Origin: Chiloscyllium plagiosum | Taxonomy: Eukaryota | Length of the DNA: 64,000 nt | Reading direction: 5' to 3' | Assembly: GCF_004010195.1 (NCBI RefSeq) | Contig: NC_057757.1 | Coordinates: forward strand, 1,717,907 to 1,781,906 | In this document: positions 1 to 64,000 of the stretch, in pieces | How the letters are laid out: each line of letters opens with the position of its first letter | Position numbering within the stretch: the stretch's first letter is position 1 | The notes under the pieces: generated by a model | Databases searched by the model: none | Seen by the model: the letters and a program-made list of their open reading frames with translations, nothing else | Told to the model about the DNA's origin: nothing | Translations under genes and position numbers: made by a program

Positions 1-560
1 GATGATAGCAGTACATTCAGCGGCACACCCAGTACCACTGATGATAGCAGTACATTCAGCAGCACATCCAGTACCACTGATGATAGCAGTACATTCAGCA
101 GCACATCCAGTACCACTGATGATAGCAGTACATTCAGCAGCACATCCAGTACCACTGATGATAGCAGTACATTCAGCAGCACATCCAGTACCACTGATGA
201 TAGCAGTACATTCAGCAGCACATCCAGTACCACTGATGATAGCAGTACATTCAGCAGCACATCCAGTACCACTGATGATAGCAGTACATTCAGCGGCACA
301 CCCAGTACCACTGATGATAGCAGTACATTCAGCAGCACACCTAGTACCACCGATGATAGCAGTACATTCAGCAGCACATCCAGTACCACCGATGATAGCA
401 GTACATTCAGCGGCACATCCAGTACCACCGATGATAGCAGTACATTCAGCAGCACACCCAGTACCACTGATGATAGCAGTACATTCAGCAGCACATCCAG
501 TACCACTGATGAAAGCAGCACACCCAGCAGCACACCCAATACCACCGATGATAGCAGCAC
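1..560 (+). repeat. 39-bp tandem repeat (VNTR), about 13 near-identical units plus a degenerate tail
   Basis: Unit GATGATAGCAGTACATTCAGCAGCACATCCAGTACCACT repeated head to tail; unit length is a multiple of 3. Confidence 0.97.
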
Positions 561-757
561 ACCCAGCAGCACTTTCAGGTCTACTGGGAGCACCAACACA
601 CCAAGCAGCTCCTCCAGTTATACCAGCAGCATCAACACACTTAGCAGCACATCTGGTTCCAGCCTTTCCACCACCAAACCGACTGTGAGGACATCTACTA
701 TCGTTCAGTCTACAATTGCGACCCATACCACCCTCACATCGACAGCAACCTTAGAAG
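1..757 (+). CDS. Mucin-like Ser/Thr/Pro-rich (PTS) tandem-repeat exon, 5'-truncated by the window edge
   Basis: Frame 1 is stop-free from 1 to 757 and reads (DDSSTFSSTSSTT)n then ...PSSSSSYTSSINTLSSTSGSSLSTTKPTVRTSTIVQSTIATHTTLTSTATLE. It ends at a phase-1 donor GAAG|GTATTT (758). The ORF track shows only the off-frame reading 2..688. Confidence 0.7.
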
Positions 758-1511
758 GTATTTATTTAATCTAGTTCTGAATTGTTTGAGTACAGCACTT
801 CTAATATATCTGTTTTTGATGTTCTGCCTTCATGAATGCTGGAACTTTCTAATAATGTTCTAATAAAATATAGAACTGCAGTGAGTTCTGTCAGACAGGC
901 TACATACTCACCCTGGGCAGTGAGCAGGGAACAGCCCTGATTATATCTACCTAATAGTGCCACCTAATGGCACTTTTTCATTTGATGCACCATTTTAACT
1001 TATAGGACAATCAACCAATAACAAATATACAGCAACTCACTCAGTTAGGCTTAGGGAAATGCAAATTTTATTTTGATGAACAAAGCTTCCATCTTTGGAA
1101 TAAAAGGGGAAGGCAATAGAAGATTGGCTGCTAGGAGTCAGATCACAACTTGCTTTCTAAAACACTGTAGAAGTTCCTTTTATTTAAATCAGCAGCTTCC
1201 GAAGTTTCTGTCTTCTTTCACAAAAGTGAATTTTGTTCCATCCAGAGGTACACATGCATGCAGCCAGGCCCCCATTGATCTCATTTTTCACATTTGCCTT
1301 CAATGACAGACGATTAAGCAATTTACCCTCTATATTTCATCATGTGCTCAATAAAGTAGTTTGTCCAAAATATTTCCTGTTTAACCTCCATTGTCCACTT
1401 TTCCTTTGTTGTTAAGTTTTCCTATTTTGTAAGATGTTTCTGCAGCTGCCAGTTCTGCTGAGATCAGCTTGAAGTAGACATCCTGCCCCGAACATATCTT
1501 TGAGCAGTAGT

Positions 1512-1901
1512 TATAGTGACTGGAACCAGGTGGAACATGTTGCCTATGAGGTTCTGGATTGGAGTTGTTAACCTGGGCCAATCAGGAAAGCCTTGGCTGA
1601 CCAATCTAACAAAGACACTTAAATGGGGGATTTAGGAAATCCTCAGAAAAAAAATAACAAAGAGACTAGAATCTCCTCAGTTGAGGATTGACTTTGAGTT
1701 GGCTGGCCACAGCCAGTATACTAAAAATATACATATAGCCAAGAAATTGAAAAAAATACAAAAAAAAATAAAATAACCAAAAGATTAGAATCTCCTCAGT
1801 TGAGATCTGACTCTGAGCTGGTTGGTCACAGTCAGTATACTGTGCCTTAGTAATTAAAGGGTAACTTGGTGATGGGAACTGGCTTCTGTGCAGTTATTTC
1901 A
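1512..1901 (+). mobile_element. Short solo-LTR-like repeat (family A) with an internal duplication
   Basis: Similar to 23049-23263 and 38163-38388 (GGAACCAGG...CCAATCAGG...TAAAGGGT...GTTATTTCA). Segment ~1650-1720 is duplicated at ~1770-1840. Confidence 0.6.
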
Positions 1902-2860
1902 CTAATCTACAGGACCTACAAGTACCAAGTGGTAAATAATTATTGCTAGTAAATCTTTGGCATAAGACACACATTGACATGAATACTTTACAATATAGGA
2001 AGATAAAAAATAATTTTAGTTTAGGAATGATTGATTACATTAACACTGGGTAAGAGACATTGTTATCTCCTGAGAGATTGTAAGTAACTCTATATTACTC
2101 GGCTGTACATTGTGGAACTAACTAACCACAAACTGGAACAACTGACCAGGTTCTCCCAGAGAGTGAGCAGGTGGACCTATTCCAAACTGAATCAACCTTT
2201 CCAGGCCGACTGCTTTATGCAGCATCCTTCATAACCATGCAATCTCCCATCATCAGGTTTTGTTTTCATTATCAAGTGTCACAACATTATCAATTCTATC
2301 CAATTTCACCTGCATTACCCATTTTATCCTCCATCTCCACATTGTCTTCAATTATTAAATTACATTTCCAATATCCATCCTATCCTACACTCAATGATCT
2401 TACCTATTCTGTTGAATTGTGTTATGGATGTTTGTTTCTATTATCCTTTTAGTCCACCATTATCTAATTTTGTCTCTATTTCCTTGTTTGAACTCCAAAA
2501 TACAGAGTAGCCTCATTGCCAATTCTATCTAGTTTTGACCTAAATTATTGAGTTTGAACTTGATTATCCAGCTGTCATAGAAACATTGGAACATGAATAG
2601 GCTATTCAGCCCGTTAAGCCTGTTCTGTTATTTAATACGATCATGGATGATTGGACACTTTAATGTCTTCAATGTCCTTCAATAACCAGTTTGATTCAAA
2701 TGTCCAACTTGCCCTCTATTAGCAAGCTCATCTCCCATTATTCATTTTGCTGTCTGTACTTGCTCTCCTTTATCCACTTTTTCCTCCATTTTACAGCTTG
2801 ACTTAAAGGATGCATTTGAACTCTATTATCCATTGTGTTCTCCACTATCTACATGTCCTT

Positions 2861-3360
2861 NNNNNNNNNNNNNNNNNNNNNNNNNNNNNNNNNNNNNNNN
2901 NNNNNNNNNNNNNNNNNNNNNNNNNNNNNNNNNNNNNNNNNNNNNNNNNNNNNNNNNNNNNNNNNNNNNNNNNNNNNNNNNNNNNNNNNNNNNNNNNNNN
3001 NNNNNNNNNNNNNNNNNNNNNNNNNNNNNNNNNNNNNNNNNNNNNNNNNNNNNNNNNNNNNNNNNNNNNNNNNNNNNNNNNNNNNNNNNNNNNNNNNNNN
3101 NNNNNNNNNNNNNNNNNNNNNNNNNNNNNNNNNNNNNNNNNNNNNNNNNNNNNNNNNNNNNNNNNNNNNNNNNNNNNNNNNNNNNNNNNNNNNNNNNNNN
3201 NNNNNNNNNNNNNNNNNNNNNNNNNNNNNNNNNNNNNNNNNNNNNNNNNNNNNNNNNNNNNNNNNNNNNNNNNNNNNNNNNNNNNNNNNNNNNNNNNNNN
3301 NNNNNNNNNNNNNNNNNNNNNNNNNNNNNNNNNNNNNNNNNNNNNNNNNNNNNNNNNNNN
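2861..3360. other. Assembly gap (500 N)
   Basis: Run of N; the round length suggests a scaffolding gap of arbitrary size. Confidence 0.99.
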
Positions 3361-3620
3361 AAATGTCTTTGTATCTTAGCCTGTGTTTTCCTCACCCCTA
3401 AATGACCTCCAAGTGGTAGCTCATGCACCACTCTCAGCACCTCCTTTCTATACCCTACTGGCAAAACAATTTGATGAATCTCTGCCCATTTCTTATCTGG
3501 TTGAATATATGATGGTCTCCATTTCCTCATTAAGGCATCATTCATTAAGTAATAGCACAAGGATGCATTCACTCTCCTTGTTGTAAATGCTTTTTGATGC
3601 AATTGTTTTAACTCATCTTT
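3361..3620 (-). mobile_element. Gypsy-type LTR retrotransposon pol fragment (integrase Zn-binding region)
   Basis: Minus-strand translation YYLMNDALMRKWRP...HQIVLPVGYRKEVLRVVHELPLGGHLGVRKTQAKIQRH matches the H...GHLG integrase N-terminal pattern. Confidence 0.8.
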
Positions 3621-3624
3621 CTGG

Positions 3625-5800
3625 TGCACGATGTCAGGTCTGAGCACTGCCGTTTTAAGGCATCGAATGGCAGTGGCCTCAAAGCGGAAGCCTACCGCTG
3701 CCCTGCTCACTATATCCTGTGGCAGCGACCAGCCAAGACCATTGCTAACCACCACATCCCTGACCCTGGCCACCCTTACCGGGATGGCCCTCCCCTCCAA
3801 TAGCCACTCAAACACGTGAGCATGGAGGTGTGGATTCCTGACCAATGGCTTCATGATGACAGCCGCTACTCCTGCTGGAGGGTAGGCATGATGCAACTCG
3901 ATGATGTTCCAAACAGTGATCAGGTCCTGGTAAAAGACAGGCAGTGTCCTGAGAGCGACCTCCAGACCATCACGGTTGATCAACAGGAGCTGCGTGTCAT
4001 GGTTGAGGTATCGCTGCAAGGCCTGAAGGCAGAAAATCACCACCTGGGTGTGAACACACACTAGCAACTGACTGCTCTCCTCAATAGGAAGACTCAGAAC
4101 CTGTGCTGCGACCCAGCACGTTTTTTTGTCCCAGAAGAAGTGAACCAACATTCTCTGGATGTCAGCAACAAAACCAGGAGGAGGGACCAAAGGGACCAGC
4201 CGGTACCAAAATATGGCAGCAACCAGCTGGTTTATGACCGAACTCAGAGCAGTCCTGTCCAGCTGCCTAGGCGAGCCAAGACCTTGGCCTCCGGCTCCTG
4301 CCAGTTCATGGGACAGGATTCCTCAGCTGGGCTGAGGTAGACACCCAGATAGAGGAGATGGGTGGTACTCCAGCTGAACCCTCGTAACTCGTCCACTGGT
4401 GTGGGTAAATCATGTGGGCCATCACGGAAGCCAGACGAGAAGCCAACAGCCTGGCAAAAACTTTGCAGAAAGTGACCACTCCACGCCAAGAAAGGGACAA
4501 CTCTTCGGTAGTAAGAAACTCCCCCAGGACCTGTGCATAGGCGCTTCCCAGAATGCCCTGAAAAACTCCACAGTCAGCGCATCCAGCCCAAGGGACTTGT
4601 GGTAAGAGCTGTGTGGTAAGAGTGAATTTGGGCCCTGATACCCTCTGGATCAGAGACAAGGGACCCATTGTTGGCCAGCAGCACAAGGAGCTGCTGACAT
4701 TGTGCTGTGCCTTTTTTCTAGCAAGTAGAAGAAGGGGGAGCCGCAGTCCAGGTCCTGGAGGAGCCAGATCAGAGACCCAATGAGCTGCAGGTCTTGGAGT
4801 GCGGTGTTCTCTTCGTACACCCCCTTCAGGGCTGGTCCACATCGGGCTGACTGAGATGTGACTCCAGATCGAACACCACCTCCTCCAACTCCTCAATCCT
4901 GGATTTCCATCTTTTTGTTCACCTCCTCGCATACGCCTGTCAGAAAACGCGGACATGAGCCTTGCCCATGTCCCACCATAGCCTCAGGGAGGGGAAACTT
5001 CCCCGTTTCCTTCTCCAGCTGGCCCAGAACCAACAAAACAAGTCCCAGAACCGCTCATCCTCCAGCAGCAGATTGTTAAAGTGGCAGTACGCGGACCTGA
5101 GCCTCGGGGCTCGGTGTTGTCCTGGGGGAGGGGGCGGCATCACCCGCGGCTGCTGGTGTGGGCTGGGGGGCAGTTCCTTATGTGCCCCACCTTACGGCAC
5201 AGGCGACACCGCACGCCGTCCAGAAGATGTGGTAGGCTGCGCCCTTGTGAAGGAGCGTAAAGGAGCCCTCTGCGACATCCTCCCGGGCCAGGGAAATAAC
5301 ACCTGGCGCTGGAAGGAGTAGATGTGTTTGAGGGCGGGGTCCTTCAGACCAAGCAGGAGCGGTTGGACATCCGAATGGATCTTCCCCAGTGTTTGAAGGT
5401 GGGGGAGAAAGAGCTCGATGGCAATAAAGGGCGGGACATTAGAGATCACAACCCCCTGGGCCGTGATCTCCAATGGGTCAACAGGTAGGTATGTCCTGCC
5501 CACAATGAGCCCCTTCTCCACGGACAGATGGACCGCCTGCTCGGTCTTTACGAGAAACATGGCCTTCCCGTACATGCGGGCTGCAGCAACCATGGCCAGT
5601 GAGCTGACCAGACTAGCTATAGCCTTACTGCAGGCCTCGATAGTCATATTGGGATGGGGATAGGCCTTCACCCCCAGGCGTTTAGTCAGGTGCCTGAAGG
5701 AGGATATGTTTGCAGCTAGGGTTTGAGCAGCCAAGCCTAAGGCAGTGGCTACCCCGGCATAGGTGCGGCTGGGGCCTGCTGTCTTGGGGCTCATCATGTT
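3625..5800 (-). mobile_element. Tx1-clade (L1 group) non-LTR retrotransposon, internally deleted and decayed
   Basis: ORF1-like 5192-5797 (RTYAGVA...AARMYGKAMF...VVISNVPPFI). ORF2 post-RT remnants lie downstream (LLYLGVYL, PPPGFVADIQRMLVHFFWD, LPVFYQDL). GC-rich; EN and RT core largely absent. Confidence 0.8.
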
Positions 5801-5853
5801 TTGGGTTTTAGATTGCCTGACAAAGGCTCAACTAGCATGACTTTGATCACCAT

Positions 5854-6110
5854 GGGCAGCACGGCGGCACAGTGGTTAGCCTCACAGCGTCAGAGTCCCA
5901 GGTTCAATTCCCGCCTCAGGCGACTCTCTGTGTGGAGTTTGCACATTCTCCCCGTGTCTGCGTGGGTTTCCTCCGGGTGCTCCGGTTTCCTCCCACAGTC
6001 CAATAATGTGCAGGTTAGGTGAATTGGCTATGCTAAAGTGTTAGGTGAAGGGGTAAATGTAGGGGAATGGGTCTGGGTGGGTTGCGCATCGGCGGGTCGG
6101 TGTGGACTTG
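5854..6110 (+). mobile_element. tRNA-derived SINE (HE1/V-SINE-like)
   Basis: tRNA-like head GGCACAGTGGTTAGC...GGTTCAATTCCC and V-domain TGTGTGGAGTTTGCACATTCTCCCCGTGTCTGCGTGGGTTTCCTCCGGGTGCTCCGG. Confidence 0.85.
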
Positions 6111-6429
6111 CAGTAAACAATGAGGCAAGGATAGTAAAAAGGCATCCCTTGTGCAATGCCAGTTAACAAGGTTAAGAACATCCTTTGTATAATGCCAAAT
6201 GGCTTATGTTTACTGTTGATGCTTGCTGATTGTAATGGTCACCCAATCAATATAGATCTTGCCTTATTTGGATGATGCTCGTGGTAAGTGGCTATGGTAT
6301 TCCTTAAAAATCTGCTGTTTGAGAGAAAGACCGAGAACTCATGTCTCTGTGCTGATGGGAGATCGTTCTCTCTCTCTCTCTCTCTGTCTTTCTCCAGGGC
6401 CTAGAACAAAGGGGAAGAAGGTAGAACCA

Positions 6430-7357
6430 TACTGTGCCTCTGAGCATTTGCTTCGACAAAAGTAGGGAAGTGATCACAGTGCCCGTTGATGAGATATTTG
6501 TATCATTGGTAGTCACAGGTGAGGTGCTGGAAGACTGGAAGTTGGCTAACATAGTGCCACTATTTAAGAAAGGTGGTAAGGTAAAGCCAGGCAACTATAG
6601 ACCGGTGAGCCTGACATCACAGTGGTGGGCAGGACCAGATGGACCAATGAGCTGAGAAGTGGCATATTGGGTTTAATTCAGATAAATGTGAGGTGCTGCA
6701 TTTTTGGGAAAGCAAATCTTAGCAGGACTTACCATTAAGTGTATAAGGTCCTAGGGAGTGTTGCTGAACAAAGAGACCTTGGAGTGCAGGTTCATAGCAC
6801 CTTGAAAATGGAGTCGCATGTAGAAAGGATAGTGAAGAAGGCTTTTGGTATGCTTTCCTTTATTGGTCAGAGTATTGAGTACAGGAGTTGGGAGATCATG
6901 TTGCGGCTGTACAGGACATTGGTTAGGCCACTGTTGGAATATTGCGTGCAATTCTGGTCTCCTTCCTATCAGAAAGATGTGAAACTTGAAAAGGTTCAGA
7001 AAAGACTTACAAAGAGGATATGGTGGAGGCTGGTACAATTGCAACATTTAAGAGGCATTTGGATGGGTATAGGAAGGGTTTGGAGGGACATGGGCCGGGT
7101 GCTGGCAGGTGGGACTAGATTGGGTTGAGATATCTGGTCGGCATGGACAGGTTGGACCGAAAGGTCTGTTTCCATGCTGTACATCTCTATGACTCTAAGT
7201 TGTTGGAGGGAATCCTGAGGGAGAAGGACTGACTAGTGATAGTCAGCATGGCTTTGTACGTGGGAAATCATGTCGTACTCACTTGATTGAGTTTTTTGAA
7301 GTAACAAAGAGGATTGATGAGGGCAGAGCAGTGGACATGATCTATGTAGATTTCAGT
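6430..7357 (+). mobile_element. CR1 LINE fragments (5' part of the host element of ERV-1, plus a nested CR1 3' piece)
   Basis: DWKLANIVPLFKKG, NYRPVSLTS and LVRPLLEYCVQFWSP motifs. The sequence ...ATCTATGTAGATTTCAGT resumes after 16815. Confidence 0.85.
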
Positions 7358-8021
7358 TGAGGATCCAAAACTGAATACAGGCTGAGGTAGTTGTTGTCAT
7401 GAACAACCGCGTAACAGATGTTCTTAATAACTTAGGTGGCAATAAAATGGCTTCTCAATGCAAATAACATGACAAAATGGCTGCAAGGCTGCAAATTGAC
7501 AATTCTGCTAAAAGCTGCATAAAATGGTTTTTAAGTCTACTATAGCTTCATAAGTGACTAACCACAGTCTGCTTCAATAGAGATTAGCAGACAATGCTCC
7601 CTTTACAGCATAGAAATAACTAGACTAGATAAGACATCACTGGCCATCCTAACTGACCTTCAGGTGCAGGTGCAATGGCTCAGTTAGTGAGATAAGGGTG
7701 GCCTGAGTGTTGGAAAACAAAGTTGGTTTCCAGGAAATATCACTGGACCAAGTAACTGTCAAATAAAGCAATATTGTATATATTGATTGGTAATAGTCTG
7801 AATGTACTCTGCGATCATGGCCTGTATCCTTCTTTGTATCAAGCCATGTGTGCAGCTCCTCCGAGGAATATAGATGTGCACAACCTCTGTGTTTCTGGAT
7901 ACTCTGTACCCAACTGTATGAAGAAATAAATAATGAAGTGTTAAAGAACCAGACCGATTGTGAGTGCTTATTGGCCGATCATGGAACAGAGACCCCTCCC
8001 CGCCCCCCTCCAATTTGGTCA
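7358..8021 (+). repeat. ERV-1 5' LTR
   Basis: Collinear with 16118-16815. Starts TG; AATAAA near 7925; 3' end diverged, so the boundary is approximate. Confidence 0.88.
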
Positions 8022-8024
8022 AAT

Positions 8025-8034
8025 TGGCGTTGTC
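8025..8034 (+). promoter_or_regulatory. Truncated primer-binding site, tRNA-Ser-like
   Basis: TGGCGTTGTC directly after the 5' LTR; 9/10 match to the start of the tRNA-Ser PBS TGGCGTAGTC(GGCAGGAT). Confidence 0.5.
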
Positions 8035-8979
8035 TAAATTGATTTCCAAATTATTCTGTGTAAGATGAAACACAGAAATATTGTGATATGTAACAAGACT
8101 ATCAGGGTTTGAGAATGTCGAGAAGGTTGTGCAGAAATCATTAGTCTTGCTCATTGTCGGGTTGTTGATTAGTGACAGTTTTAAATTGAGATTATCTTCT
8201 CTGTTGTGTCTGTTTGGCTTGGCTTGTCTTGCTTTGTCTTGTTTGCTATGGTTTTGTTCTGTTTGTCTTGGTGTTTGTTCTTGGTTTATGAAGTATAGAA
8301 GGTGGTTGCTACTTTTGTCACGTTAAAGAAAGAAAAAAGCTGACCAGTGATACAATTCTCACACATTTGGTTAGGCTGCTATGTGCTACAGCCAGGGTTA
8401 ATGAGGCTAAACTCCCTAACTTTGACTGTTCTGGAATTTGAGTGCCTCATTACCCTTAAATGTGAGACAGAGAGAGAGAGAGAGACAGAGACTCAGTGCT
8501 GATTCCCTGCAGCTGGCAGAACGTTTAACCCTTTAAGATTCGGTTTGAATGCACATTTGCTTGTTGGCGATTGAATGTTTGTGTTCTGTTCCCTGGAGCA
8601 TGAGATCTGGGACTGTTTTGAATTTGATTTCCATTTGTCGCAGTATATCTGGGCCTCAGGTGCAGAATCATTCTATTCCACGATGAGAACAGGTCTCTTG
8701 TTCAATTTTAGTTATAATCTAAACCTAACATTGAGGAAAATCACTTCAGACTTTAACATTTGCTCATTGAGTGGAGGAATTGCATGAACCTTATTTAATT
8801 TAGTTAAATTTTGTAAATCTGGAAGTATAAAGATAGATTCAAAATATCCCATAGCAAGAGCATTGTTTCAGAAAATGATACGAGCAGATTTTTTTTCAGA
8901 TTTGTTTGTTTCAACTTAATTTTAAGACAGCTGTGTTTCATTCGTGATTATGGTGTGCCAGTCATAGCTTTATTTTATA

Positions 8980-9105
8980 GGTAAAAACAATGAGTGCAGA
9001 TGCTGGAAACCAGATTCTGGATCAGTGGTGCTGGAAGAGCACAGCAGTTCAGGCAGCATCCGAGGAGCAGTAAAATCGACGTTTCGGGCAAAAGCCCTTA
9101 TCAAT
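8980..9105 (-). mobile_element. Penelope-like element 3'-terminal (pLTR) fragment nested in ERV-1
   Basis: Reverse complement of the ...GGGCTTTTGCCCGAAACGTCGA...GCTGCCTGA...CAGCATCTGCA terminus seen in other copies. Confidence 0.65.
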
Positions 9106-9140
9106 TCTCCTCCCTCAATGACAATTGAAGTTTCAATTCA

Positions 9141-11630
9141 ACATAAGACCATAAGAAATAGGAGTGGAATTAAGGCCATTCAGTCCATCGAGTCCACTCC
9201 GCCATTCAATCATGGCTGATCGGTATTTCAACGCCACTTACCCACACTCTCCCCGTATCCCTTAATTCCTTGCGAGATTAAGAATTTATCAAGCTCTGCC
9301 TTGAAGACATTTAACATTCCAGTCTCCAATGTGCTCCGTGGCAATGAATTCCACAGGCCCACCACCCTCTGGCTGAAGAAATGTCTCTTAATTTCCATTC
9401 TAAATTGACCCCCTCTAATTCTAAGGCTGTGCCCACTGTCTCCCTGCCCAATGGAAACAATTTCCCAGTGTCCACCCTTTCTAAGCCATGCATTATCTTG
9501 TAAGTTTCTATTAGATCTCCCCTCGACCTTCTAAACTCTAACGAATACAATCCCAGGATCATCAGCCGTTCCTCGTATGTTAGGCCTACCATCTGTGCGA
9601 ATCTCCCATGGACACGCTCCAGTGCTAGCATGTCCTTCTTGAGATGTGGGGCCCAAAACTGGACACAGTATTCTAAATGAGGCCTAACCAGAGCTTTATA
9701 AAGTCTCAGTAGCACATCTCCGCTTTTACATTCCAACCATCTTGAAATAAATGACAACATTATATTTGCTTTCTTAACCATGGATTCAACCTGCAAGTCA
9801 ACCTTTAGAGAATCCTGGACTAGCACTCCCAGATGTCTGTGTACTTTGGCTTTATGAATTTTCTCACCCTTTATAAAATAGTCCATGCCTGTGTTCTTTT
9901 TTCCAAAGTGTAAGACCTCGCATTTGCTCACACTGAATTTCATAAGCCATTTCTTGAACCATTCTCCTAAACTGTCTAAATTTTTCTGTAGCCTCGCCAC
10001 CTCCTCAGAATCACCTGCCTGTCTACCTAACTTCGTATCATCAGCGAACTTCGCCAGAATGCCCCCAGTCTCTCCATCAGATAATTTATATATAAAGTGA
10101 ATAGCTGCGGCGCCAACACTAAACCCTGCGGGACACCAGTTGTCACCAGCTGCAAGTCTGAAAAAGAATGTTTCATACCAACTCTCTGCCTTCTGTTAGA
10201 CAGCCAATCCTCAATCCATGCCAATAACTCATCTCGAACACCATGGGCCCTCACCTTACTCAGCTGCCTCCTGTGAGGCACCTTGTCAAAGGCCTTTTGG
10301 AAGTCTAGGTAGATGACATCCACCGAGTTTCCCTGGTCTAACTCTACCATATTATGTTGTTACCTCTTCAAAGAATTCTAACAGGTTTGTCAGGTCCATC
10401 CTCCCCTTACTAAATCCATGATGACTTGTTCTAATCCGCCCCTGCACTTCCAAGAATTTAGAAATCTCATCCTTAACAATGGATTCTAGAATTTTACCTA
10501 TAACTGAGGTTAGGCTAATCGGCCTATAATTTTCCACGTATTATCTTGATCCTTTCTTGAACAAGGGGGTTACAACAGTGATTTTCCGATCATCTGGGAC
10601 TTTCCCTGACTCCAGTGACTTTTGAAAGATTACAACCAATGCCTCTGCTATTTCTTCAGCCATCTCCCTCAGAACTCTAGAATATAGCCCATCCAGGCCA
10701 GGAGATTTATCAATTTTTAGACCTTTTAGCTTATCAAGTACTTTCTCCTTTGTAATGGCGACCATACTCAACTCTGCCCCTTGACTCTCCTTAATTGCTG
10801 GGATAATACTCATGTCTTCCACTGTGAAGACTGACACAAAAGTATTTATTAACTTCTTCAGCTATTTCCTTATCTCCCATCACCAGCCTTCCTGCATCAG
10901 TTTGGAGCGGCTCAATCTCTACTTGTGCCTCTCATTTGTTTATGTATTGAAAGAAACTTTTACTATCATTTCTAATATTACTGACTGACTTACCTTCATA
11001 TTTGATCCTCTCCTTCCTTATTTCTCTCTGTTATCCTCTGTTTGTTTTTGTAGTCATCCCAATATTCTGATTTCTCAGTACTCTTGGCCACATTATTGGC
11101 TCTCTTGTTTTTCTGTGAAACTTTGTCAGCCATGGTTGTCTAATCCCATGCCCCTGGTCCTGACCACTGCTTGGAGGTCTGTACATAACTCCCATTATGG
11201 TTTTTTTTGCCTTTGTGGTTCCTCAACTCCACCCACATCATCTGATCCTATGTCATTTAATGCGATAGATTTAATTTCATTCTTAACTAACAGGGCAACC
11301 TCGCCCCCTCTCCCTACCCCCGTCTTTTCGATAAATTGTAAAACCTTGGATGTTTAACTGCCAGTCCTGAACCCCCTGCAACCATGTCTCTGTGATGCCT
11401 ACCACATCATAATCATTTACGATGATTTGTGCTGTTAATTCATCTACTTTGTTTTCAGGTAATGCTAATTTTCTTATCTTCATGATTTCCATCACCTCTA
11501 CCTAAGTTATCGATCCTTTTTGCTTCATTCCTAGTGTGCCTTGAACTTAAACCCCGCACGTGCTAACCTGCTGCTTATCTTTCTACTTGACTCCATACTC
11601 CCTGTTGCTTTCCCTTTCCCCTGACTCACA
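9141..11630 (-). mobile_element. CR1 LINE (EN/RT remnants) nested in ERV-1
   Basis: Minus-strand ORFs with YDVVGITETWL (EN), NYRPISLTS, YLDFQKAFDKVPH, GVPQGLVLAP and LVRPHLEYCVQFW. Confidence 0.9.
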
Positions 11631-12659
11631 AGTTTAAACATTTTCACGCAGAGGTGGTACATGTATGGAATGCGTTACCAGAGGAAGTAGTGGAGGCTAG
11701 TACAATTACAACATTTAAAAGACATCTGGATGGGTATATGAATAGGAAGGGTTTAAGAGAGATACGGGCCAGGTGCTGGCAGGTGGGACTAGATTAAGTT
11801 GGGATATCTGGTCAGCATGGACAAGTTGGACCAAAGGGTCTGTTTCTGTGCTATATAAAGTCCTAGTGACCATTCTATTTATCCTTTATATTGTGATAAA
11901 TCATGCAACAAAATTAATATCCTATTGTTAATATCTGCGTTTTTGGATTCGGCTATTATTTGTGCATTAGAAGTTTTTTGTTACCATGTGAGTAGACAAG
12001 ACATTTTAAAGCCCTGCAGTCACTTCATGGCCTGTAGCATTGTAAATGAGCAATGACTGGTCAGGACCGCTTAAGGAACCTAATCTAGGATTTACATTAA
12101 GGGACTAGGACAATGGATTTCAGAGTTGGAAACTGTATATATTTTACATTTTAAATATTGAATACTGAATAAATGAATTTCCAGTTTATATTGATGACTT
12201 TTGAAATGTCTTAGCCACTTGTTCAGTTCCTCCTCTGAAATACAGGTAATGATTATTTTATTTATTCTCTTTTTAATAATCAATTGTATTAGCACTGACT
12301 CACAAAATCAGAATTAATTGGCAGGATCGCTTGGCTTTATTCCTTTACACATTGTCAGTGATCAGTCTCGTTGCCTCATAGTTAATTTGAAGTATGGCTG
12401 CATTAATTCGTTGCTAACTAAAGAAAGGAAAGATATCTTACTGGCCAGATGACAGTATTCTCCATGTGATTGGGGGATAGAGGTATGTACAGCAGATGGA
12501 ACTCCCAAAAGCTGGGAGGTGTTCATAGCTGACTGTGAATGGGTAGATGAAAGAATAAAAGGGACATGAGAAACAGTGTCAGGCCACTAAGGCTAAGGAA
12601 AATACAAACAGGGTTAAAGCGACAACGCTGTAAAATAAAGAACTTAGGCTCGGGATTCC

Positions 12660-13000
12660 GAGTAGAATCTATGTCTGGCATACCGACCTTCTTTGAGGAT
12701 GGGGATTTTATTCCTGGATATCAGCTGAGCCCCTGACATCTCCTGATTGTCCCCAGCACACACACACACACCCTCCCCTTTCCTTCTTTTGAAAATGAAG
12801 CATCCAGTCTTCGTAGCCGATATCATGGGGATGAGTGGCCTGCGCCATCCTAAACCAGGGCCCATCCTGGGAACCAGAGTAATGTTGATGAAGCATGCCC
12901 CTGACCGCAAGAACAAACCAGCCCAGTTTGCTCAATACGTCCAAAGGACGATACAGATGTAAATGCAGTAAAATTCTGGGAGTAGCCCGAATACAAATGG
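12660..13000 (+). pseudogene. ERV-1 gag-like remnant
   Basis: RVMLMKHAPDRKNKPAQFAQYVQRTIQM is homologous to ERV-2 RVMLMNQTPDRKEKSVQLDQYVRRTIQV. The gag assignment is positional, between leader and pol. Confidence 0.5.
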
Positions 13001-13199
13001 CTTGTGTTGTAAGACTGAAATACGTGGCCATCTGTCTGACGGAAATGGTTTACAATTGAAAAAATAATCGAGAAGCTGAGTCACGTTTGTTTAACCCTGT
13101 GCTTTTGCAATGTTTTCCTTCTGGTGTCACTGACATGATCCAGACAAACAACATGAACTAGTCCAGGAATTTCCAGTTGCAAATGAGGTGAGCAGTGGT

Positions 13200-14224
13200 T
13201 TTCTATTGGGATGACCAGAACTAGACTGAACTACTATGCAAGTTACAGATAAAACTGATTATACCCAGCACCCTCATGATCCCCAATGTCATGTGCCAGC
13301 CCCGACAGGGTTGATTGGGACCAGGATACCCACTGGGGGTCGAAACTACCTCAGATGCCCACCCAGCGACCACAGCTGAGCAACGTTTTCCCGAGAGGAC
13401 CCTAGAAATGGGGACAGGCAGGCCTCAGTATTACACCTTTGTGACTGGGAACAAGACAGCAAAATCCCCCAAGGACGAATGGCTGGCCCTTGCTTTAACT
13501 GTGGAAATATGGCCATTTGGGAGTGATGTGTCTTTAATGTTACCTTGGAGCTAATGCGGACAATCAACATGCTTGCGTCCTTGCAAAAGGAAAATCTGCT
13601 AATGTTCACTGACTCACTGTTATACTTTTGGTGTGACCCACGATTATGGAGCCTTGTGGGAACATAGAGAATTTTTAACCCCCACAGGGTGGCATTATAG
13701 TAATGCTGTTTTGCCCAATCAATCTGGCAGTTATCAAGATGTTTGGGTCACGCTGAGGCAACTGATACGGTTTCCAAAGTAATGGGTAGGTGGAGTCTGC
13801 TGCCATGCAGGCAGCCTTACATGCCAAACTTCTGGTCACATTGGGCCTCCAGCAAAACCCAAGTAGAGACAATATGGGGACAGATTTGCCAGACCTGGGT
13901 ATGGTACAGAAATCACAGGAAAAGTCCCCTGCTGAAGAGCATAAACTATGGCCTCAAATAGGGTACTCCCTCGATACTCAAACCAAAATGTGGGTAACTT
14001 CTGCTGGACATGTTTGTGCTCCTTCTTTGCTGCTGCCTATTTTAGTTGATTATGTGTATTATTGTACACACTTGAGTAAGGAGGGAATGGTTAATACTCT
14101 ATTACAATGGACATGCTTTTGGCTCCAACCTCGATGGGAGGGACCCTTCCAGGTTCTCCTCAACATCCCTACTGCTGATAAGGTCACCGGGCACCTCCCC
14201 CACCATTGCAAGGTCATCGGATGA
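13200..14224 (+). pseudogene. ERV-1 pol remnant (RNase H / integrase pieces, heavily deleted)
   Basis: THLSKEGM (integrase Zn region) and LQPRWEGPFQVLL...HHCK (integrase C-terminal WxGPxxV motif); multiple stops and frameshifts. Confidence 0.7.
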
Positions 14225-14229
14225 GCCCC

Positions 14230-16060
14230 TCGCAAGGGGTGAGATGATGAAGATTGAACTAACCCTGATATGTGGATTCGTCATCATCGGCATTAATACT
14301 CAAGAAGGGACTATTTATCAGTGTGCTCCTGAACAACCAGAGGCTGCGTAACATTTATGCCGAAAAGTTGTCCTTATGGGCCAAGAGACTGATTCCTTCG
14401 ATGCATGAAACATTACCAAGATTGACTGTCACAATGGTCAACTGCATCAAGAAGATTGGACAGTTCGTTTACAGGACAAGTCTCAATGGCTTTTACCTTG
14501 TCAAGGTGTTTTATGCCAGTTTGATTACAGTTGTGCTATGGGTGGCCCTGTAAGCCTTGCCTCTATTCAAAGAGGTCTAAATTGGCGTGCCGCAAAAGAG
14601 AAAAGGGGGAAATGTTATCTTTCACCAACAATCTGTTTCTTCAAAGTCACAATAAAATATTTGACTGGGATGAAGTGGTCTCTTAAGGCCTCACATCAGC
14701 GTTGGACTTCTTGACCCCCTTTCCCCCTCCCAATGACGGAGTATAACACTTCTAACGTGTTTACCAGACATAATGTTTCTTTTGACTATTACTTATCCCC
14801 ACCTGCTTGGTGCTTATGGACTTCCTCTAATAAGTCTGGGGTAGCCTATCCAAATTGTTACAACAGTACAGGATAGGGGTGTGCTTACATAAATGTGACT
14901 AAGACTATTCTATGTACCTTGGTCAAATGTATTAACCGCTACTACTCCCCTGTGGGGCCTTGCATCTCATGTGTATGCCTACGAGAGGAGTGTGTCCCGG
15001 TTATTACCAGTGTTTAGGCTCTTCGTGGTAAGGGTAACAGAACCACCCACCTTCATCTTCCCAATTGTGGGATGGAAGGAACTAGTCTGGGACAATAACA
15101 GCATCTCTGTCTTTTTATTGAACAGCTTTCACCCCAAGCACCCAGGGCGACCATACTTTGTAGCCATGGACTACCCATACATTCAGGGTAGTCACAAAGA
15201 CAAGCCTGCTTCTTATTGGGAAGCCCCCTCCATCAGCTATACTAAACCTGGTTACTATTTTTTCAGCCAAGGCAGAGTGACCAACTTCCTCGTTCTTGAT
15301 GAAATAGGTACTCCCCGTGCTGTCGCTGTAGGGACAATTTTCCAGACTACTGTTCCCTGTCCAACTACCTGGGAACGAGGTTGGGGTTTCCCTACCAAAA
15401 CGTTCAGTTTCACCTGAATTCTGCACACATTGGAGAGATGCCAAGGCTTTGGGCAACAGTAAAGCCCAGTCTGTGGACTTGGCATTTCTTAGTGCTTTTT
15501 CCTGCAGGAATTATTAGCCACCCAAACTGAAATTATCTGACTTGCGGCCTCACCCTCTTGGACAACAAGAAGGCTCCAGCATTAGCAGGTGTTAAGGGTA
15601 TGCTCTCAGAATTACGTCTATTTTCCCAGCAAAACCGGTACGTCCTCGACTACCAACTCGGCAAAGAGGATGGGGTTCGCGCCATAGTAAAGGGCAAGTG
15701 TATGATGGGGGTTACCGACCTCATCGAGAATATTACCAAGCATGTGGATAACATCCACACCTTCCTCAATCAAATGACAGAAGGCACTGGATTGAGAGAT
15801 TGGGGTTTTGGCTCATTGTACAACGGTTGATAAATCTGGCAATGTATATTGGTATTATTTTAATTTGTCTCTTTGCTGGCATTGCTATTGTTAAATGTAT
15901 GATTGCCAAGCTAATAACTTTTGTTGACAACAGTGGTTCCCCCCAGAAGATGCTTCTTCTCCATCCAAATGAAGGTGAGGAGGAGCGGTTTCCCACCCTT
16001 GCTTCCTCCTCTTTGGAGGAGGAAGTATGGCAGGCTCTAGTGTCCATTGGATTGGACTGA
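14230..16060 (+). pseudogene. ERV-1 env remnant (SU + TM), frameshifted
   Basis: ISD-like ELRLFSQQNRYVLDYQLGKEDGV, then a degenerate Cys motif, then hydrophobic TM LINLAMYIGIILICLFAGIAIVKC. Confidence 0.85.
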
Positions 16061-16117
16061 TCTAATCTATGCCCTCCCATCCTATGGTGTGGTCATGGAA
16101 TGACGGAACGGGGGAGT

Positions 16118-16815
16118 TGAGGATCTGAAATCTGAATACAGGCTGAGGTAACTAGTTGTTGTCAGGAACAACCACTTAACAAATGCTCTTAATAACTTAG
16201 GTGACAATAAAATGGCTTTTCAATACAAATAACGTGACAAAATGGCTTTATGGCTGCAAATTGACAATTCTGCTAAAAGCTGCATAAAATGGCTTTTAAT
16301 TCTGCTCTAGCTTCATAATTGACTAACCACAGTCTGCTTCAATAGAGATTAGCAGACAATGCTCCCTTTACAGCAATGAAATAACTAGACTAGATAAGAC
16401 ATTACTGGCCATCCTAATTGACCTTCAAATGCAGATGTAATGGCTTGGTTAGTGAGATAAGGATGGCCTGAGTGTCGGAAAACAAAGTTGGTTTCCAGGA
16501 AATATCATTGGACCAAGTAACTATCAAATAAAGCAATATTATATATATTGATTGGTAACTGAATGTACTTCGCGATCATGGCCTGTACCTTTCTTTAAAA
16601 GTATGAAAATGTCTTTGTTTTAAACCATGTGTGCAGCTCTTCCGAGGAATACAGATGTATACAAGCTCTGTGTTTCTGGATGCTCTGTAACCAGCCGTAT
16701 GAACAAATAAAGAATGAAGTCTTAAAAAACCAGACCGATTGTGAGCTTTTATTGACCGAGCATGGAACAGAGAGAACCAACCCCCCTCCCCACTTCCCAG
16801 GGGTCCAGATCTTCA
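16118..16815 (+). repeat. ERV-1 3' LTR
   Basis: TG...CA, preceded by the purine tract GGAACGGGGGAG, followed by TSD CAGT. Confidence 0.9.
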
Positions 16816-17935
16816 CAGTAAGATATTCAGCAAGGTTGGATCTCATGAAATACGAGGAGAACTAGCCATATGGATACAGAGCTAGCTTGAAAGTAGAAGA
16901 CAGAGGGTGGTGATGGAGGGTTGCTTTTCAGACTGGAGGCCTGTGACCAGTAGTGTACCACAAGAATCAGTGCTGGGTGCACTACGTTTTGTCATTTATA
17001 TAAATCATTTGGATGTGAACATAAAAGGTATAGTTAGTAAGTTTGCAGATGACACCAAAATTGGAGATGTAGTGGACAGCAAAGAAGGTTACCTCAGAAT
17101 ACAATAGGATGTTGATTAGTTGGGCCAATGGGCTGAGAAGTGGCAAATGGAATTTAATTTAGATAAATGCGAGGTGCTGCATTTTGGGAAAGCAAATCAG
17201 AGGAGGACTCAATGGTGTCGTCCTGGGCAGTGTTGCTGAACAAAGAGACCTTGGAGTGCAGGTTCATAGTTCCTTGAAAGTAGAGTCGCAGGTTGATAGA
17301 AGAGTGAAGACGTTTGATATGCTTACCTTTACTGGTCAAAGCATTGAGTAAAGGAGTTGGGAGGTCATGTTGTGGCTATACAAAATATTGGTTGGGCCAC
17401 TTTTGGAATATTGTGTGCAATTCTTGTCTCCTTCCTATTGGAAGGAGGTTGTGAAACATGAAAGGCTTCAGAAAAGAGTTACAAGGATGTTGTCTGGGTT
17501 GGAAGATTTGAGCTATAGGGAGAGGCTGAGTCGGCTGGGGCTATTTTCCCTGGAGCATCGGAGGCTGAGGGGTGACCTCATAGTGATTTATAAAATCATG
17601 AGAGGCATGGATAGGTGAATAGACAAGGTCTTTTCCCTGGACAGCGAGAGTCCAGAACTAGAAGGCATGGTTTTTTGGCGAGAGGGGAAAGATATAAAAG
17701 GGACCTAAGGGGCAACTTTTCCACAGAGAAGGTGATGCGTGTTTGGAATGAGCTATCAGAGGAAGCGGTGGAGGCTGGTACAGTTACAGCATTTAAAAGG
17801 CAACTGAATAGGAAGGGTTTGGAGGGACATGGGCCAAGTGCTAGCAAATGGGACTAGATTAGGTTAGGATAGCTGGTCAGCATGGACGATTTGGACCAAA
17901 AGTCTGTTTCTGTGCTGTACATCTCTATGACTGTA
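16816..17935 (+). mobile_element. CR1 LINE 3' part (continuation of the ERV-1 host element)
   Basis: WRPVTSSVPQESVLG, SKFADDTKIG, LEYCVQFLSP and LRGDLI motifs, ending in a CR1 3' tail. Confidence 0.88.
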
Positions 17936-18210
17936 AGTCCACATCAACTCTCTGAAGAGTAAATCACCCCAGACCCATTCCCCAAACATATTACTCTACA
18001 TTTACCCCTGATTAATGCACCTAACCGACACATCTCTAAACATTACAGACAATTTAACATGGCCATTTCACCCAACCTGCACATCCTTGGAATGTGGGAC
18101 GAAACACACGCAGACATGGAGAGCATGTGCAAACTCCACACAGTCAGTTGCTCGAGTTTGGAACTGCATCTGTGAGGCAGCAGTGCTAACCATCGAACCA
18201 CTGTGCCTCC
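17935..18210 (-). mobile_element. HE1/V-SINE-like SINE, decayed
   Basis: Reverse complement of the same SINE body (GCAAACTCCACACAG, GCAGTGCTAACCA). Confidence 0.7.
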
Positions 18211-18679
18211 TGTTAGCTGTGGTAACAGAGCGGCGACGATGATAAGCAAAGGGGCTGGGACTGGGTGGGATGTTCTTCAGAAGATTGCTGTGGGTTGATG
18301 AAGGGCTTTTGCCCGAAACATCAATTTTCCTGCTCCTCGGATGCTGCCTGACCTGCTGTGCTTTTCCAGCGCCACTCTTGATCTAGACTTCTTTCTGCAC
18401 TGGAAGGACTGTATAATTCTACAAAAACAAATCACTGGAGAAACTCAGCAGATCTGGCAGCATCTGTGCAACAAAAGCAGAGATAATGTGTCGAATCTAA
18501 TTAGCCTTCTTCGGAATTGACTCCAAACATTAATTGTATTTTATCTCCACGAATGTTAGCAGACCTGCAGAATTTCTCCAACAGTTTTCCTTTTTGCCCC
18601 CAATGGCAAGACTTAACATTGAGTCCTGTAGACTGCACCTCCCCTCCCCTCCCTCCCCAAACAGCAAGCGAAGCAACGA

Positions 18680-19270
18680 TTTACTTGCATTTTTCTCGGT
18701 GTGGTCTTACTTTACCGGCGGCTCACTTTGCGATCTCTACCATGAGTACACAAAACGCAACACGCTCTTTGTGTAAATGTAACCCCGAGCCTCATGACGA
18801 TTCATGACGATTTCGAAATCGCAATCTTTGTCCGACCGCCGTTTGTCTTGAGGAGCCTGCCGTAGTTCTGGCGCACGCGCACCCGACGGTACCGCCAGGG
18901 ACACGGCCTCCTCGACACGAGTCGGATACATATTTTATTTCTCTTTTTTAAAAACTGGCCGATTTATTTCTTTGGAGCACCCGACACTTCGAAGGATTAC
19001 TCGCTTTCGCCATCTTGCTCTCTGTGGGGAACTCCTTGGCGAAATGAACAATAAATTCCAAGCGTAAGTTTACCGTCAGTTAACCGAGAAAAACAGAAAA
19101 ACTTTCCTGTGGGCGGTTGGTGGCTCGAGCTGAGGGGGCGGGGGCAAATAACAGGATGTCCCGCCCATTATCCTTCCGCTGATTGGCGAAGTGGCACAAA
19201 GGAGGGTGGGCTGACGCTGGCCCCTCTGATTGGTCATCAACACGTCACTCGTGTATTGAAAACACAAGTA
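18680..19270 (+). promoter_or_regulatory. CpG-rich promoter / first-exon region of the eIF4E2-family gene
   Basis: Local CpG enrichment around exon 1. NRF1-like GCGCACGCGC (~18871), YY1 motif CGCCATCTT (19008-19016), GC box (~19135), two ATTGG boxes (~19182, ~19229), TGACG/CACGTCA motifs. Confidence 0.7.
19044..19063 (+). CDS. eif4e2rs1: Class II eIF4E (4EHP/EIF4E2 family, eIF4E-2B-like) coding exon 1
   Basis: ATG AAC AAT AAA TTC CAA GC|GTAAGT = MNNKFQA (human EIF4E2 starts MNNKFDA); phase 2 matches exon 2. Confidence 0.92.
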
Positions 19271-19469
19271 GCGTGTTTGATGCTGGGGATGGATGGAGTG
19301 AGGAGGGAGTGCGGGATTTGATTTCTTATTGTCACATATGTATTTAGATACCGTGAAATGTTTGGTTTTGCATGGAGTACAGGCAGATCATACCATTACA
19401 AAGTGCATAGAGTAGTCGAACAAATTAAAGAATACAACTTTACAGCTGCAGAGAAGGTACACAAAGAGT

Positions 19470-22190
19470 GAGTTAAAAGTCACAAAACACCAGGTTGTAG
19501 TCCAACTGGTTTAATTGGAAGCACTAGCTTTCTGAGCGCTGCTCCTTCATCAGGTAGTTGTGGAGTACACAATTGTAAGACACAGAATTTATAACAAAAG
19601 TTTATAGTGTGATGTAACTGAAATTATACATTGAAAAATATCTTGTTTGTTAAGTCTCTCATTTGTTAGAATGACCATGTTAGTTTCGCTTCTTTCATAT
19701 GTAAATCGCAAAACTTTTTTTTAAACGTTACATTCTCAAGTGAACTTTAATAATTGGTGTCAGCCCAGATAATGTATTGGGTATTAGTACCTCTCTGTGC
19801 TGCTGTCTGTGCCATAAAGTTTAGATTGATACTAATCTAAAAAATGAATTAACAGAATCTTACTTGGATTCATGCAGTTTTTGAGCAAAGTACAATGTAA
19901 CTCTGCAAGTACAAATTCACCCCACAAACTAATATGTGTATGTGTGCATGTGGGTGTGCGTTTGGGGGGGGTGCAGTTGGTGTGGTTCTGAGTGTCTGTG
20001 AGAGAGAGTGTATGTGTGTGTGTGAGAGTGTAAAGGGGTCTAGGCCTGTGAGAAGGTGCATGTGGGAGTGTGTGTGTTTGTCTGTGAGAGTGCCAGCCTG
20101 TGTGTGTCTGTGGGAGTACCTGTGTGTGTGTGTGTGTTCTGCACAGCATGCAACACATTATCAGTGAGGATGAGCACCTCGCCAAGACCTTCCCCACACC
20201 TCCACTGCTCGCCTTTAAACAAACCTCAAACAGATCATTGTTGGTAGCAAACTGCCTGGCTTTCAGGACAACTCCATACAGCCCTGTCCATAAGACGTAG
20301 GAGTGGAAGTAAGGCCATTCGGCCCATCGAGTTCACTCCGCCATTTAATCATGACCGATGGGCATTTCAACTCCACTTACCAGTATTCTTCCCGTAGCCC
20401 TTAATTCCTTGTGACATCAAGAATTTATCAATCTCTGCCTCCACTGCACTCCGCGGCAATGAATTGCACAGGCCCACCACTCTCTGGCTGAAGAAATGTC
20501 ACCGCATTTCTGTTCTGAATTTACCCCCTCTAATTCTAAGGCTGTGCCCACGGGTCCTAGTCTCCTCGCCTAACGGAAACAATTTCTTAGCGTCCACCCT
20601 TTCCAAGCCATGTATTACCTTGTAAGTTTCTATTAGATCTCCCCTTAACCTTCTAAACTCCAATGAATACAATCCCAGGATCCTCAGCTGTTCCTCGTAT
20701 GTTAGACCTGCCATTCCAGGGATCATCTATGTGAATCTCAGCTGGACACGCTCCAGTGCCAGTATGTCCCTCCTGAGGTGTGGGGCCCAAAACTGGACAC
20801 AGTACTCCAAATGGGGCCTAACCAGAGCTTTATAAAAAAGGCTCAGTAGCACATCGCTGCTTTTATATTCCAACCCTCTTGAGATAAATGACAACATTGC
20901 ATTCGCTTTCTTAATCACGGATTCAACCTGCATGTTTACCTTTAGAGAATCCTCGACTAGCACTCCCAGATCCCTTTGTACTTTGGCTTTATGAACTTTC
21001 TCACCATTTAGAAAGTAGTCCATGCTTGTATTCTTTTTTCCAAAGTGCAAGACCTCACATTTGCTCACGTTGAATTTCATCAGTCATTTCCTGGACCACT
21101 TTTCCAAACTGTCTAGATCCTTCTGCAGCCTCCCCACTTCCTCAGTACTACCTACCTAACTTCGTATCATCGGCAAACTTCGCTCATTCTCTGCAGACAA
21201 GGATGCCCTGAGGCATGGTACATTGGGGAAACCGAGCAGAGGCTACGGCAATGGATGAATGGGCACTGCACAACAATCAACAGACAGGAGTGCTCCCTCC
21301 CAGTTGAAGAACACTTTAGCGGTCCGGGACATTTGACCTCGGACTTTCAGGTGACCATCCTCCAAGACTTCGGGATAGGCAGCAGTGGAAAGTGGCCAAG
21401 CAGAGGCAGATAGCTAAATTCGGTACCCATAGGGATGGCCTCAACCAGGATCTTGGGTTCATGTCACACTACAGGTGACCCCATTGTACTATACGCACAC
21501 ACACACACACAGGGACTACAGGCACTCCTATACACACACTCCCGCAGGCACTCCTTTCTGCACACTCCCACACAGACACGCACCCTCTCACAGACCTAGA
21601 CCCCTTTACACTCACACACACATACACTCTCTCACAGACACTCACAGCCCCACCACCACCACCCCCCACACACACCCACATGCACACATACACATATAAG
21701 CTTGTGGGGTGAATTTGTACTTGCAGTGTTACATTGTACTTTGCTCAAAAATTGCATGAATCCATATATGATTCTGTTAATTCATTTTTTAGATTAGAAT
21801 CAGCCTAAACATTATGGCACAGACAGCAGCACAGAGAGGTACTAATACCCAATACATTATCTGGGCTGACACCAATAGTTAAAGTTCTCTTGAGAATGTA
21901 ACTTTTTAAAAAAAGTTTTGCAATTTACATATGAAAGAAGCGAAACTAACATGGTCATTCTAACAGATGAGAGACTTAACAAACAAGGTATTTTTCAATG
22001 TATAATTTCAGTTACATCACACTGTAATCTTTTGCAATAAATTCTGTGTCTTACAATTGTGTACTCCACAACCACCTGATGAAGGAGCAGCGCTCCGAAA
22101 GTTAGTGCTTCCAATTAAACCTGTTGGACTATAACCTGGTGTTGTGTGATTTTTAACTTTGTACACCCCAGTCCTACACTGGCATCTCCA
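19470..22190 (+). mobile_element. Penelope-like element with inverted 5' pLTR (fold-back), interrupted by CR1
   Basis: Arms ~19470-20135 and ~21495-22160 are inverted copies. GIY-YIG remnant at ~21184-21270 (LILCRQGCPEAWYIGETEQRLRQWMNGH). Hammerhead-like motif in each arm. Confidence 0.85.
20289..21183 (-). mobile_element. CR1 LINE 3' fragment nested in the Penelope-like element
   Basis: KFNVSKCEVLHFG, LVRPHLEYCVQFWAPH and LRGDLIETYK motifs; same family as 9141-10050. Confidence 0.9.
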
Positions 22191-23048
22191 AATCACAAAT
22201 AGATAGATCAACATAAGTTTTAAAATTTAAGGGGTCCATTCAGAAGTCTAATAACAGCAAGGACAAAACTGTTATTGAATCTGTTGGTCCATATATTTAA
22301 GCTTTTGTATCTTCTGCCTGACAGTAGTTGTTGGAAGAGATTATAATCAGGGTGGGAGAGGTTTTGAATATGTTGACTGTCTTCCTGACGCAGCGAGAAG
22401 TATAGATGGAGTCACTGGATGGAAGGTTAGCTTGTGCGATGAACCGGCCTGTGTTCACGACTCTCTGTAGTTTTTCTATGGTCCTGGGCAGAGCAGTGGC
22501 CATACCAAGCCGTGATGCAGTGGGAGGGAGAAGAGACAGGGGGCCAAGGGAGAGGCAGCAGAGGGAGGAGCGAGGGAGGGGGTGTCGAACGAAAGGGGAG
22601 AAGATGAGCAGGTGAGGGATGAGAAAGAACGGGTGAGGAGGGAAGGTGAAGGAGAGGGGGTGAGTGATCATATTGAAATACGCAAGAATCTGAGGAGACT
22701 TGACAGGGCAGATGAAAAGATGTCTCCCTGGTATGAGACAAGAAGTAGGGGATACATTTTACAAGTAAGCAGTCATGTATTTAGGATAGAGATGAGGACT
22801 TTTTTTTTCTGTCTGGGAGTCACAAATCTTCCCCAGAAAGTGGTGGTGGCAACCAGCCTTTCAGAATCACAGAAGTCTTCTGGCACAGAAAAGAGATCAT
22901 TCAGCTTGTCATGTCTGCAACAGCTCTTCAAATGAGCTTCATTATCTAGTGCTAATCTCTGTTATTTTCCTCCATATCCTTGTACCTTATTTCTGGTTAA
23001 ATAATCATTCAGTGTCCTGCTGAATGTCTCAATTCAATTTGACTCCAC

Positions 23049-23263
23049 TGCAGTGATTGAAATCAGGTCATCTGGGTGGAACTCACAGAATTTAAGTTTC
23101 CTGATTGAGGCTGTTGATCTGTTCCAATCAGGGACCCTTGGCTGGCAAACGTAAACTAGTGCATCAGAAGTTATGTTTTCTCTGAGATACCTGGATCAGT
23201 GTCAAGGACTCTCCAAATGAAAATAAAGGGTGACTTGATGGGATACTCTGTGGAGTTATTTCA
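23049..23263 (+). mobile_element. Short solo LTR (family A)
   Basis: TG...CA with 5-bp TSD TCCAC (23044-23048 / 23264-23268); internal AATAAA. Confidence 0.75.
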
Positions 23264-26029
23264 TCCACCACATTTCCAGCCAGTACATTCTACACCCTAT
23301 AGATTCAGAGTGAAAATGTTTTTGTCATATTACCGTTGCTTTTACAAATCACTTTAAATCTTTCCTCTCTTGATTGTGTTCCTTTTACTAATGGAAACAG
23401 ATTTTTCATTTCACTTAGTACATTTAAGCCAAAAGTAAGACCATAAGACACAGAAACAGAAATTAGGCCATTCAGCCCATCATGGCTGATAAGTAGAAGA
23501 TTCTTGACCAACAAGATAGTCAGAGGGTGTTGTGTAGGGGATTATGTGTGGAAATATAGGTTTGACACTACAAGCAGATTAGCCTTGATCTGTTTGAATG
23601 ACAGAGCAGACTGGAGGGGCCAAATGGCCGCTTGGTCTTCTTAAGTTTTATGTTCAAATGCAAGTTAATGAGTGATGTGCAGGTTCTGACCCAGGCAGAA
23701 GAGATGGTGCTTGAAAGTTGAATAGATGGGTATTTTGGAGGTTTGTGATTTGTGCATGCCCTCCAACATCTGGAATCTGGTCCTACGCATGTGATTGGTG
23801 GAAGAGGTTCATCTTGCATCAGTCGCCATTGTGTCTCCATCAGCTGCTGAACATGCTTGACTTCTTCCTGAATATTTTGAGGACATAGCATTTAGGAGCA
23901 GGAGTAGGCCATTCAGATCTTTGAGTCAGTCATCTGGTTGGGGCCCCCTACAAAGACTAGTTTCGGAGTAGAGCAATTGCTTTAGCAGTCTACAAGTATG
24001 TCACCAAACAAGGCACCTGGGAATGGAAATAAGCCAGTATTAATAGGCTGCTCAACTTTAGCTTGCAACTTTGGGCAGCACTGTAGATGAATTTGTTTCC
24101 CCTCCTAAGCTTTGCAGTGTTAGGTAGTGGTAAAGGAATTTATGAGAATGATAAACATATTTTAGAAACCTTTAGCTAAAATCTCAACCTATTAATCTGA
24201 ATAGGTATAAGTTTACATTTGAGCAGACCTTAATGAGTGATATATTGATGCCAGTATGTGTGCAGTTGTTGTTGTGTAGGGTGTAAACTTCAGTTCTTTT
24301 CCATTAACTTATCGTGTTGATCAAGCAAGTAAGTGATTGCATTATATCCTGCTTGAGTGTGGTTCGTTGTTAAATAGTTTCTGGAGGGAAGATGTCATTT
24401 GGTCCAGGTCAAAAAATAAGGTGTATGATTTTATTGTCATTTGGCTCAGGCTAATGTAATCTTAGGCCAACAAATAAGAAAGGACAAATGTGACAGCCAC
24501 TTCCTCTCAATCATATTATAATTGTACACTTCAACTCTGACCAACTGCATTCCACATCAGCAAAGTAGACATTTTTCCAGTTAGTATTTAAAGTTGGCAG
24601 TTTTTAAAAATTAGATATTGAACGTTTCTTTTCTCAAATGAGTTTAATGTTCATTATCTGTTTTCTGATTACATACTTCTTTTCTCCAACATTGTGGTAG
24701 AGTTTATTTTAGTTATCATTCATCATTTTGGGGCTAAGCTCACAGACACCTCTCCACACTAACCTTCTTTGGCTTGATGTGCCTCAGGCTATTAGGAAGC
24801 ACCTGCAGTGAAGAAGTCACATAAATGTCAGAAACAGGTGTTTTGTTTTGGCAGTACAACCAGACACTTGTCACACGCCACCATGATTCTGCATCTTCTT
24901 CAGCTTCAACAATTTATCCTGTTTACCCCACACAAAACATAACATGATATTTGTCTCGGTCATTCCTTGTGGGAAAACATTCTATTATCCAGCAAGATTT
25001 GGTCACAGTCTTAGTCTAAATTTGTCATGATCCCTAGTTAGTGATTGTCCAACTTGATCACCCTCTCAAAACTCATTGTTGTGAAAGCCTATATTAAATG
25101 TCCCAGCAAATGCTACATAGTGGATATACAGGTCTCTGCTAACCATAGTTTTGTTTCCCTGATATTATCCTGGTGAACCTAAACTGTGTGTTGTCTATGG
25201 CTTTTAATCTACCTTCTGTAGTGGTGCATCAGAACTACAGATGGTACTGTAACTTTGGCCGAACAAAATATTTTGTAGATTTAGCATTAATTCTTTACTT
25301 TTGTACTCTATGCCCCTATTTATAAAGATCAAAATGTCTTTAGATGTTTTATGACCTAATTAAACCTCACTCATGCTTTGAAGGAATGAAATATTTGAAT
25401 CCCTACTGATTCTAGTGATCCAAGTATTTTGCTAGCTTCATCTGCATGTGAGATCTCATCTTTGCTGAGATATAGATTCACAGATGTCTGCAACTATTTC
25501 ATATCTTACTCAATGTATTTCTTCCTTATGCAATTTGTGCCTGAAGCCTTAAAACCAAGCCTGCTGCTAACTTAGTGATAACTGTCACTTTCAGCAGTGG
25601 TTCATGAGTAAGGGATAGGAATGTGAAGCCTTGTGATTTGAATGATTGTAAAACCAATGTAGGCGAAAAGGGTGGAGACACTCAATATTTCTATCCAGGG
25701 ACCCTACGAGAAAACATGCACGTACACACATTGGGTGAAGATAGGATCAAGCACTGTTATGAAACTCCACATTGTCAAATACCTGTTTACCATACAAACC
25801 CATGTTAGTTGAAAGATGCTTGATGAAAGAAAGTAGCCATGCGACATAATTGCACAAGGGAATGAATGCTTTATGGAAGAAAGCTAGCAGATCAGTCAGA
25901 TTCAACACTAAGTCTGGGATATTAGTCTAGCATTGATTCTCATTATTGAGGTCGTAGAAGCAAATACGAGATTGTATCTTCAGATAAAAACACAATACTG
26001 TATGTGCTGGCAACCTAAAGTTTTTTGAT

Positions 26030-27460
26030 TTGGTGAAGTGCTGCACAAAAGATTAATACACAAGAGAAGACCTCATGGGGTTAGGGATAACTTATCTGCT
26101 TGGATAAAGGATTGGCTAATCAACACAAAGCAGAAAGTCAGGATAAAGATGTCGTTTTCTGGTTGGCACAACATAACAAGTGGGGTTTGGCCCTGGCGCC
26201 ACAATTATTTATAATCTATGTTAATGACTTAGATACAGCAGTGAAAGGTACTTTGTAATTATGCTAAAGTAGGTGGGCAAATAAGTTGAATTAAAGAAAT
26301 AAGAAACTTACAAGTGGAAATGGTGAATGGGCCAAAATTTGGCAGATGGAGTTTAACGTGGATAGGTATAAGGATATCCATTTTGGTCAGAAGAATAAAA
26401 AGAGAACTTATCTGAATTGAGATCTTTAGACTGCTTTTGTGCAGAGGAATCTGGTTTTCTCATCCATGAATTACTGAAAACCAGTATTCAGGTACCGCAG
26501 TTATTAGAATTTTGGTATATATCATAAAAGGAATAGAGTATAAAATCTCTGCAACTGTACAAACCATTAGACGGCATGGTGGCTCAGTGGTTAGCACTTC
26601 TGTCTCTCAGCACCAGGGTCCCAGGTTTGATTCCAGCCCCGGGCGACTATCTGTGTGGAGTTTGCACATTCTCCCCGTGTCTGCATGGGTTTCCTCCGGG
26701 TGCTCCGGTTTCCTCCCACATTCCAAAGATGTGCCGGTCAGGTGAATTGGCCATGCTAAATTGCCCATAGTATTAGGTGCATTAGTCAGAGGGAAATGGG
26801 TCTGGATGGGTTACTCTTTGGAGGGTCGGTGTGTACTGGTTGGGCAGAAGGGCCTGTTTCCACACTGCAGGGAATCTAATCTAATCATTAGTGAGACTAC
26901 ATCCAGAGTATTGTGTACAGTTTTGGTCCTCTTACTTGAGGAAGGATGTAGTTGCATTCGAGGTAGTTCAGAGAAGATTCACTAGGTTGATTCCAGAGGT
27001 GAGGGGTTTCTCTTATGAAGAGAAATTGAGCAGTTTTGGCATGTACTCTCTGAAGGTTAGAGGAATGAGAGGAGAACTAATTGAGTAAGGGATAGGAATG
27101 TGAAGCCTTGTGATTTGAATGCTTGTAAAGCCAGTGTAGGTGAAAAGTAGATACTTCCTCTTGTGGGGACAAGATAGAAGAAGAGGTCATAATTTTAGGG
27201 TTTAGGGTAGTGGATTTGAAATGACAAATGTAGGGACGTGAATATGTGTAATTCAGTACCTTAGAGTGTGATGGATGCTGGCACCTTTGGCTAAATTTAA
27301 GGAGGAGATAGACAAATTTTGAATTAGTAACAAGTTAAAGGGGATCATGGGGAGCTGGCAGGAAGGTGGAGTTGTGGTCAAGATAAGATCAGCCGTGATC
27401 ATATTGAATGGCAGAGTGGGTCAGTGGCTGAATTGCGTACTCCTGCTCCTTTTCCTTATC
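26030..27460 (+). mobile_element. Decayed CR1 LINE fragment containing a nested SINE
   Basis: RLHPEYCVQFWSSYLRKD motif and a CR1-type 3' end. Confidence 0.75.
26570..26886 (+). mobile_element. HE1/V-SINE-like SINE
   Basis: tRNA head, V-domain, CR1-derived tail ending (AATCT)n; flanked by CATTAG on both sides. Confidence 0.85.
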
Positions 27461-28099
27461 TTCAAACACTGAAAATACAGGAGAATCTCAGCAGATTCAG
27501 CATTATTTGTAGAGGTGAAAATAGAATTAATGTTTTGAGTCTAGTATGACTTCTTCAGAATTGAAAGGTATTGGAATTTTTTAATATACTTTTGACAGAT
27601 GCAGAGGAGGAGCAAGGGAGCAGTTGATATAGAGGCCCAATGCAAAAGACAAAAAGGTTGTTAATGGTGGTGAAAGACAAAAAGACATATAAAATAGGTG
27701 TAAATTATGATGTGAAGGGAAAGGAATGAGCAAAGTAAACAAGACACAAGCAAGACACAAAGAAGGTTCTGAAGAAGGGACACTGAACCTGATACGTTAA
27801 CTCAACTTTCTGTCCACAGATGCTACCAGACCTGCTGAGTTTTTCCAGCAATTTCTGTTTTTGTTTCAAGCAAGACAAGCCTGTGTGGAGTTGGGGGAAT
27901 ATAAGAAAAATAGAGAAGAAACACAATAAGGTCATCTTCTGAAGTTAGGGAAATCAAAGTTGAGACCTTGAGGCTGTAAAGTGCCTAAGTGGAAAATGAC
28001 ATGTTGTTCCCTACGTTTGTGTTCTGCTTCATTGGAACAGTGCATTTTTGCCAGAATGCATTCTTGCTGTCTTGCTAACACAGCAATGACACAGCATGT

Positions 28100-29607
28100 A
28101 CTCTGAGTGGAGGACTTCAACGTCCATTACCAAAAGTAGCTTGGTAGTGCCATCACTAACTGAGTGGGTCAAATCCTAAAGGTCTGTGGCAGGTAGTGAG
28201 GGAACTAATACAGGGGAGAAATGTACTTGACCTCACCAATCTACTTGTAAGAGATGTCTGGTGATGACAGTATCAGTAAGAGTGATTATGGCACAGTTGT
28301 TGTGGGAAAATAAGTAACATTGAGTTGTGGTGCTGCCACCTCACTGCATCGGACAGACATCAAACAGACTTAGTAACTCAAAACTCAAACCATGAGGCAC
28401 TGGGCTGCCAGCAACAGAAATGTATTCAGCCACATTTGTGAAGCCATGGGCTGGCATATTCGCAACACTTCCATTTCTATCACGTTGGAAGATGAATCCT
28501 GATTCAATGATGAGTGCAGGAGGCCATATCAGAAGCAGCATCAGACTTAGCTAAAAATGAGTGATCAACGTGATGAATTTGCAACACTGGACTACCTGTA
28601 TGCCAAACAATGCGGGCAGCAAATATTAGACATGGCTAAACAATTTGAAAACAGCAGATTAGATTGAAGCTCCGCACTTCTTCCATAGTTGTGAAGGGTG
28701 TTGGATAATTAACTGACTAACAGGAGGAGGCTGCACAAAAATTCCCATCCTTAACAATGGGGGAGCCAGTGCATCAATACAAAAGGCCAGGCTGAAACAT
28801 TGCGTTCAGCTTCAGCCAGAACGGCGAAGTGGATGACATATCTTGGGTCCTCCACATCATAGATCCCCTGTGCAGTTAAATTGATTCACTCCCCTGTGTC
28901 ATCAAGAAATGGCTGAAGGCATTGGATACTGCAAAAACTATTGTTAATGTTTTGTTAATATTACTGAAGATGGGTGCTCCAGAACTAACTGACCTCTAAA
29001 CAAGCAGTCCTAATACACCTACAAAACTGGCATCTATCCAATAATGTGGAACTTGCCCAGGTACGCCCTGCATACAAACGGCAGGACAAATCCAACTTGG
29101 CCATTTGCCTCCCTATCAGTCTGGTCTGGAACATCAACTAAGTGAGAAAGATGTCATTGACAGAGCTATCAAGCATCACTTAAAAAGAAATAAACTGCTT
29201 GCTGGCTTTTAGTTTGGATTCTACCAATGTCATTCAGCTCTTCACTTCATAACAGCCTTGGTCCAAGCATGGACAAAAGAACTGAACTCTGGAAGTGAGG
29301 TGAGAGTCACTGCCCTTGACATCAAGGTAACGTTTGAGCATGTGAGACATCAAGCAGCTCCATTGGAGTCAATGGGAATCATTAGAATAGGAAACCTCTT
29401 TACTGGGGTTTTTGGTCATAGCCATTCCAAAGAAAGATGTTTTTGGTTGTCATTATCTCAGCCCCAGGACATCATTGCAGGAGTTCCTAAGGATACTCAG
29501 CAGTCTTAATATGCTTTGTTAGTTACCTTTCCTCCACCTCAGAAATAGTGGTGCAACCTGAACATAATTATGCAATACTCAGCACCATTTACGATTCTTC
29601 AGATACT
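28100..29607 (+). mobile_element. Old L2/CR1-group LINE fragment (continues at 33580-34370)
   Basis: VRVTALDIK (RT motif A region); collinear with the 41090-41329 / 46921-48320 copy. Confidence 0.65.
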
Positions 29608-29881
29608 TAAGTATCTGAAATATTGTATGCAGTTGTGGTTACACCTGGATTATTGTATGCAGTTTTGACCTCCTTAACTGAGGGACTGCAGCGCAGGTTT
29701 ATCAAGTTGATTCCTGAGATGGCAAGATTAACCAATGAGAAAATGGTTGAGGCCTAAACATTGTGTTTTCAAAAAGGAGGTAAATATAGCTCTTGTGATG
29801 AAAGTGATCAAAGTATTTGAGGGGCGGGCAGGATTTGGAGTATTGAGTTCAATGATCAGGCATGATCATCTTGAATGGCGG

Positions 29882-32800
29882 GTCGAAGACTGCAGATGCT
29901 GGAGGGTCAGAGTTGAAAAGCATAATGCTGGAGAAAGCACAACAGCTCAGGCAGCATCTGAGGAGCGGGAGAGTTAACGTTTCAGGCATAAGCCCTTCAT
30001 CAGAAATGTGGAGGGGGGAACGGGACTGAGAGATAAATAGGTGGGTGGGGCAGGGCGTATGGAAAGGTAGGTGGGATGGTGATAGGTGGATCCAGGTAGC
30101 AGGTGATTGTGATAGGTCGATGGGGAGGATGGAGCAGAAAGGTAGAAAGGGAGATGGACAGGTAGGTCAGGCCAAGAGAGCGGTGCTGACTTGGAGGACT
30201 GGATCTGGGATGAGGTGGGGGGAGATGGGGAAATTTGGAAACTTGTGAAGTGCTGACATCATCAACAATCACAAGACTGCCCCCACTCCAGAGACAGTCT
30301 CCATCTCCACTCCCAACTCCAGCTTAACACCAGGCCCCAGTCCCAAGCCCTACCAGTTATCATAACCCCCTAGACCTCCCCCTCACTGAGGACAAATGGT
30401 CAGACCTCAGGAAAGGTCTTAACTTCATTCCACTACACTACTACGTGTCAATGAATTCCGTACGTGCTGCAATATTGAATTTTGCTTTCTCTGCCTTCGG
30501 GCTTACTTTTTTGATTGTGATTCTCACTCATCCTCCATAAAACCCTTCTACCACCTCCAATATTCTCCATCCTCCTGGACACCATCCTGGCCTCTTACCC
30601 TCCCTCAACTTCTTTATCTCCAGCTGCCGACACAATATTGACTGCCTCAATCTGTCCACTCCTCTCACCCATCCAAACTTTCACCCTCGCAACACATAGC
30701 CCTTCACTCTCGCTGCTCCAATCTCAACCTCACCATTAAACCAGCTGACAAGGGAGGCGCAGTGATAGCATAGAGCACCGACCTACTCATCACTGAAGCC
30801 AGATGTCAACTCACTGATACCTCCTTGTACCGCCCCCTCGACCACGACCCTACCTCTCATCACCAAGCCATCATCTCACAGACTGTCCACAACCTCATCA
30901 CCTCAGGGGATCTCCCATCTGCAGCCTCCAGCTTCATAGTTCCCCAACCCACATTATCTGGGTCTATTTCTATTTCTAAATCCACAAACCTGACTGCTCC
31001 AGCCAACCGATTGTCACCCCCTGCTCCTGTCCCATCAAACCCATCTCCTCATATCTCAACTCTGTCCTGTCCCCTTTGGTCCATGACCTCTCCACATACG
31101 TTCAGGACACCACCCAGGCACTGCACCTCCTCCATGACTTTCGATTCCCCAGTACCCAACACCTCATCTTTGCAATGGACATCCAATCTCTATACACCTC
31201 CATTCCTTGTGACGAAGGCCTGAATGCTCTCTGTTTCTTCCACTCCCACTGACCCAACCAGTCCCCTCTCCACCAACATTCTCATTCGATTGCCGGAACT
31301 CTCAACAGCTTCTCCTTGGAATCCTCTCACTTCCTGCAGACAAGTGGGGAAGCCATGGGCACCCATATGGGCCTGAACTAATCCTGCCTTTTCGCAGGAT
31401 ACGTGAAACAGTCCCTCTTCTGTAGCTACACCGGCACCATCCCCCACCTTTTCCTTTGTTACATTGATGATTGTATTAGAACCACCTCAGGTTCCCACAA
31501 GAAGTTTGAAAAGTACATCAACTTCACCAATATCTTCCACCCTGATTTCAAGCTCACACGGATCTTCTGTCCCTCCCTCCCCTTCCTGGACTTCTCTGTC
31601 TCTGTCTCCAGCGACCGACTCAACACAGACATTGATTTCAAACCCACTGACTCCCATAGCTACCTTGAGTACACCTCCTCCCAACCCCCTTCTCCCAATT
31701 CCTCCACCTCCACCATATCTGCTCCCAAGAGGAGCAAATCCACTCCAGGACATCTCAGGTGTCCTCCTATTTCAAGGCCACAATTTCCCCTCCCATGTGA
31801 TCAACAATGCCCTGCATCGCATCTCCTCCAGTTCCCACACCTCCACCCTCAAACCCCACCCCCTCACCTTCACCCCACCAATCTCCAGGTTCAGCTCATT
31901 ATCCTCCACCATTTCCGTCACCTACAGTCACACACCCCCACCAAAAATGTATTTCCCTCTCTACCCCATCTGCATCCCACAGAGACTATTCCCTTCACAA
32001 CTCCCTTGTTAGGTCCACACTCGCCACCAACCCACCCTCCACTCCCAGCACTTTCCCCTGCCACTGCACGAAGTGCAAATCCTGCGCCCACAACTCCCCC
32101 TTCATCCCTGTCCAAGGCCTAAAGGATCATTTTAAATCCAACGAAGATTTTCATGTACATTCTCCCACCTCATTTACTGCATCAGTTGCTCTCGATGTGG
32201 TCTCCTCTACATTTGGAAGACCAAGCACCAACTCGTGGAATGGTTCAGGGACCATCTCTGGTCCGCACACACCATCCAACTCTACCATCCTGTGGCCAAC
32301 CACTTCAACTCTCCCTCCTACTCCCCCAAGGACATGCAAATCCTGGGTCTCCTCTACCGCCAAATCAAAGCCACCTGCCAACTGGAGGAAGAGCACCTCA
32401 TCTTTCTGTTATGACATGGTGGTAAATCCTTCTGCTAATTTAACCAAACACACAGAAAAGCTCACCTTATCTCATAACCTGTTAAAGTATAAGTGACAGA
32501 GAACTACTCAAATTCCACCATTTAAAGAAAAAATACCAAGTTTATTCTTTAATTCTAAAGTGAACTGTAAACACTAATTATTTACAACTCTAAGCCTCTT
32601 TTCTCTTAAAGGTTTGTTATCTACCTCCCACTCTATAACAATATACCGATCCTATAAAGCCCCAATTAGATTTACAGCAACTCAATTTTCAAAATCAGAC
32701 AGTGGCTGTCGTCTCCGGTGTCAATCTTCCTCTGTTTGTAGATCTCCCTGGGTCATCTTTAGTCTTCTGCTACAAAGATGTTTCATAACAAAAAGGTACC

Positions 32801-33516
32801 TTTGACACAGAGTGTGGTGAATAGCAGTCTTTCAAATGGCAGATGGTGCTCTTCCTGGCTAACTGTCCAAAAAGCCTGCTTTTTATACCCCAAATATCAG
32901 ATCGTTTCATTGGTTCAATGTTGTTAAAACAGTAAAATTCAAATTCGATTGGGTTTTAATATCTTGGGGTATAATTTAAATTGGTTGGTTAAATTCGAAC
33001 TGCTGTGAAAACAACTGGTATCTAGGTTACAGCAGATGTTACATCTTCCAATTTTCCAGCACACTCTGTAACATGACAGGTGCTTGCCAGCTTTCACTCT
33101 CTCTTAAAGATACAGTACACGCCTTCAACTTCATAACATTTCGCCTCAGGACCCTACAACTACAATCTCCCCACCTCCCCACCTCATCCCAGATCTAACC
33201 CTCCAACTCGGCACTGCCCTCTTGACCTGACCAATCTGTTCATCTTCCTTCCCACCTATCTGCTTCACTCTCCCCACCGACCTACCTCAATCACCTGCTA
33301 CCTGGATCCACCTATCACAAACCCACCCAGCTTAGCCCCAGCATCCCTCCTCACCCCACTAGTTATCTGTCAGCCCCCTTCCCCCTCCACATTCCTGATG
33401 AAGGGCTGCTGTCTGACCTCTTGTGTATGAAGGGCTTATGTCCAAAACGTCGACTCTTCTGCTCCTCCGATGCTGTCTGACCTCTTGTGTTTTTTCCAGT
33501 GCCACTCTTTTCAACC
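29882..33516 (+). mobile_element. Penelope-like element (RT + GIY-YIG remnants) with inverted 5' pLTR
   Basis: IKPADKGGAVI, GEAMGT, YIDD, LPFLD and GIY-YIG-like YCISCSRCGLLYI. 29882-30240 is an inverted copy of 33165-33516. Degenerate ~15-bp TSD CATCTTGAATGGCGG / CATATTGAATGATGG. Confidence 0.85.
32407..33138 (-). mobile_element. Solo LTR (family B) inserted in the Penelope-like element
   Basis: Perfect 8-bp terminal IR TGTTATGA/TCATAACA and 4-bp TSD TTTC. It is the reverse-complement relative of 48962-49669. Confidence 0.88.
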
Positions 33517-33579
33517 CATATTGAATGATGGAGCATGCTTGAATGGCCTAATCCTGTTTCCATCTTCTATGTGTTAATG

Positions 33580-34370
33580 TGAAGCAGTTTGTATCGATAT
33601 ACAGCAGGACCTGGACTATAAGCAGGCTTGGGCTGATAAGTGGCAAGTAACATTCATGCTGTACAAGTGCTAGGCAAAGATCATCTCCAACAAAAGGCAA
33701 TTTAATCACTGGCCCATGGATGAATGGCATTACCATGGCATTAACATGGATAAATCTCCCACACTTAAGATCCTGGGGGTTACCATTGACCAGAAACTGA
33801 ACTGCACCAGCTGTACAAAGTCTGTGAGTACAGCGCAAGTCAGAGCTTTTGTGGCAAGTAACTCACTACCTATTCACTAGCCACATCTACAAGTTTTACA
33901 TCAGAAGTGTGGTAGAACACTCTCTAATTACCTGGGTGGGGCAATTCAACAGCAATCAGGAAATGTGACACTATCCAGGAGAAAGCATCCAACTTGATTT
34001 CCATCCCATTCGGTACATGTACAGTGTGGCAAAAATGTGTACTGGAGACAAGATGCATTTTGACAACTCAACATGCTTTCCTCCATAGGACCTTTTCAAA
34101 CCCCAACCCCTACACCTGGAAGGATATGGGCAGCAGATGGTTGGGAACACCACCACCTGCAAGTTCCCTACTGACAAGCTTAATATCCTGACTTGGAAAT
34201 GAATCACCATTCCTTTTCTGTCGCTGGGTAAAAATCGTGGAACTCCCTTCCTGCGAGCACTGTGGGTGTCCTTGAGCCCCAAAGACCATAGCGATCAAAA
34301 AGTCAGTTCACCACCATTCACCACTTTCTCCAGGCCCCAGCCAGCAATGCTGATATCCCATGAACAAACA
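33580..34370 (+). mobile_element. L2/CR1-group LINE 3' part (continuation of 28100-29607)
   Basis: Resumes at TGAAGCAG, collinear with 47540-48320. Confidence 0.6.
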
Positions 34371-34433
34371 AACAACACAAATGTTATCGAATAAGATGTG
34401 ATAATGAACCTTGTGTATGTTCTATCTTTGCAG

Positions 34434-34548
34434 CCTGAAAGATGATGATAGTGGAGACCATGAACATAGTGAAGACAGTGAATTATTGAAAGAGAAGGAA
34501 ACAGAAGTGTGTGATCAAGAAAAGATTCAAAGCACAGCCAAACGAAAG
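34434..34548 (+). CDS. eif4e2rs1: eIF4E2-family exon 2
   Basis: TTGCAG|C CTG AAA GAT...AAG|GTGAGC; LKDDDSGDHEHSEDSELLKEKETEVCDQEKIQSTAKRK; 115 nt. Confidence 0.95.
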
Positions 34549-34819
34549 GTGAGCATTGACATTTTCTCACGCACCTTAAAACTAGAATTATTACTTTAAT
34601 ATTTGTAGAAAGCAGTGAAATTATTATTTACCAACTGGCAAAGGGTACAGAGCAGGTGGTGCCAAATTCCGGATGTAGCTTTGAAATATGTAGAACAAGA
34701 TTGATATCACATTGATTTATATCTGTAATTCTACAGCTATCATGTCATCTAGGAGATTATAATGTATCTAGTGTTAACTCCTGACATTGCAGACATACCT
34801 CCCAAATGAGCAACTTATA

Positions 34820-35350
34820 GAGTAATGAAATCATATAGCCCAGAAACAGACTCTTCGGTGCAACTCATCCATGCTGACCAGCTTTCCCAAACTAATCTAG
34901 TTCCATTTGCCTGCATTTGGTCCATATCGCTCTAAACCTTTCCTGTTTATGTACTGTCCAAATGTCTTTTAAATGTTGTAACTGTACCTGCATCAACCAC
35001 TTCCTCCAGCAGTTCATTCCATATACGCAGCACTCTCTGCGTGAAGAGGTTGCCCCTCAGATCCCTTTTAAATCTTTCCCCTCTCACTTTCCCCTCTCAC
35101 TATACTCTCTAGCTTTGAACTCCCCCACCCTCGGGAAAAGACCTTTGCTATTCACTTTATCTATGCCCCTCATGATTTTATAAACCCAGCAACAGGTCAC
35201 CCCTAAACCTCCTAGGTTCCAGGGGTAAAAAAAGTACCAGCCTACCCAGCCTTTCTTTATAACTCAAACCTTCCATCAGGTAATATTCTTGTAAATCTTT
35301 TCTGCACTCTTTCCAATATCCTTCATATTAGCAGGGTGATAAAGAACTGT
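34820..35350 (-). mobile_element. CR1 LINE 3' fragment
   Basis: Reverse complement of the CR1 3' end seen at 17500-17930. Confidence 0.75.
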
Positions 35351-37049
35351 ATGTGCTTGTATCATCCATGCAAATCTTGTTTGCACCTTTCTAGTACTTC
35401 TAAATTATTGTTGTAATATAGAGAGTAAAACATTCTTGCAAGAACAATAAGACTAACTAAGTTTAATGTGATCTTTGCATCTTTATATTCCAGTAGAAAT
35501 TAACCCAAGTGTCTTTTTGTTTTTATTAATGACTTGATTTAATGTACTTACTACTATTGGTGATTTCAGTATTGTATCATAGGATCCTTTTGCTCCCTGT
35601 TCCAGTTTGTTTCTTATTATCCTCACAATGTGCGATCCCTTCATCTTTTACTTGCCTATATTAAAGTTTGTGACAAAAGTTTTGAATCAGAAAAATATGT
35701 TTTGTGAGTTCGCTTATGTTATTTCAGGTAGTGTTGCTGCTGTTGAGTTGGTCACTCTCTCGCTGTCTGTGGTCAATGCAATGCTGGTTCTTGAAGTGAC
35801 GGAACATAGATCAGAGCACTAAACACCCAAAATTAGCTTGAGATACTGATCAGAGGCCAACTGCTGCCCCAAAGGAAAGTATGCAAGGCAAACTAATTTG
35901 TCCTGCTCTTGGATCTCTTATCCACAATGTAGGTGGTAGTATAGGATCCCTTTAATACAACAAAAAGTAGAGGTCAGAGGCATTCAAACAGGCACCTGCG
36001 AAGACCCAGTATCCAGCTCCCCAAGCCCAAGCAACTTACAGTTAATTTTATAGATTCAAAGTAATTGCAAGGGAACAAGAAGCAACTTAGTCTCTTATCT
36101 GCGGAAGCTGCTATGGCTATTGAGGGAGTGCAATGAAGGTCAACCAGACTGATCCATGATATGATGGCACTGACGTAGGGGGAGAGACTGAATCAATTAG
36201 GACTAGATTGGCTGCAGTTTAGAAGAATGCTGGGAGGGGAGTGTGTGGAATCTCCTAGAAATCTATAAAATTCTAACAGGATTGGACAGGGTAGATGCAG
36301 GAAAGATGTTTTCAATGACCGGGGACTCCAGATTCTAGGGGTCACAGAGAGTACAGAGATGAGGAGAAATTTCTTCACCCTGGAAATTGAAGCCAAACAT
36401 TGAAGACTTTCAAGGAATATGTCGATATAGTTCTTAGTTTTAAAGGGACCAAAGGATATGGGGAGAAAACAGGAACAGGACAATGAGTTGGTTTTCAGCC
36501 ATAATCATGCTGAATGGCAGAACAGTTTCAAAGGGCTGAATGACCTACTCCTGCTCCTGTATTCAGTGCTTCTATGTAACATAAAGGGAAAAACTGGCAC
36601 TGCCTGAAAGTGTGCTGAAAGCAGTGGTATTATCGCTGGACTGTTAATCTACAGACACAAGTGATGCTCTGGGGACTCAGGTTCAAATCTTGCATTGGCA
36701 AATGACGGAATTTGAATTAAATAAAATCTGGAATTAAGAGTACGTTGATGACCATGAATCCATTCTCAATTGCTGGAAAATTGCTCAAAATTCCAATTGT
36801 TGGAAAAAGCCATTTTTCTTTTAAAAGAATGTCATCCTTACCTGGTGACTCCAGACTGACCGGTCACTTAACTGCTCTTTGAGCAATAAGTGCTGGCCTG
36901 GCCAGAGACACCTTCATCACATGAATGAATAAAAAAGAAGCCTCACTGATAACTTTCAAAAGAGAATTAAATCCTTAGTATAGTGCAGCACTGAAGCAGC
37001 AATGTGGACTACTGAGTCTATTTATCTTTCTTGAGAGTAACTTCAAACA

Positions 37050-37550
37050 TAAGGATGTTGTTAAACTTGGGAGGGTGCAGAAAAAATACACAAAGATGTT
37101 TCCAGGACTGGAGTGTTTGAGCTAGAGGGAGGGGCTGAATAGGCTGGAGGTATTTTCCCTGGAGTGTTGCAGGATGAAGGGTGACCTTGTGGAGGTTTAT
37201 AAAATTGTGAGGACCATGAATAGGGTTGAATAGCCAAAGTCTTTTTTTTCTATGGTGGGTGAGTCCAAAACTAAAGGGCAGAGGTTTAGAGTGAGGGGAA
37301 AGATTTGAAAAGAACCTGAGGGATAACTTTTTCACACAGAGGATAATGAGTATATGGACTGAATTTCCAGAGGAAATGATGGAGGCAGGTACAATTACAA
37401 CATTTAAAAGATGATTGCATGAAAAGGAAGGATTTAGAGGGATATGTGCCAAATGCTGGCAAATGGGACTGGATTAGATTGGGATGTCTGGTCGGTGCAG
37501 ATGAGTTAGACCGACGAGTCTGTTTCTGTGCTGTATGAATCTATGACTCA
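37050..37550 (+). mobile_element. CR1 LINE 3' fragment
   Basis: Similar to 17450-17930, including the ...CTATGACT tail. Confidence 0.8.
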
Positions 37551-38162
37551 GTCTGATCCATCTCTGTGTTCTGCAATAACTTTGAAAAGGGAATTAGTGG
37601 AAAACACTGAAGGAGACTGTCAGCTTTTTTTAAAGAACAATCCACTAATAGTCCCACTCCTCTGGTCTTTTCTCATATTCATGCAGTTGTTTTTGGCTTC
37701 TACATATTTATCCAATTTTCTTTTGTTTAGAAGCTACAATTGAGTCATTTTCCATCACTCTATTACGCAGCACTTTCTAAATCCTACCTATTGTATAGAA
37801 GTGTCATTCTCTCATCGTCACTTCTTGCTCTGCTAAGCATGTTAAATTTTTCTCTTTTGTTTATCCACCTTTCAGCCATTGGAAATAGTAAATAAAGAAA
37901 AACCGTCTAAACTCTTCATGATTTCAAACACCTCTCTGTTTAATCCCTCCTGCTTTAAGGAGAACTCTAATCATCCAGTCTATCCATATAACTGTAATGT
38001 CTCATTCCCAGAACCATCTGCCAAGTTTCCTGTATACTGTCTCTGACACTTTCATGTACTTTCTAAAGTGTGGTGACCAGAACTAAACATAATACTCAAT
38101 CTGGAACTGAGCTAGTATTTTACATAGGACTTGTAAAACGTCCTCACTTTTGGTTCTCTCTG

Positions 38163-38388
38163 TGTAGTAATTGGAACCAGGTTGACCTCAGTGACTACAA
38201 GATTGTTGATTGGGATATTCACCTGGGCCAATCAGGAAAGCCCTGGCTAACCAATATTAGTAGGAGATTTTGAATCTCTTCAGTTCTGGTGACTGATTCC
38301 AAGCTGGCTAGCCCCAGCCAGTGTACTGTGCACAAGTGAATAAAGGGTGACTTGATGACGTGATACTGACCTCTGTGCAGTTATTTCA
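38163..38388 (+). mobile_element. Short solo LTR (family A)
   Basis: TGTAGT...TTATTTCA, similar to 23049-23263. Confidence 0.65.
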
Positions 38389-39031
38389 CAATGCCATACT
38401 TATAAACAGTATGATCATACAAGCTTTATTAACTCCATTGTTAACCTTACCTGCTACTTCAAAGATTAGGCACAAAGAATCCAGGATCCATATGTTCTCA
38501 TATTCCCTTTAAAACAGAGAAGACAGAAGACAACTTAAGTGGTACAATGTTCCGACCAAAATGCATCGAACCCAATGGAAGAAAACATTTAGGATTATAG
38601 GGAAAGAGCTGGGGAAATTGACTGATTGGTAGCTCTTTAAAAGAGCCAACATGAGCACTATGGGCAAATGGCCGTCATTTGTTCTCTGTCTTTCTGTGTT
38701 TCTTAGTCATTGTTTTATCTTGTTTCATGTTTTTGGAACACGGCCAAGATGCTTGCTTCATTGGCAGTTGAAACAATCAAAGATACAATCATCTGCTAAT
38801 ACCTGGGGAGGTGATCGTCTACTAGTATTATCACTAGACTATTAATCCAGTGACCTCGGTAATGTCTTGGGAACCAGGATTCGAAACCTGCTACGGCAAT
38901 GATGAAATTTGAATTAATTTTTTTTACTAAATCTAGAATTAAGAGGCTGACGATGACCATGAATCCATTGTCAACTGCTGGAAAAACCGATTTCTTCACT
39001 AATGTCCTTTAGGAAAGGAAACTGCCATCCT

Positions 39032-39094
39032 GTGCTTTTCCGGCACCACACTCTCGACTCTAATTTCCAGCATCTGCAGTCCTCACTTTCGCCT
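39032..39094 (+). mobile_element. 63-bp 3'-terminal stub of a Penelope-like element, inside a SINE-like repeat
   Basis: Matches the PLE tail CCAGCATCTGCAGTCCTCACTTTC; 12-bp TSD AACTGCCATCCT (39020-39031 / 39095-39106). Confidence 0.75.
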
Positions 39095-39377
39095 AACTGC
39101 CATCCTTACCTGGTCTGGCCTCCTGTGACTCCAGACTCTCAGCAATGTGGTTGACTCTTAAACTAGGAAAGGATAATAAATGCCGGTCATGAATGAGCTT
39201 TTTTTTAAATCTGCAGTTTGAGATGTATACATACTAATGTGAATGTGGATTTAAATTGTATACAGGGCCAGAGAGTTCAGTGATTCACAATTAAAGTCTA
39301 AAATTATGAGAACTGAGAGGAAAGGAAGTTAAGTTTAAAGCACTGTTAATTAATTTTATTGATTGTGGTTTATACAG

Positions 39378-39512
39378 GCAGTGACACCTGGAGCTGGTGA
39401 ACACCCTCTACAGTATAACTACACCTTCTGGTACTCCAGGCGCACACCAAGCAGGCCAGCCAACACTCAGAGCTACGAACAGAACATTAAACAGATTGGA
39501 ACAGTTGCGTCA
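39378..39512 (+). CDS. eif4e2rs1: eIF4E2-family exon 3
   Basis: AG|AVTPGAGEHPLQYNYTFWYSRRTPSRPANTQSYEQNIKQIGTVAS|GTAAGT; 135 nt. Tyr at the positions of eIF4E W43/W56 is the class II signature. Confidence 0.97.
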
Positions 39513-39599
39513 GTAAGTAAGCTATTAAATCATGGAAAAGTAGAATTGTATTCATTATAAATACAATATAACAATGACATCCATCATGTGGAAAATATT

Positions 39600-40760
39600 A
39601 AAAGCTTTATTATTAAGGATGTTATAGCAGGGCATTTTGATAAATGGTTTTGTCAAAGGGAAATCATATTTAACTAATTTATTGAAGTTCATTGAAGAAG
39701 TAACTTGTGCTATGGATAAAGGGGGACCAGTGAAATGTACTGTACTTAGATTTTCAGAAGAGTTTAATAAGCTGCCACATCAAAGGTTATTGCGGAAAGT
39801 AACAGTTCATTGTGTTGGAGGTAATGTATTGGCATGGATAGATGGATAGATATTGGCTTGCAAACAGGTAGCAATGCGTCAGAATAAATGGGTCTTTTTT
39901 AGGCTGGTTGGATATCACAAGTGGTGTGCCACAGGGATAGTGCTGGATTCTCAACTCTTTACAATTCATAGAAATGAATTCATAGAAGGACTGAAAGAAT
40001 GGGAGCTAAATTTGTTGATGACACAAAGGTAGGTAGAAAATTGTGTTGTGAAGAGGACATAAGAAACATTCAAAGTGATAGAGATGGGTTAAGAGAGTGT
40101 CCAATAATCTGATAAATGGAATACAATGTGGGAAAGTGTGAATTTGTCCATTTTGGCAGGGAAAAAAAAGCGTATCTGAATGGTGAGAGGTTGCAGAACT
40201 CTGAGATGCAGAGAGATCTGGGTGTCCTAATACACAAATCACTGAAGGTTAGTATGCAGGTACAGCAAGTAATCAGGAATGTTATGTTTTTGTTACAAGG
40301 GGGTTTAAATGCAAGAATAAGGAAATTATGCTTAAATCATACAGGGCATTGATGAGACGAGATGTGGACTACTGTGTGCAGTACTGGTCACCGTTCCTAA
40401 GGAAGTATGTTAATGTATTGGAAGCAGTTCTAAGAAGTTTACTAGACTAATAGCTGGAGTAAGCAGATTGTCTTATGAGGAAAGGGCAGACAGACAATGG
40501 AGTTTATAGAGTCAGTGATGACTAGACCCCAATTAAGGCAGATGAAACATATTTTCTTGCAGAATGTTGAGAGTCTTTGGGATTCCCTTCCTCAAAAGGC
40601 ATTGGGTGCAGAATCTATAAATATTTTTATCAGTGAAATGAAAAATTATCAGCAATGTGCAGGAATGTAGAGCTGAAGTTAAAAATTGGATCAGCCATGA
40701 TCTTATTAATGGTGGAGCAGGCTTGAAGGGCCAAGTACTTACTCTTGTTCCCTACTCATT
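39600..40760 (+). mobile_element. Decayed CR1 LINE fragment
   Basis: GFVKGKSYLTNLLKF and YNVGKCEFVHFG motifs. Confidence 0.8.
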
Positions 40761-41329
40761 TTATTAGTAACAGGAAGAGAGTGTCAACATACTCATCTGT
40801 AGTAAATTGTGTGACAAATTGTGACAAATCTGATGACATATGGTTAAATTCTGGATTTGATTTTGAGACACTTAATCAGTAACATGTCTTTGAACTTAAG
40901 CAAATAACTCGTATTGACTGAAGGAAGCAGAGTTCTCTTGTCAGTCAAAAAGTTTAACTCTTATTGAGACTAACATGTCATAATCTATACTTTAACAAAA
41001 CTCTAATATGCCACAGCTCCTAGTCTGGTATACTTGGGTAGCGGTGAGTTAATGGTTGAATTGCCTCCTTGCAACCATGTATTGAGCCATAATAGCCTCC
41101 TCCGAAAGTCCCCAGCATCACAGAAGCCAGTCTTCAGCCAATTTGCTCCACGTAATATCAAGAAACCACAGGAGGCTCTGGATACTGCTAAGGTTGTAAC
41201 AACATTTCAGTAATGGTACTATAGATGTGCTTCAGAGCTCACTGCACCCCTAGCCAAGCTATTCCAGCTACAATATTTGTATTTACCAAACTATGTGGAA
41301 AATTGCCCAGGTATACTCTGTACACACAA

Positions 41330-41920
41330 TGTTGAAGAAAGTCTCTAGAGGCAGACTTTGAGCATTAACCAGTTTATTACATGATGCAGCATGGGGAGAC
41401 CATCATCCTAAGTATAGCTCATCAGAACTCCAAAGTGCAGCAGAAAGTTACAAGATTACTTGTATAGAAAAACAAGACGGGGCTGAAACACGGGCTGACT
41501 ATTAATTACAAAGTGTCAGGATAGTCCGAGGAGGTACTGAATCAGGGGTCAGCTCTCAGGGTCAGCCCTAAAAGATTCTATACATTCTATATATGTAAAT
41601 AGGACGGAAAGTTTTCACCTAACATGCTGTTTACAGAGATCTGTGACAAGTGCAGGACAGATGTCCTTAATTAGAGGAACAACCCACATTGGCAATATAT
41701 TGTAGAGAGAAAGAGAAGCTAATTAACAAGAGAAGGCATGGTTGAACAATTAAGTGACACACACCAACAATGCATCACAGTGAGAAAGGATCTAAGCTAT
41801 GTGTGAGACAGCCTCTTACAGCGACATGCCAAGTACTATTCTTCAGCAGGGTGAGGTGACCTCCAGCAAAATAGTTCCTTAACCAAGACAGAAGACATGA
41901 CCAAGAAAATGGCGTCCACA
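41330..41920 (-). repeat. ERV-2 3' LTR
   Basis: Collinear with 46414-46920; adjacent to the PPT. Confidence 0.9.
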
Positions 41921-44657
41921 GTCCCTCCTTTTTCTTTTCTTAGTGAAAGAAGCAGGTCAGGATTTTCAACAAAAGAGGGAATGTATCCAGAGCCAGGGGG
42001 ATTGTCCAGAGGGGGAGGCTCAGAATCGGGACGGCTAGTCCTCAGAATCTGAGGTGTCAGCACTGTTAGGGCTGGGAATCCAGACTCAGTGCCAGTGCAG
42101 GGGTTCGCTGCGAGGGGGACTTTGACCAGCCAGGCTGACGATGTGATGGAGGGTAGCAGCAGTGAGCCATAGAGCACACAATCCTGCTTAATGAAACTAA
42201 CAAGGACCACGAAAAGTACAAAAAGACAACAGCAAAGTCAATAAGCCCTTGTAAGAGGGCGCTGCCCCAAGACTCGAGCGATGAGCCCACCTATCTTCAC
42301 AAGAGCCATCAGGAGCAAGGTTCCCTCTAAGACGGTGCTCTCTTTCGTCAAGTTCCATTCATCCACTCAAGTCTTCTGCTGATTTTGACCGCTGTGCGGG
42401 TGGAAACTCACAAGACACGGGCCTTCCCCCCTAGGCTTCAATTTTACCCGGCGCCAATTCTTAGGCTTGGCATACCTGAGACTGTAAACTTTGAAGAGTT
42501 TTGGTTAAGTTATGCAGGTATTTCCCACTTGTCCACCACTGTTATGACAATATTCTCAGTCGTTGGGGTGGTTCTGATTCATTTACTATATACATTTACT
42601 ATTATTAGACAATCTTCGTAACAATGTACTTGAGATAATTCTATAAAATCAAGTTATAGGCAAGTGAAAGGGCCCACCAAGCAAGGGTCCTGCCAGGAAT
42701 GCTCAGTACATCACTAATATTTACAGGTTTTTGTAAGGCTCGTTCTAATTACTGGATTAAGTGATCTGCAGTCATAACTGCGTATAGGCCCAAGGAGTGG
42801 CATTATACACCTGAATTGTCCTTCGAACATATTGATCTAATTGGACGGATTTCTCCTTGCGGTCAGGGGTTTGGTTCATTAACATTACTCTGCTTTCCAA
42901 GACAGCCCCTGTTTACAGATGGATCTGGCCACTCACCCCCATGATGTCGACAATGATACCAGTTACCAATACTGGACCCTTCATCTTTAGAGTAAGGGGA
43001 GGTTTATAATAAGGGGGTGTGCTGGGGACTTTCAGGAGATGTTAGAGTCTCAGTGAGTATCCTGGAATAAAATCCCCATTCCTCATCCATATCAATGTCA
43101 TCCCAAACCTTAAATAATATTGGTATGCCAGACATAAGCTCAGGATGCTACCTACCCCCCCTTCTTTTTTACACTTACCATTGTATTGCCTACTTCCATT
43201 GCTAATTGGATGTACAATACTCAATTGTTTTAATGATTTGGAGATGTCGGAGTTGTTTTAAGGGATGGTCCAAGTGAACATTAATCAATGCAGCCATGTT
43301 TTCAACTAATCATGAGACAAAGACACAGATCACTGACAATGTGTGAAGGTATAAAAACTAAGTGATCTTGCCAATTAATCCAAATTATGTAACTCTGGAC
43401 TAATACAAATGGTTTTAAAATATTGACTAATATAACCATATTGTTAATGAGAGATTGAAACTGAATAAGTGACTAATGCATTTCACAGTTAATTAATAAG
43501 AACAAACAGATTCTAAAATCACAGAAATGACTCAAAGCTGCTTAGTTTTGCAGATATGAAATTGTATCATTTATGTTCTATTACGTGCATATCGCACTCA
43601 ACTTATTAAATCACAAATTTCCTCTTTTTGAGTATGAGTTCTGTCTGGAGGCTTCAATATAAATGGAAATCAATTATTTAAAACCCAAATTTACAATATA
43701 AAATGTGAACAGTTTCCAACCCTGTAATCCAATATAATTACCTGGTTCTAGTCTCTCAATTTAAATCCCAGGTTTGGTTCCTTAAGTGGTTCTGATCAGT
43801 CATTGCTCATTTATAGTGTTATAGGGTGTGAAATGACTGTAGCTGCATTAATCAGGTCTTCTCTACTCACATGATAACAAAATGCTTCTTATGCACAATT
43901 GATGACTTAATCCAAAGACACAGATATGAACAACAGCACCTTAACTTTTGTTACATAATTTTTTTTCCTCACAAAATAGTGTTGAACTGGAACTTCAACT
44001 CTCAGTGAGGAAGGGAGACTGATAAAGAATAAAGCTACGACTTGCACTCCGTACATACAAATGAGGTGCAGCAGTCTCAAAGTTATGTGGAAACAAACGA
44101 GACTGAAAGTTCACTGTAACTCCTCCACTTAATGAGCAAATGTTAAAGTCTGAGGCAATTGCCCTCAATGTTAGGTTTTGATTATTTTTAAGAAATGAGC
44201 AGACACCTATTTTCATCCTGGAACAGAATCATTCCGCACTCAAGGCCAGGGTACAGTGCTACTGCTTTTACTGCCTTTAGTCAATCCTTTAATTAGTCCG
44301 ACACCTAGGGATGATAGGGGTGAAACTGATCTTTGGCAGTAACATGAAATTATGGAGGGGTTGAGAGCAGGTTTATATTGGTGTCAAATAGTGCAAAAAA
44401 ATCTGAGGGAAAGGTTTTTTTTAGATTGTAATGTTGTCTTATGCCATAGTAAACTGATTTGAATTTCATGAAAACATAAAAATATGACTAGTTAGCAATT
44501 GACCGTACTGACCTCATGGTCTATAAGAAGAACATTACCAGATCTCGAGCTCCAGGGAACAAAGCATAAACATTCAGTCACCAACAAACAAGTGTGCATT
44601 CAAACCAGACCACAAAGAGTTAACCACTCTACAAGCTTCAGTGACTCAGAGCTGAGA

Positions 44658-44693
<36 letters not shown>

Positions 44694-44966
44694 CAATGTT
44701 TCCCTATTCCAGTTTTTAGTTTCTGTTGATTTCTTGTTTGTAAGGGTAATGAAACATTCACATTCCAGAACAGTCAAAATTAAGGAGTTTCAATTCGAAC
44801 AATATTTTCAAGCCAAGTTGTCCGTGCCTCTGCATTAGTCTATGACCCGGGGGAAATAGTAGGCTAAATTCATTAAAGTCTGGACATCCTGAGACAAGCA
44901 ACTATAAATACTGCAGTTTTGTACAAGCCAATTAAAAATGTTGGGCACTAGAGTGGATCAGGGGTG

Positions 44967-45290
44967 TTAGATTAGATTAGTTTACTTACAGCGTGGAAAC
45001 AGGCCCTTTGGCCCAACAAGTCCACACCGACCCGCCGAAGCGCAACCCACCCAGACCCATTCCCCTACATTTACCCCTTCACCTAATGCTATGGGCAATT
45101 TAGCATGGCCAATCCACCTAACCTGCAAATTTTTGGATTGTGGGAGGAAACCGGAGCACCCGGAGGAAACCCACGCAGTCACGGGGAGAATGTGCAAACT
45201 CCACACAGAGAGTTGCCTGAGGCGGGAATTGAACCCAGGTCTCTGTCACTGTGAGGCAGCAGTGCTAACCACTGTGCCACCGTGCCGCCC
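44967..45290 (-). mobile_element. HE1/V-SINE-like SINE, near full-length, nested in ERV-2
   Basis: Head GGGCGGCACGGTGGCACAGTGGTTAGCAC on the minus strand, V-domain, (CTAAT)n tail. Confidence 0.9.
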
Positions 45291-46413
45291 ATGAAACATC
45301 CACCGGATCTCGGAGTGGGTCCAGGGTTTGTCAGGTGGAGTTTCACCATCATAAGCCTGGGGCAAACAAGTTCTTTATTACCAATCTCTGTAAATTGTGA
45401 GATGCTTTCACCAACATGTGCTGTCCGGAGATTAGGACCCTGTTGAGTACTTGCACTAGTAACTTGTGGTCAAGAAGCGCAAACTGTAGCAGTGTTTCTA
45501 ACAGCATTCTGTCCCTGGTCAGCTTTCCTCCTCATTTGGGAAACGACAACAGCAGCAATCCCATTTGGGATGGTAATTTTGGGGGACTTAGGGGAATAGG
45601 GCGCCAGTATGGTAGGAGGGTTTCGAAAGAGTTCCCAGGATGCTGACCGCGTTGCAACTGGAGGGGCTGATAGCTCTTAGCCACTTTCTTAAAATCAATA
45701 AGGGAATCTCCTACCATAAGTATTGCATTTCGCATGTTTACCGTGGTGTTTCAGCGTCCCCTCTGAGGGCACAAAAGGTGGGGGGGTCCAACCTGCACAG
45801 CAGGACAAGATTGCCTTGTCCCCAGGGCTGGCACTTCGGTCTTACTTGTAAAGTGATTCGATCCCATCCTCACCTCCCAAGTCCCATATGCACAACAGTC
45901 ACCTACAGGCAAATGAATAAGACACAAACAAAGACAAACAGCAAAACAAACCAACAAGACAAAACACTGGCACCAGGGTCAGTTCCTCAAGGCCTCCCTA
46001 AGCCCGGCAATCAACCGAGTTTGCAATTCTAAACATTTAGATCTGTCCATCTTCCGTCTTGCCTCAGGAGATTAGTCTGCAGGCTCAGGTCAGGAGTTTG
46101 CAAGTTAAGAAGTTTAGAGAGGCTATCTGTCCATCTTCCATTTTACCTCGGGGGATCAGCTTGCACGCTCAGGTCATGATTAAACACTTACCTGAATGTG
46201 CTAATTTAAAGCGATCTTTCCAGTCTTCTGCCTCGCCTCAGGGGATCAGTCTGCAGGCTCTGGTCAGGATCACGCACTTAACCAGTTGTAGCAATCTTGA
46301 TTAGCCCCACACAATACTCACATTTACTCATACACCAAATTAAGTATTGAAGGCACTAATTCAGGTCCACGCAAGACCCCATAATGAAGGGGATCCAGCC
46401 GGCTAATGCCAGT

Positions 46414-46920
46414 TGTTGAAATAAATCTCTAGAGGCAGACCTTGAGCATTAACCATCATAGGGAGACTACTGTCCTAAGCCTGGCTCGACAGAACTCTGA
46501 AGTACCGAAAGTTACAAGATTATATAAAAAGCAAGACTGGGCTGAAACACAGGCTGATCATTAATTAAAAAGTATCAGGATAGTCCGAGGAGGTACCGAA
46601 TCAGGGGTCAGCCGTAAAAGATGCTACACAGTCTACAAGTAAACAGGACTGACAGTTATCACCTAACATGCTGTTTACAGAGATCTGTAACAATTCCAGG
46701 ACAGATATCCTTAATTAGGGGAACAACACACATTTGCAATATATCGTAGCGAAAGAGATGCTAAGCAACAGTACACCACAGTGAGAAAGCATCTAAGCTA
46801 TGTGTGAGACAGCCTCTTACAGCGACATGCCAAGTACAATTTTTCAGCAAGGTGAGGGGACCTCCAGCAAAATGTTCCTTAACCGGAACGTAAGGCATGA
46901 CCAAGAAAATGGCTTCCACA
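46414..46920 (-). repeat. ERV-2 5' LTR
   Basis: Collinear with 41330-41920 apart from deletions; adjacent to the PBS-like sequence. Confidence 0.9.
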
Positions 46921-48320
46921 CACAAGGCAGGATGAATCTAACCCAGGCAGTTTCCAAACCATCATTTACTCTTGATCATCAGTAAAGTGATGGGAGGTGT
47001 CATCAACAGTGCTAAGAAGCAGCATTTGTTTAGCAATAACCTGCTCACTGACAGTCAGTTTATGATCAGCCAGGGCCACTCAGCTCCTGACCCATTACAG
47101 CATTAGTTTGAATATAGAAAAGAGAACTGAATTTCAGAGGTGAGTAAGAGTGACTGCCCTTGAGATCAAGCTGTACTTGACCAGATGTGGCATTAAGGAA
47201 CCCAAACAAAATTTGAATCAATGGGAATTGAAGGGGAGTGTTGCTCTGCTGGTTGGAGTTATACCTAGCACATCTGATCTGCTTATACTGCTCATAAACA
47301 AAACTTTTCACTGTACCTCAGTACACGTGACAATAAATCAATCAATCAGTCAATCAAACAAAGGAAGATGGTTTGAGGTCAGTCATCTCGGCTCCAGGAT
47401 ATCACTGCAGAGTATTCTGAGGGTAGTGTCCTAGGCCCAGCCATCTTCAGCTGCTTCATTAATGACTTTCCCTCCGTCATAAGGTAAGAAGTGGGAATAT
47501 TTGCTGATTAAATGTTCAACACCACTCATCTCTTCTGATACTGAAGCAGTCCACGTCCAAATGTGACAAGACCTGGACAATATCCAGATTAGGGCTCACA
47601 AATGCTAAGTAACAGTCAGGCTACACAAGTGCCATGCAGTGACGGTCTGCAACAAGAGAGAATCAAATCATCATCTTTTGGCTTTCAATGGCAGTTACCA
47701 TCACTGAAACTCCCACTATCAACAACAGTGGTCAGGTGGGGGTTACCATTGACTCGTAAATAAATTGGACCAGCCATATAAATACTGTGGCTAAAAGAGC
47801 AGGTCAGAGACATGGAATCCTGCAGTGACTAACTCACCTCCTGACTCCCAAAACCTATCCACCATCAAAAGGCACAAGTCAGGAAAGTGATGGAATTCTC
47901 CCACTTGCCTAGATGAGTGCAGGTCCAGCAGCACTCAAGAAACTTTACATCATCTAGAACAAAGCAGCCCATCTGATTAGCACCACATCCACAAACATTC
48001 ACTCCTTCCACCATTGACACTCATCCGTAGCTCCAAGATGGACTGAAGAGATGCAAAATGGTTCTTTCCAAATCCATGACTACCTCTATCAAGAAGGATA
48101 AGAGCAGTAGATACATATTAACACCACCATCTTAAGTTACCCTCCAAGCCACTCGTGTGTCACCATTGCTTCTGGGTCAAAACTCTGAAACTCCTTTCCG
48201 AATGGCACTGTACAAAATGGACAGCAGCAGTTTAAGAAAGCCAGCTCATCATCACATTCTAAAAGGCAACTAGAGAAGAGTAGTAATCCTGGCTCAGCCA
48301 GTGATGTCCCCATCCCATAA
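46921..48320 (+). mobile_element. L2/CR1-group LINE (host of ERV-2; 5' part at ~41090-41329)
   Basis: VTALEIK and GSVLGPAIFSCFINDFP RT motifs; continuous across the ERV-2 TSD. Confidence 0.75.
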
Positions 48321-48961
48321 ATAAATATATTAAGACCTTCACAGTGTGGATTCATGAATAGGTGTCTAAAGCAGAAAGAATGGGTGACCAATTATTGACC
48401 ATTTTCTAAAAAGAAACCAAAGTTTGAGGATATTCAACAGATAAGAGAAGCGAACAATGTGTTCCCATTACTTCCATTTGAAGAAAAAGTTTGATTCTTT
48501 ATTGCTGCCAGAAATTATTTAGATTTAGTGTCGCATGACAAAAATTATATTCGCAGATTTTTAAGTTTGTTCTTCTGCCTGCTTGAGACAAATGAAATTG
48601 ATTATGGTTAAAGAGATGAAAGTTTGTGACCCTAAGAATTAAAGTTCTTATACTTGGAAGGGATGCAAGTGTTTGTGCAGCCTACCAATTTGATCTGGGT
48701 AAGGGGTGTGGTAGATGCCCTGGTTTTATGCAAATAAATCTGAATGGCAGAGCTTTTTGAGAGAGCCTGAGAAATGTAGTGCTTTTGTGAGAAAGCAGTA
48801 GATGGAGAAATTGGAAATGTGAAGGATCTCTAAGACCTTCCATATGTTGGCCTGTATGGATTTCCAGCCTTTCTTTGCTTCACTATTGACAGATATGTTT
48901 AGTTGTTGGCACCTGAGCTCTGAAACATTCCTCTCTCTCTTCATCTTCCTTTTAAGGCGCC

Positions 48962-49669
48962 TGTTATGAAGATGTGAGTGTACTGTACCTTTAAGAGAGT
49001 TAAAAGAGAGGAAAAACTACCTTATAGCAGCAAGTGTTCTGAAAAAGATACATTTTAACATGTGCTCCACCTAATGGTGCAGCTATGATAGCTGGTTGCC
49101 TGGAAATGACAAAACAGATTTGCATTAGGTCAATCAGTTTAAATTATACCCTGAAAAATAACAAACTTCAATCCAGTTCGAATTTAGTATCTTAAAAGCC
49201 AGTGACATAGTCCTATGCTTTGTGGGTATAAGATCAGGGAAAATTGAACAGTTGTGAGGAGAACTGCCAAGCTACCAGCATGTAAAGACTGTCTGAAAAA
49301 TAGCTCTCTTAAAGGTACCTTTACCGATCAGTAACCTGTGAAGCAGAATCTCAAAGAAGGAAAAAAGACGACCGTAATACAGAGAAAACTGAAAGCTGCC
49401 TAGTTTTGAGATAAGTTTTGTTTTGTAAGTCGTAATTGGGAGTTTTATCAGACTAGTATTACAGAAGGGAAGGTAAAAGATAGGTTAGAGAGGAGTTGTA
49501 AATAGTTGTTCGTTAATTATTCTCTGTCATACTTCCAGAAATAAAGTTTTTCAATTTTTACTTTAAATAATCCTTGGCCTCTTGAATTTTCACAGATTAC
49601 TCCACAGGATAAATCTTTTCTGGTTTGCTGGTTTACAGTAAGCAGGAGAGTTTACCCCATGTCATCGCA
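48962..49669 (+). mobile_element. Solo LTR (family B)
   Basis: Starts TGTTATGA; inverse relative of 32407-33138; AATAAA near 49540. Confidence 0.8.
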
Positions 49670-50152
49670 ATGCCCCATCAGCTTGTGGTCAGCTAATATC
49701 TGTTTAATATTTCCTTCTATGCCTCACTGTTCGGTTTTATTTGATAATGCTTCTCTCATGCACCTTGGGACTTCTTTACTACTTTATTTGGGACATTATT
49801 TGCCTTCAGAAAAGAGGGCACAAATAACATCCTAAAAATGTTGGAGAGTATTCAGTCCAGTGAGAGGGAGGAACTAATGGAAATTAAGGAAATCAGTATA
49901 AGTAGGGAAATTGTGTTGAGGAAATTGATGCGATTAAAGATCAATAAATCCCTGGAACTCAGGCTAACTCATATTCCTGCTTCTCTTTTCTGTATTTGTA
50001 TGTTTAACATTACAGCAGCTGGTGCTTACAAGGAATTGATTGGGATTAGCTAACTATTCCTTTTTATGCTGTTAATACCTCACATATCTGACTCAGTAGA
50101 CTATATAAATGTCATTTAGTGTTGATCATTTAGCGGTAACTTTGTCATCCAG

Positions 50153-50257
50153 GTAGAACAGTTCTGGAGGTTCTACAGCCATTTGGTGCGGCCGGGTGAC
50201 TTGACCGGACATAGTGATTTCCACCTCTTCAAAGAAGGCATCAAACCCATGTGGGAG
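50153..50257 (+). CDS. eif4e2rs1: eIF4E2-family exon 4
   Basis: AG|VEQFWRFYSHLVRPGDLTGHSDFHLFKEGIKPMWE|GTGAGT; 105 nt. Confidence 0.97.
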
Positions 50258-50352
50258 GTGAGTAGGATGCATCAGAGAATTTAACCATTGCCTTTGTTTC
50301 ATTGGCATCCAAGAAAAAAGTCTCACATAATATCTGATTTGTCTCAATACAG

Positions 50353-50505
50353 GATGAGGCCAACAAAAATGGTGGTAAATGGATAATACGCTTACGCAAA
50401 GGCCTGGCATCCCGGTTTTGGGAGAATATTATTTTGGCAATGTTGGGGGAGCAGTTTATGGTTGGAGAAGAGATCTGTGGTGTTGTGGTGTCGATCCGGT
50501 TTCAG
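50353..50505 (+). CDS. eif4e2rs1: eIF4E2-family exon 5
   Basis: AG|DEANKNGGKWIIRLRKGLASRFWENIILAMLGEQFMVGEEICGVVVSIRFQ|GTGCGT; 153 nt; follows a 95-nt intron. Confidence 0.97.
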
Positions 50506-52928
50506 GTGCGTGCTTGGTGACAATGGGTTGGTTGTTGATAAATCACCACAAGTTACCTTTAATTCAGCTGCTTATTTAGAAATCTCAGACATATCAAGTA
50601 CTGAAATAATGATTTAAACTTAATTGCATCTAGCAACCAAAATAAGACTAAGTAAGCAAATTAAACCTCACAACCCAACTTGGCTATTACCTAATTAATT
50701 ATGGAATTTGGCCAGGATTTCCCCACAGGGTTCAATCCTTATCTAAAGTTGTCCTCCAGAGTTTTGCTAAAGGTGGAGTTCGGGTGTTTGATTCTTATAC
50801 AATTTTCTCTCTTTCAAGTTTATGCTGTGACATTATCATTGATTCGATAGATTCTTTCATCCCCAATATTGATTGCTTTCCTTGAGATCTCAAGTCTGTA
50901 GTTTACCTTCCTATCAGAAGTAGTTCCCCTGTTCTTTGTTCCTTTGCCTTAACTGTCTGATCAAAGACATAGTTTTTTCTGTGATTAACTCCTTAAATTC
51001 TTCTGCAGGGCAGTCCTTGTCCTTTATGGCAGTAAAGCATCCAGTTTATCAAGCAGGTGTCAAAGCAGATTTGTTTTTGGAATCTCACCAAAACGTGGCT
51101 AATTGCTTTCAGTCTCTGTGTAACAGCTTGTATTTGTCGCATTCATCTTGAGAAAGTTTATTGCAGAAAGAGTTATTGCTTATTCTTTCAGTGCATGAAC
51201 AGTTATTCAAGTTCTGAAGTGTACAATATCATAGAGTATTTAAGCATCCGATGGGTGCTGGGAGCTGTAAGACAATTTGAACTGCTTTGCAGGCAGAAGC
51301 AGTTTTTTATTAACAAGCTTCTCTAGAACTCCTTGATTTTCTGATTAAACGGTTTAGTGCAGCATTTCACAGTTTAAAACGAAAATGGGAATGATGTTTG
51401 CGTATAAACTTTGCCAATTTCAAAAATATACTTGACATTAAGTTGTTTTTAAAAATCAGATTAAAAACAGAAACTTGCCTTCATATTATAGGATTGTGTC
51501 GCACAGAAAGGAGCCAATTGCCCCATCTTACTGTGGCTTGTATGAACCACTTAGCTACTCACTGTCTGTATTTATAAAAATGTCCTATATGTCGTTTTTT
51601 AAATTTGCCCTGTCGCCTTCAAAACTGACGTACTGGATATCTCGGATCCCTCTGTCCGTGCATAATTTAAAATTTGTTACATAGTACAAAGTTCCAAGGT
51701 GCTTTCGCGAAAGCAAAGAAACAGATGCCAAGACCATTACAAGGAGAGGCTTAATGGGGTGAATTGGAAGGCTTTCAAGAAGGACTTATAGTGTGCTGTT
51801 AAAAGTGGATGAGTGCTTCGAGGAAATACAAGACTGCAATGATTTTGTTAGATTCATGATCACAGTTTTCTGTTAAAGGCAATTGACAATTTGCAGCAGT
51901 TTTCTGTTGATTTACTGAGAAGCAGCAGTTTAGATATGGTCCATTAGTTAATTAGTCAAAGAAAGGAAATATACGACCTATGACAGATGAGAATGTATCA
52001 CAGATCCCGAATCCATTATGTAAAATGGAGGAGGAGAGGCAGCACACTCCCATGTGTCAGATATCTTAATAGTCTTTGGCAACAGCTTCTTTATTCTCCC
52101 CTTGAGCTAACAAAAGGGAATTTCTGATCTTCCCTCAAAAGAATGGAGGCTCGTCCCCCAGTTTGTACCTCTCTGTCCCCACCTATGCCTATTGGTATGC
52201 ATTATTTTGGGGCCTGGCTATCTCTGCTGTGTCAGTCATCTGTCTAGATCCTCTCAGCCAGTGACCGTGGGCAGCTACCCATCAACAACTATGCTGTGGT
52301 CTCATTGCCCACCTCCATTTGAATATTAGCTTCCATTCCTTCTCAGTAATAGGATAGTGTGGCACCGGCTAAATCTTTTATTAATGCTTATGGAAAGCCA
52401 GCTACTAATGTGGCACAGTTTACTGATGTTTCATGCTGCACAAGTATAGAATACCGATTCAACGCAGTTTCAAAGGGATTCCAGATTCCAACAGTTGTAA
52501 GGTCAGTGGTGGGATGAACTGGAAGAAATGCACATGTGGCCACGACTGAAAAACCTTTGGAGTGCTGACAAAGATAGAAATGTAGAGGAGATTGCAAAAC
52601 CAGACTGCAATAACGTGGGAAAGGATTTAAGGCCATGAATTAAATTATTTTTAAATTCAAAGTGTTGAGAAATGAGGAATCATTGTAGATTATCAGGCAT
52701 GAGTGATTTGATCATGGACAATGGTGTTTTGGACAAGTTGCTACTTGTGATTCAGAAAAATAATTTATTTCTAACTGCTTGGGGGCTTCAATTTTGACTT
52801 TTAATTATCCTCTGGATAATTAAGAATGGACAATAAATGCTGGCTTAGCAAGTAATGCCCTCACCCCAGAATGAATTTTAAAAACTCTCTGCAAATCTTT
52901 CGATTTTGCTAGTCAGAAAATATTAATG

Positions 52929-53397
52929 TTTGTAAGAAGATTTGTAGCTCGGGTGCTCGTTGCTGTGGTTCTGTTCGCCGAGCTGGAAGTTTTTGTTGCA
53001 AACGTTTCATCCACAAACTCCATCAACAAACACATAGACCTGGACCCAATATACCGGCCACTACAGCGGACAGCTGAAACTGACAACCGGAAGCGGCAGG
53101 GACAGGCCACTATAAATGCCGGAGGAAACACCACAGAAGCGCTTCACAGGAGGCTCCCAAGAACTGACTCATCCACAAACTCCATCAACAAACACATAGA
53201 CCTGGACCCAATATACCAGCCACTACAGCGGACAGCTGAAACTGACAACCGGAAGCGGCAGGGACAGGCCACTATAAATGCTGGAGGAAACACCACAGAA
53301 GCGCTTCACAGGAGGCTCCCAAGCACTGAGAATGTCACCTAGACAGGAGACGAAACGTTTGCAACAAAAACTTCCAGCTCAGCGAACAGAACCACAG
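52929..53397 (+). mobile_element. Short Penelope-like element with inverted termini and a 162-bp tandem duplication
   Basis: ~48-bp inverted arms (52961-53008 / 53352-53399). Duplicated unit encodes SSTNSINKHIDLDPIY (PLE ORF C-terminus-like). TSD CAGAAAA(T/C)ATTAATG (52914-52928 / 53398-53412). Confidence 0.8.
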
Positions 53398-54289
53398 CAG
53401 AAAACATTAATGCAAAATGTACTTAGCACAACACTCAGCAGAACTTTCTCCCATTAATTTCACCCAAAGCTGATTTTGTGGCAAACAACAGTTTCCATGT
53501 AACATTCATTTCCTCTCTTGTGCAGAATGGAAGCAATAAGAGGTTAGGTTTGCATTTCATATGTAATAATTAGGTAAACTTAAACTTCGTACAGGCTGAT
53601 ATTACACTGGCAAAATCTAGCGAACTGCAGTGATAGAGTCCTGCTAAATATAAATAACCAGATTTGCAGAGATTTTTTTTTAATTCATTCAGGGGTGAGG
53701 GCATTACTTGCTAAGCCAGCATTTATTGCCCATTCTTAATTGCCCAGAGGATAATTAAAAGTCACCCACATTACTGTGAGTCAGGAGTCATATATAGGCT
53801 GGACCAGGTAAACGCCATGTTATAATTTGTGTAAAGGTCAGACGTTGTGAGTTCAAGCACAACTATAAGATATGAAGACATGTCCCATCGACTGATATTT
53901 CATTGCAGGACTGAGATGGTGTTTCTTTCTACAAGTTGCCATCTTTCATGTGAGAAGTCAAAGTAAGGCCTTTTTTTAAAATTCATTAAATGTAAACAGT
54001 GCTGTGATAGTATATGACGATGACCAAAAGTTTTTCCAATTTGCTGGGCAATGATTATTCTCGAGCAATACCACTAAAACAAATTAAGTGGCCAATGCCC
54101 CACTGCTACCTTTGAGATCGTTCTTTGTCCAAATTGTCTGCCTTGTATAGTGATTACACTTCAGAAAATACTTCATCGACTGTAAAGCATTTTGGGATTT
54201 GAGATCATGAAGAAAAGCTTTTGTTTACGTCTGTTCAGAAATGTAACTGTTGTGTGAAAAATGTTCCTATTTAACTTATTCATTGGCAG

Positions 54290-54426
54290 GAAGATATAAT
54301 TTCGGTGTGGAACAAGACAGCCAGTGATCAAGCAACTACTGCTCGGATACGTGACACTTTGCGCCGTGTGTTGAATCTACCACCTAGCACTATTATGGAG
54401 TACAAGACGCATACAGACAGTATCAA
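54290..54426 (+). CDS. eif4e2rs1: eIF4E2-family exon 6
   Basis: AG|EDIISVWNKTASDQATTARIRDTLRRVLNLPPSTIMEYKTHTDSI(K)|GTAAGA; 137 nt. Confidence 0.97.
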
Positions 54427-55331
54427 GTAAGATTGGCTCAATATGGATTTTTACTGAGAATTGAATGGTAGTTAACTTATTAATAGCTTCCCTGCAGCCC
54501 TGAGTAACCTCAAAGCCCAGATGCTGGATGTTGTTAAGTAGAGAGGCCTCTGATATCATTCCTAGTTTGCACTAAGTTAAGCTGATACCATCCAGAATGC
54601 TTCAGTGCTGTTGAGGTATGCAAAATGGAATGTACTTGAAGGTTTCTACCCCTTAATATACTCTGTATAATTTCTGACTGACCTCTAAGATTTTCAGGTT
54701 TGAAACCACTGTTGCCTAATAACGACAATTGACCAATTGGAATGAATTTCAGAACGTTTTATTTTCTAAGATGCAACAGTTTAGATATGGTGTACTAAAT
54801 AGAAAAGCCATAACAGATTGAAGTTGAGGAGGCAACATTCTGATCTTCAGCTGAAGGGCTCCTTGGGACTTCTTCTTCCTCACCTAGTCCATCTTCCATC
54901 TGAAAGTGGCAGCTGACTGACAGCGAGTGCCCCCAGCTCTGTGCACTTATTAATGTTTCTAGGGTCTTGCAATCTATGCCATGTCAATCACCCATTTTGA
55001 ATCCTTCTAGCCAAAATAGATGGGACAGCTATGCACAACATCAGAATGACCATTGCCCCCTTGCCCACCCCCTCACCTTAAGATTAGTTTTCATTCGTCT
55101 TGGAAACAAAACTGTCATTTTCATAAAGATTGCATTAACAGTTGGGTATATACGGTGCCAGATGGTTCATTGACTTCGGGTCCATGGAACATCGTAGCTA
55201 TGGTGATCCTGGTGGCTTTCTGTTACCTTCTCATCGTCCTCGATTTTTGGAGTTTGTTTATATTTGGACAAAGGACATAATTCAGTGTCAGTATTTTTAT
55301 AAAATCTAATGTTATTCAGTTTGTGGTGGTT

Positions 55332-55402
55332 GCATTGGTGGTTCATTGGTAGAAGTCTCACCTGCCACACGGGAGGCCTGGGTTTGATTTCCAGCCAATG
55401 CG
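55332..55402 (+). pseudogene. tRNA-Gly(GCC) decayed copy / pseudogene in intron 6
   Basis: 71 nt collinear with vertebrate tRNA-Gly-GCC (GCATTGGTGGTTCA...CTGCCAC...GCCAATGC), with about 9 substitutions, several at CpG sites. T-loop/B box GTTCGA has become GTTTGA. Confidence 0.85.
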
Positions 55403-55529
55403 TGACACTCCTTTCCTTCCTTTCTTAGCCACAATAGTGCAGTGGTGGTGTTCCTACCTCTGAGCCGGGGAATCCTGGGTTCAAGTCCCACTTGCAATGA
55501 CATCTCTAAACAGGCTGATTAGGAAATAG

Positions 55530-57990
55530 TTCAGATATGAAAATAGCTGGGTTGTTGTAGTGGGTGATTTTAACTTCCCCCATATTGACTGTGCCTTCCT
55601 TAGTGCTAGAGGTTTGGATAGGGAGCAATTTGTTAGGTCTGTCAAGGAACGTTTTTTTGAAACAGTATGTGGGTAGTCCAATGAGGAAGGGTGCCAGACT
55701 GAACCAGTTGGGTTCTTTTGGTAACTATTGGGAAATGAGCCCAGCCCAAGCGATCAAAGTTTCAGTAGGGAGGCACTTTGGGGCATAATTCCATAAGTTT
55801 TCGTATACTTATGGATAAGGACGAAAATGAACCTCGGATGAAGGTGTTAAGTTGAGGGAAGGCCAATTATAACTGAATTAGGCAAGAATTGGAGATTGTG
55901 GATTGGGAGTGGCTGTTTGACAGTAAATCCACATCTGAAATGTTGGAGTCTTTTGAAGACCTGTTGATTTAGAGTGCAGGACAAGTATGTTCCTTTGAAA
56001 ATGAAGGTCAGGAATGGCAGGCTTCGGAAACCTTGGATGACTGGGGAAATTATCAGCTTAGTCAAAACTAAAGGAAGCATACTTACGGTTTACGAAATGA
56101 AGAACAGACAAAGATCTTACAAAATATAGAGAAAGTGGGAAGGAGCTCAAATGGAGAGTTAGGAGGGCTAAAAGGGGCTATGAAATGCCCCTGGTCAATA
56201 CGGTTAAGGAGAATCCCAAGGCATTATATACATATATTAGGAGCAAGAGGATAGTTAGGAAAAGAGTAGACCCACTCAAGAATAAAGGAGGGAGGTTATG
56301 TGTGGAGCCAAAGGAAATGGGTGAAATCTTTAATGAACACTTTACATTGGTATTCACCACAGAGAGGAACGTGACGGATGTTCAGGTTAGGGAAAAGTGT
56401 ATGAATACTCTTGTGCAGGTCAACACAATGAAGGAGGACATGTTGGGTATTTTGAAATATATTAAAGAGATCCATCCCAGAGTACTGTGGGAGGCAAGAG
56501 AGGAAATAGCTGGGATTTTAACAGATATCTTTGTATCAGCTTGGCCTCAGGCGAGGTTCCATCGGACTGGAGAATGGCCAATGTTGTTCCTGTATTTAAG
56601 GGGGGAACATATTGTCCAGAAAATTACAGGCTGGTGAGTCTGACGTCAGTGGTCGGGAAAATATAGGAGAAGATACTGAGAGACAGGATTTATTCACATT
56701 TGGAAACAAATGGATTTGTTAGTCATGGGCAGGATAGGTTTGTGCAGGGAAGGTCATGTCTCACCAATTTGTTTGAGATTTTTAAGGAGGTGACAAGAAT
56801 GATTGATGAGGGAAGTGGATGTTGTCGATGTGGACTTTAGTAAACATTTGGTAAGGTACTTCTTGATAGCCTGGTAGAAAATGTAGAGTCTCATAAAATC
56901 TGGGGTGAGCTGGCTAGATGGATGTAAAACTGGTTTTGCCAAAGAAGACAAAGAGTGGTGGTGGAAGGGTGCTTTGTGGAATGGAGATCAGTAACTAGTG
57001 GTGTTCCCCAGGGATCAGTGCTGGGACCTTTATTATTTGTAATATATAAATGATCTGGAGGAATATGTAGGTGGTCTGACGAGTAAGTTTGCAGCTGACA
57101 CCAAAATTGGTGCCGTTGCAGATAGTGTGGAGGATTGTCAAAGGTTACAGTCTGATATGGATAGGTTGCAGATTTGGGCAGAGAAATGGCAGATGGAGTT
57201 TAATCCTGACAAATGCAAGGTGATGCATTTTGGAAGATCAAATTCAGGTGCAAATTTTACAATAAATGTTAGTACCCTTATGAGCATTGCCATTTAGAGG
57301 AATCTGTTCATACAGGTCCACATATCCCTGAAAGTGGCAACACAAGTGGATAAGATGGTCAAGAAGGCATACGGCATGCTTGCCTTCATTGGCCAGGGAT
57401 CAAGTATAAAAGTTGGCAAGTTATGTTACAGCTGTATAAAACTTTCATTAGGCCACATTTGGAATATTGCATGTAATTCTGGTTACCATAGTACAGAGGG
57501 ATGTGGATGCTTTGGAGAGGGTGCAGAGGTTTACCAAAATGTTGCTGGTCTGAAGGGTTTTAGTTATGAGAAGAGGCTGGGAAAACTTAGATTGTTTTCA
57601 CTGGAAGGACGGAGGCTGAGGGAGCGACCTGATAAATGTCTACAAAATTATGAGGGGCTTAGATAGGATGGACAGTCAGAAGCTTTTTCCCAGAATAGAA
57701 AGGTCAGCTATGAAAGGGCACAGGTTCCAGGTGAAAGGGGAAAATTTTAGGGAAGATGTGTAGGAAAACCTTTTCACACAGAGGTTGTTGGATGCCTGGA
57801 GTGCACTGCTGGTGGAGGCACATTCATAATGTTTAATATGTATCTTGATAGACACATGAATGGGAAGTGAATAGAGGGATAGAAATCATGAAAAGGCGTA
57901 AATATCAGGTCTAAAGGGATTAGGAATCATTGCAGACTTGGTGAGCCGAAGGCCTGTTCCTGTTCTGTATTGTATTGTATATTGTATTGT
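55530..57990 (+). mobile_element. CR1 LINE, 5'-truncated (EN C-terminus, RT, 3' tail)
   Basis: VVVVGDFNFP, KENPKALYTYIRSK, GVPQGSVLGP and KFAADTKIG motifs; (TGTAT)n tail. Confidence 0.9.
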
Positions 57991-58601
57991 AGAACATACT
58001 TGAAAAATTATCAAACTTTTGGTTTTAAATGGGATATTAATTTCTGTCAGATCTTCCCTCAAATCAGAAGCTCGATGGACTGAATTTTATCTTGAAACAA
58101 TGTTTTGTAATATACAACTTTGAACATAGTTAAGTAATTAACAAGGGAATATAACAAGTTCACATTGCACTTCTAAAACAGAAATCAAATGGATTAAGGA
58201 TCTAGACTATTTTAGATTATTGCTAACCTGATTCTGAATCTATTATTTAAGTTACTGCTTGTCACCAGCATCAGCTCTTTGTAATCTGCTAATGGCTCCC
58301 AGTTCTCCTTTAATGAACTCTAATTGCTTATGAGTGCCTAGTGCTGTGTGATCAGTGTTCTGTACTCACCTGCTGCTCAGCAGATATTCTTTCCAGGTGC
58401 TTGATGGAAATATGAATGAATCTTAGTAAATAATAGCTATTGCTGTTAATGCTTTCTAAACAATCATTTACAGTTCACCTGGTATTACCTGAGTGATTTT
58501 TCCAATCACAACCAATGTAATTAGTCACATGATAGGTCACTGAATCCTTTCATTGTCTTCCTCGACTCTGCCTTAAACTACTGTTCCCTCTGTCATTTCA
58601 G

Positions 58602-58641
58602 GGACAACTCCAGCTTTCGGAACACGAAGATTGCAGTGTAA
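58602..58641 (+). CDS. eif4e2rs1: eIF4E2-family last coding exon 7
   Basis: TTTCAG|G GAC AAC TCC AGC TTT CGG AAC ACG AAG ATT GCA GTG TAA = DNSSFRNTKIAV*. The joined CDS is 705 nt, 234 aa. Confidence 0.95.
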
Positions 58642-59337
58642 TACAGAATTCCACAGTGCACGACTCCTCAGTTTGGCATAACATTTGAACTACAGCAGTG
58701 GAGTGTCAAAAGGCATTGAAAAACAGACTGGTGTTAGACACCTTGTCACTATGAATTTATATTGTTGCCTGTTGGGCAATTGCAAGTACAAATGATAAAC
58801 ATTTTACTTCTGTGCAGATCCTTTCCCTCTGTGGAGGGCAACGGTTTATTGTGAAATCTTTAGTGGGTTTCTTGTCAGCTGTATAAGAGTGGGAGGACAC
58901 GTCCTGAGACTGGCTGTTGTTGCAGGACTTTGACTGTCATTACCCATTCTCTACCTCCATTGGTAGATCCTGACTAAACTTATCACCTTGAGATCTGATT
59001 AGCTTTTTCAGCTTAATCCTTCAATTGCTGGGCCTTTAAATTTTCAGTTTCAGTGAAGAAACAGAGATTGGAATGCATATCATCTTTTAGAAATATATTT
59101 TGTAAAGTGAATATTGAAATTATGCAATGTTGGTATTTTTGTGAAGGGACTTAACATGTTAGTATTAAATTTCTTAACCTTGGAAATCTGCTTACCCATT
59201 TAAGATAAATAGTTTACCACTTAATTTAAATACTGAACAAAAGTTAGGTATTACAGAGTTAAGCCTGTGTTTCCATAAAATAATTTCAGTGCTGCTGTTC
59301 CCCCCACCCAAAAATTGCATAATTATTGTATTGCTAC

Positions 59338-59343
59338 AATAAA
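59338..59343 (+). terminator. Candidate polyadenylation signal of the eIF4E2-family gene
   Basis: AATAAA about 700 nt after the stop, followed by a U/GU-rich stretch; the intervening sequence shows no recognisable repeats (3' UTR-like). Confidence 0.6.
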
Positions 59344-62300
59344 AGAAAGTGACGTTTTCCCCAGGTTAACTTATTTTCTGTGTCATTATACTTCAGTGAC
59401 TTTTACTGAAGATTCAATCTCAATCTACTTCACAGCCGATCTCACGAGCATTCCAATTTATACCACAGAGTCAAGGGCCTAAACTCTAGATTTTTAATTT
59501 TCCATCTTGTCTAAATGCCAATTGGAGACCAGCTAGCTCCATAACATCCCCTTGCTACCTTTACCTGGGAGATGAGGTCAAGATAAGGACTGCTATTAGG
59601 AGCAATCAGTAATGGAAAAAAGACCATTCTGGATCATAGCTCCAGTGACATGGATAAAATCCAAAGGCACAGGACACTGAGAACCATGTGAAAGTGATTT
59701 GGGCCAGAAGTGATGCCTAGGCCATTCTATTAGAGTTTGGTGCACATTGACCTCCATCCTTAACTTCCTCCAATCCATTGTTTGCTCCTTTGCATCAATT
59801 ATTTTGTTTGATGGTGGTAGAACTGGCATTTATTCCTAATCCATTAATGCCCTGAAAAGCTTTTTGTGGACTCATTGAACTGCTGTCAGACGTGTTCCGC
59901 TGTTGCTCCAAGTCAAAATATTGTGTGACTTGAAAGGAAATTTGAAGCCGATAATGTTCCCTTTTCGTTGCTAATTTTATCCTTCTACGGAAAGGAAGTG
60001 CTGTCAATGTAACATTGTTCTGAGGAAGGGTCACTCAACCTGAAACGTTAACTCTGATTCTCTCCACAGATGTGGCCAGACCTGCTGAGCTTTCCAACAA
60101 CTTCTGTTTTTTTTGGTAGATTAGAACAGTGGAGACATGACAACACAAAAGGAGGCAATTTGGAATGTGACATCCATGCCAACTCTTTATCAAGTAATCC
60201 GGGCAGTCTCATTCCCCTGCCTTTAACCTTATAGCCTTGCAAGTTTTCTCCACCTTAACTGCCTTTTAACATGACTCACTGTGGTAATGCACTGGAAGTC
60301 AAGCCACACTATTCCTGAAATCATGGTAAATATAAAAATTTGACCATCGAATTACCCAATTCTATCTAACTGTCTTATCTCAGGTTAAAAATATATGCAC
60401 AGCAGGATTTTTTTTTCCGAGAGTAAGTAAATAACAATTTATTGCAAATAAATTGCCTTTAACCAATGGCAAAAAGAAATCTGAACTGCTGACTTATGAT
60501 TCTATAACTTGAACTGTACCCCATACACAGAAACAAGATGTGAATATAATGAATAGTTAAAAACAAAAAATTGTAAACAGAGTCCTTGCACTGGTTTGGA
60601 CCACAGGCGTCTAAATTGTTTTCTTTCTGTTCCTTTTGATTTCTTCTGACTCTTTTTGTTAATGCCGAAAGGTTATGGTTATACCTGTTCTTAGTCTTCA
60701 TTCAGTGGTTGTGGATTTGCCTTTTCAGTGAGTCTGAAGGTGATTTCTTTCCCCCTTTCTCTTTTACTAGGATTTGCAAAGCGAGTGGTTAACAAAGGAA
60801 ATATGAGGGAGATACCTAACTTTAAGGGATTTTTCTTCTGTTTTTCCAATCAGAGGAGGGGGATAAAGAAAGAGGGATGCTTTCTGTTCGCTAGCTAAAT
60901 GTTTCTGCTGTATTGTCTATACATAAGGCTGTAGCCACCTGCCCAAGAACCAATCAAGAAGTTGTTACAATGCTGAGCTCTCCTGATAACTGGTACCAAT
61001 TGAAAAGCAAATCAAAAGACTGTCTCTGAGCTGAATTGCCTTGAACACACAGTTGGTGCAATTTGTTTAAACTTCTCCCTCACTGATTCATTACGGCAGC
61101 ATTGCATAGACAACTCATAACATGGTCCTTGTTATTTGTTTCTTAAGCTGCATGCATCTTCTTACACAATTTCCTCATTTTAAAGGCAGCATTCTTTTTC
61201 CCTATTCAGTCCAGAGTCTAAACAAAAAAGTGTTTGTTACCCAATTTCCTTTTGAAAGCATTGATCACTTCCATCAGCCTCATAGGCAGTGATTCTGCAT
61301 TTAAAGGAAGTTCTTCCTTGCATTCTTCCTTCCTGCATTCTTTGCCCAAAACCTTAAATCTCTGTCCGTAAATCCTTGTGCAACCAATAAATAAGAGTAG
61401 CATTTCTTTGTCTTCCTTGCTTAGATCTGTCATAACTTTGTGCACTTCGATCAGATTTGCCCTCAGCCTCCTTTAAAGCAAGGAGGATTACCCTGTTTCT
61501 CCAAGCTAACCTAACAGTTAAATTCCCCTTTTCCTTGGATCAGTTCTGGTAAATTTTCTCTGCAACCTCTCATGGATCGTCACATTATTTCTAAAGTGTT
61601 ATTGATCAGAACCGGATGCAACACAGGTCGTCATCCAATGAGATCTTCATAAATGTACAGATTATGAGACAAAGGCCAGCCTTGCTCCAGTACTCAATAA
61701 GTTCATGACTGATCTCTTTATGATCCAATAACCTTTGATTATCTTCATAATCAGAATCTATCTACCTTTTTATCTACTTTTTAATAGCATTATAAAGGAT
61801 TTAGATTGTATATGTTCTTGTACGTACAACAGACTGCACCAATAATAGAAGAGATGCTCTTGTATTGTGTGTACCAATCTAGCAAAATGCTAAATCCCAC
61901 ATGGTATTGATCTTTTATGTTACTGTAGCTGCACCATCCATGTAAATAGTGAGTTACGCACCTGATTCAGGGGAATAAGCTTATTATCCAGAAAGCCCTG
62001 TATAACTGTGTTGAGAGTACTGATATGGCTCAACAGAAACCTCTGATTAGTGTTGACCACTAAAATGGCAACACTGAGGATTTTGTCAGTTAAGTAGCGC
62101 ATTTTGAGATTGAGAGCATTTAATGAGGCCTATGTAACCCAGTGTCACCTACCATTTATTAGCTCAAACCTGGGCATGAAGTAGCTCTTGCTGGCATGGG
62201 CTGCTTCATTATGGAAGGGTTTATGATTGGATCTGAACATTGAAGTTATCAGTAAACATGCCCCATTTCTGGCCTTACTTGTTTTATGGCCAAGGGAAGG

Positions 62301-62446
62301 TAATTGATGATGCAGTTCAAGATGGTTGAGCTGGAGACCTCTTGCAGTGATGTTTTAAGATTTTGATGATGTCCCCCAACAGCCACACTATTTTTTTTTG
62401 TGCCAGATATGTCTCCAGGAACGTTTTTCATTTGACCTCTTATCAG

Positions 62447-62716
62447 CTATTACAAGGGGGCATAGCTTTAAATTAAGGGGGGGTAGGTATAGGACAGATG
62501 TTAGGGGTAGGTTCTTTACTCAGCGAGTCGTGAGTTCATGGAATGCCCTGCCAGTAGCAGTGGTGGACTCTCCCTCATTATGGGCATTTAAGCGGGCATT
62601 GGATAGGCATATGGAGGATAGTGGGCTAGTGTAGGTTAGGTGGGCTTGGATCGGCGCAACATCGAGGGCCGAAGGGCCTGTACTGCGCTGTATTCTTCTA
62701 TGTTCTATGTTCTATG
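62447..62716 (+). mobile_element. CR1 LINE 3' end
   Basis: TRGHSFKLRGGRYRTDVRGRFFTQRVVSSWNALP and a (TTCTATG)n tail. Confidence 0.9.
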
Positions 62717-63221
62717 TATCGGACAGCAGTTCTATCCTGCCTCCCTCCAGTTGCTTGTTTTGATTGTCTATTAGAAATTTAGTTTTGTTTTAGTGCATAG
62801 ACAATGGAACGTGTTTGTATTAATAATATATTTGAAATACAACAAAAGAAAAATTTCACAGCTTACCAAAGGTCAAATGAACCAAAGTACTCACATAAGA
62901 TGTAACCGTAGAAAAATAGCTTGTGGTAGCCAATAAAGTTCTATCTTCCATTTTCTTCAGATTTGTAATTATGACCTTCCTAAATTTATACTCTTTCTGG
63001 CTTAAACTAATCTATAGGCTTTCATGTCGATAATTTTCTCTTTCTATTTGTCTGTATTCTGGCATCTTATGATTTAAAACTTTCGCAGAAAAGCATCAAT
63101 GTTAAGAGCTAACAAGGCATACAAGGAACCGTCTTACCTAGTGTCTTTTATTAAGTTATTGGAATCTCTAGTTAATGCCAGAGAAATGAGCCTTTGGAGA
63201 AATTTGAACTAGTTAGCAGAA

Positions 63222-63733
63222 CTGAAAATGTGTTGCTGGAAAAGCGCAGCAGGTCAGGCAGCATCCAAGGAACAGGAGAATCGACGTTTCGGCCCTTCTT
63301 CAGGAATGAGGAAAGTGTGTCCAGCAGGCTAATATAAAAGGTAGGGAGGAGGGACTTGGGGGAGGGGCGTTGGAAATNNNNNNNNNNNNNNNNNNNNNNN
63401 NNNNNNNNNNNNNNNNNNNNNNNNCTTGGACTCAGCACCGCCTTCTTGACCTGCAATCTTCTTCCCGACCTCTCCGCTCCCAACCCCTCTCCGGCCTATC
63501 ACCCTCACCTTGACCTCCTTCCACCTATCGCATTTCCAATGCCCCTTCCCCAAGTCCCTCCTCCCTACCTTTTATCTTAGCCTGCTGGACACACTTTCCT
63601 CATTCCTGAAGAAGGGCTTATGCCCAAAACATCGATTCTCCTGTTCCTTGGATGCTGCCTGACCTGCTGCGCTTTTCCAGCAACACATTTTCAGCTCTGA
63701 TCTCCAGCATCTGCAGTCCTCGCTTTCTCCCCG
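63222..63733 (+). mobile_element. Short fold-back Penelope-like insertion spanning a small N gap
   Basis: Inverted arms 63222-63377 / 63532-63694. Perfect 14-bp TSD ACTAGTTAGCAGAA (63208-63221 / 63734-63747). Hammerhead-like motifs in both arms. Confidence 0.85.
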
Positions 63734-64000
63734 ACTAGTTAGCAGAAGCCAGCATACGACATTCACAGCAGTTCTAAATGATACTGTTAACTAAAATTGA
63801 AGTTCATGGAAGTCACAGCAAATTATTGACTTAGTTAGGAGACTTGTGAGACAATTAGAGGTAGTCAAGTATTAAGCATGTACTCAAATTTAGTGAAACT
63901 GTACAGCACCCATGGACCTGGACCAGGGCCTCAACTGTTCAGTATATTTATTAATGACCCATGTGCAGTTCTAGGCACCCAAATCATGGATTGAACCAGG

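Follow-up and report, generated by a model that had tools for sequence, protein, structure and literature searches.

A non-coding cassette, probably largely neutral, is common to reverse transcriptase-less mosaic endogenous retroviruses with different LTRs in the shark Chiloscyllium plagiosum

Plant LARD elements are non-autonomous LTR elements, derived from Gypsy, with a long common non-coding internal domain. Conserved RNA structure is reported for them; none was found in the shark cassette that we describe. Mosaic endogenous retroviruses (ERVs) of the present sort are documented in primates (PMC4724089, PMC6995185). According to the former (Vargiu et al. 2016), "midwife" helpers move Harlequin and its mosaic relatives among the class I HERVs; these are defective recombinants of several lineages in which one internal mosaic recurs at different flanks, and co-packaging and polymerase jumps are given as the cause. 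Our elements resemble them by these mosaic criteria and differ in belonging to a fish genome and in carrying an AT-rich non-coding cassette under at least 6 LTR types. ERV-W, as portrayed by Grandi et al. (2020, PMC6995185), has ~2 kb from primer-binding site (PBS) to gag, an interval that recombination with another ERV has turned into a mosaic and that holds a splice donor and acceptor and an AG-rich repeat; for gamma-like HERVs, 423-2000 nt is given there as the normal pre-gag length. The likeness lies in this long interval with its repeat and, in the shark, putative splice signals. However, ERV-W has full gag-pro-pol, a putative pre-gag ORF and documented spliced processed copies, whereas the shark cassette, flanked by a broken gag on either side, contains no ORF and offers putative splice sites only. 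The mouse ETn/MusD system (reviewed in PMC6466679) also includes LTR elements that are non-coding, are moved in trans by a coding relative and outnumber it, but it is class II with one helper and one LTR lineage; in the shark the pieces are class I-like, there are several backbones and the internal cassette is mobile. CrocERV29/31 (Chong et al. 2014, PMC4299795) likewise carry non-viral-looking cargo at the cost of viral genes. Their cargo is a recognisable host ORF, whereas we found neither host source nor ORF for ours. No paper on the cassette came up in the literature searched; subscription journals, Repbase reports and supplements were outside this scope and may describe the families.

The window, a stretch of 64,000 nucleotides of contig NC_057757.1, contains two ERVs with the cassette, ERV-1 on the plus strand and ERV-2 on the minus strand. 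Their features are as follows.

7354-7357 / 16816-16819: ERV-1 TSD, 4 bp
7358..7992 (end ~7992), plus: ERV-1 5' LTR; 3' tip and primer-binding site missing
7993..8356, plus: ERV-1 leader remnant and small F-type first-gag piece
8362..8979, plus: ERV-1 cassette, 5' half (blocks 1a, GA repeat, 1b, 2)
8495..8617, plus: block 1b in ERV-1, U/G-rich; palindromic hexamers in the short hairpin-like motif at its end
8980..11885: sequences inserted later into the ERV-1 cassette (SINE-like repeat 8980-9098; LINE pieces 9145-11885)
11886..12420, plus: ERV-1 cassette, 3' half (blocks 3, 4)
12421..13600, plus: ERV-1 second gag remnant, G-type, 5'-truncated, with stops and frameshifts
13600..16119, plus: what is left of ERV-1 pol (just the C-terminus of integrase, without RT), and a decayed, presumably env-like region
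16120..16815, plus: ERV-1 3' LTR
46921-46925 / 41325-41329: ERV-2 TSD, 5 bp
46414..46920, minus: ERV-2 5' LTR, F-type
45890..46413, minus: ERV-2 true leader with primer-binding site, donor-like motif and three ~85-nt repeats common to F
44790..45890, minus: ERV-2 first gag of F-type, decayed, covering MA to capsid; a SINE at ~44964-45292 splits it
43250..44790, minus: ERV-2 cassette, continuous, 35% GC
44531-44655, minus: block 1b in ERV-2
44521-44522, minus: acceptor-like AG in ERV-2
within 41921..43146, minus: ERV-2 second gag remnant (42800-43146), integrase-end remnant (42419-42669) and further 3' sequence
41330..41920, minus: ERV-2 3' LTR

The LTRs of ERV-1 are 87% identical in local alignment and 91% across aligned columns, and the H-type locus L240 has the same LTR and leader type. 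Positions 8196-8287 and 8288-8356 map onto a relative, L107, at 1065-1163 and 1385-1453. An internal part of ~360 nt, including the acceptor-like site, is deleted from the 5' half of the ERV-1 cassette. Between the SINE-like repeat and the LINE pieces, 9099-9144 is cassette; a weak RVT_1 match (9314-10195) falls within the LINE pieces, and other copies of these insert sequences are present in the window. The junction with the second gag falls in mid-MA, at ~12420: L176 and L190 match the DNA from 12419-12424 onward, and tblastn to L176 gag gives E values of 5e-8 to 2e-4. Integrase is recognised by MLVIN_C at E 3e-4, below the cut-off. The env-like label is our assumption from an immunosuppressive-domain-like motif; Pfam gave no match in that region. 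In ERV-2, the 5' LTR aligns at 58-63% with LTRs of RT-bearing F loci, and the first gag matches F gag in tblastn (54% over 28 aa, E 2.6e-5) and F loci in DNA. An apparent GDSL-like motif in ERV-2 proved to be F-type gag. Reverse transcriptase is absent from both elements.

The earlier note on this DNA had pointed to two ERVs with dissimilar LTRs and TSDs of different length, and rightly so: the LTRs do not align with each other, and TSDs of 4 and 5 bp were located. It had also proposed that the two share four collinear blocks upstream of gag. The matches are real, 72-88% identical with E values of 8e-12 to 3e-58 (8409-8458 88%, 8464-8617 79%, 8637-8792 78%, 8894-8979 74%, 11898-12199 76%, 12184-12408 72%), but they are not discrete. 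In other copies the match is unbroken, and the list of blocks did not include 8894-8979 or the extensions at 11898-12012 and 12198-12311. The cassette is a single continuous segment of ~1.6 kb, with 34-35% GC against 43-50% in flanking gag, and the spacers, when mapped on L107, are deletions in either element plus the SINE and LINE cluster in ERV-1. It lies between a decayed gag of the F lineage and a 5'-truncated gag of the G lineage. Both elements have the internal order first gag remnant, cassette, second gag remnant, integrase end, at equal divergence. Leaders of ~1.5 kb (ERV-1) and ~2.9 kb (ERV-2) are arithmetically correct as distances from PBS to second gag, but they are not true leaders; in ERV-2 the label fails because ~1.1 kb of the interval (45890-44790) is the decayed first gag.

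About 12 families, all of them defective and spanning at least 6 LTR types, contain pieces of the cassette, and 12 RT-bearing F/G1 relatives lack them. Block 1 was seen in none of the complete gag-pro-pol elements sampled. ERV RT is present in large cassette-bearing loci only in J, which has no gag, and in L166; the latter was ruled out as an RT-bearing element with full cassette, its cassette being on the opposite strand. Same-strand ERV backbone lies within 1.5 kb of 230 of the 242 cassette-bearing loci (some places fetched twice), and the other 12 are mostly truncated copies of one segmentally duplicated family. The same mosaic order is repeated on different contigs, always in sense (14 loci of family A, 16 of family B), and gag starts, integrase ends and LTRs are also shuffled among the cassette-bearing families. 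Paired LTRs delimit ERV-1, ERV-2, L103, L043, L047, L063 and L312; the K locus L317, with a nested second LTR, is an exception. Leader and integrase of H are 0.7-2.6 kb apart in 13 of the 15 loci recovered by both searches. MLVIN_C scores above the cut-off in F and H relatives; K has a Gag_p30 match. One LTR type is common to F and ERV-2, another to G1 and B; F and G1 are the only candidate coding relatives for mobilisation in trans. Some very long "open frames" near integrase matches extend through all six frames at once and probably represent assembly gaps.

The most widespread piece is block 1b, present in A, C, D/E, J, H, K, M, N and P with family stems of 0.06-0.29 changes per site. L311 keeps only ~160 nt of its region, between gag and integrase remnants. 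In H it belongs to the leader, 160-270 nt upstream of the gag ATG, and in K also to the leader, upstream of an acceptor and the gag ATG. The 3' hairpin of block 1b carries palindromic hexamers in families A, C, E, K, P and H, and most of the other families have versions decayed at CpG. Parts of the cassette are nonetheless freely lost: block 1 is absent in B and X, blocks 3-4 in K, N, H and P.

A constrained module was the central proposal of the earlier note, which had itself named equal conservation of the remaining internal sequence as the outcome against it. This is what we found. Net divergence between the ERV-1/ERV-2 families (A-C) is 0.07-0.16 in the cassette versus 0.07-0.12 in the dead gag/pol remnants; the corresponding values are 0.17-0.27 versus 0.17-0.26 for A-D and 0.18 versus 0.09-0.16 for A-X. 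Column means are 0.11-0.16 versus 0.09-0.14, neither with clear period-3 inside this clade, and the gamma shape of block 1b is 9.2. The gag stretch shared at 12694-12966 is 78% identical, inside the 74-88% of the blocks, so these are not specially conserved. Shared ancestry of the whole internal region, together with LTR exchange, is therefore sufficient to explain the pair. Dead flanks may not be neutral, however, so equal rates do not establish absence of constraint. Conserved columns cluster above shuffles in block 1b (p 0.005) and in blocks 3-4 (p 0.001-0.075 over four cuts), whereas in the gag/pol remnants they are not clustered (autocorrelation p 0.18-0.98, one window-variance p 0.049).

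The claim that no long ORF is kept stands. With coding relatives included, the period-3 excess is 0.001-0.002 in the cassette versus 0.05-0.10 in gag/IN, and Pfam had no match in six frames of L107 or three frames of ERV-2. Rfam gave nothing relevant at gathering score in the window and four relatives, nor by E-value in the ERV-2 cassette. No covariation appeared in the cassette, a weak negative since the structure control failed too. RNAalifold predicted no structure on block 1b, and a scan of 120-column cassette windows (first three rows per family) reached an SCI of at most 0.19. With windows of 70 columns the cassette reached an SCI of 0.46 at best, versus 0.38-0.49 in dead gag, again a weak comparison because the intended positive control, the PBS-proximal leader repeats, gave 0. 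Named helices in block 1b fall below shuffles (80.4% paired versus 82.1%; 3 double-change pairs versus 4.7). When ERV-2 was folded as a single strand, stable windows formed no run within the cassette, where 2 windows have isolated hairpins (z -2.4 to -3.0) that are not conserved. Ideas of H/ACA, C/D or pre-miRNA motifs, found by eye, were dropped as the motifs are not conserved. The suggested IRES, export element or small-RNA cluster gained no support, and a cis-acting role is possible for block 1 only, by its leader position in two families, not for the whole set.

Where the anchor motif is kept, an AG follows a pyrimidine tract in 38 of 40 non-J copies and in 0 of 10 copies of J; H, N, P, D and ERV-1 lack the motif. 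Donor-like motifs occur in 10 of the 10 leaders scanned, such 9-mers being common by chance. Among read joints in ERV-2, the 15 listed of 91 all fall inside the SINE. In two contig sets of guessed RNA status, summed depth is higher over block 1b (about 140-200) than in the rest of the sequence outside the SINE (0-16); copy number and the GA repeat confound this comparison, and we draw no evidence from it.

We suggest, with a probability of roughly 55%, that these are mosaic, RT-less ERVs of Harlequin/ETn-like kind that pass on one largely neutral, AT-rich non-coding cassette. An ancestral F/G recombinant would have carried it. The RT-less elements were likely copied by helper retroviruses, and the cassette likely spread, mostly as a neutral passenger, through template switching between co-packaged RNAs. 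Descendants would have swapped LTRs with different helper lineages, and this exchange would account for TSDs of 4 and 5 bp. They may also have given pieces of the cassette to other defective elements. Such elements need no intact gag-pol and tolerate inserts, which would explain why only they carry it. The 5' piece, block 1b with the acceptor-like site, likely began as the leader of another ERV lineage.

A selected role for that 5' piece is possible, but we hold it tentatively: block 1, that is 1b and the downstream acceptor, would be a packaging/dimerisation signal in a pre-gag intron that improves uptake by helper particles, and stacked pieces of leader plus gag start would open access to several helpers. 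Its position ahead of the gag ATG in H and K, the presence of 1b in at least 9 families, its minimal retention in L311, the palindromic hexamers at the 3' hairpin and donor-like motifs in all 10 leaders agree with this, as do the intron and AG-rich repeat described in PMC6995185 for the ERV-W pre-gag. Yet the helices score below shuffles and RNAalifold finds no structure; J lacks the AG in 10 of 10 copies, and H, N and P lack the motif. B and X were amplified without block 1, no complete gag-pro-pol element sampled contains it, and donor-like 9-mers are frequent by chance. Moreover, the cassette of ERV-1 and ERV-2 follows the first gag remnant instead of lying between PBS/donor and gag start. 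That block 1 is a portable cis-acting cassette, repeatedly captured by parasitic ERVs across unrelated LTR/gag lineages and stacked for the particles of several helpers, we consider doubtful.

The low GC of blocks 2-4 (34-35% versus 43-50% in flanking gag) and their absence from RT-bearing relatives could also reflect capture of host sequence, for example a 3' UTR or intron, and capture of mRNA is known in crocodilian ERVs (PMC4299795). We regard this as unlikely: 230 of 242 loci are in same-strand ERV context, the best 40 candidates scored per search include no host source among the top matches, and there is no ORF or Pfam trace. Family X, once considered as such a source, was ruled out, as it runs into the same ERV junction and forms a segmental-duplication cluster. 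Block 1b keeps its primary sequence without conserved pairing and might instead act as DNA, as an internal enhancer beside the (GT)n(GA)n tract that would raise germ-line or early-embryo transcription of its carrier. Candidate octamer-, Sox- and forkhead-like words visible by eye fit this reading, but such words are frequent in U/G-rich sequence, and we think it very improbable. That the blocks are what remains of an accessory ORF, or a cluster of small-RNA precursors, is scarcely credible, the isolated hairpins in 2 ERV-2 windows being unconserved and the period-3 excess (0.001-0.002 against 0.05-0.10), Pfam and Rfam all speaking against it.

If the cassette is neutral, it provides a clear fish case of Harlequin-type mosaicism. 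It then also warns that non-coding blocks found in common between ERVs whose LTRs differ reflect an exchange of LTRs and not constraint. Surveys anchored in pol (PMC4422223) would miss such RT-less families, for which each query gives candidate loci in numbers of the order of a thousand. Still, the first 120 bases of the cassette, recurring in many unrelated backbones, might carry a signal. No cis signal of this kind in fish class I retroviruses is described in the literature searched. If block 1 is selected, its recurrence in about a dozen backbones would mark one, and defective ERVs would evolve by trading signal modules.

Self-comparison of the window confirms that two RT-less endogenous retroviral elements, ERV-1 and ERV-2, share collinear blocks beneath LTRs that do not align and TSDs of different length.

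7358-~7992 and 16120-16815, + strand: LTRs of ERV-1, 4-bp TSD
46414-46920 and 41330-41920, - strand: LTRs of ERV-2, 5-bp TSD

The matches (8409-8458, 8464-8617, 8637-8792, 8894-8979, 11898-12199 and 12184-12408 in ERV-1; 72-88% identity) are genuine and far above chance expectation. A gag stretch at 12694-12966 is likewise common to both elements (73% by BLAST); over aligned columns it reaches 78%, against 74-88% for the blocks.

The earlier note saw four separate blocks in a pre-gag leader, and neither half of that description holds for this pair. In a genome search with ERV-2 43250-44800 as query (best 40 of 1575 first-look candidates scored), other copies match continuously over 700-850 nt. 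The blocks are thus pieces of a single unit of ~1.6 kb, which we call the cassette, with 34-35% GC between flanks of 43-50%. Compared with an uninterrupted relative (L107), ERV-1 lacks L107 2236-2598 and is interrupted by a SINE (8980-9098) and LINE pieces (9145-11885); ERV-2 shows three short gaps of its own and retains ~150 nt lost from the family of ERV-1. As read from sequence, the internal order in both elements is LTR, leader, first gag remnant, cassette, second gag remnant and integrase end. ERV-1 additionally carries env-like sequence, and RT was found in neither element. Family F (L153 and others; the family letters are our own labels), in which Pfam recognises RNase H and integrase besides RT, matches the LTR and leader of ERV-2 at ~60%, together with a gag piece at 44964-44860; ERV-2 44942-44859 agrees with F gag in 54% over 28 residues. 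The match of RT-bearing G1 (L176) and the related L190 to ERV-1 starts at 12419, in the middle of MA.

Three ~85-nt repeats at 46040-46290 (-) lie just behind the ERV-2 PBS, and two or three copies also occur in F-family leaders. In position they are the better candidates for the actual packaging site, though folding them together gave no consensus. Contigs labelled as a second organism differ from ERV-2 (41300-46950) at 0-2 positions over 150-230 nt, which suggests that this insertion is common to a close relative. Elsewhere in the window, 2826-5827 (-) holds three long frames of 498, 225 and 211 aa and is probably another LTR element; an integrase zinc-binding domain is matched in the 498-aa frame. 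Inverted repeats of 551-675 nt (88-90% identity, spaced 1.5 kb) at 19471-22158 are DNA transposon-like; smaller inverted pairs lie at 52795-53764 and 63217-63699, and a tandem array of a 39-bp unit at 1-650. A tRNA-like Rfam match at 55332-55402 (+; 36 bits, no ARAGORN call) is likely SINE-derived or a pseudogene.

Special constraint on the cassette, as proposed earlier, does not emerge from the pair. Pairwise net divergence between family A (ERV-1 type) and C (ERV-2 type) is 0.07-0.16 in the cassette and 0.07-0.12 in the gag/pol remnants, and between A and D 0.17-0.27 and 0.17-0.26, with C, D and E represented by 3-6 copies each. Column means inside the cassette-bearing clade are 0.11-0.16 and 0.09-0.14, respectively. 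The cassette has thus diverged like its flanks, whose neutrality is itself unproven; for this pair, that is the outcome which the earlier note named as refuting its proposal. Period-3 power within the clade is non-significant in seven of eight regions (one gag part, p 0.04); the remnants were therefore dead during most of their divergence.

The cassette is not confined to this pair: its pieces occur under at least six LTR types that are mutually unalignable or barely alignable. Family B has LTR, leader, gag and integrase of G1 type (71-85% to L176), with blocks 2b-4 inside MA; these blocks are 75-83% identical to A/C/D/E, gag and integrase just 60-72%. The cassette was found in none of 20 G1 loci. 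In family J, an F-like 5´ end is followed by the 5´ part of the cassette and then by pro-pol without gag. Other LTRs and a gag of MLV-like type are found in families K, M and N: block 1 precedes a gag with Gag_p30 in K (1238 candidates), and M carries blocks 1, 3 and 4. Copy number in K is high (805-1238 candidates), and its members, represented by L317:300-8000, have block 1, an MLV-like gag and the start of protease but no RT; the leader of L317 contains a nested LTR of family M. In family P, block 1b has diverged and leads into another AT-rich tail; the backbones are of G type or F type. In this second cassette type (L186:5880-6300; L190:6220-6700; L360-L367; 177 candidates), one gag start or two are stacked ahead of the cassette. 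In a tree of 100 rows of block 1b (8495-8617 in ERV-1, 44531-44655 in ERV-2; gamma shape 9.2), J, P, H and C/D/E form separate supported groups, and K, M and N fall close to A. Some copies (L065, L114, L115, L118, L251-L266; on contigs C16 and C37 and on unplaced ones) represent a single cassette-bearing insertion multiplied in clusters by segmental duplication; L065 runs on into a long ~73-bp tandem array.

The carriers recovered are all defective. From 150 integrase C-terminal matches we obtained 40 upstream stretches from 39 places, a non-random set picked partly for long frames. ERV RT is present in 22 of them; a same-strand cassette piece occurs in one of these 22 (L161, family J, gag-less) versus 4 of the 18 without RT; some leaders may have gone unseen because of N gaps or the 10 kb limit. 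None of 12 RT-bearing F/G1 loci (L151, L153, L154, L168, L172, L174, L175, L183, L189, L176, L328, L329) has the cassette, the leader or first-gag region being visible in most. In family H, pol is deleted in 13 of 15 loci recovered by both searches. No complete donor was found among the loci examined.

Two observations lead us to favour, at a probability of about 55%, that the cassette is a mostly neutral passenger. LTRs, gag starts and integrase ends have likewise been reassorted between these families, and for each part of the cassette there is some amplified family that does without it. Mosaic retroviral elements arise by co-packaging and template switching, and the cassette carriers would have been built in this way. 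Since integrase sets TSD length, exchange of LTRs onto different helpers would account for TSDs of 4 and 5 bp. Mosaic anatomy, equal divergence, LTR/TSD discordance and occurrence in several backbones are direct observations.

The main rival, a tentative one, is that block 1 is a selected signal, for packaging or dimerisation, inside a putative pre-gag intron. The cis-acting module proposed earlier survives to this extent: pieces recur in other backbones, and in family H block 1b lies in a true leader, 160-270 nt upstream of the gag ATG (in L240 such a leader is joined to an ERV-1-type LTR). In L311, block 1b and its surroundings, ~160 nt in all, are the sole part of the cassette retained, flanked by remnants of gag and integrase. 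Further, conserved columns are clustered more strongly than in shuffles in blocks 3-4 (p 0.001-0.075) and in block 1b (p 0.005, to which a tail of poor alignment contributes); no such clustering was found in the gag/pol remnants. Of 40 non-J copies that retain a short ATG motif 3´ of block 1b, 38 have an acceptor-like pyrimidine tract with AG ahead of it, versus none of 10 J copies; the AG is present in ERV-2 (44521-44522) and lost from ERV-1. Nevertheless, the module is not special in the ERV-1/ERV-2 pair, and the loss of every part in some amplified family speaks against a signal. So do the structure searches: an Rfam scan of the cassette gave no match, windowed RNAalifold an SCI of at most 0.19, and 41 copies of block 1b in eight labelled groups no consensus structure. 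Two named block 1b helices score under shuffles (80.4% paired vs 82.1%; 3 both-side-changed pairs vs 4.7). These negatives carry little weight, since SCI was likewise 0 for the PBS-proximal leader repeats, which were meant as the positive control. Capture of blocks 2-4 from the host is improbable: an ERV backbone lies within 1.5 kb at 230 of 242 cassette-bearing loci (duplicates included), among which no host source was found. We regard enhancer activity of block 1b as very unlikely, and an ORF or small RNA as the least credible origin of the blocks. With coding relatives added, the period-3 excess is 0.05-0.10 in gag and integrase and 0.001-0.002 in the cassette, where no Pfam domain was found; a decayed ORF is unlikely.

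The cassette-bearing elements agree with both criteria for re-integrated mosaics of the Harlequin type (Vargiu et al., PMC4724089); ETn/MusD (PMC6466679) and crocodilian mRNA capture by ERVs (PMC4299795) are further analogues. In ERV-W, the pre-gag region is a mosaic of ~2 kb that contains an intron and an AG-rich repeat; across gamma-like HERVs such regions span 423-2000 nt (Grandi et al., PMC6995185), so length by itself is not unusual. Shark ERVs were surveyed through Pol only in the available text of Han 2015 (PMC4422223). The literature searched, with Repbase/Dfam and supplements outside that search, yielded no published description of the cassette. Taken together, the sequence comparisons point to a feature that is ordinary for the ERV-1/ERV-2 pair but unexpectedly wide in its spread across families.
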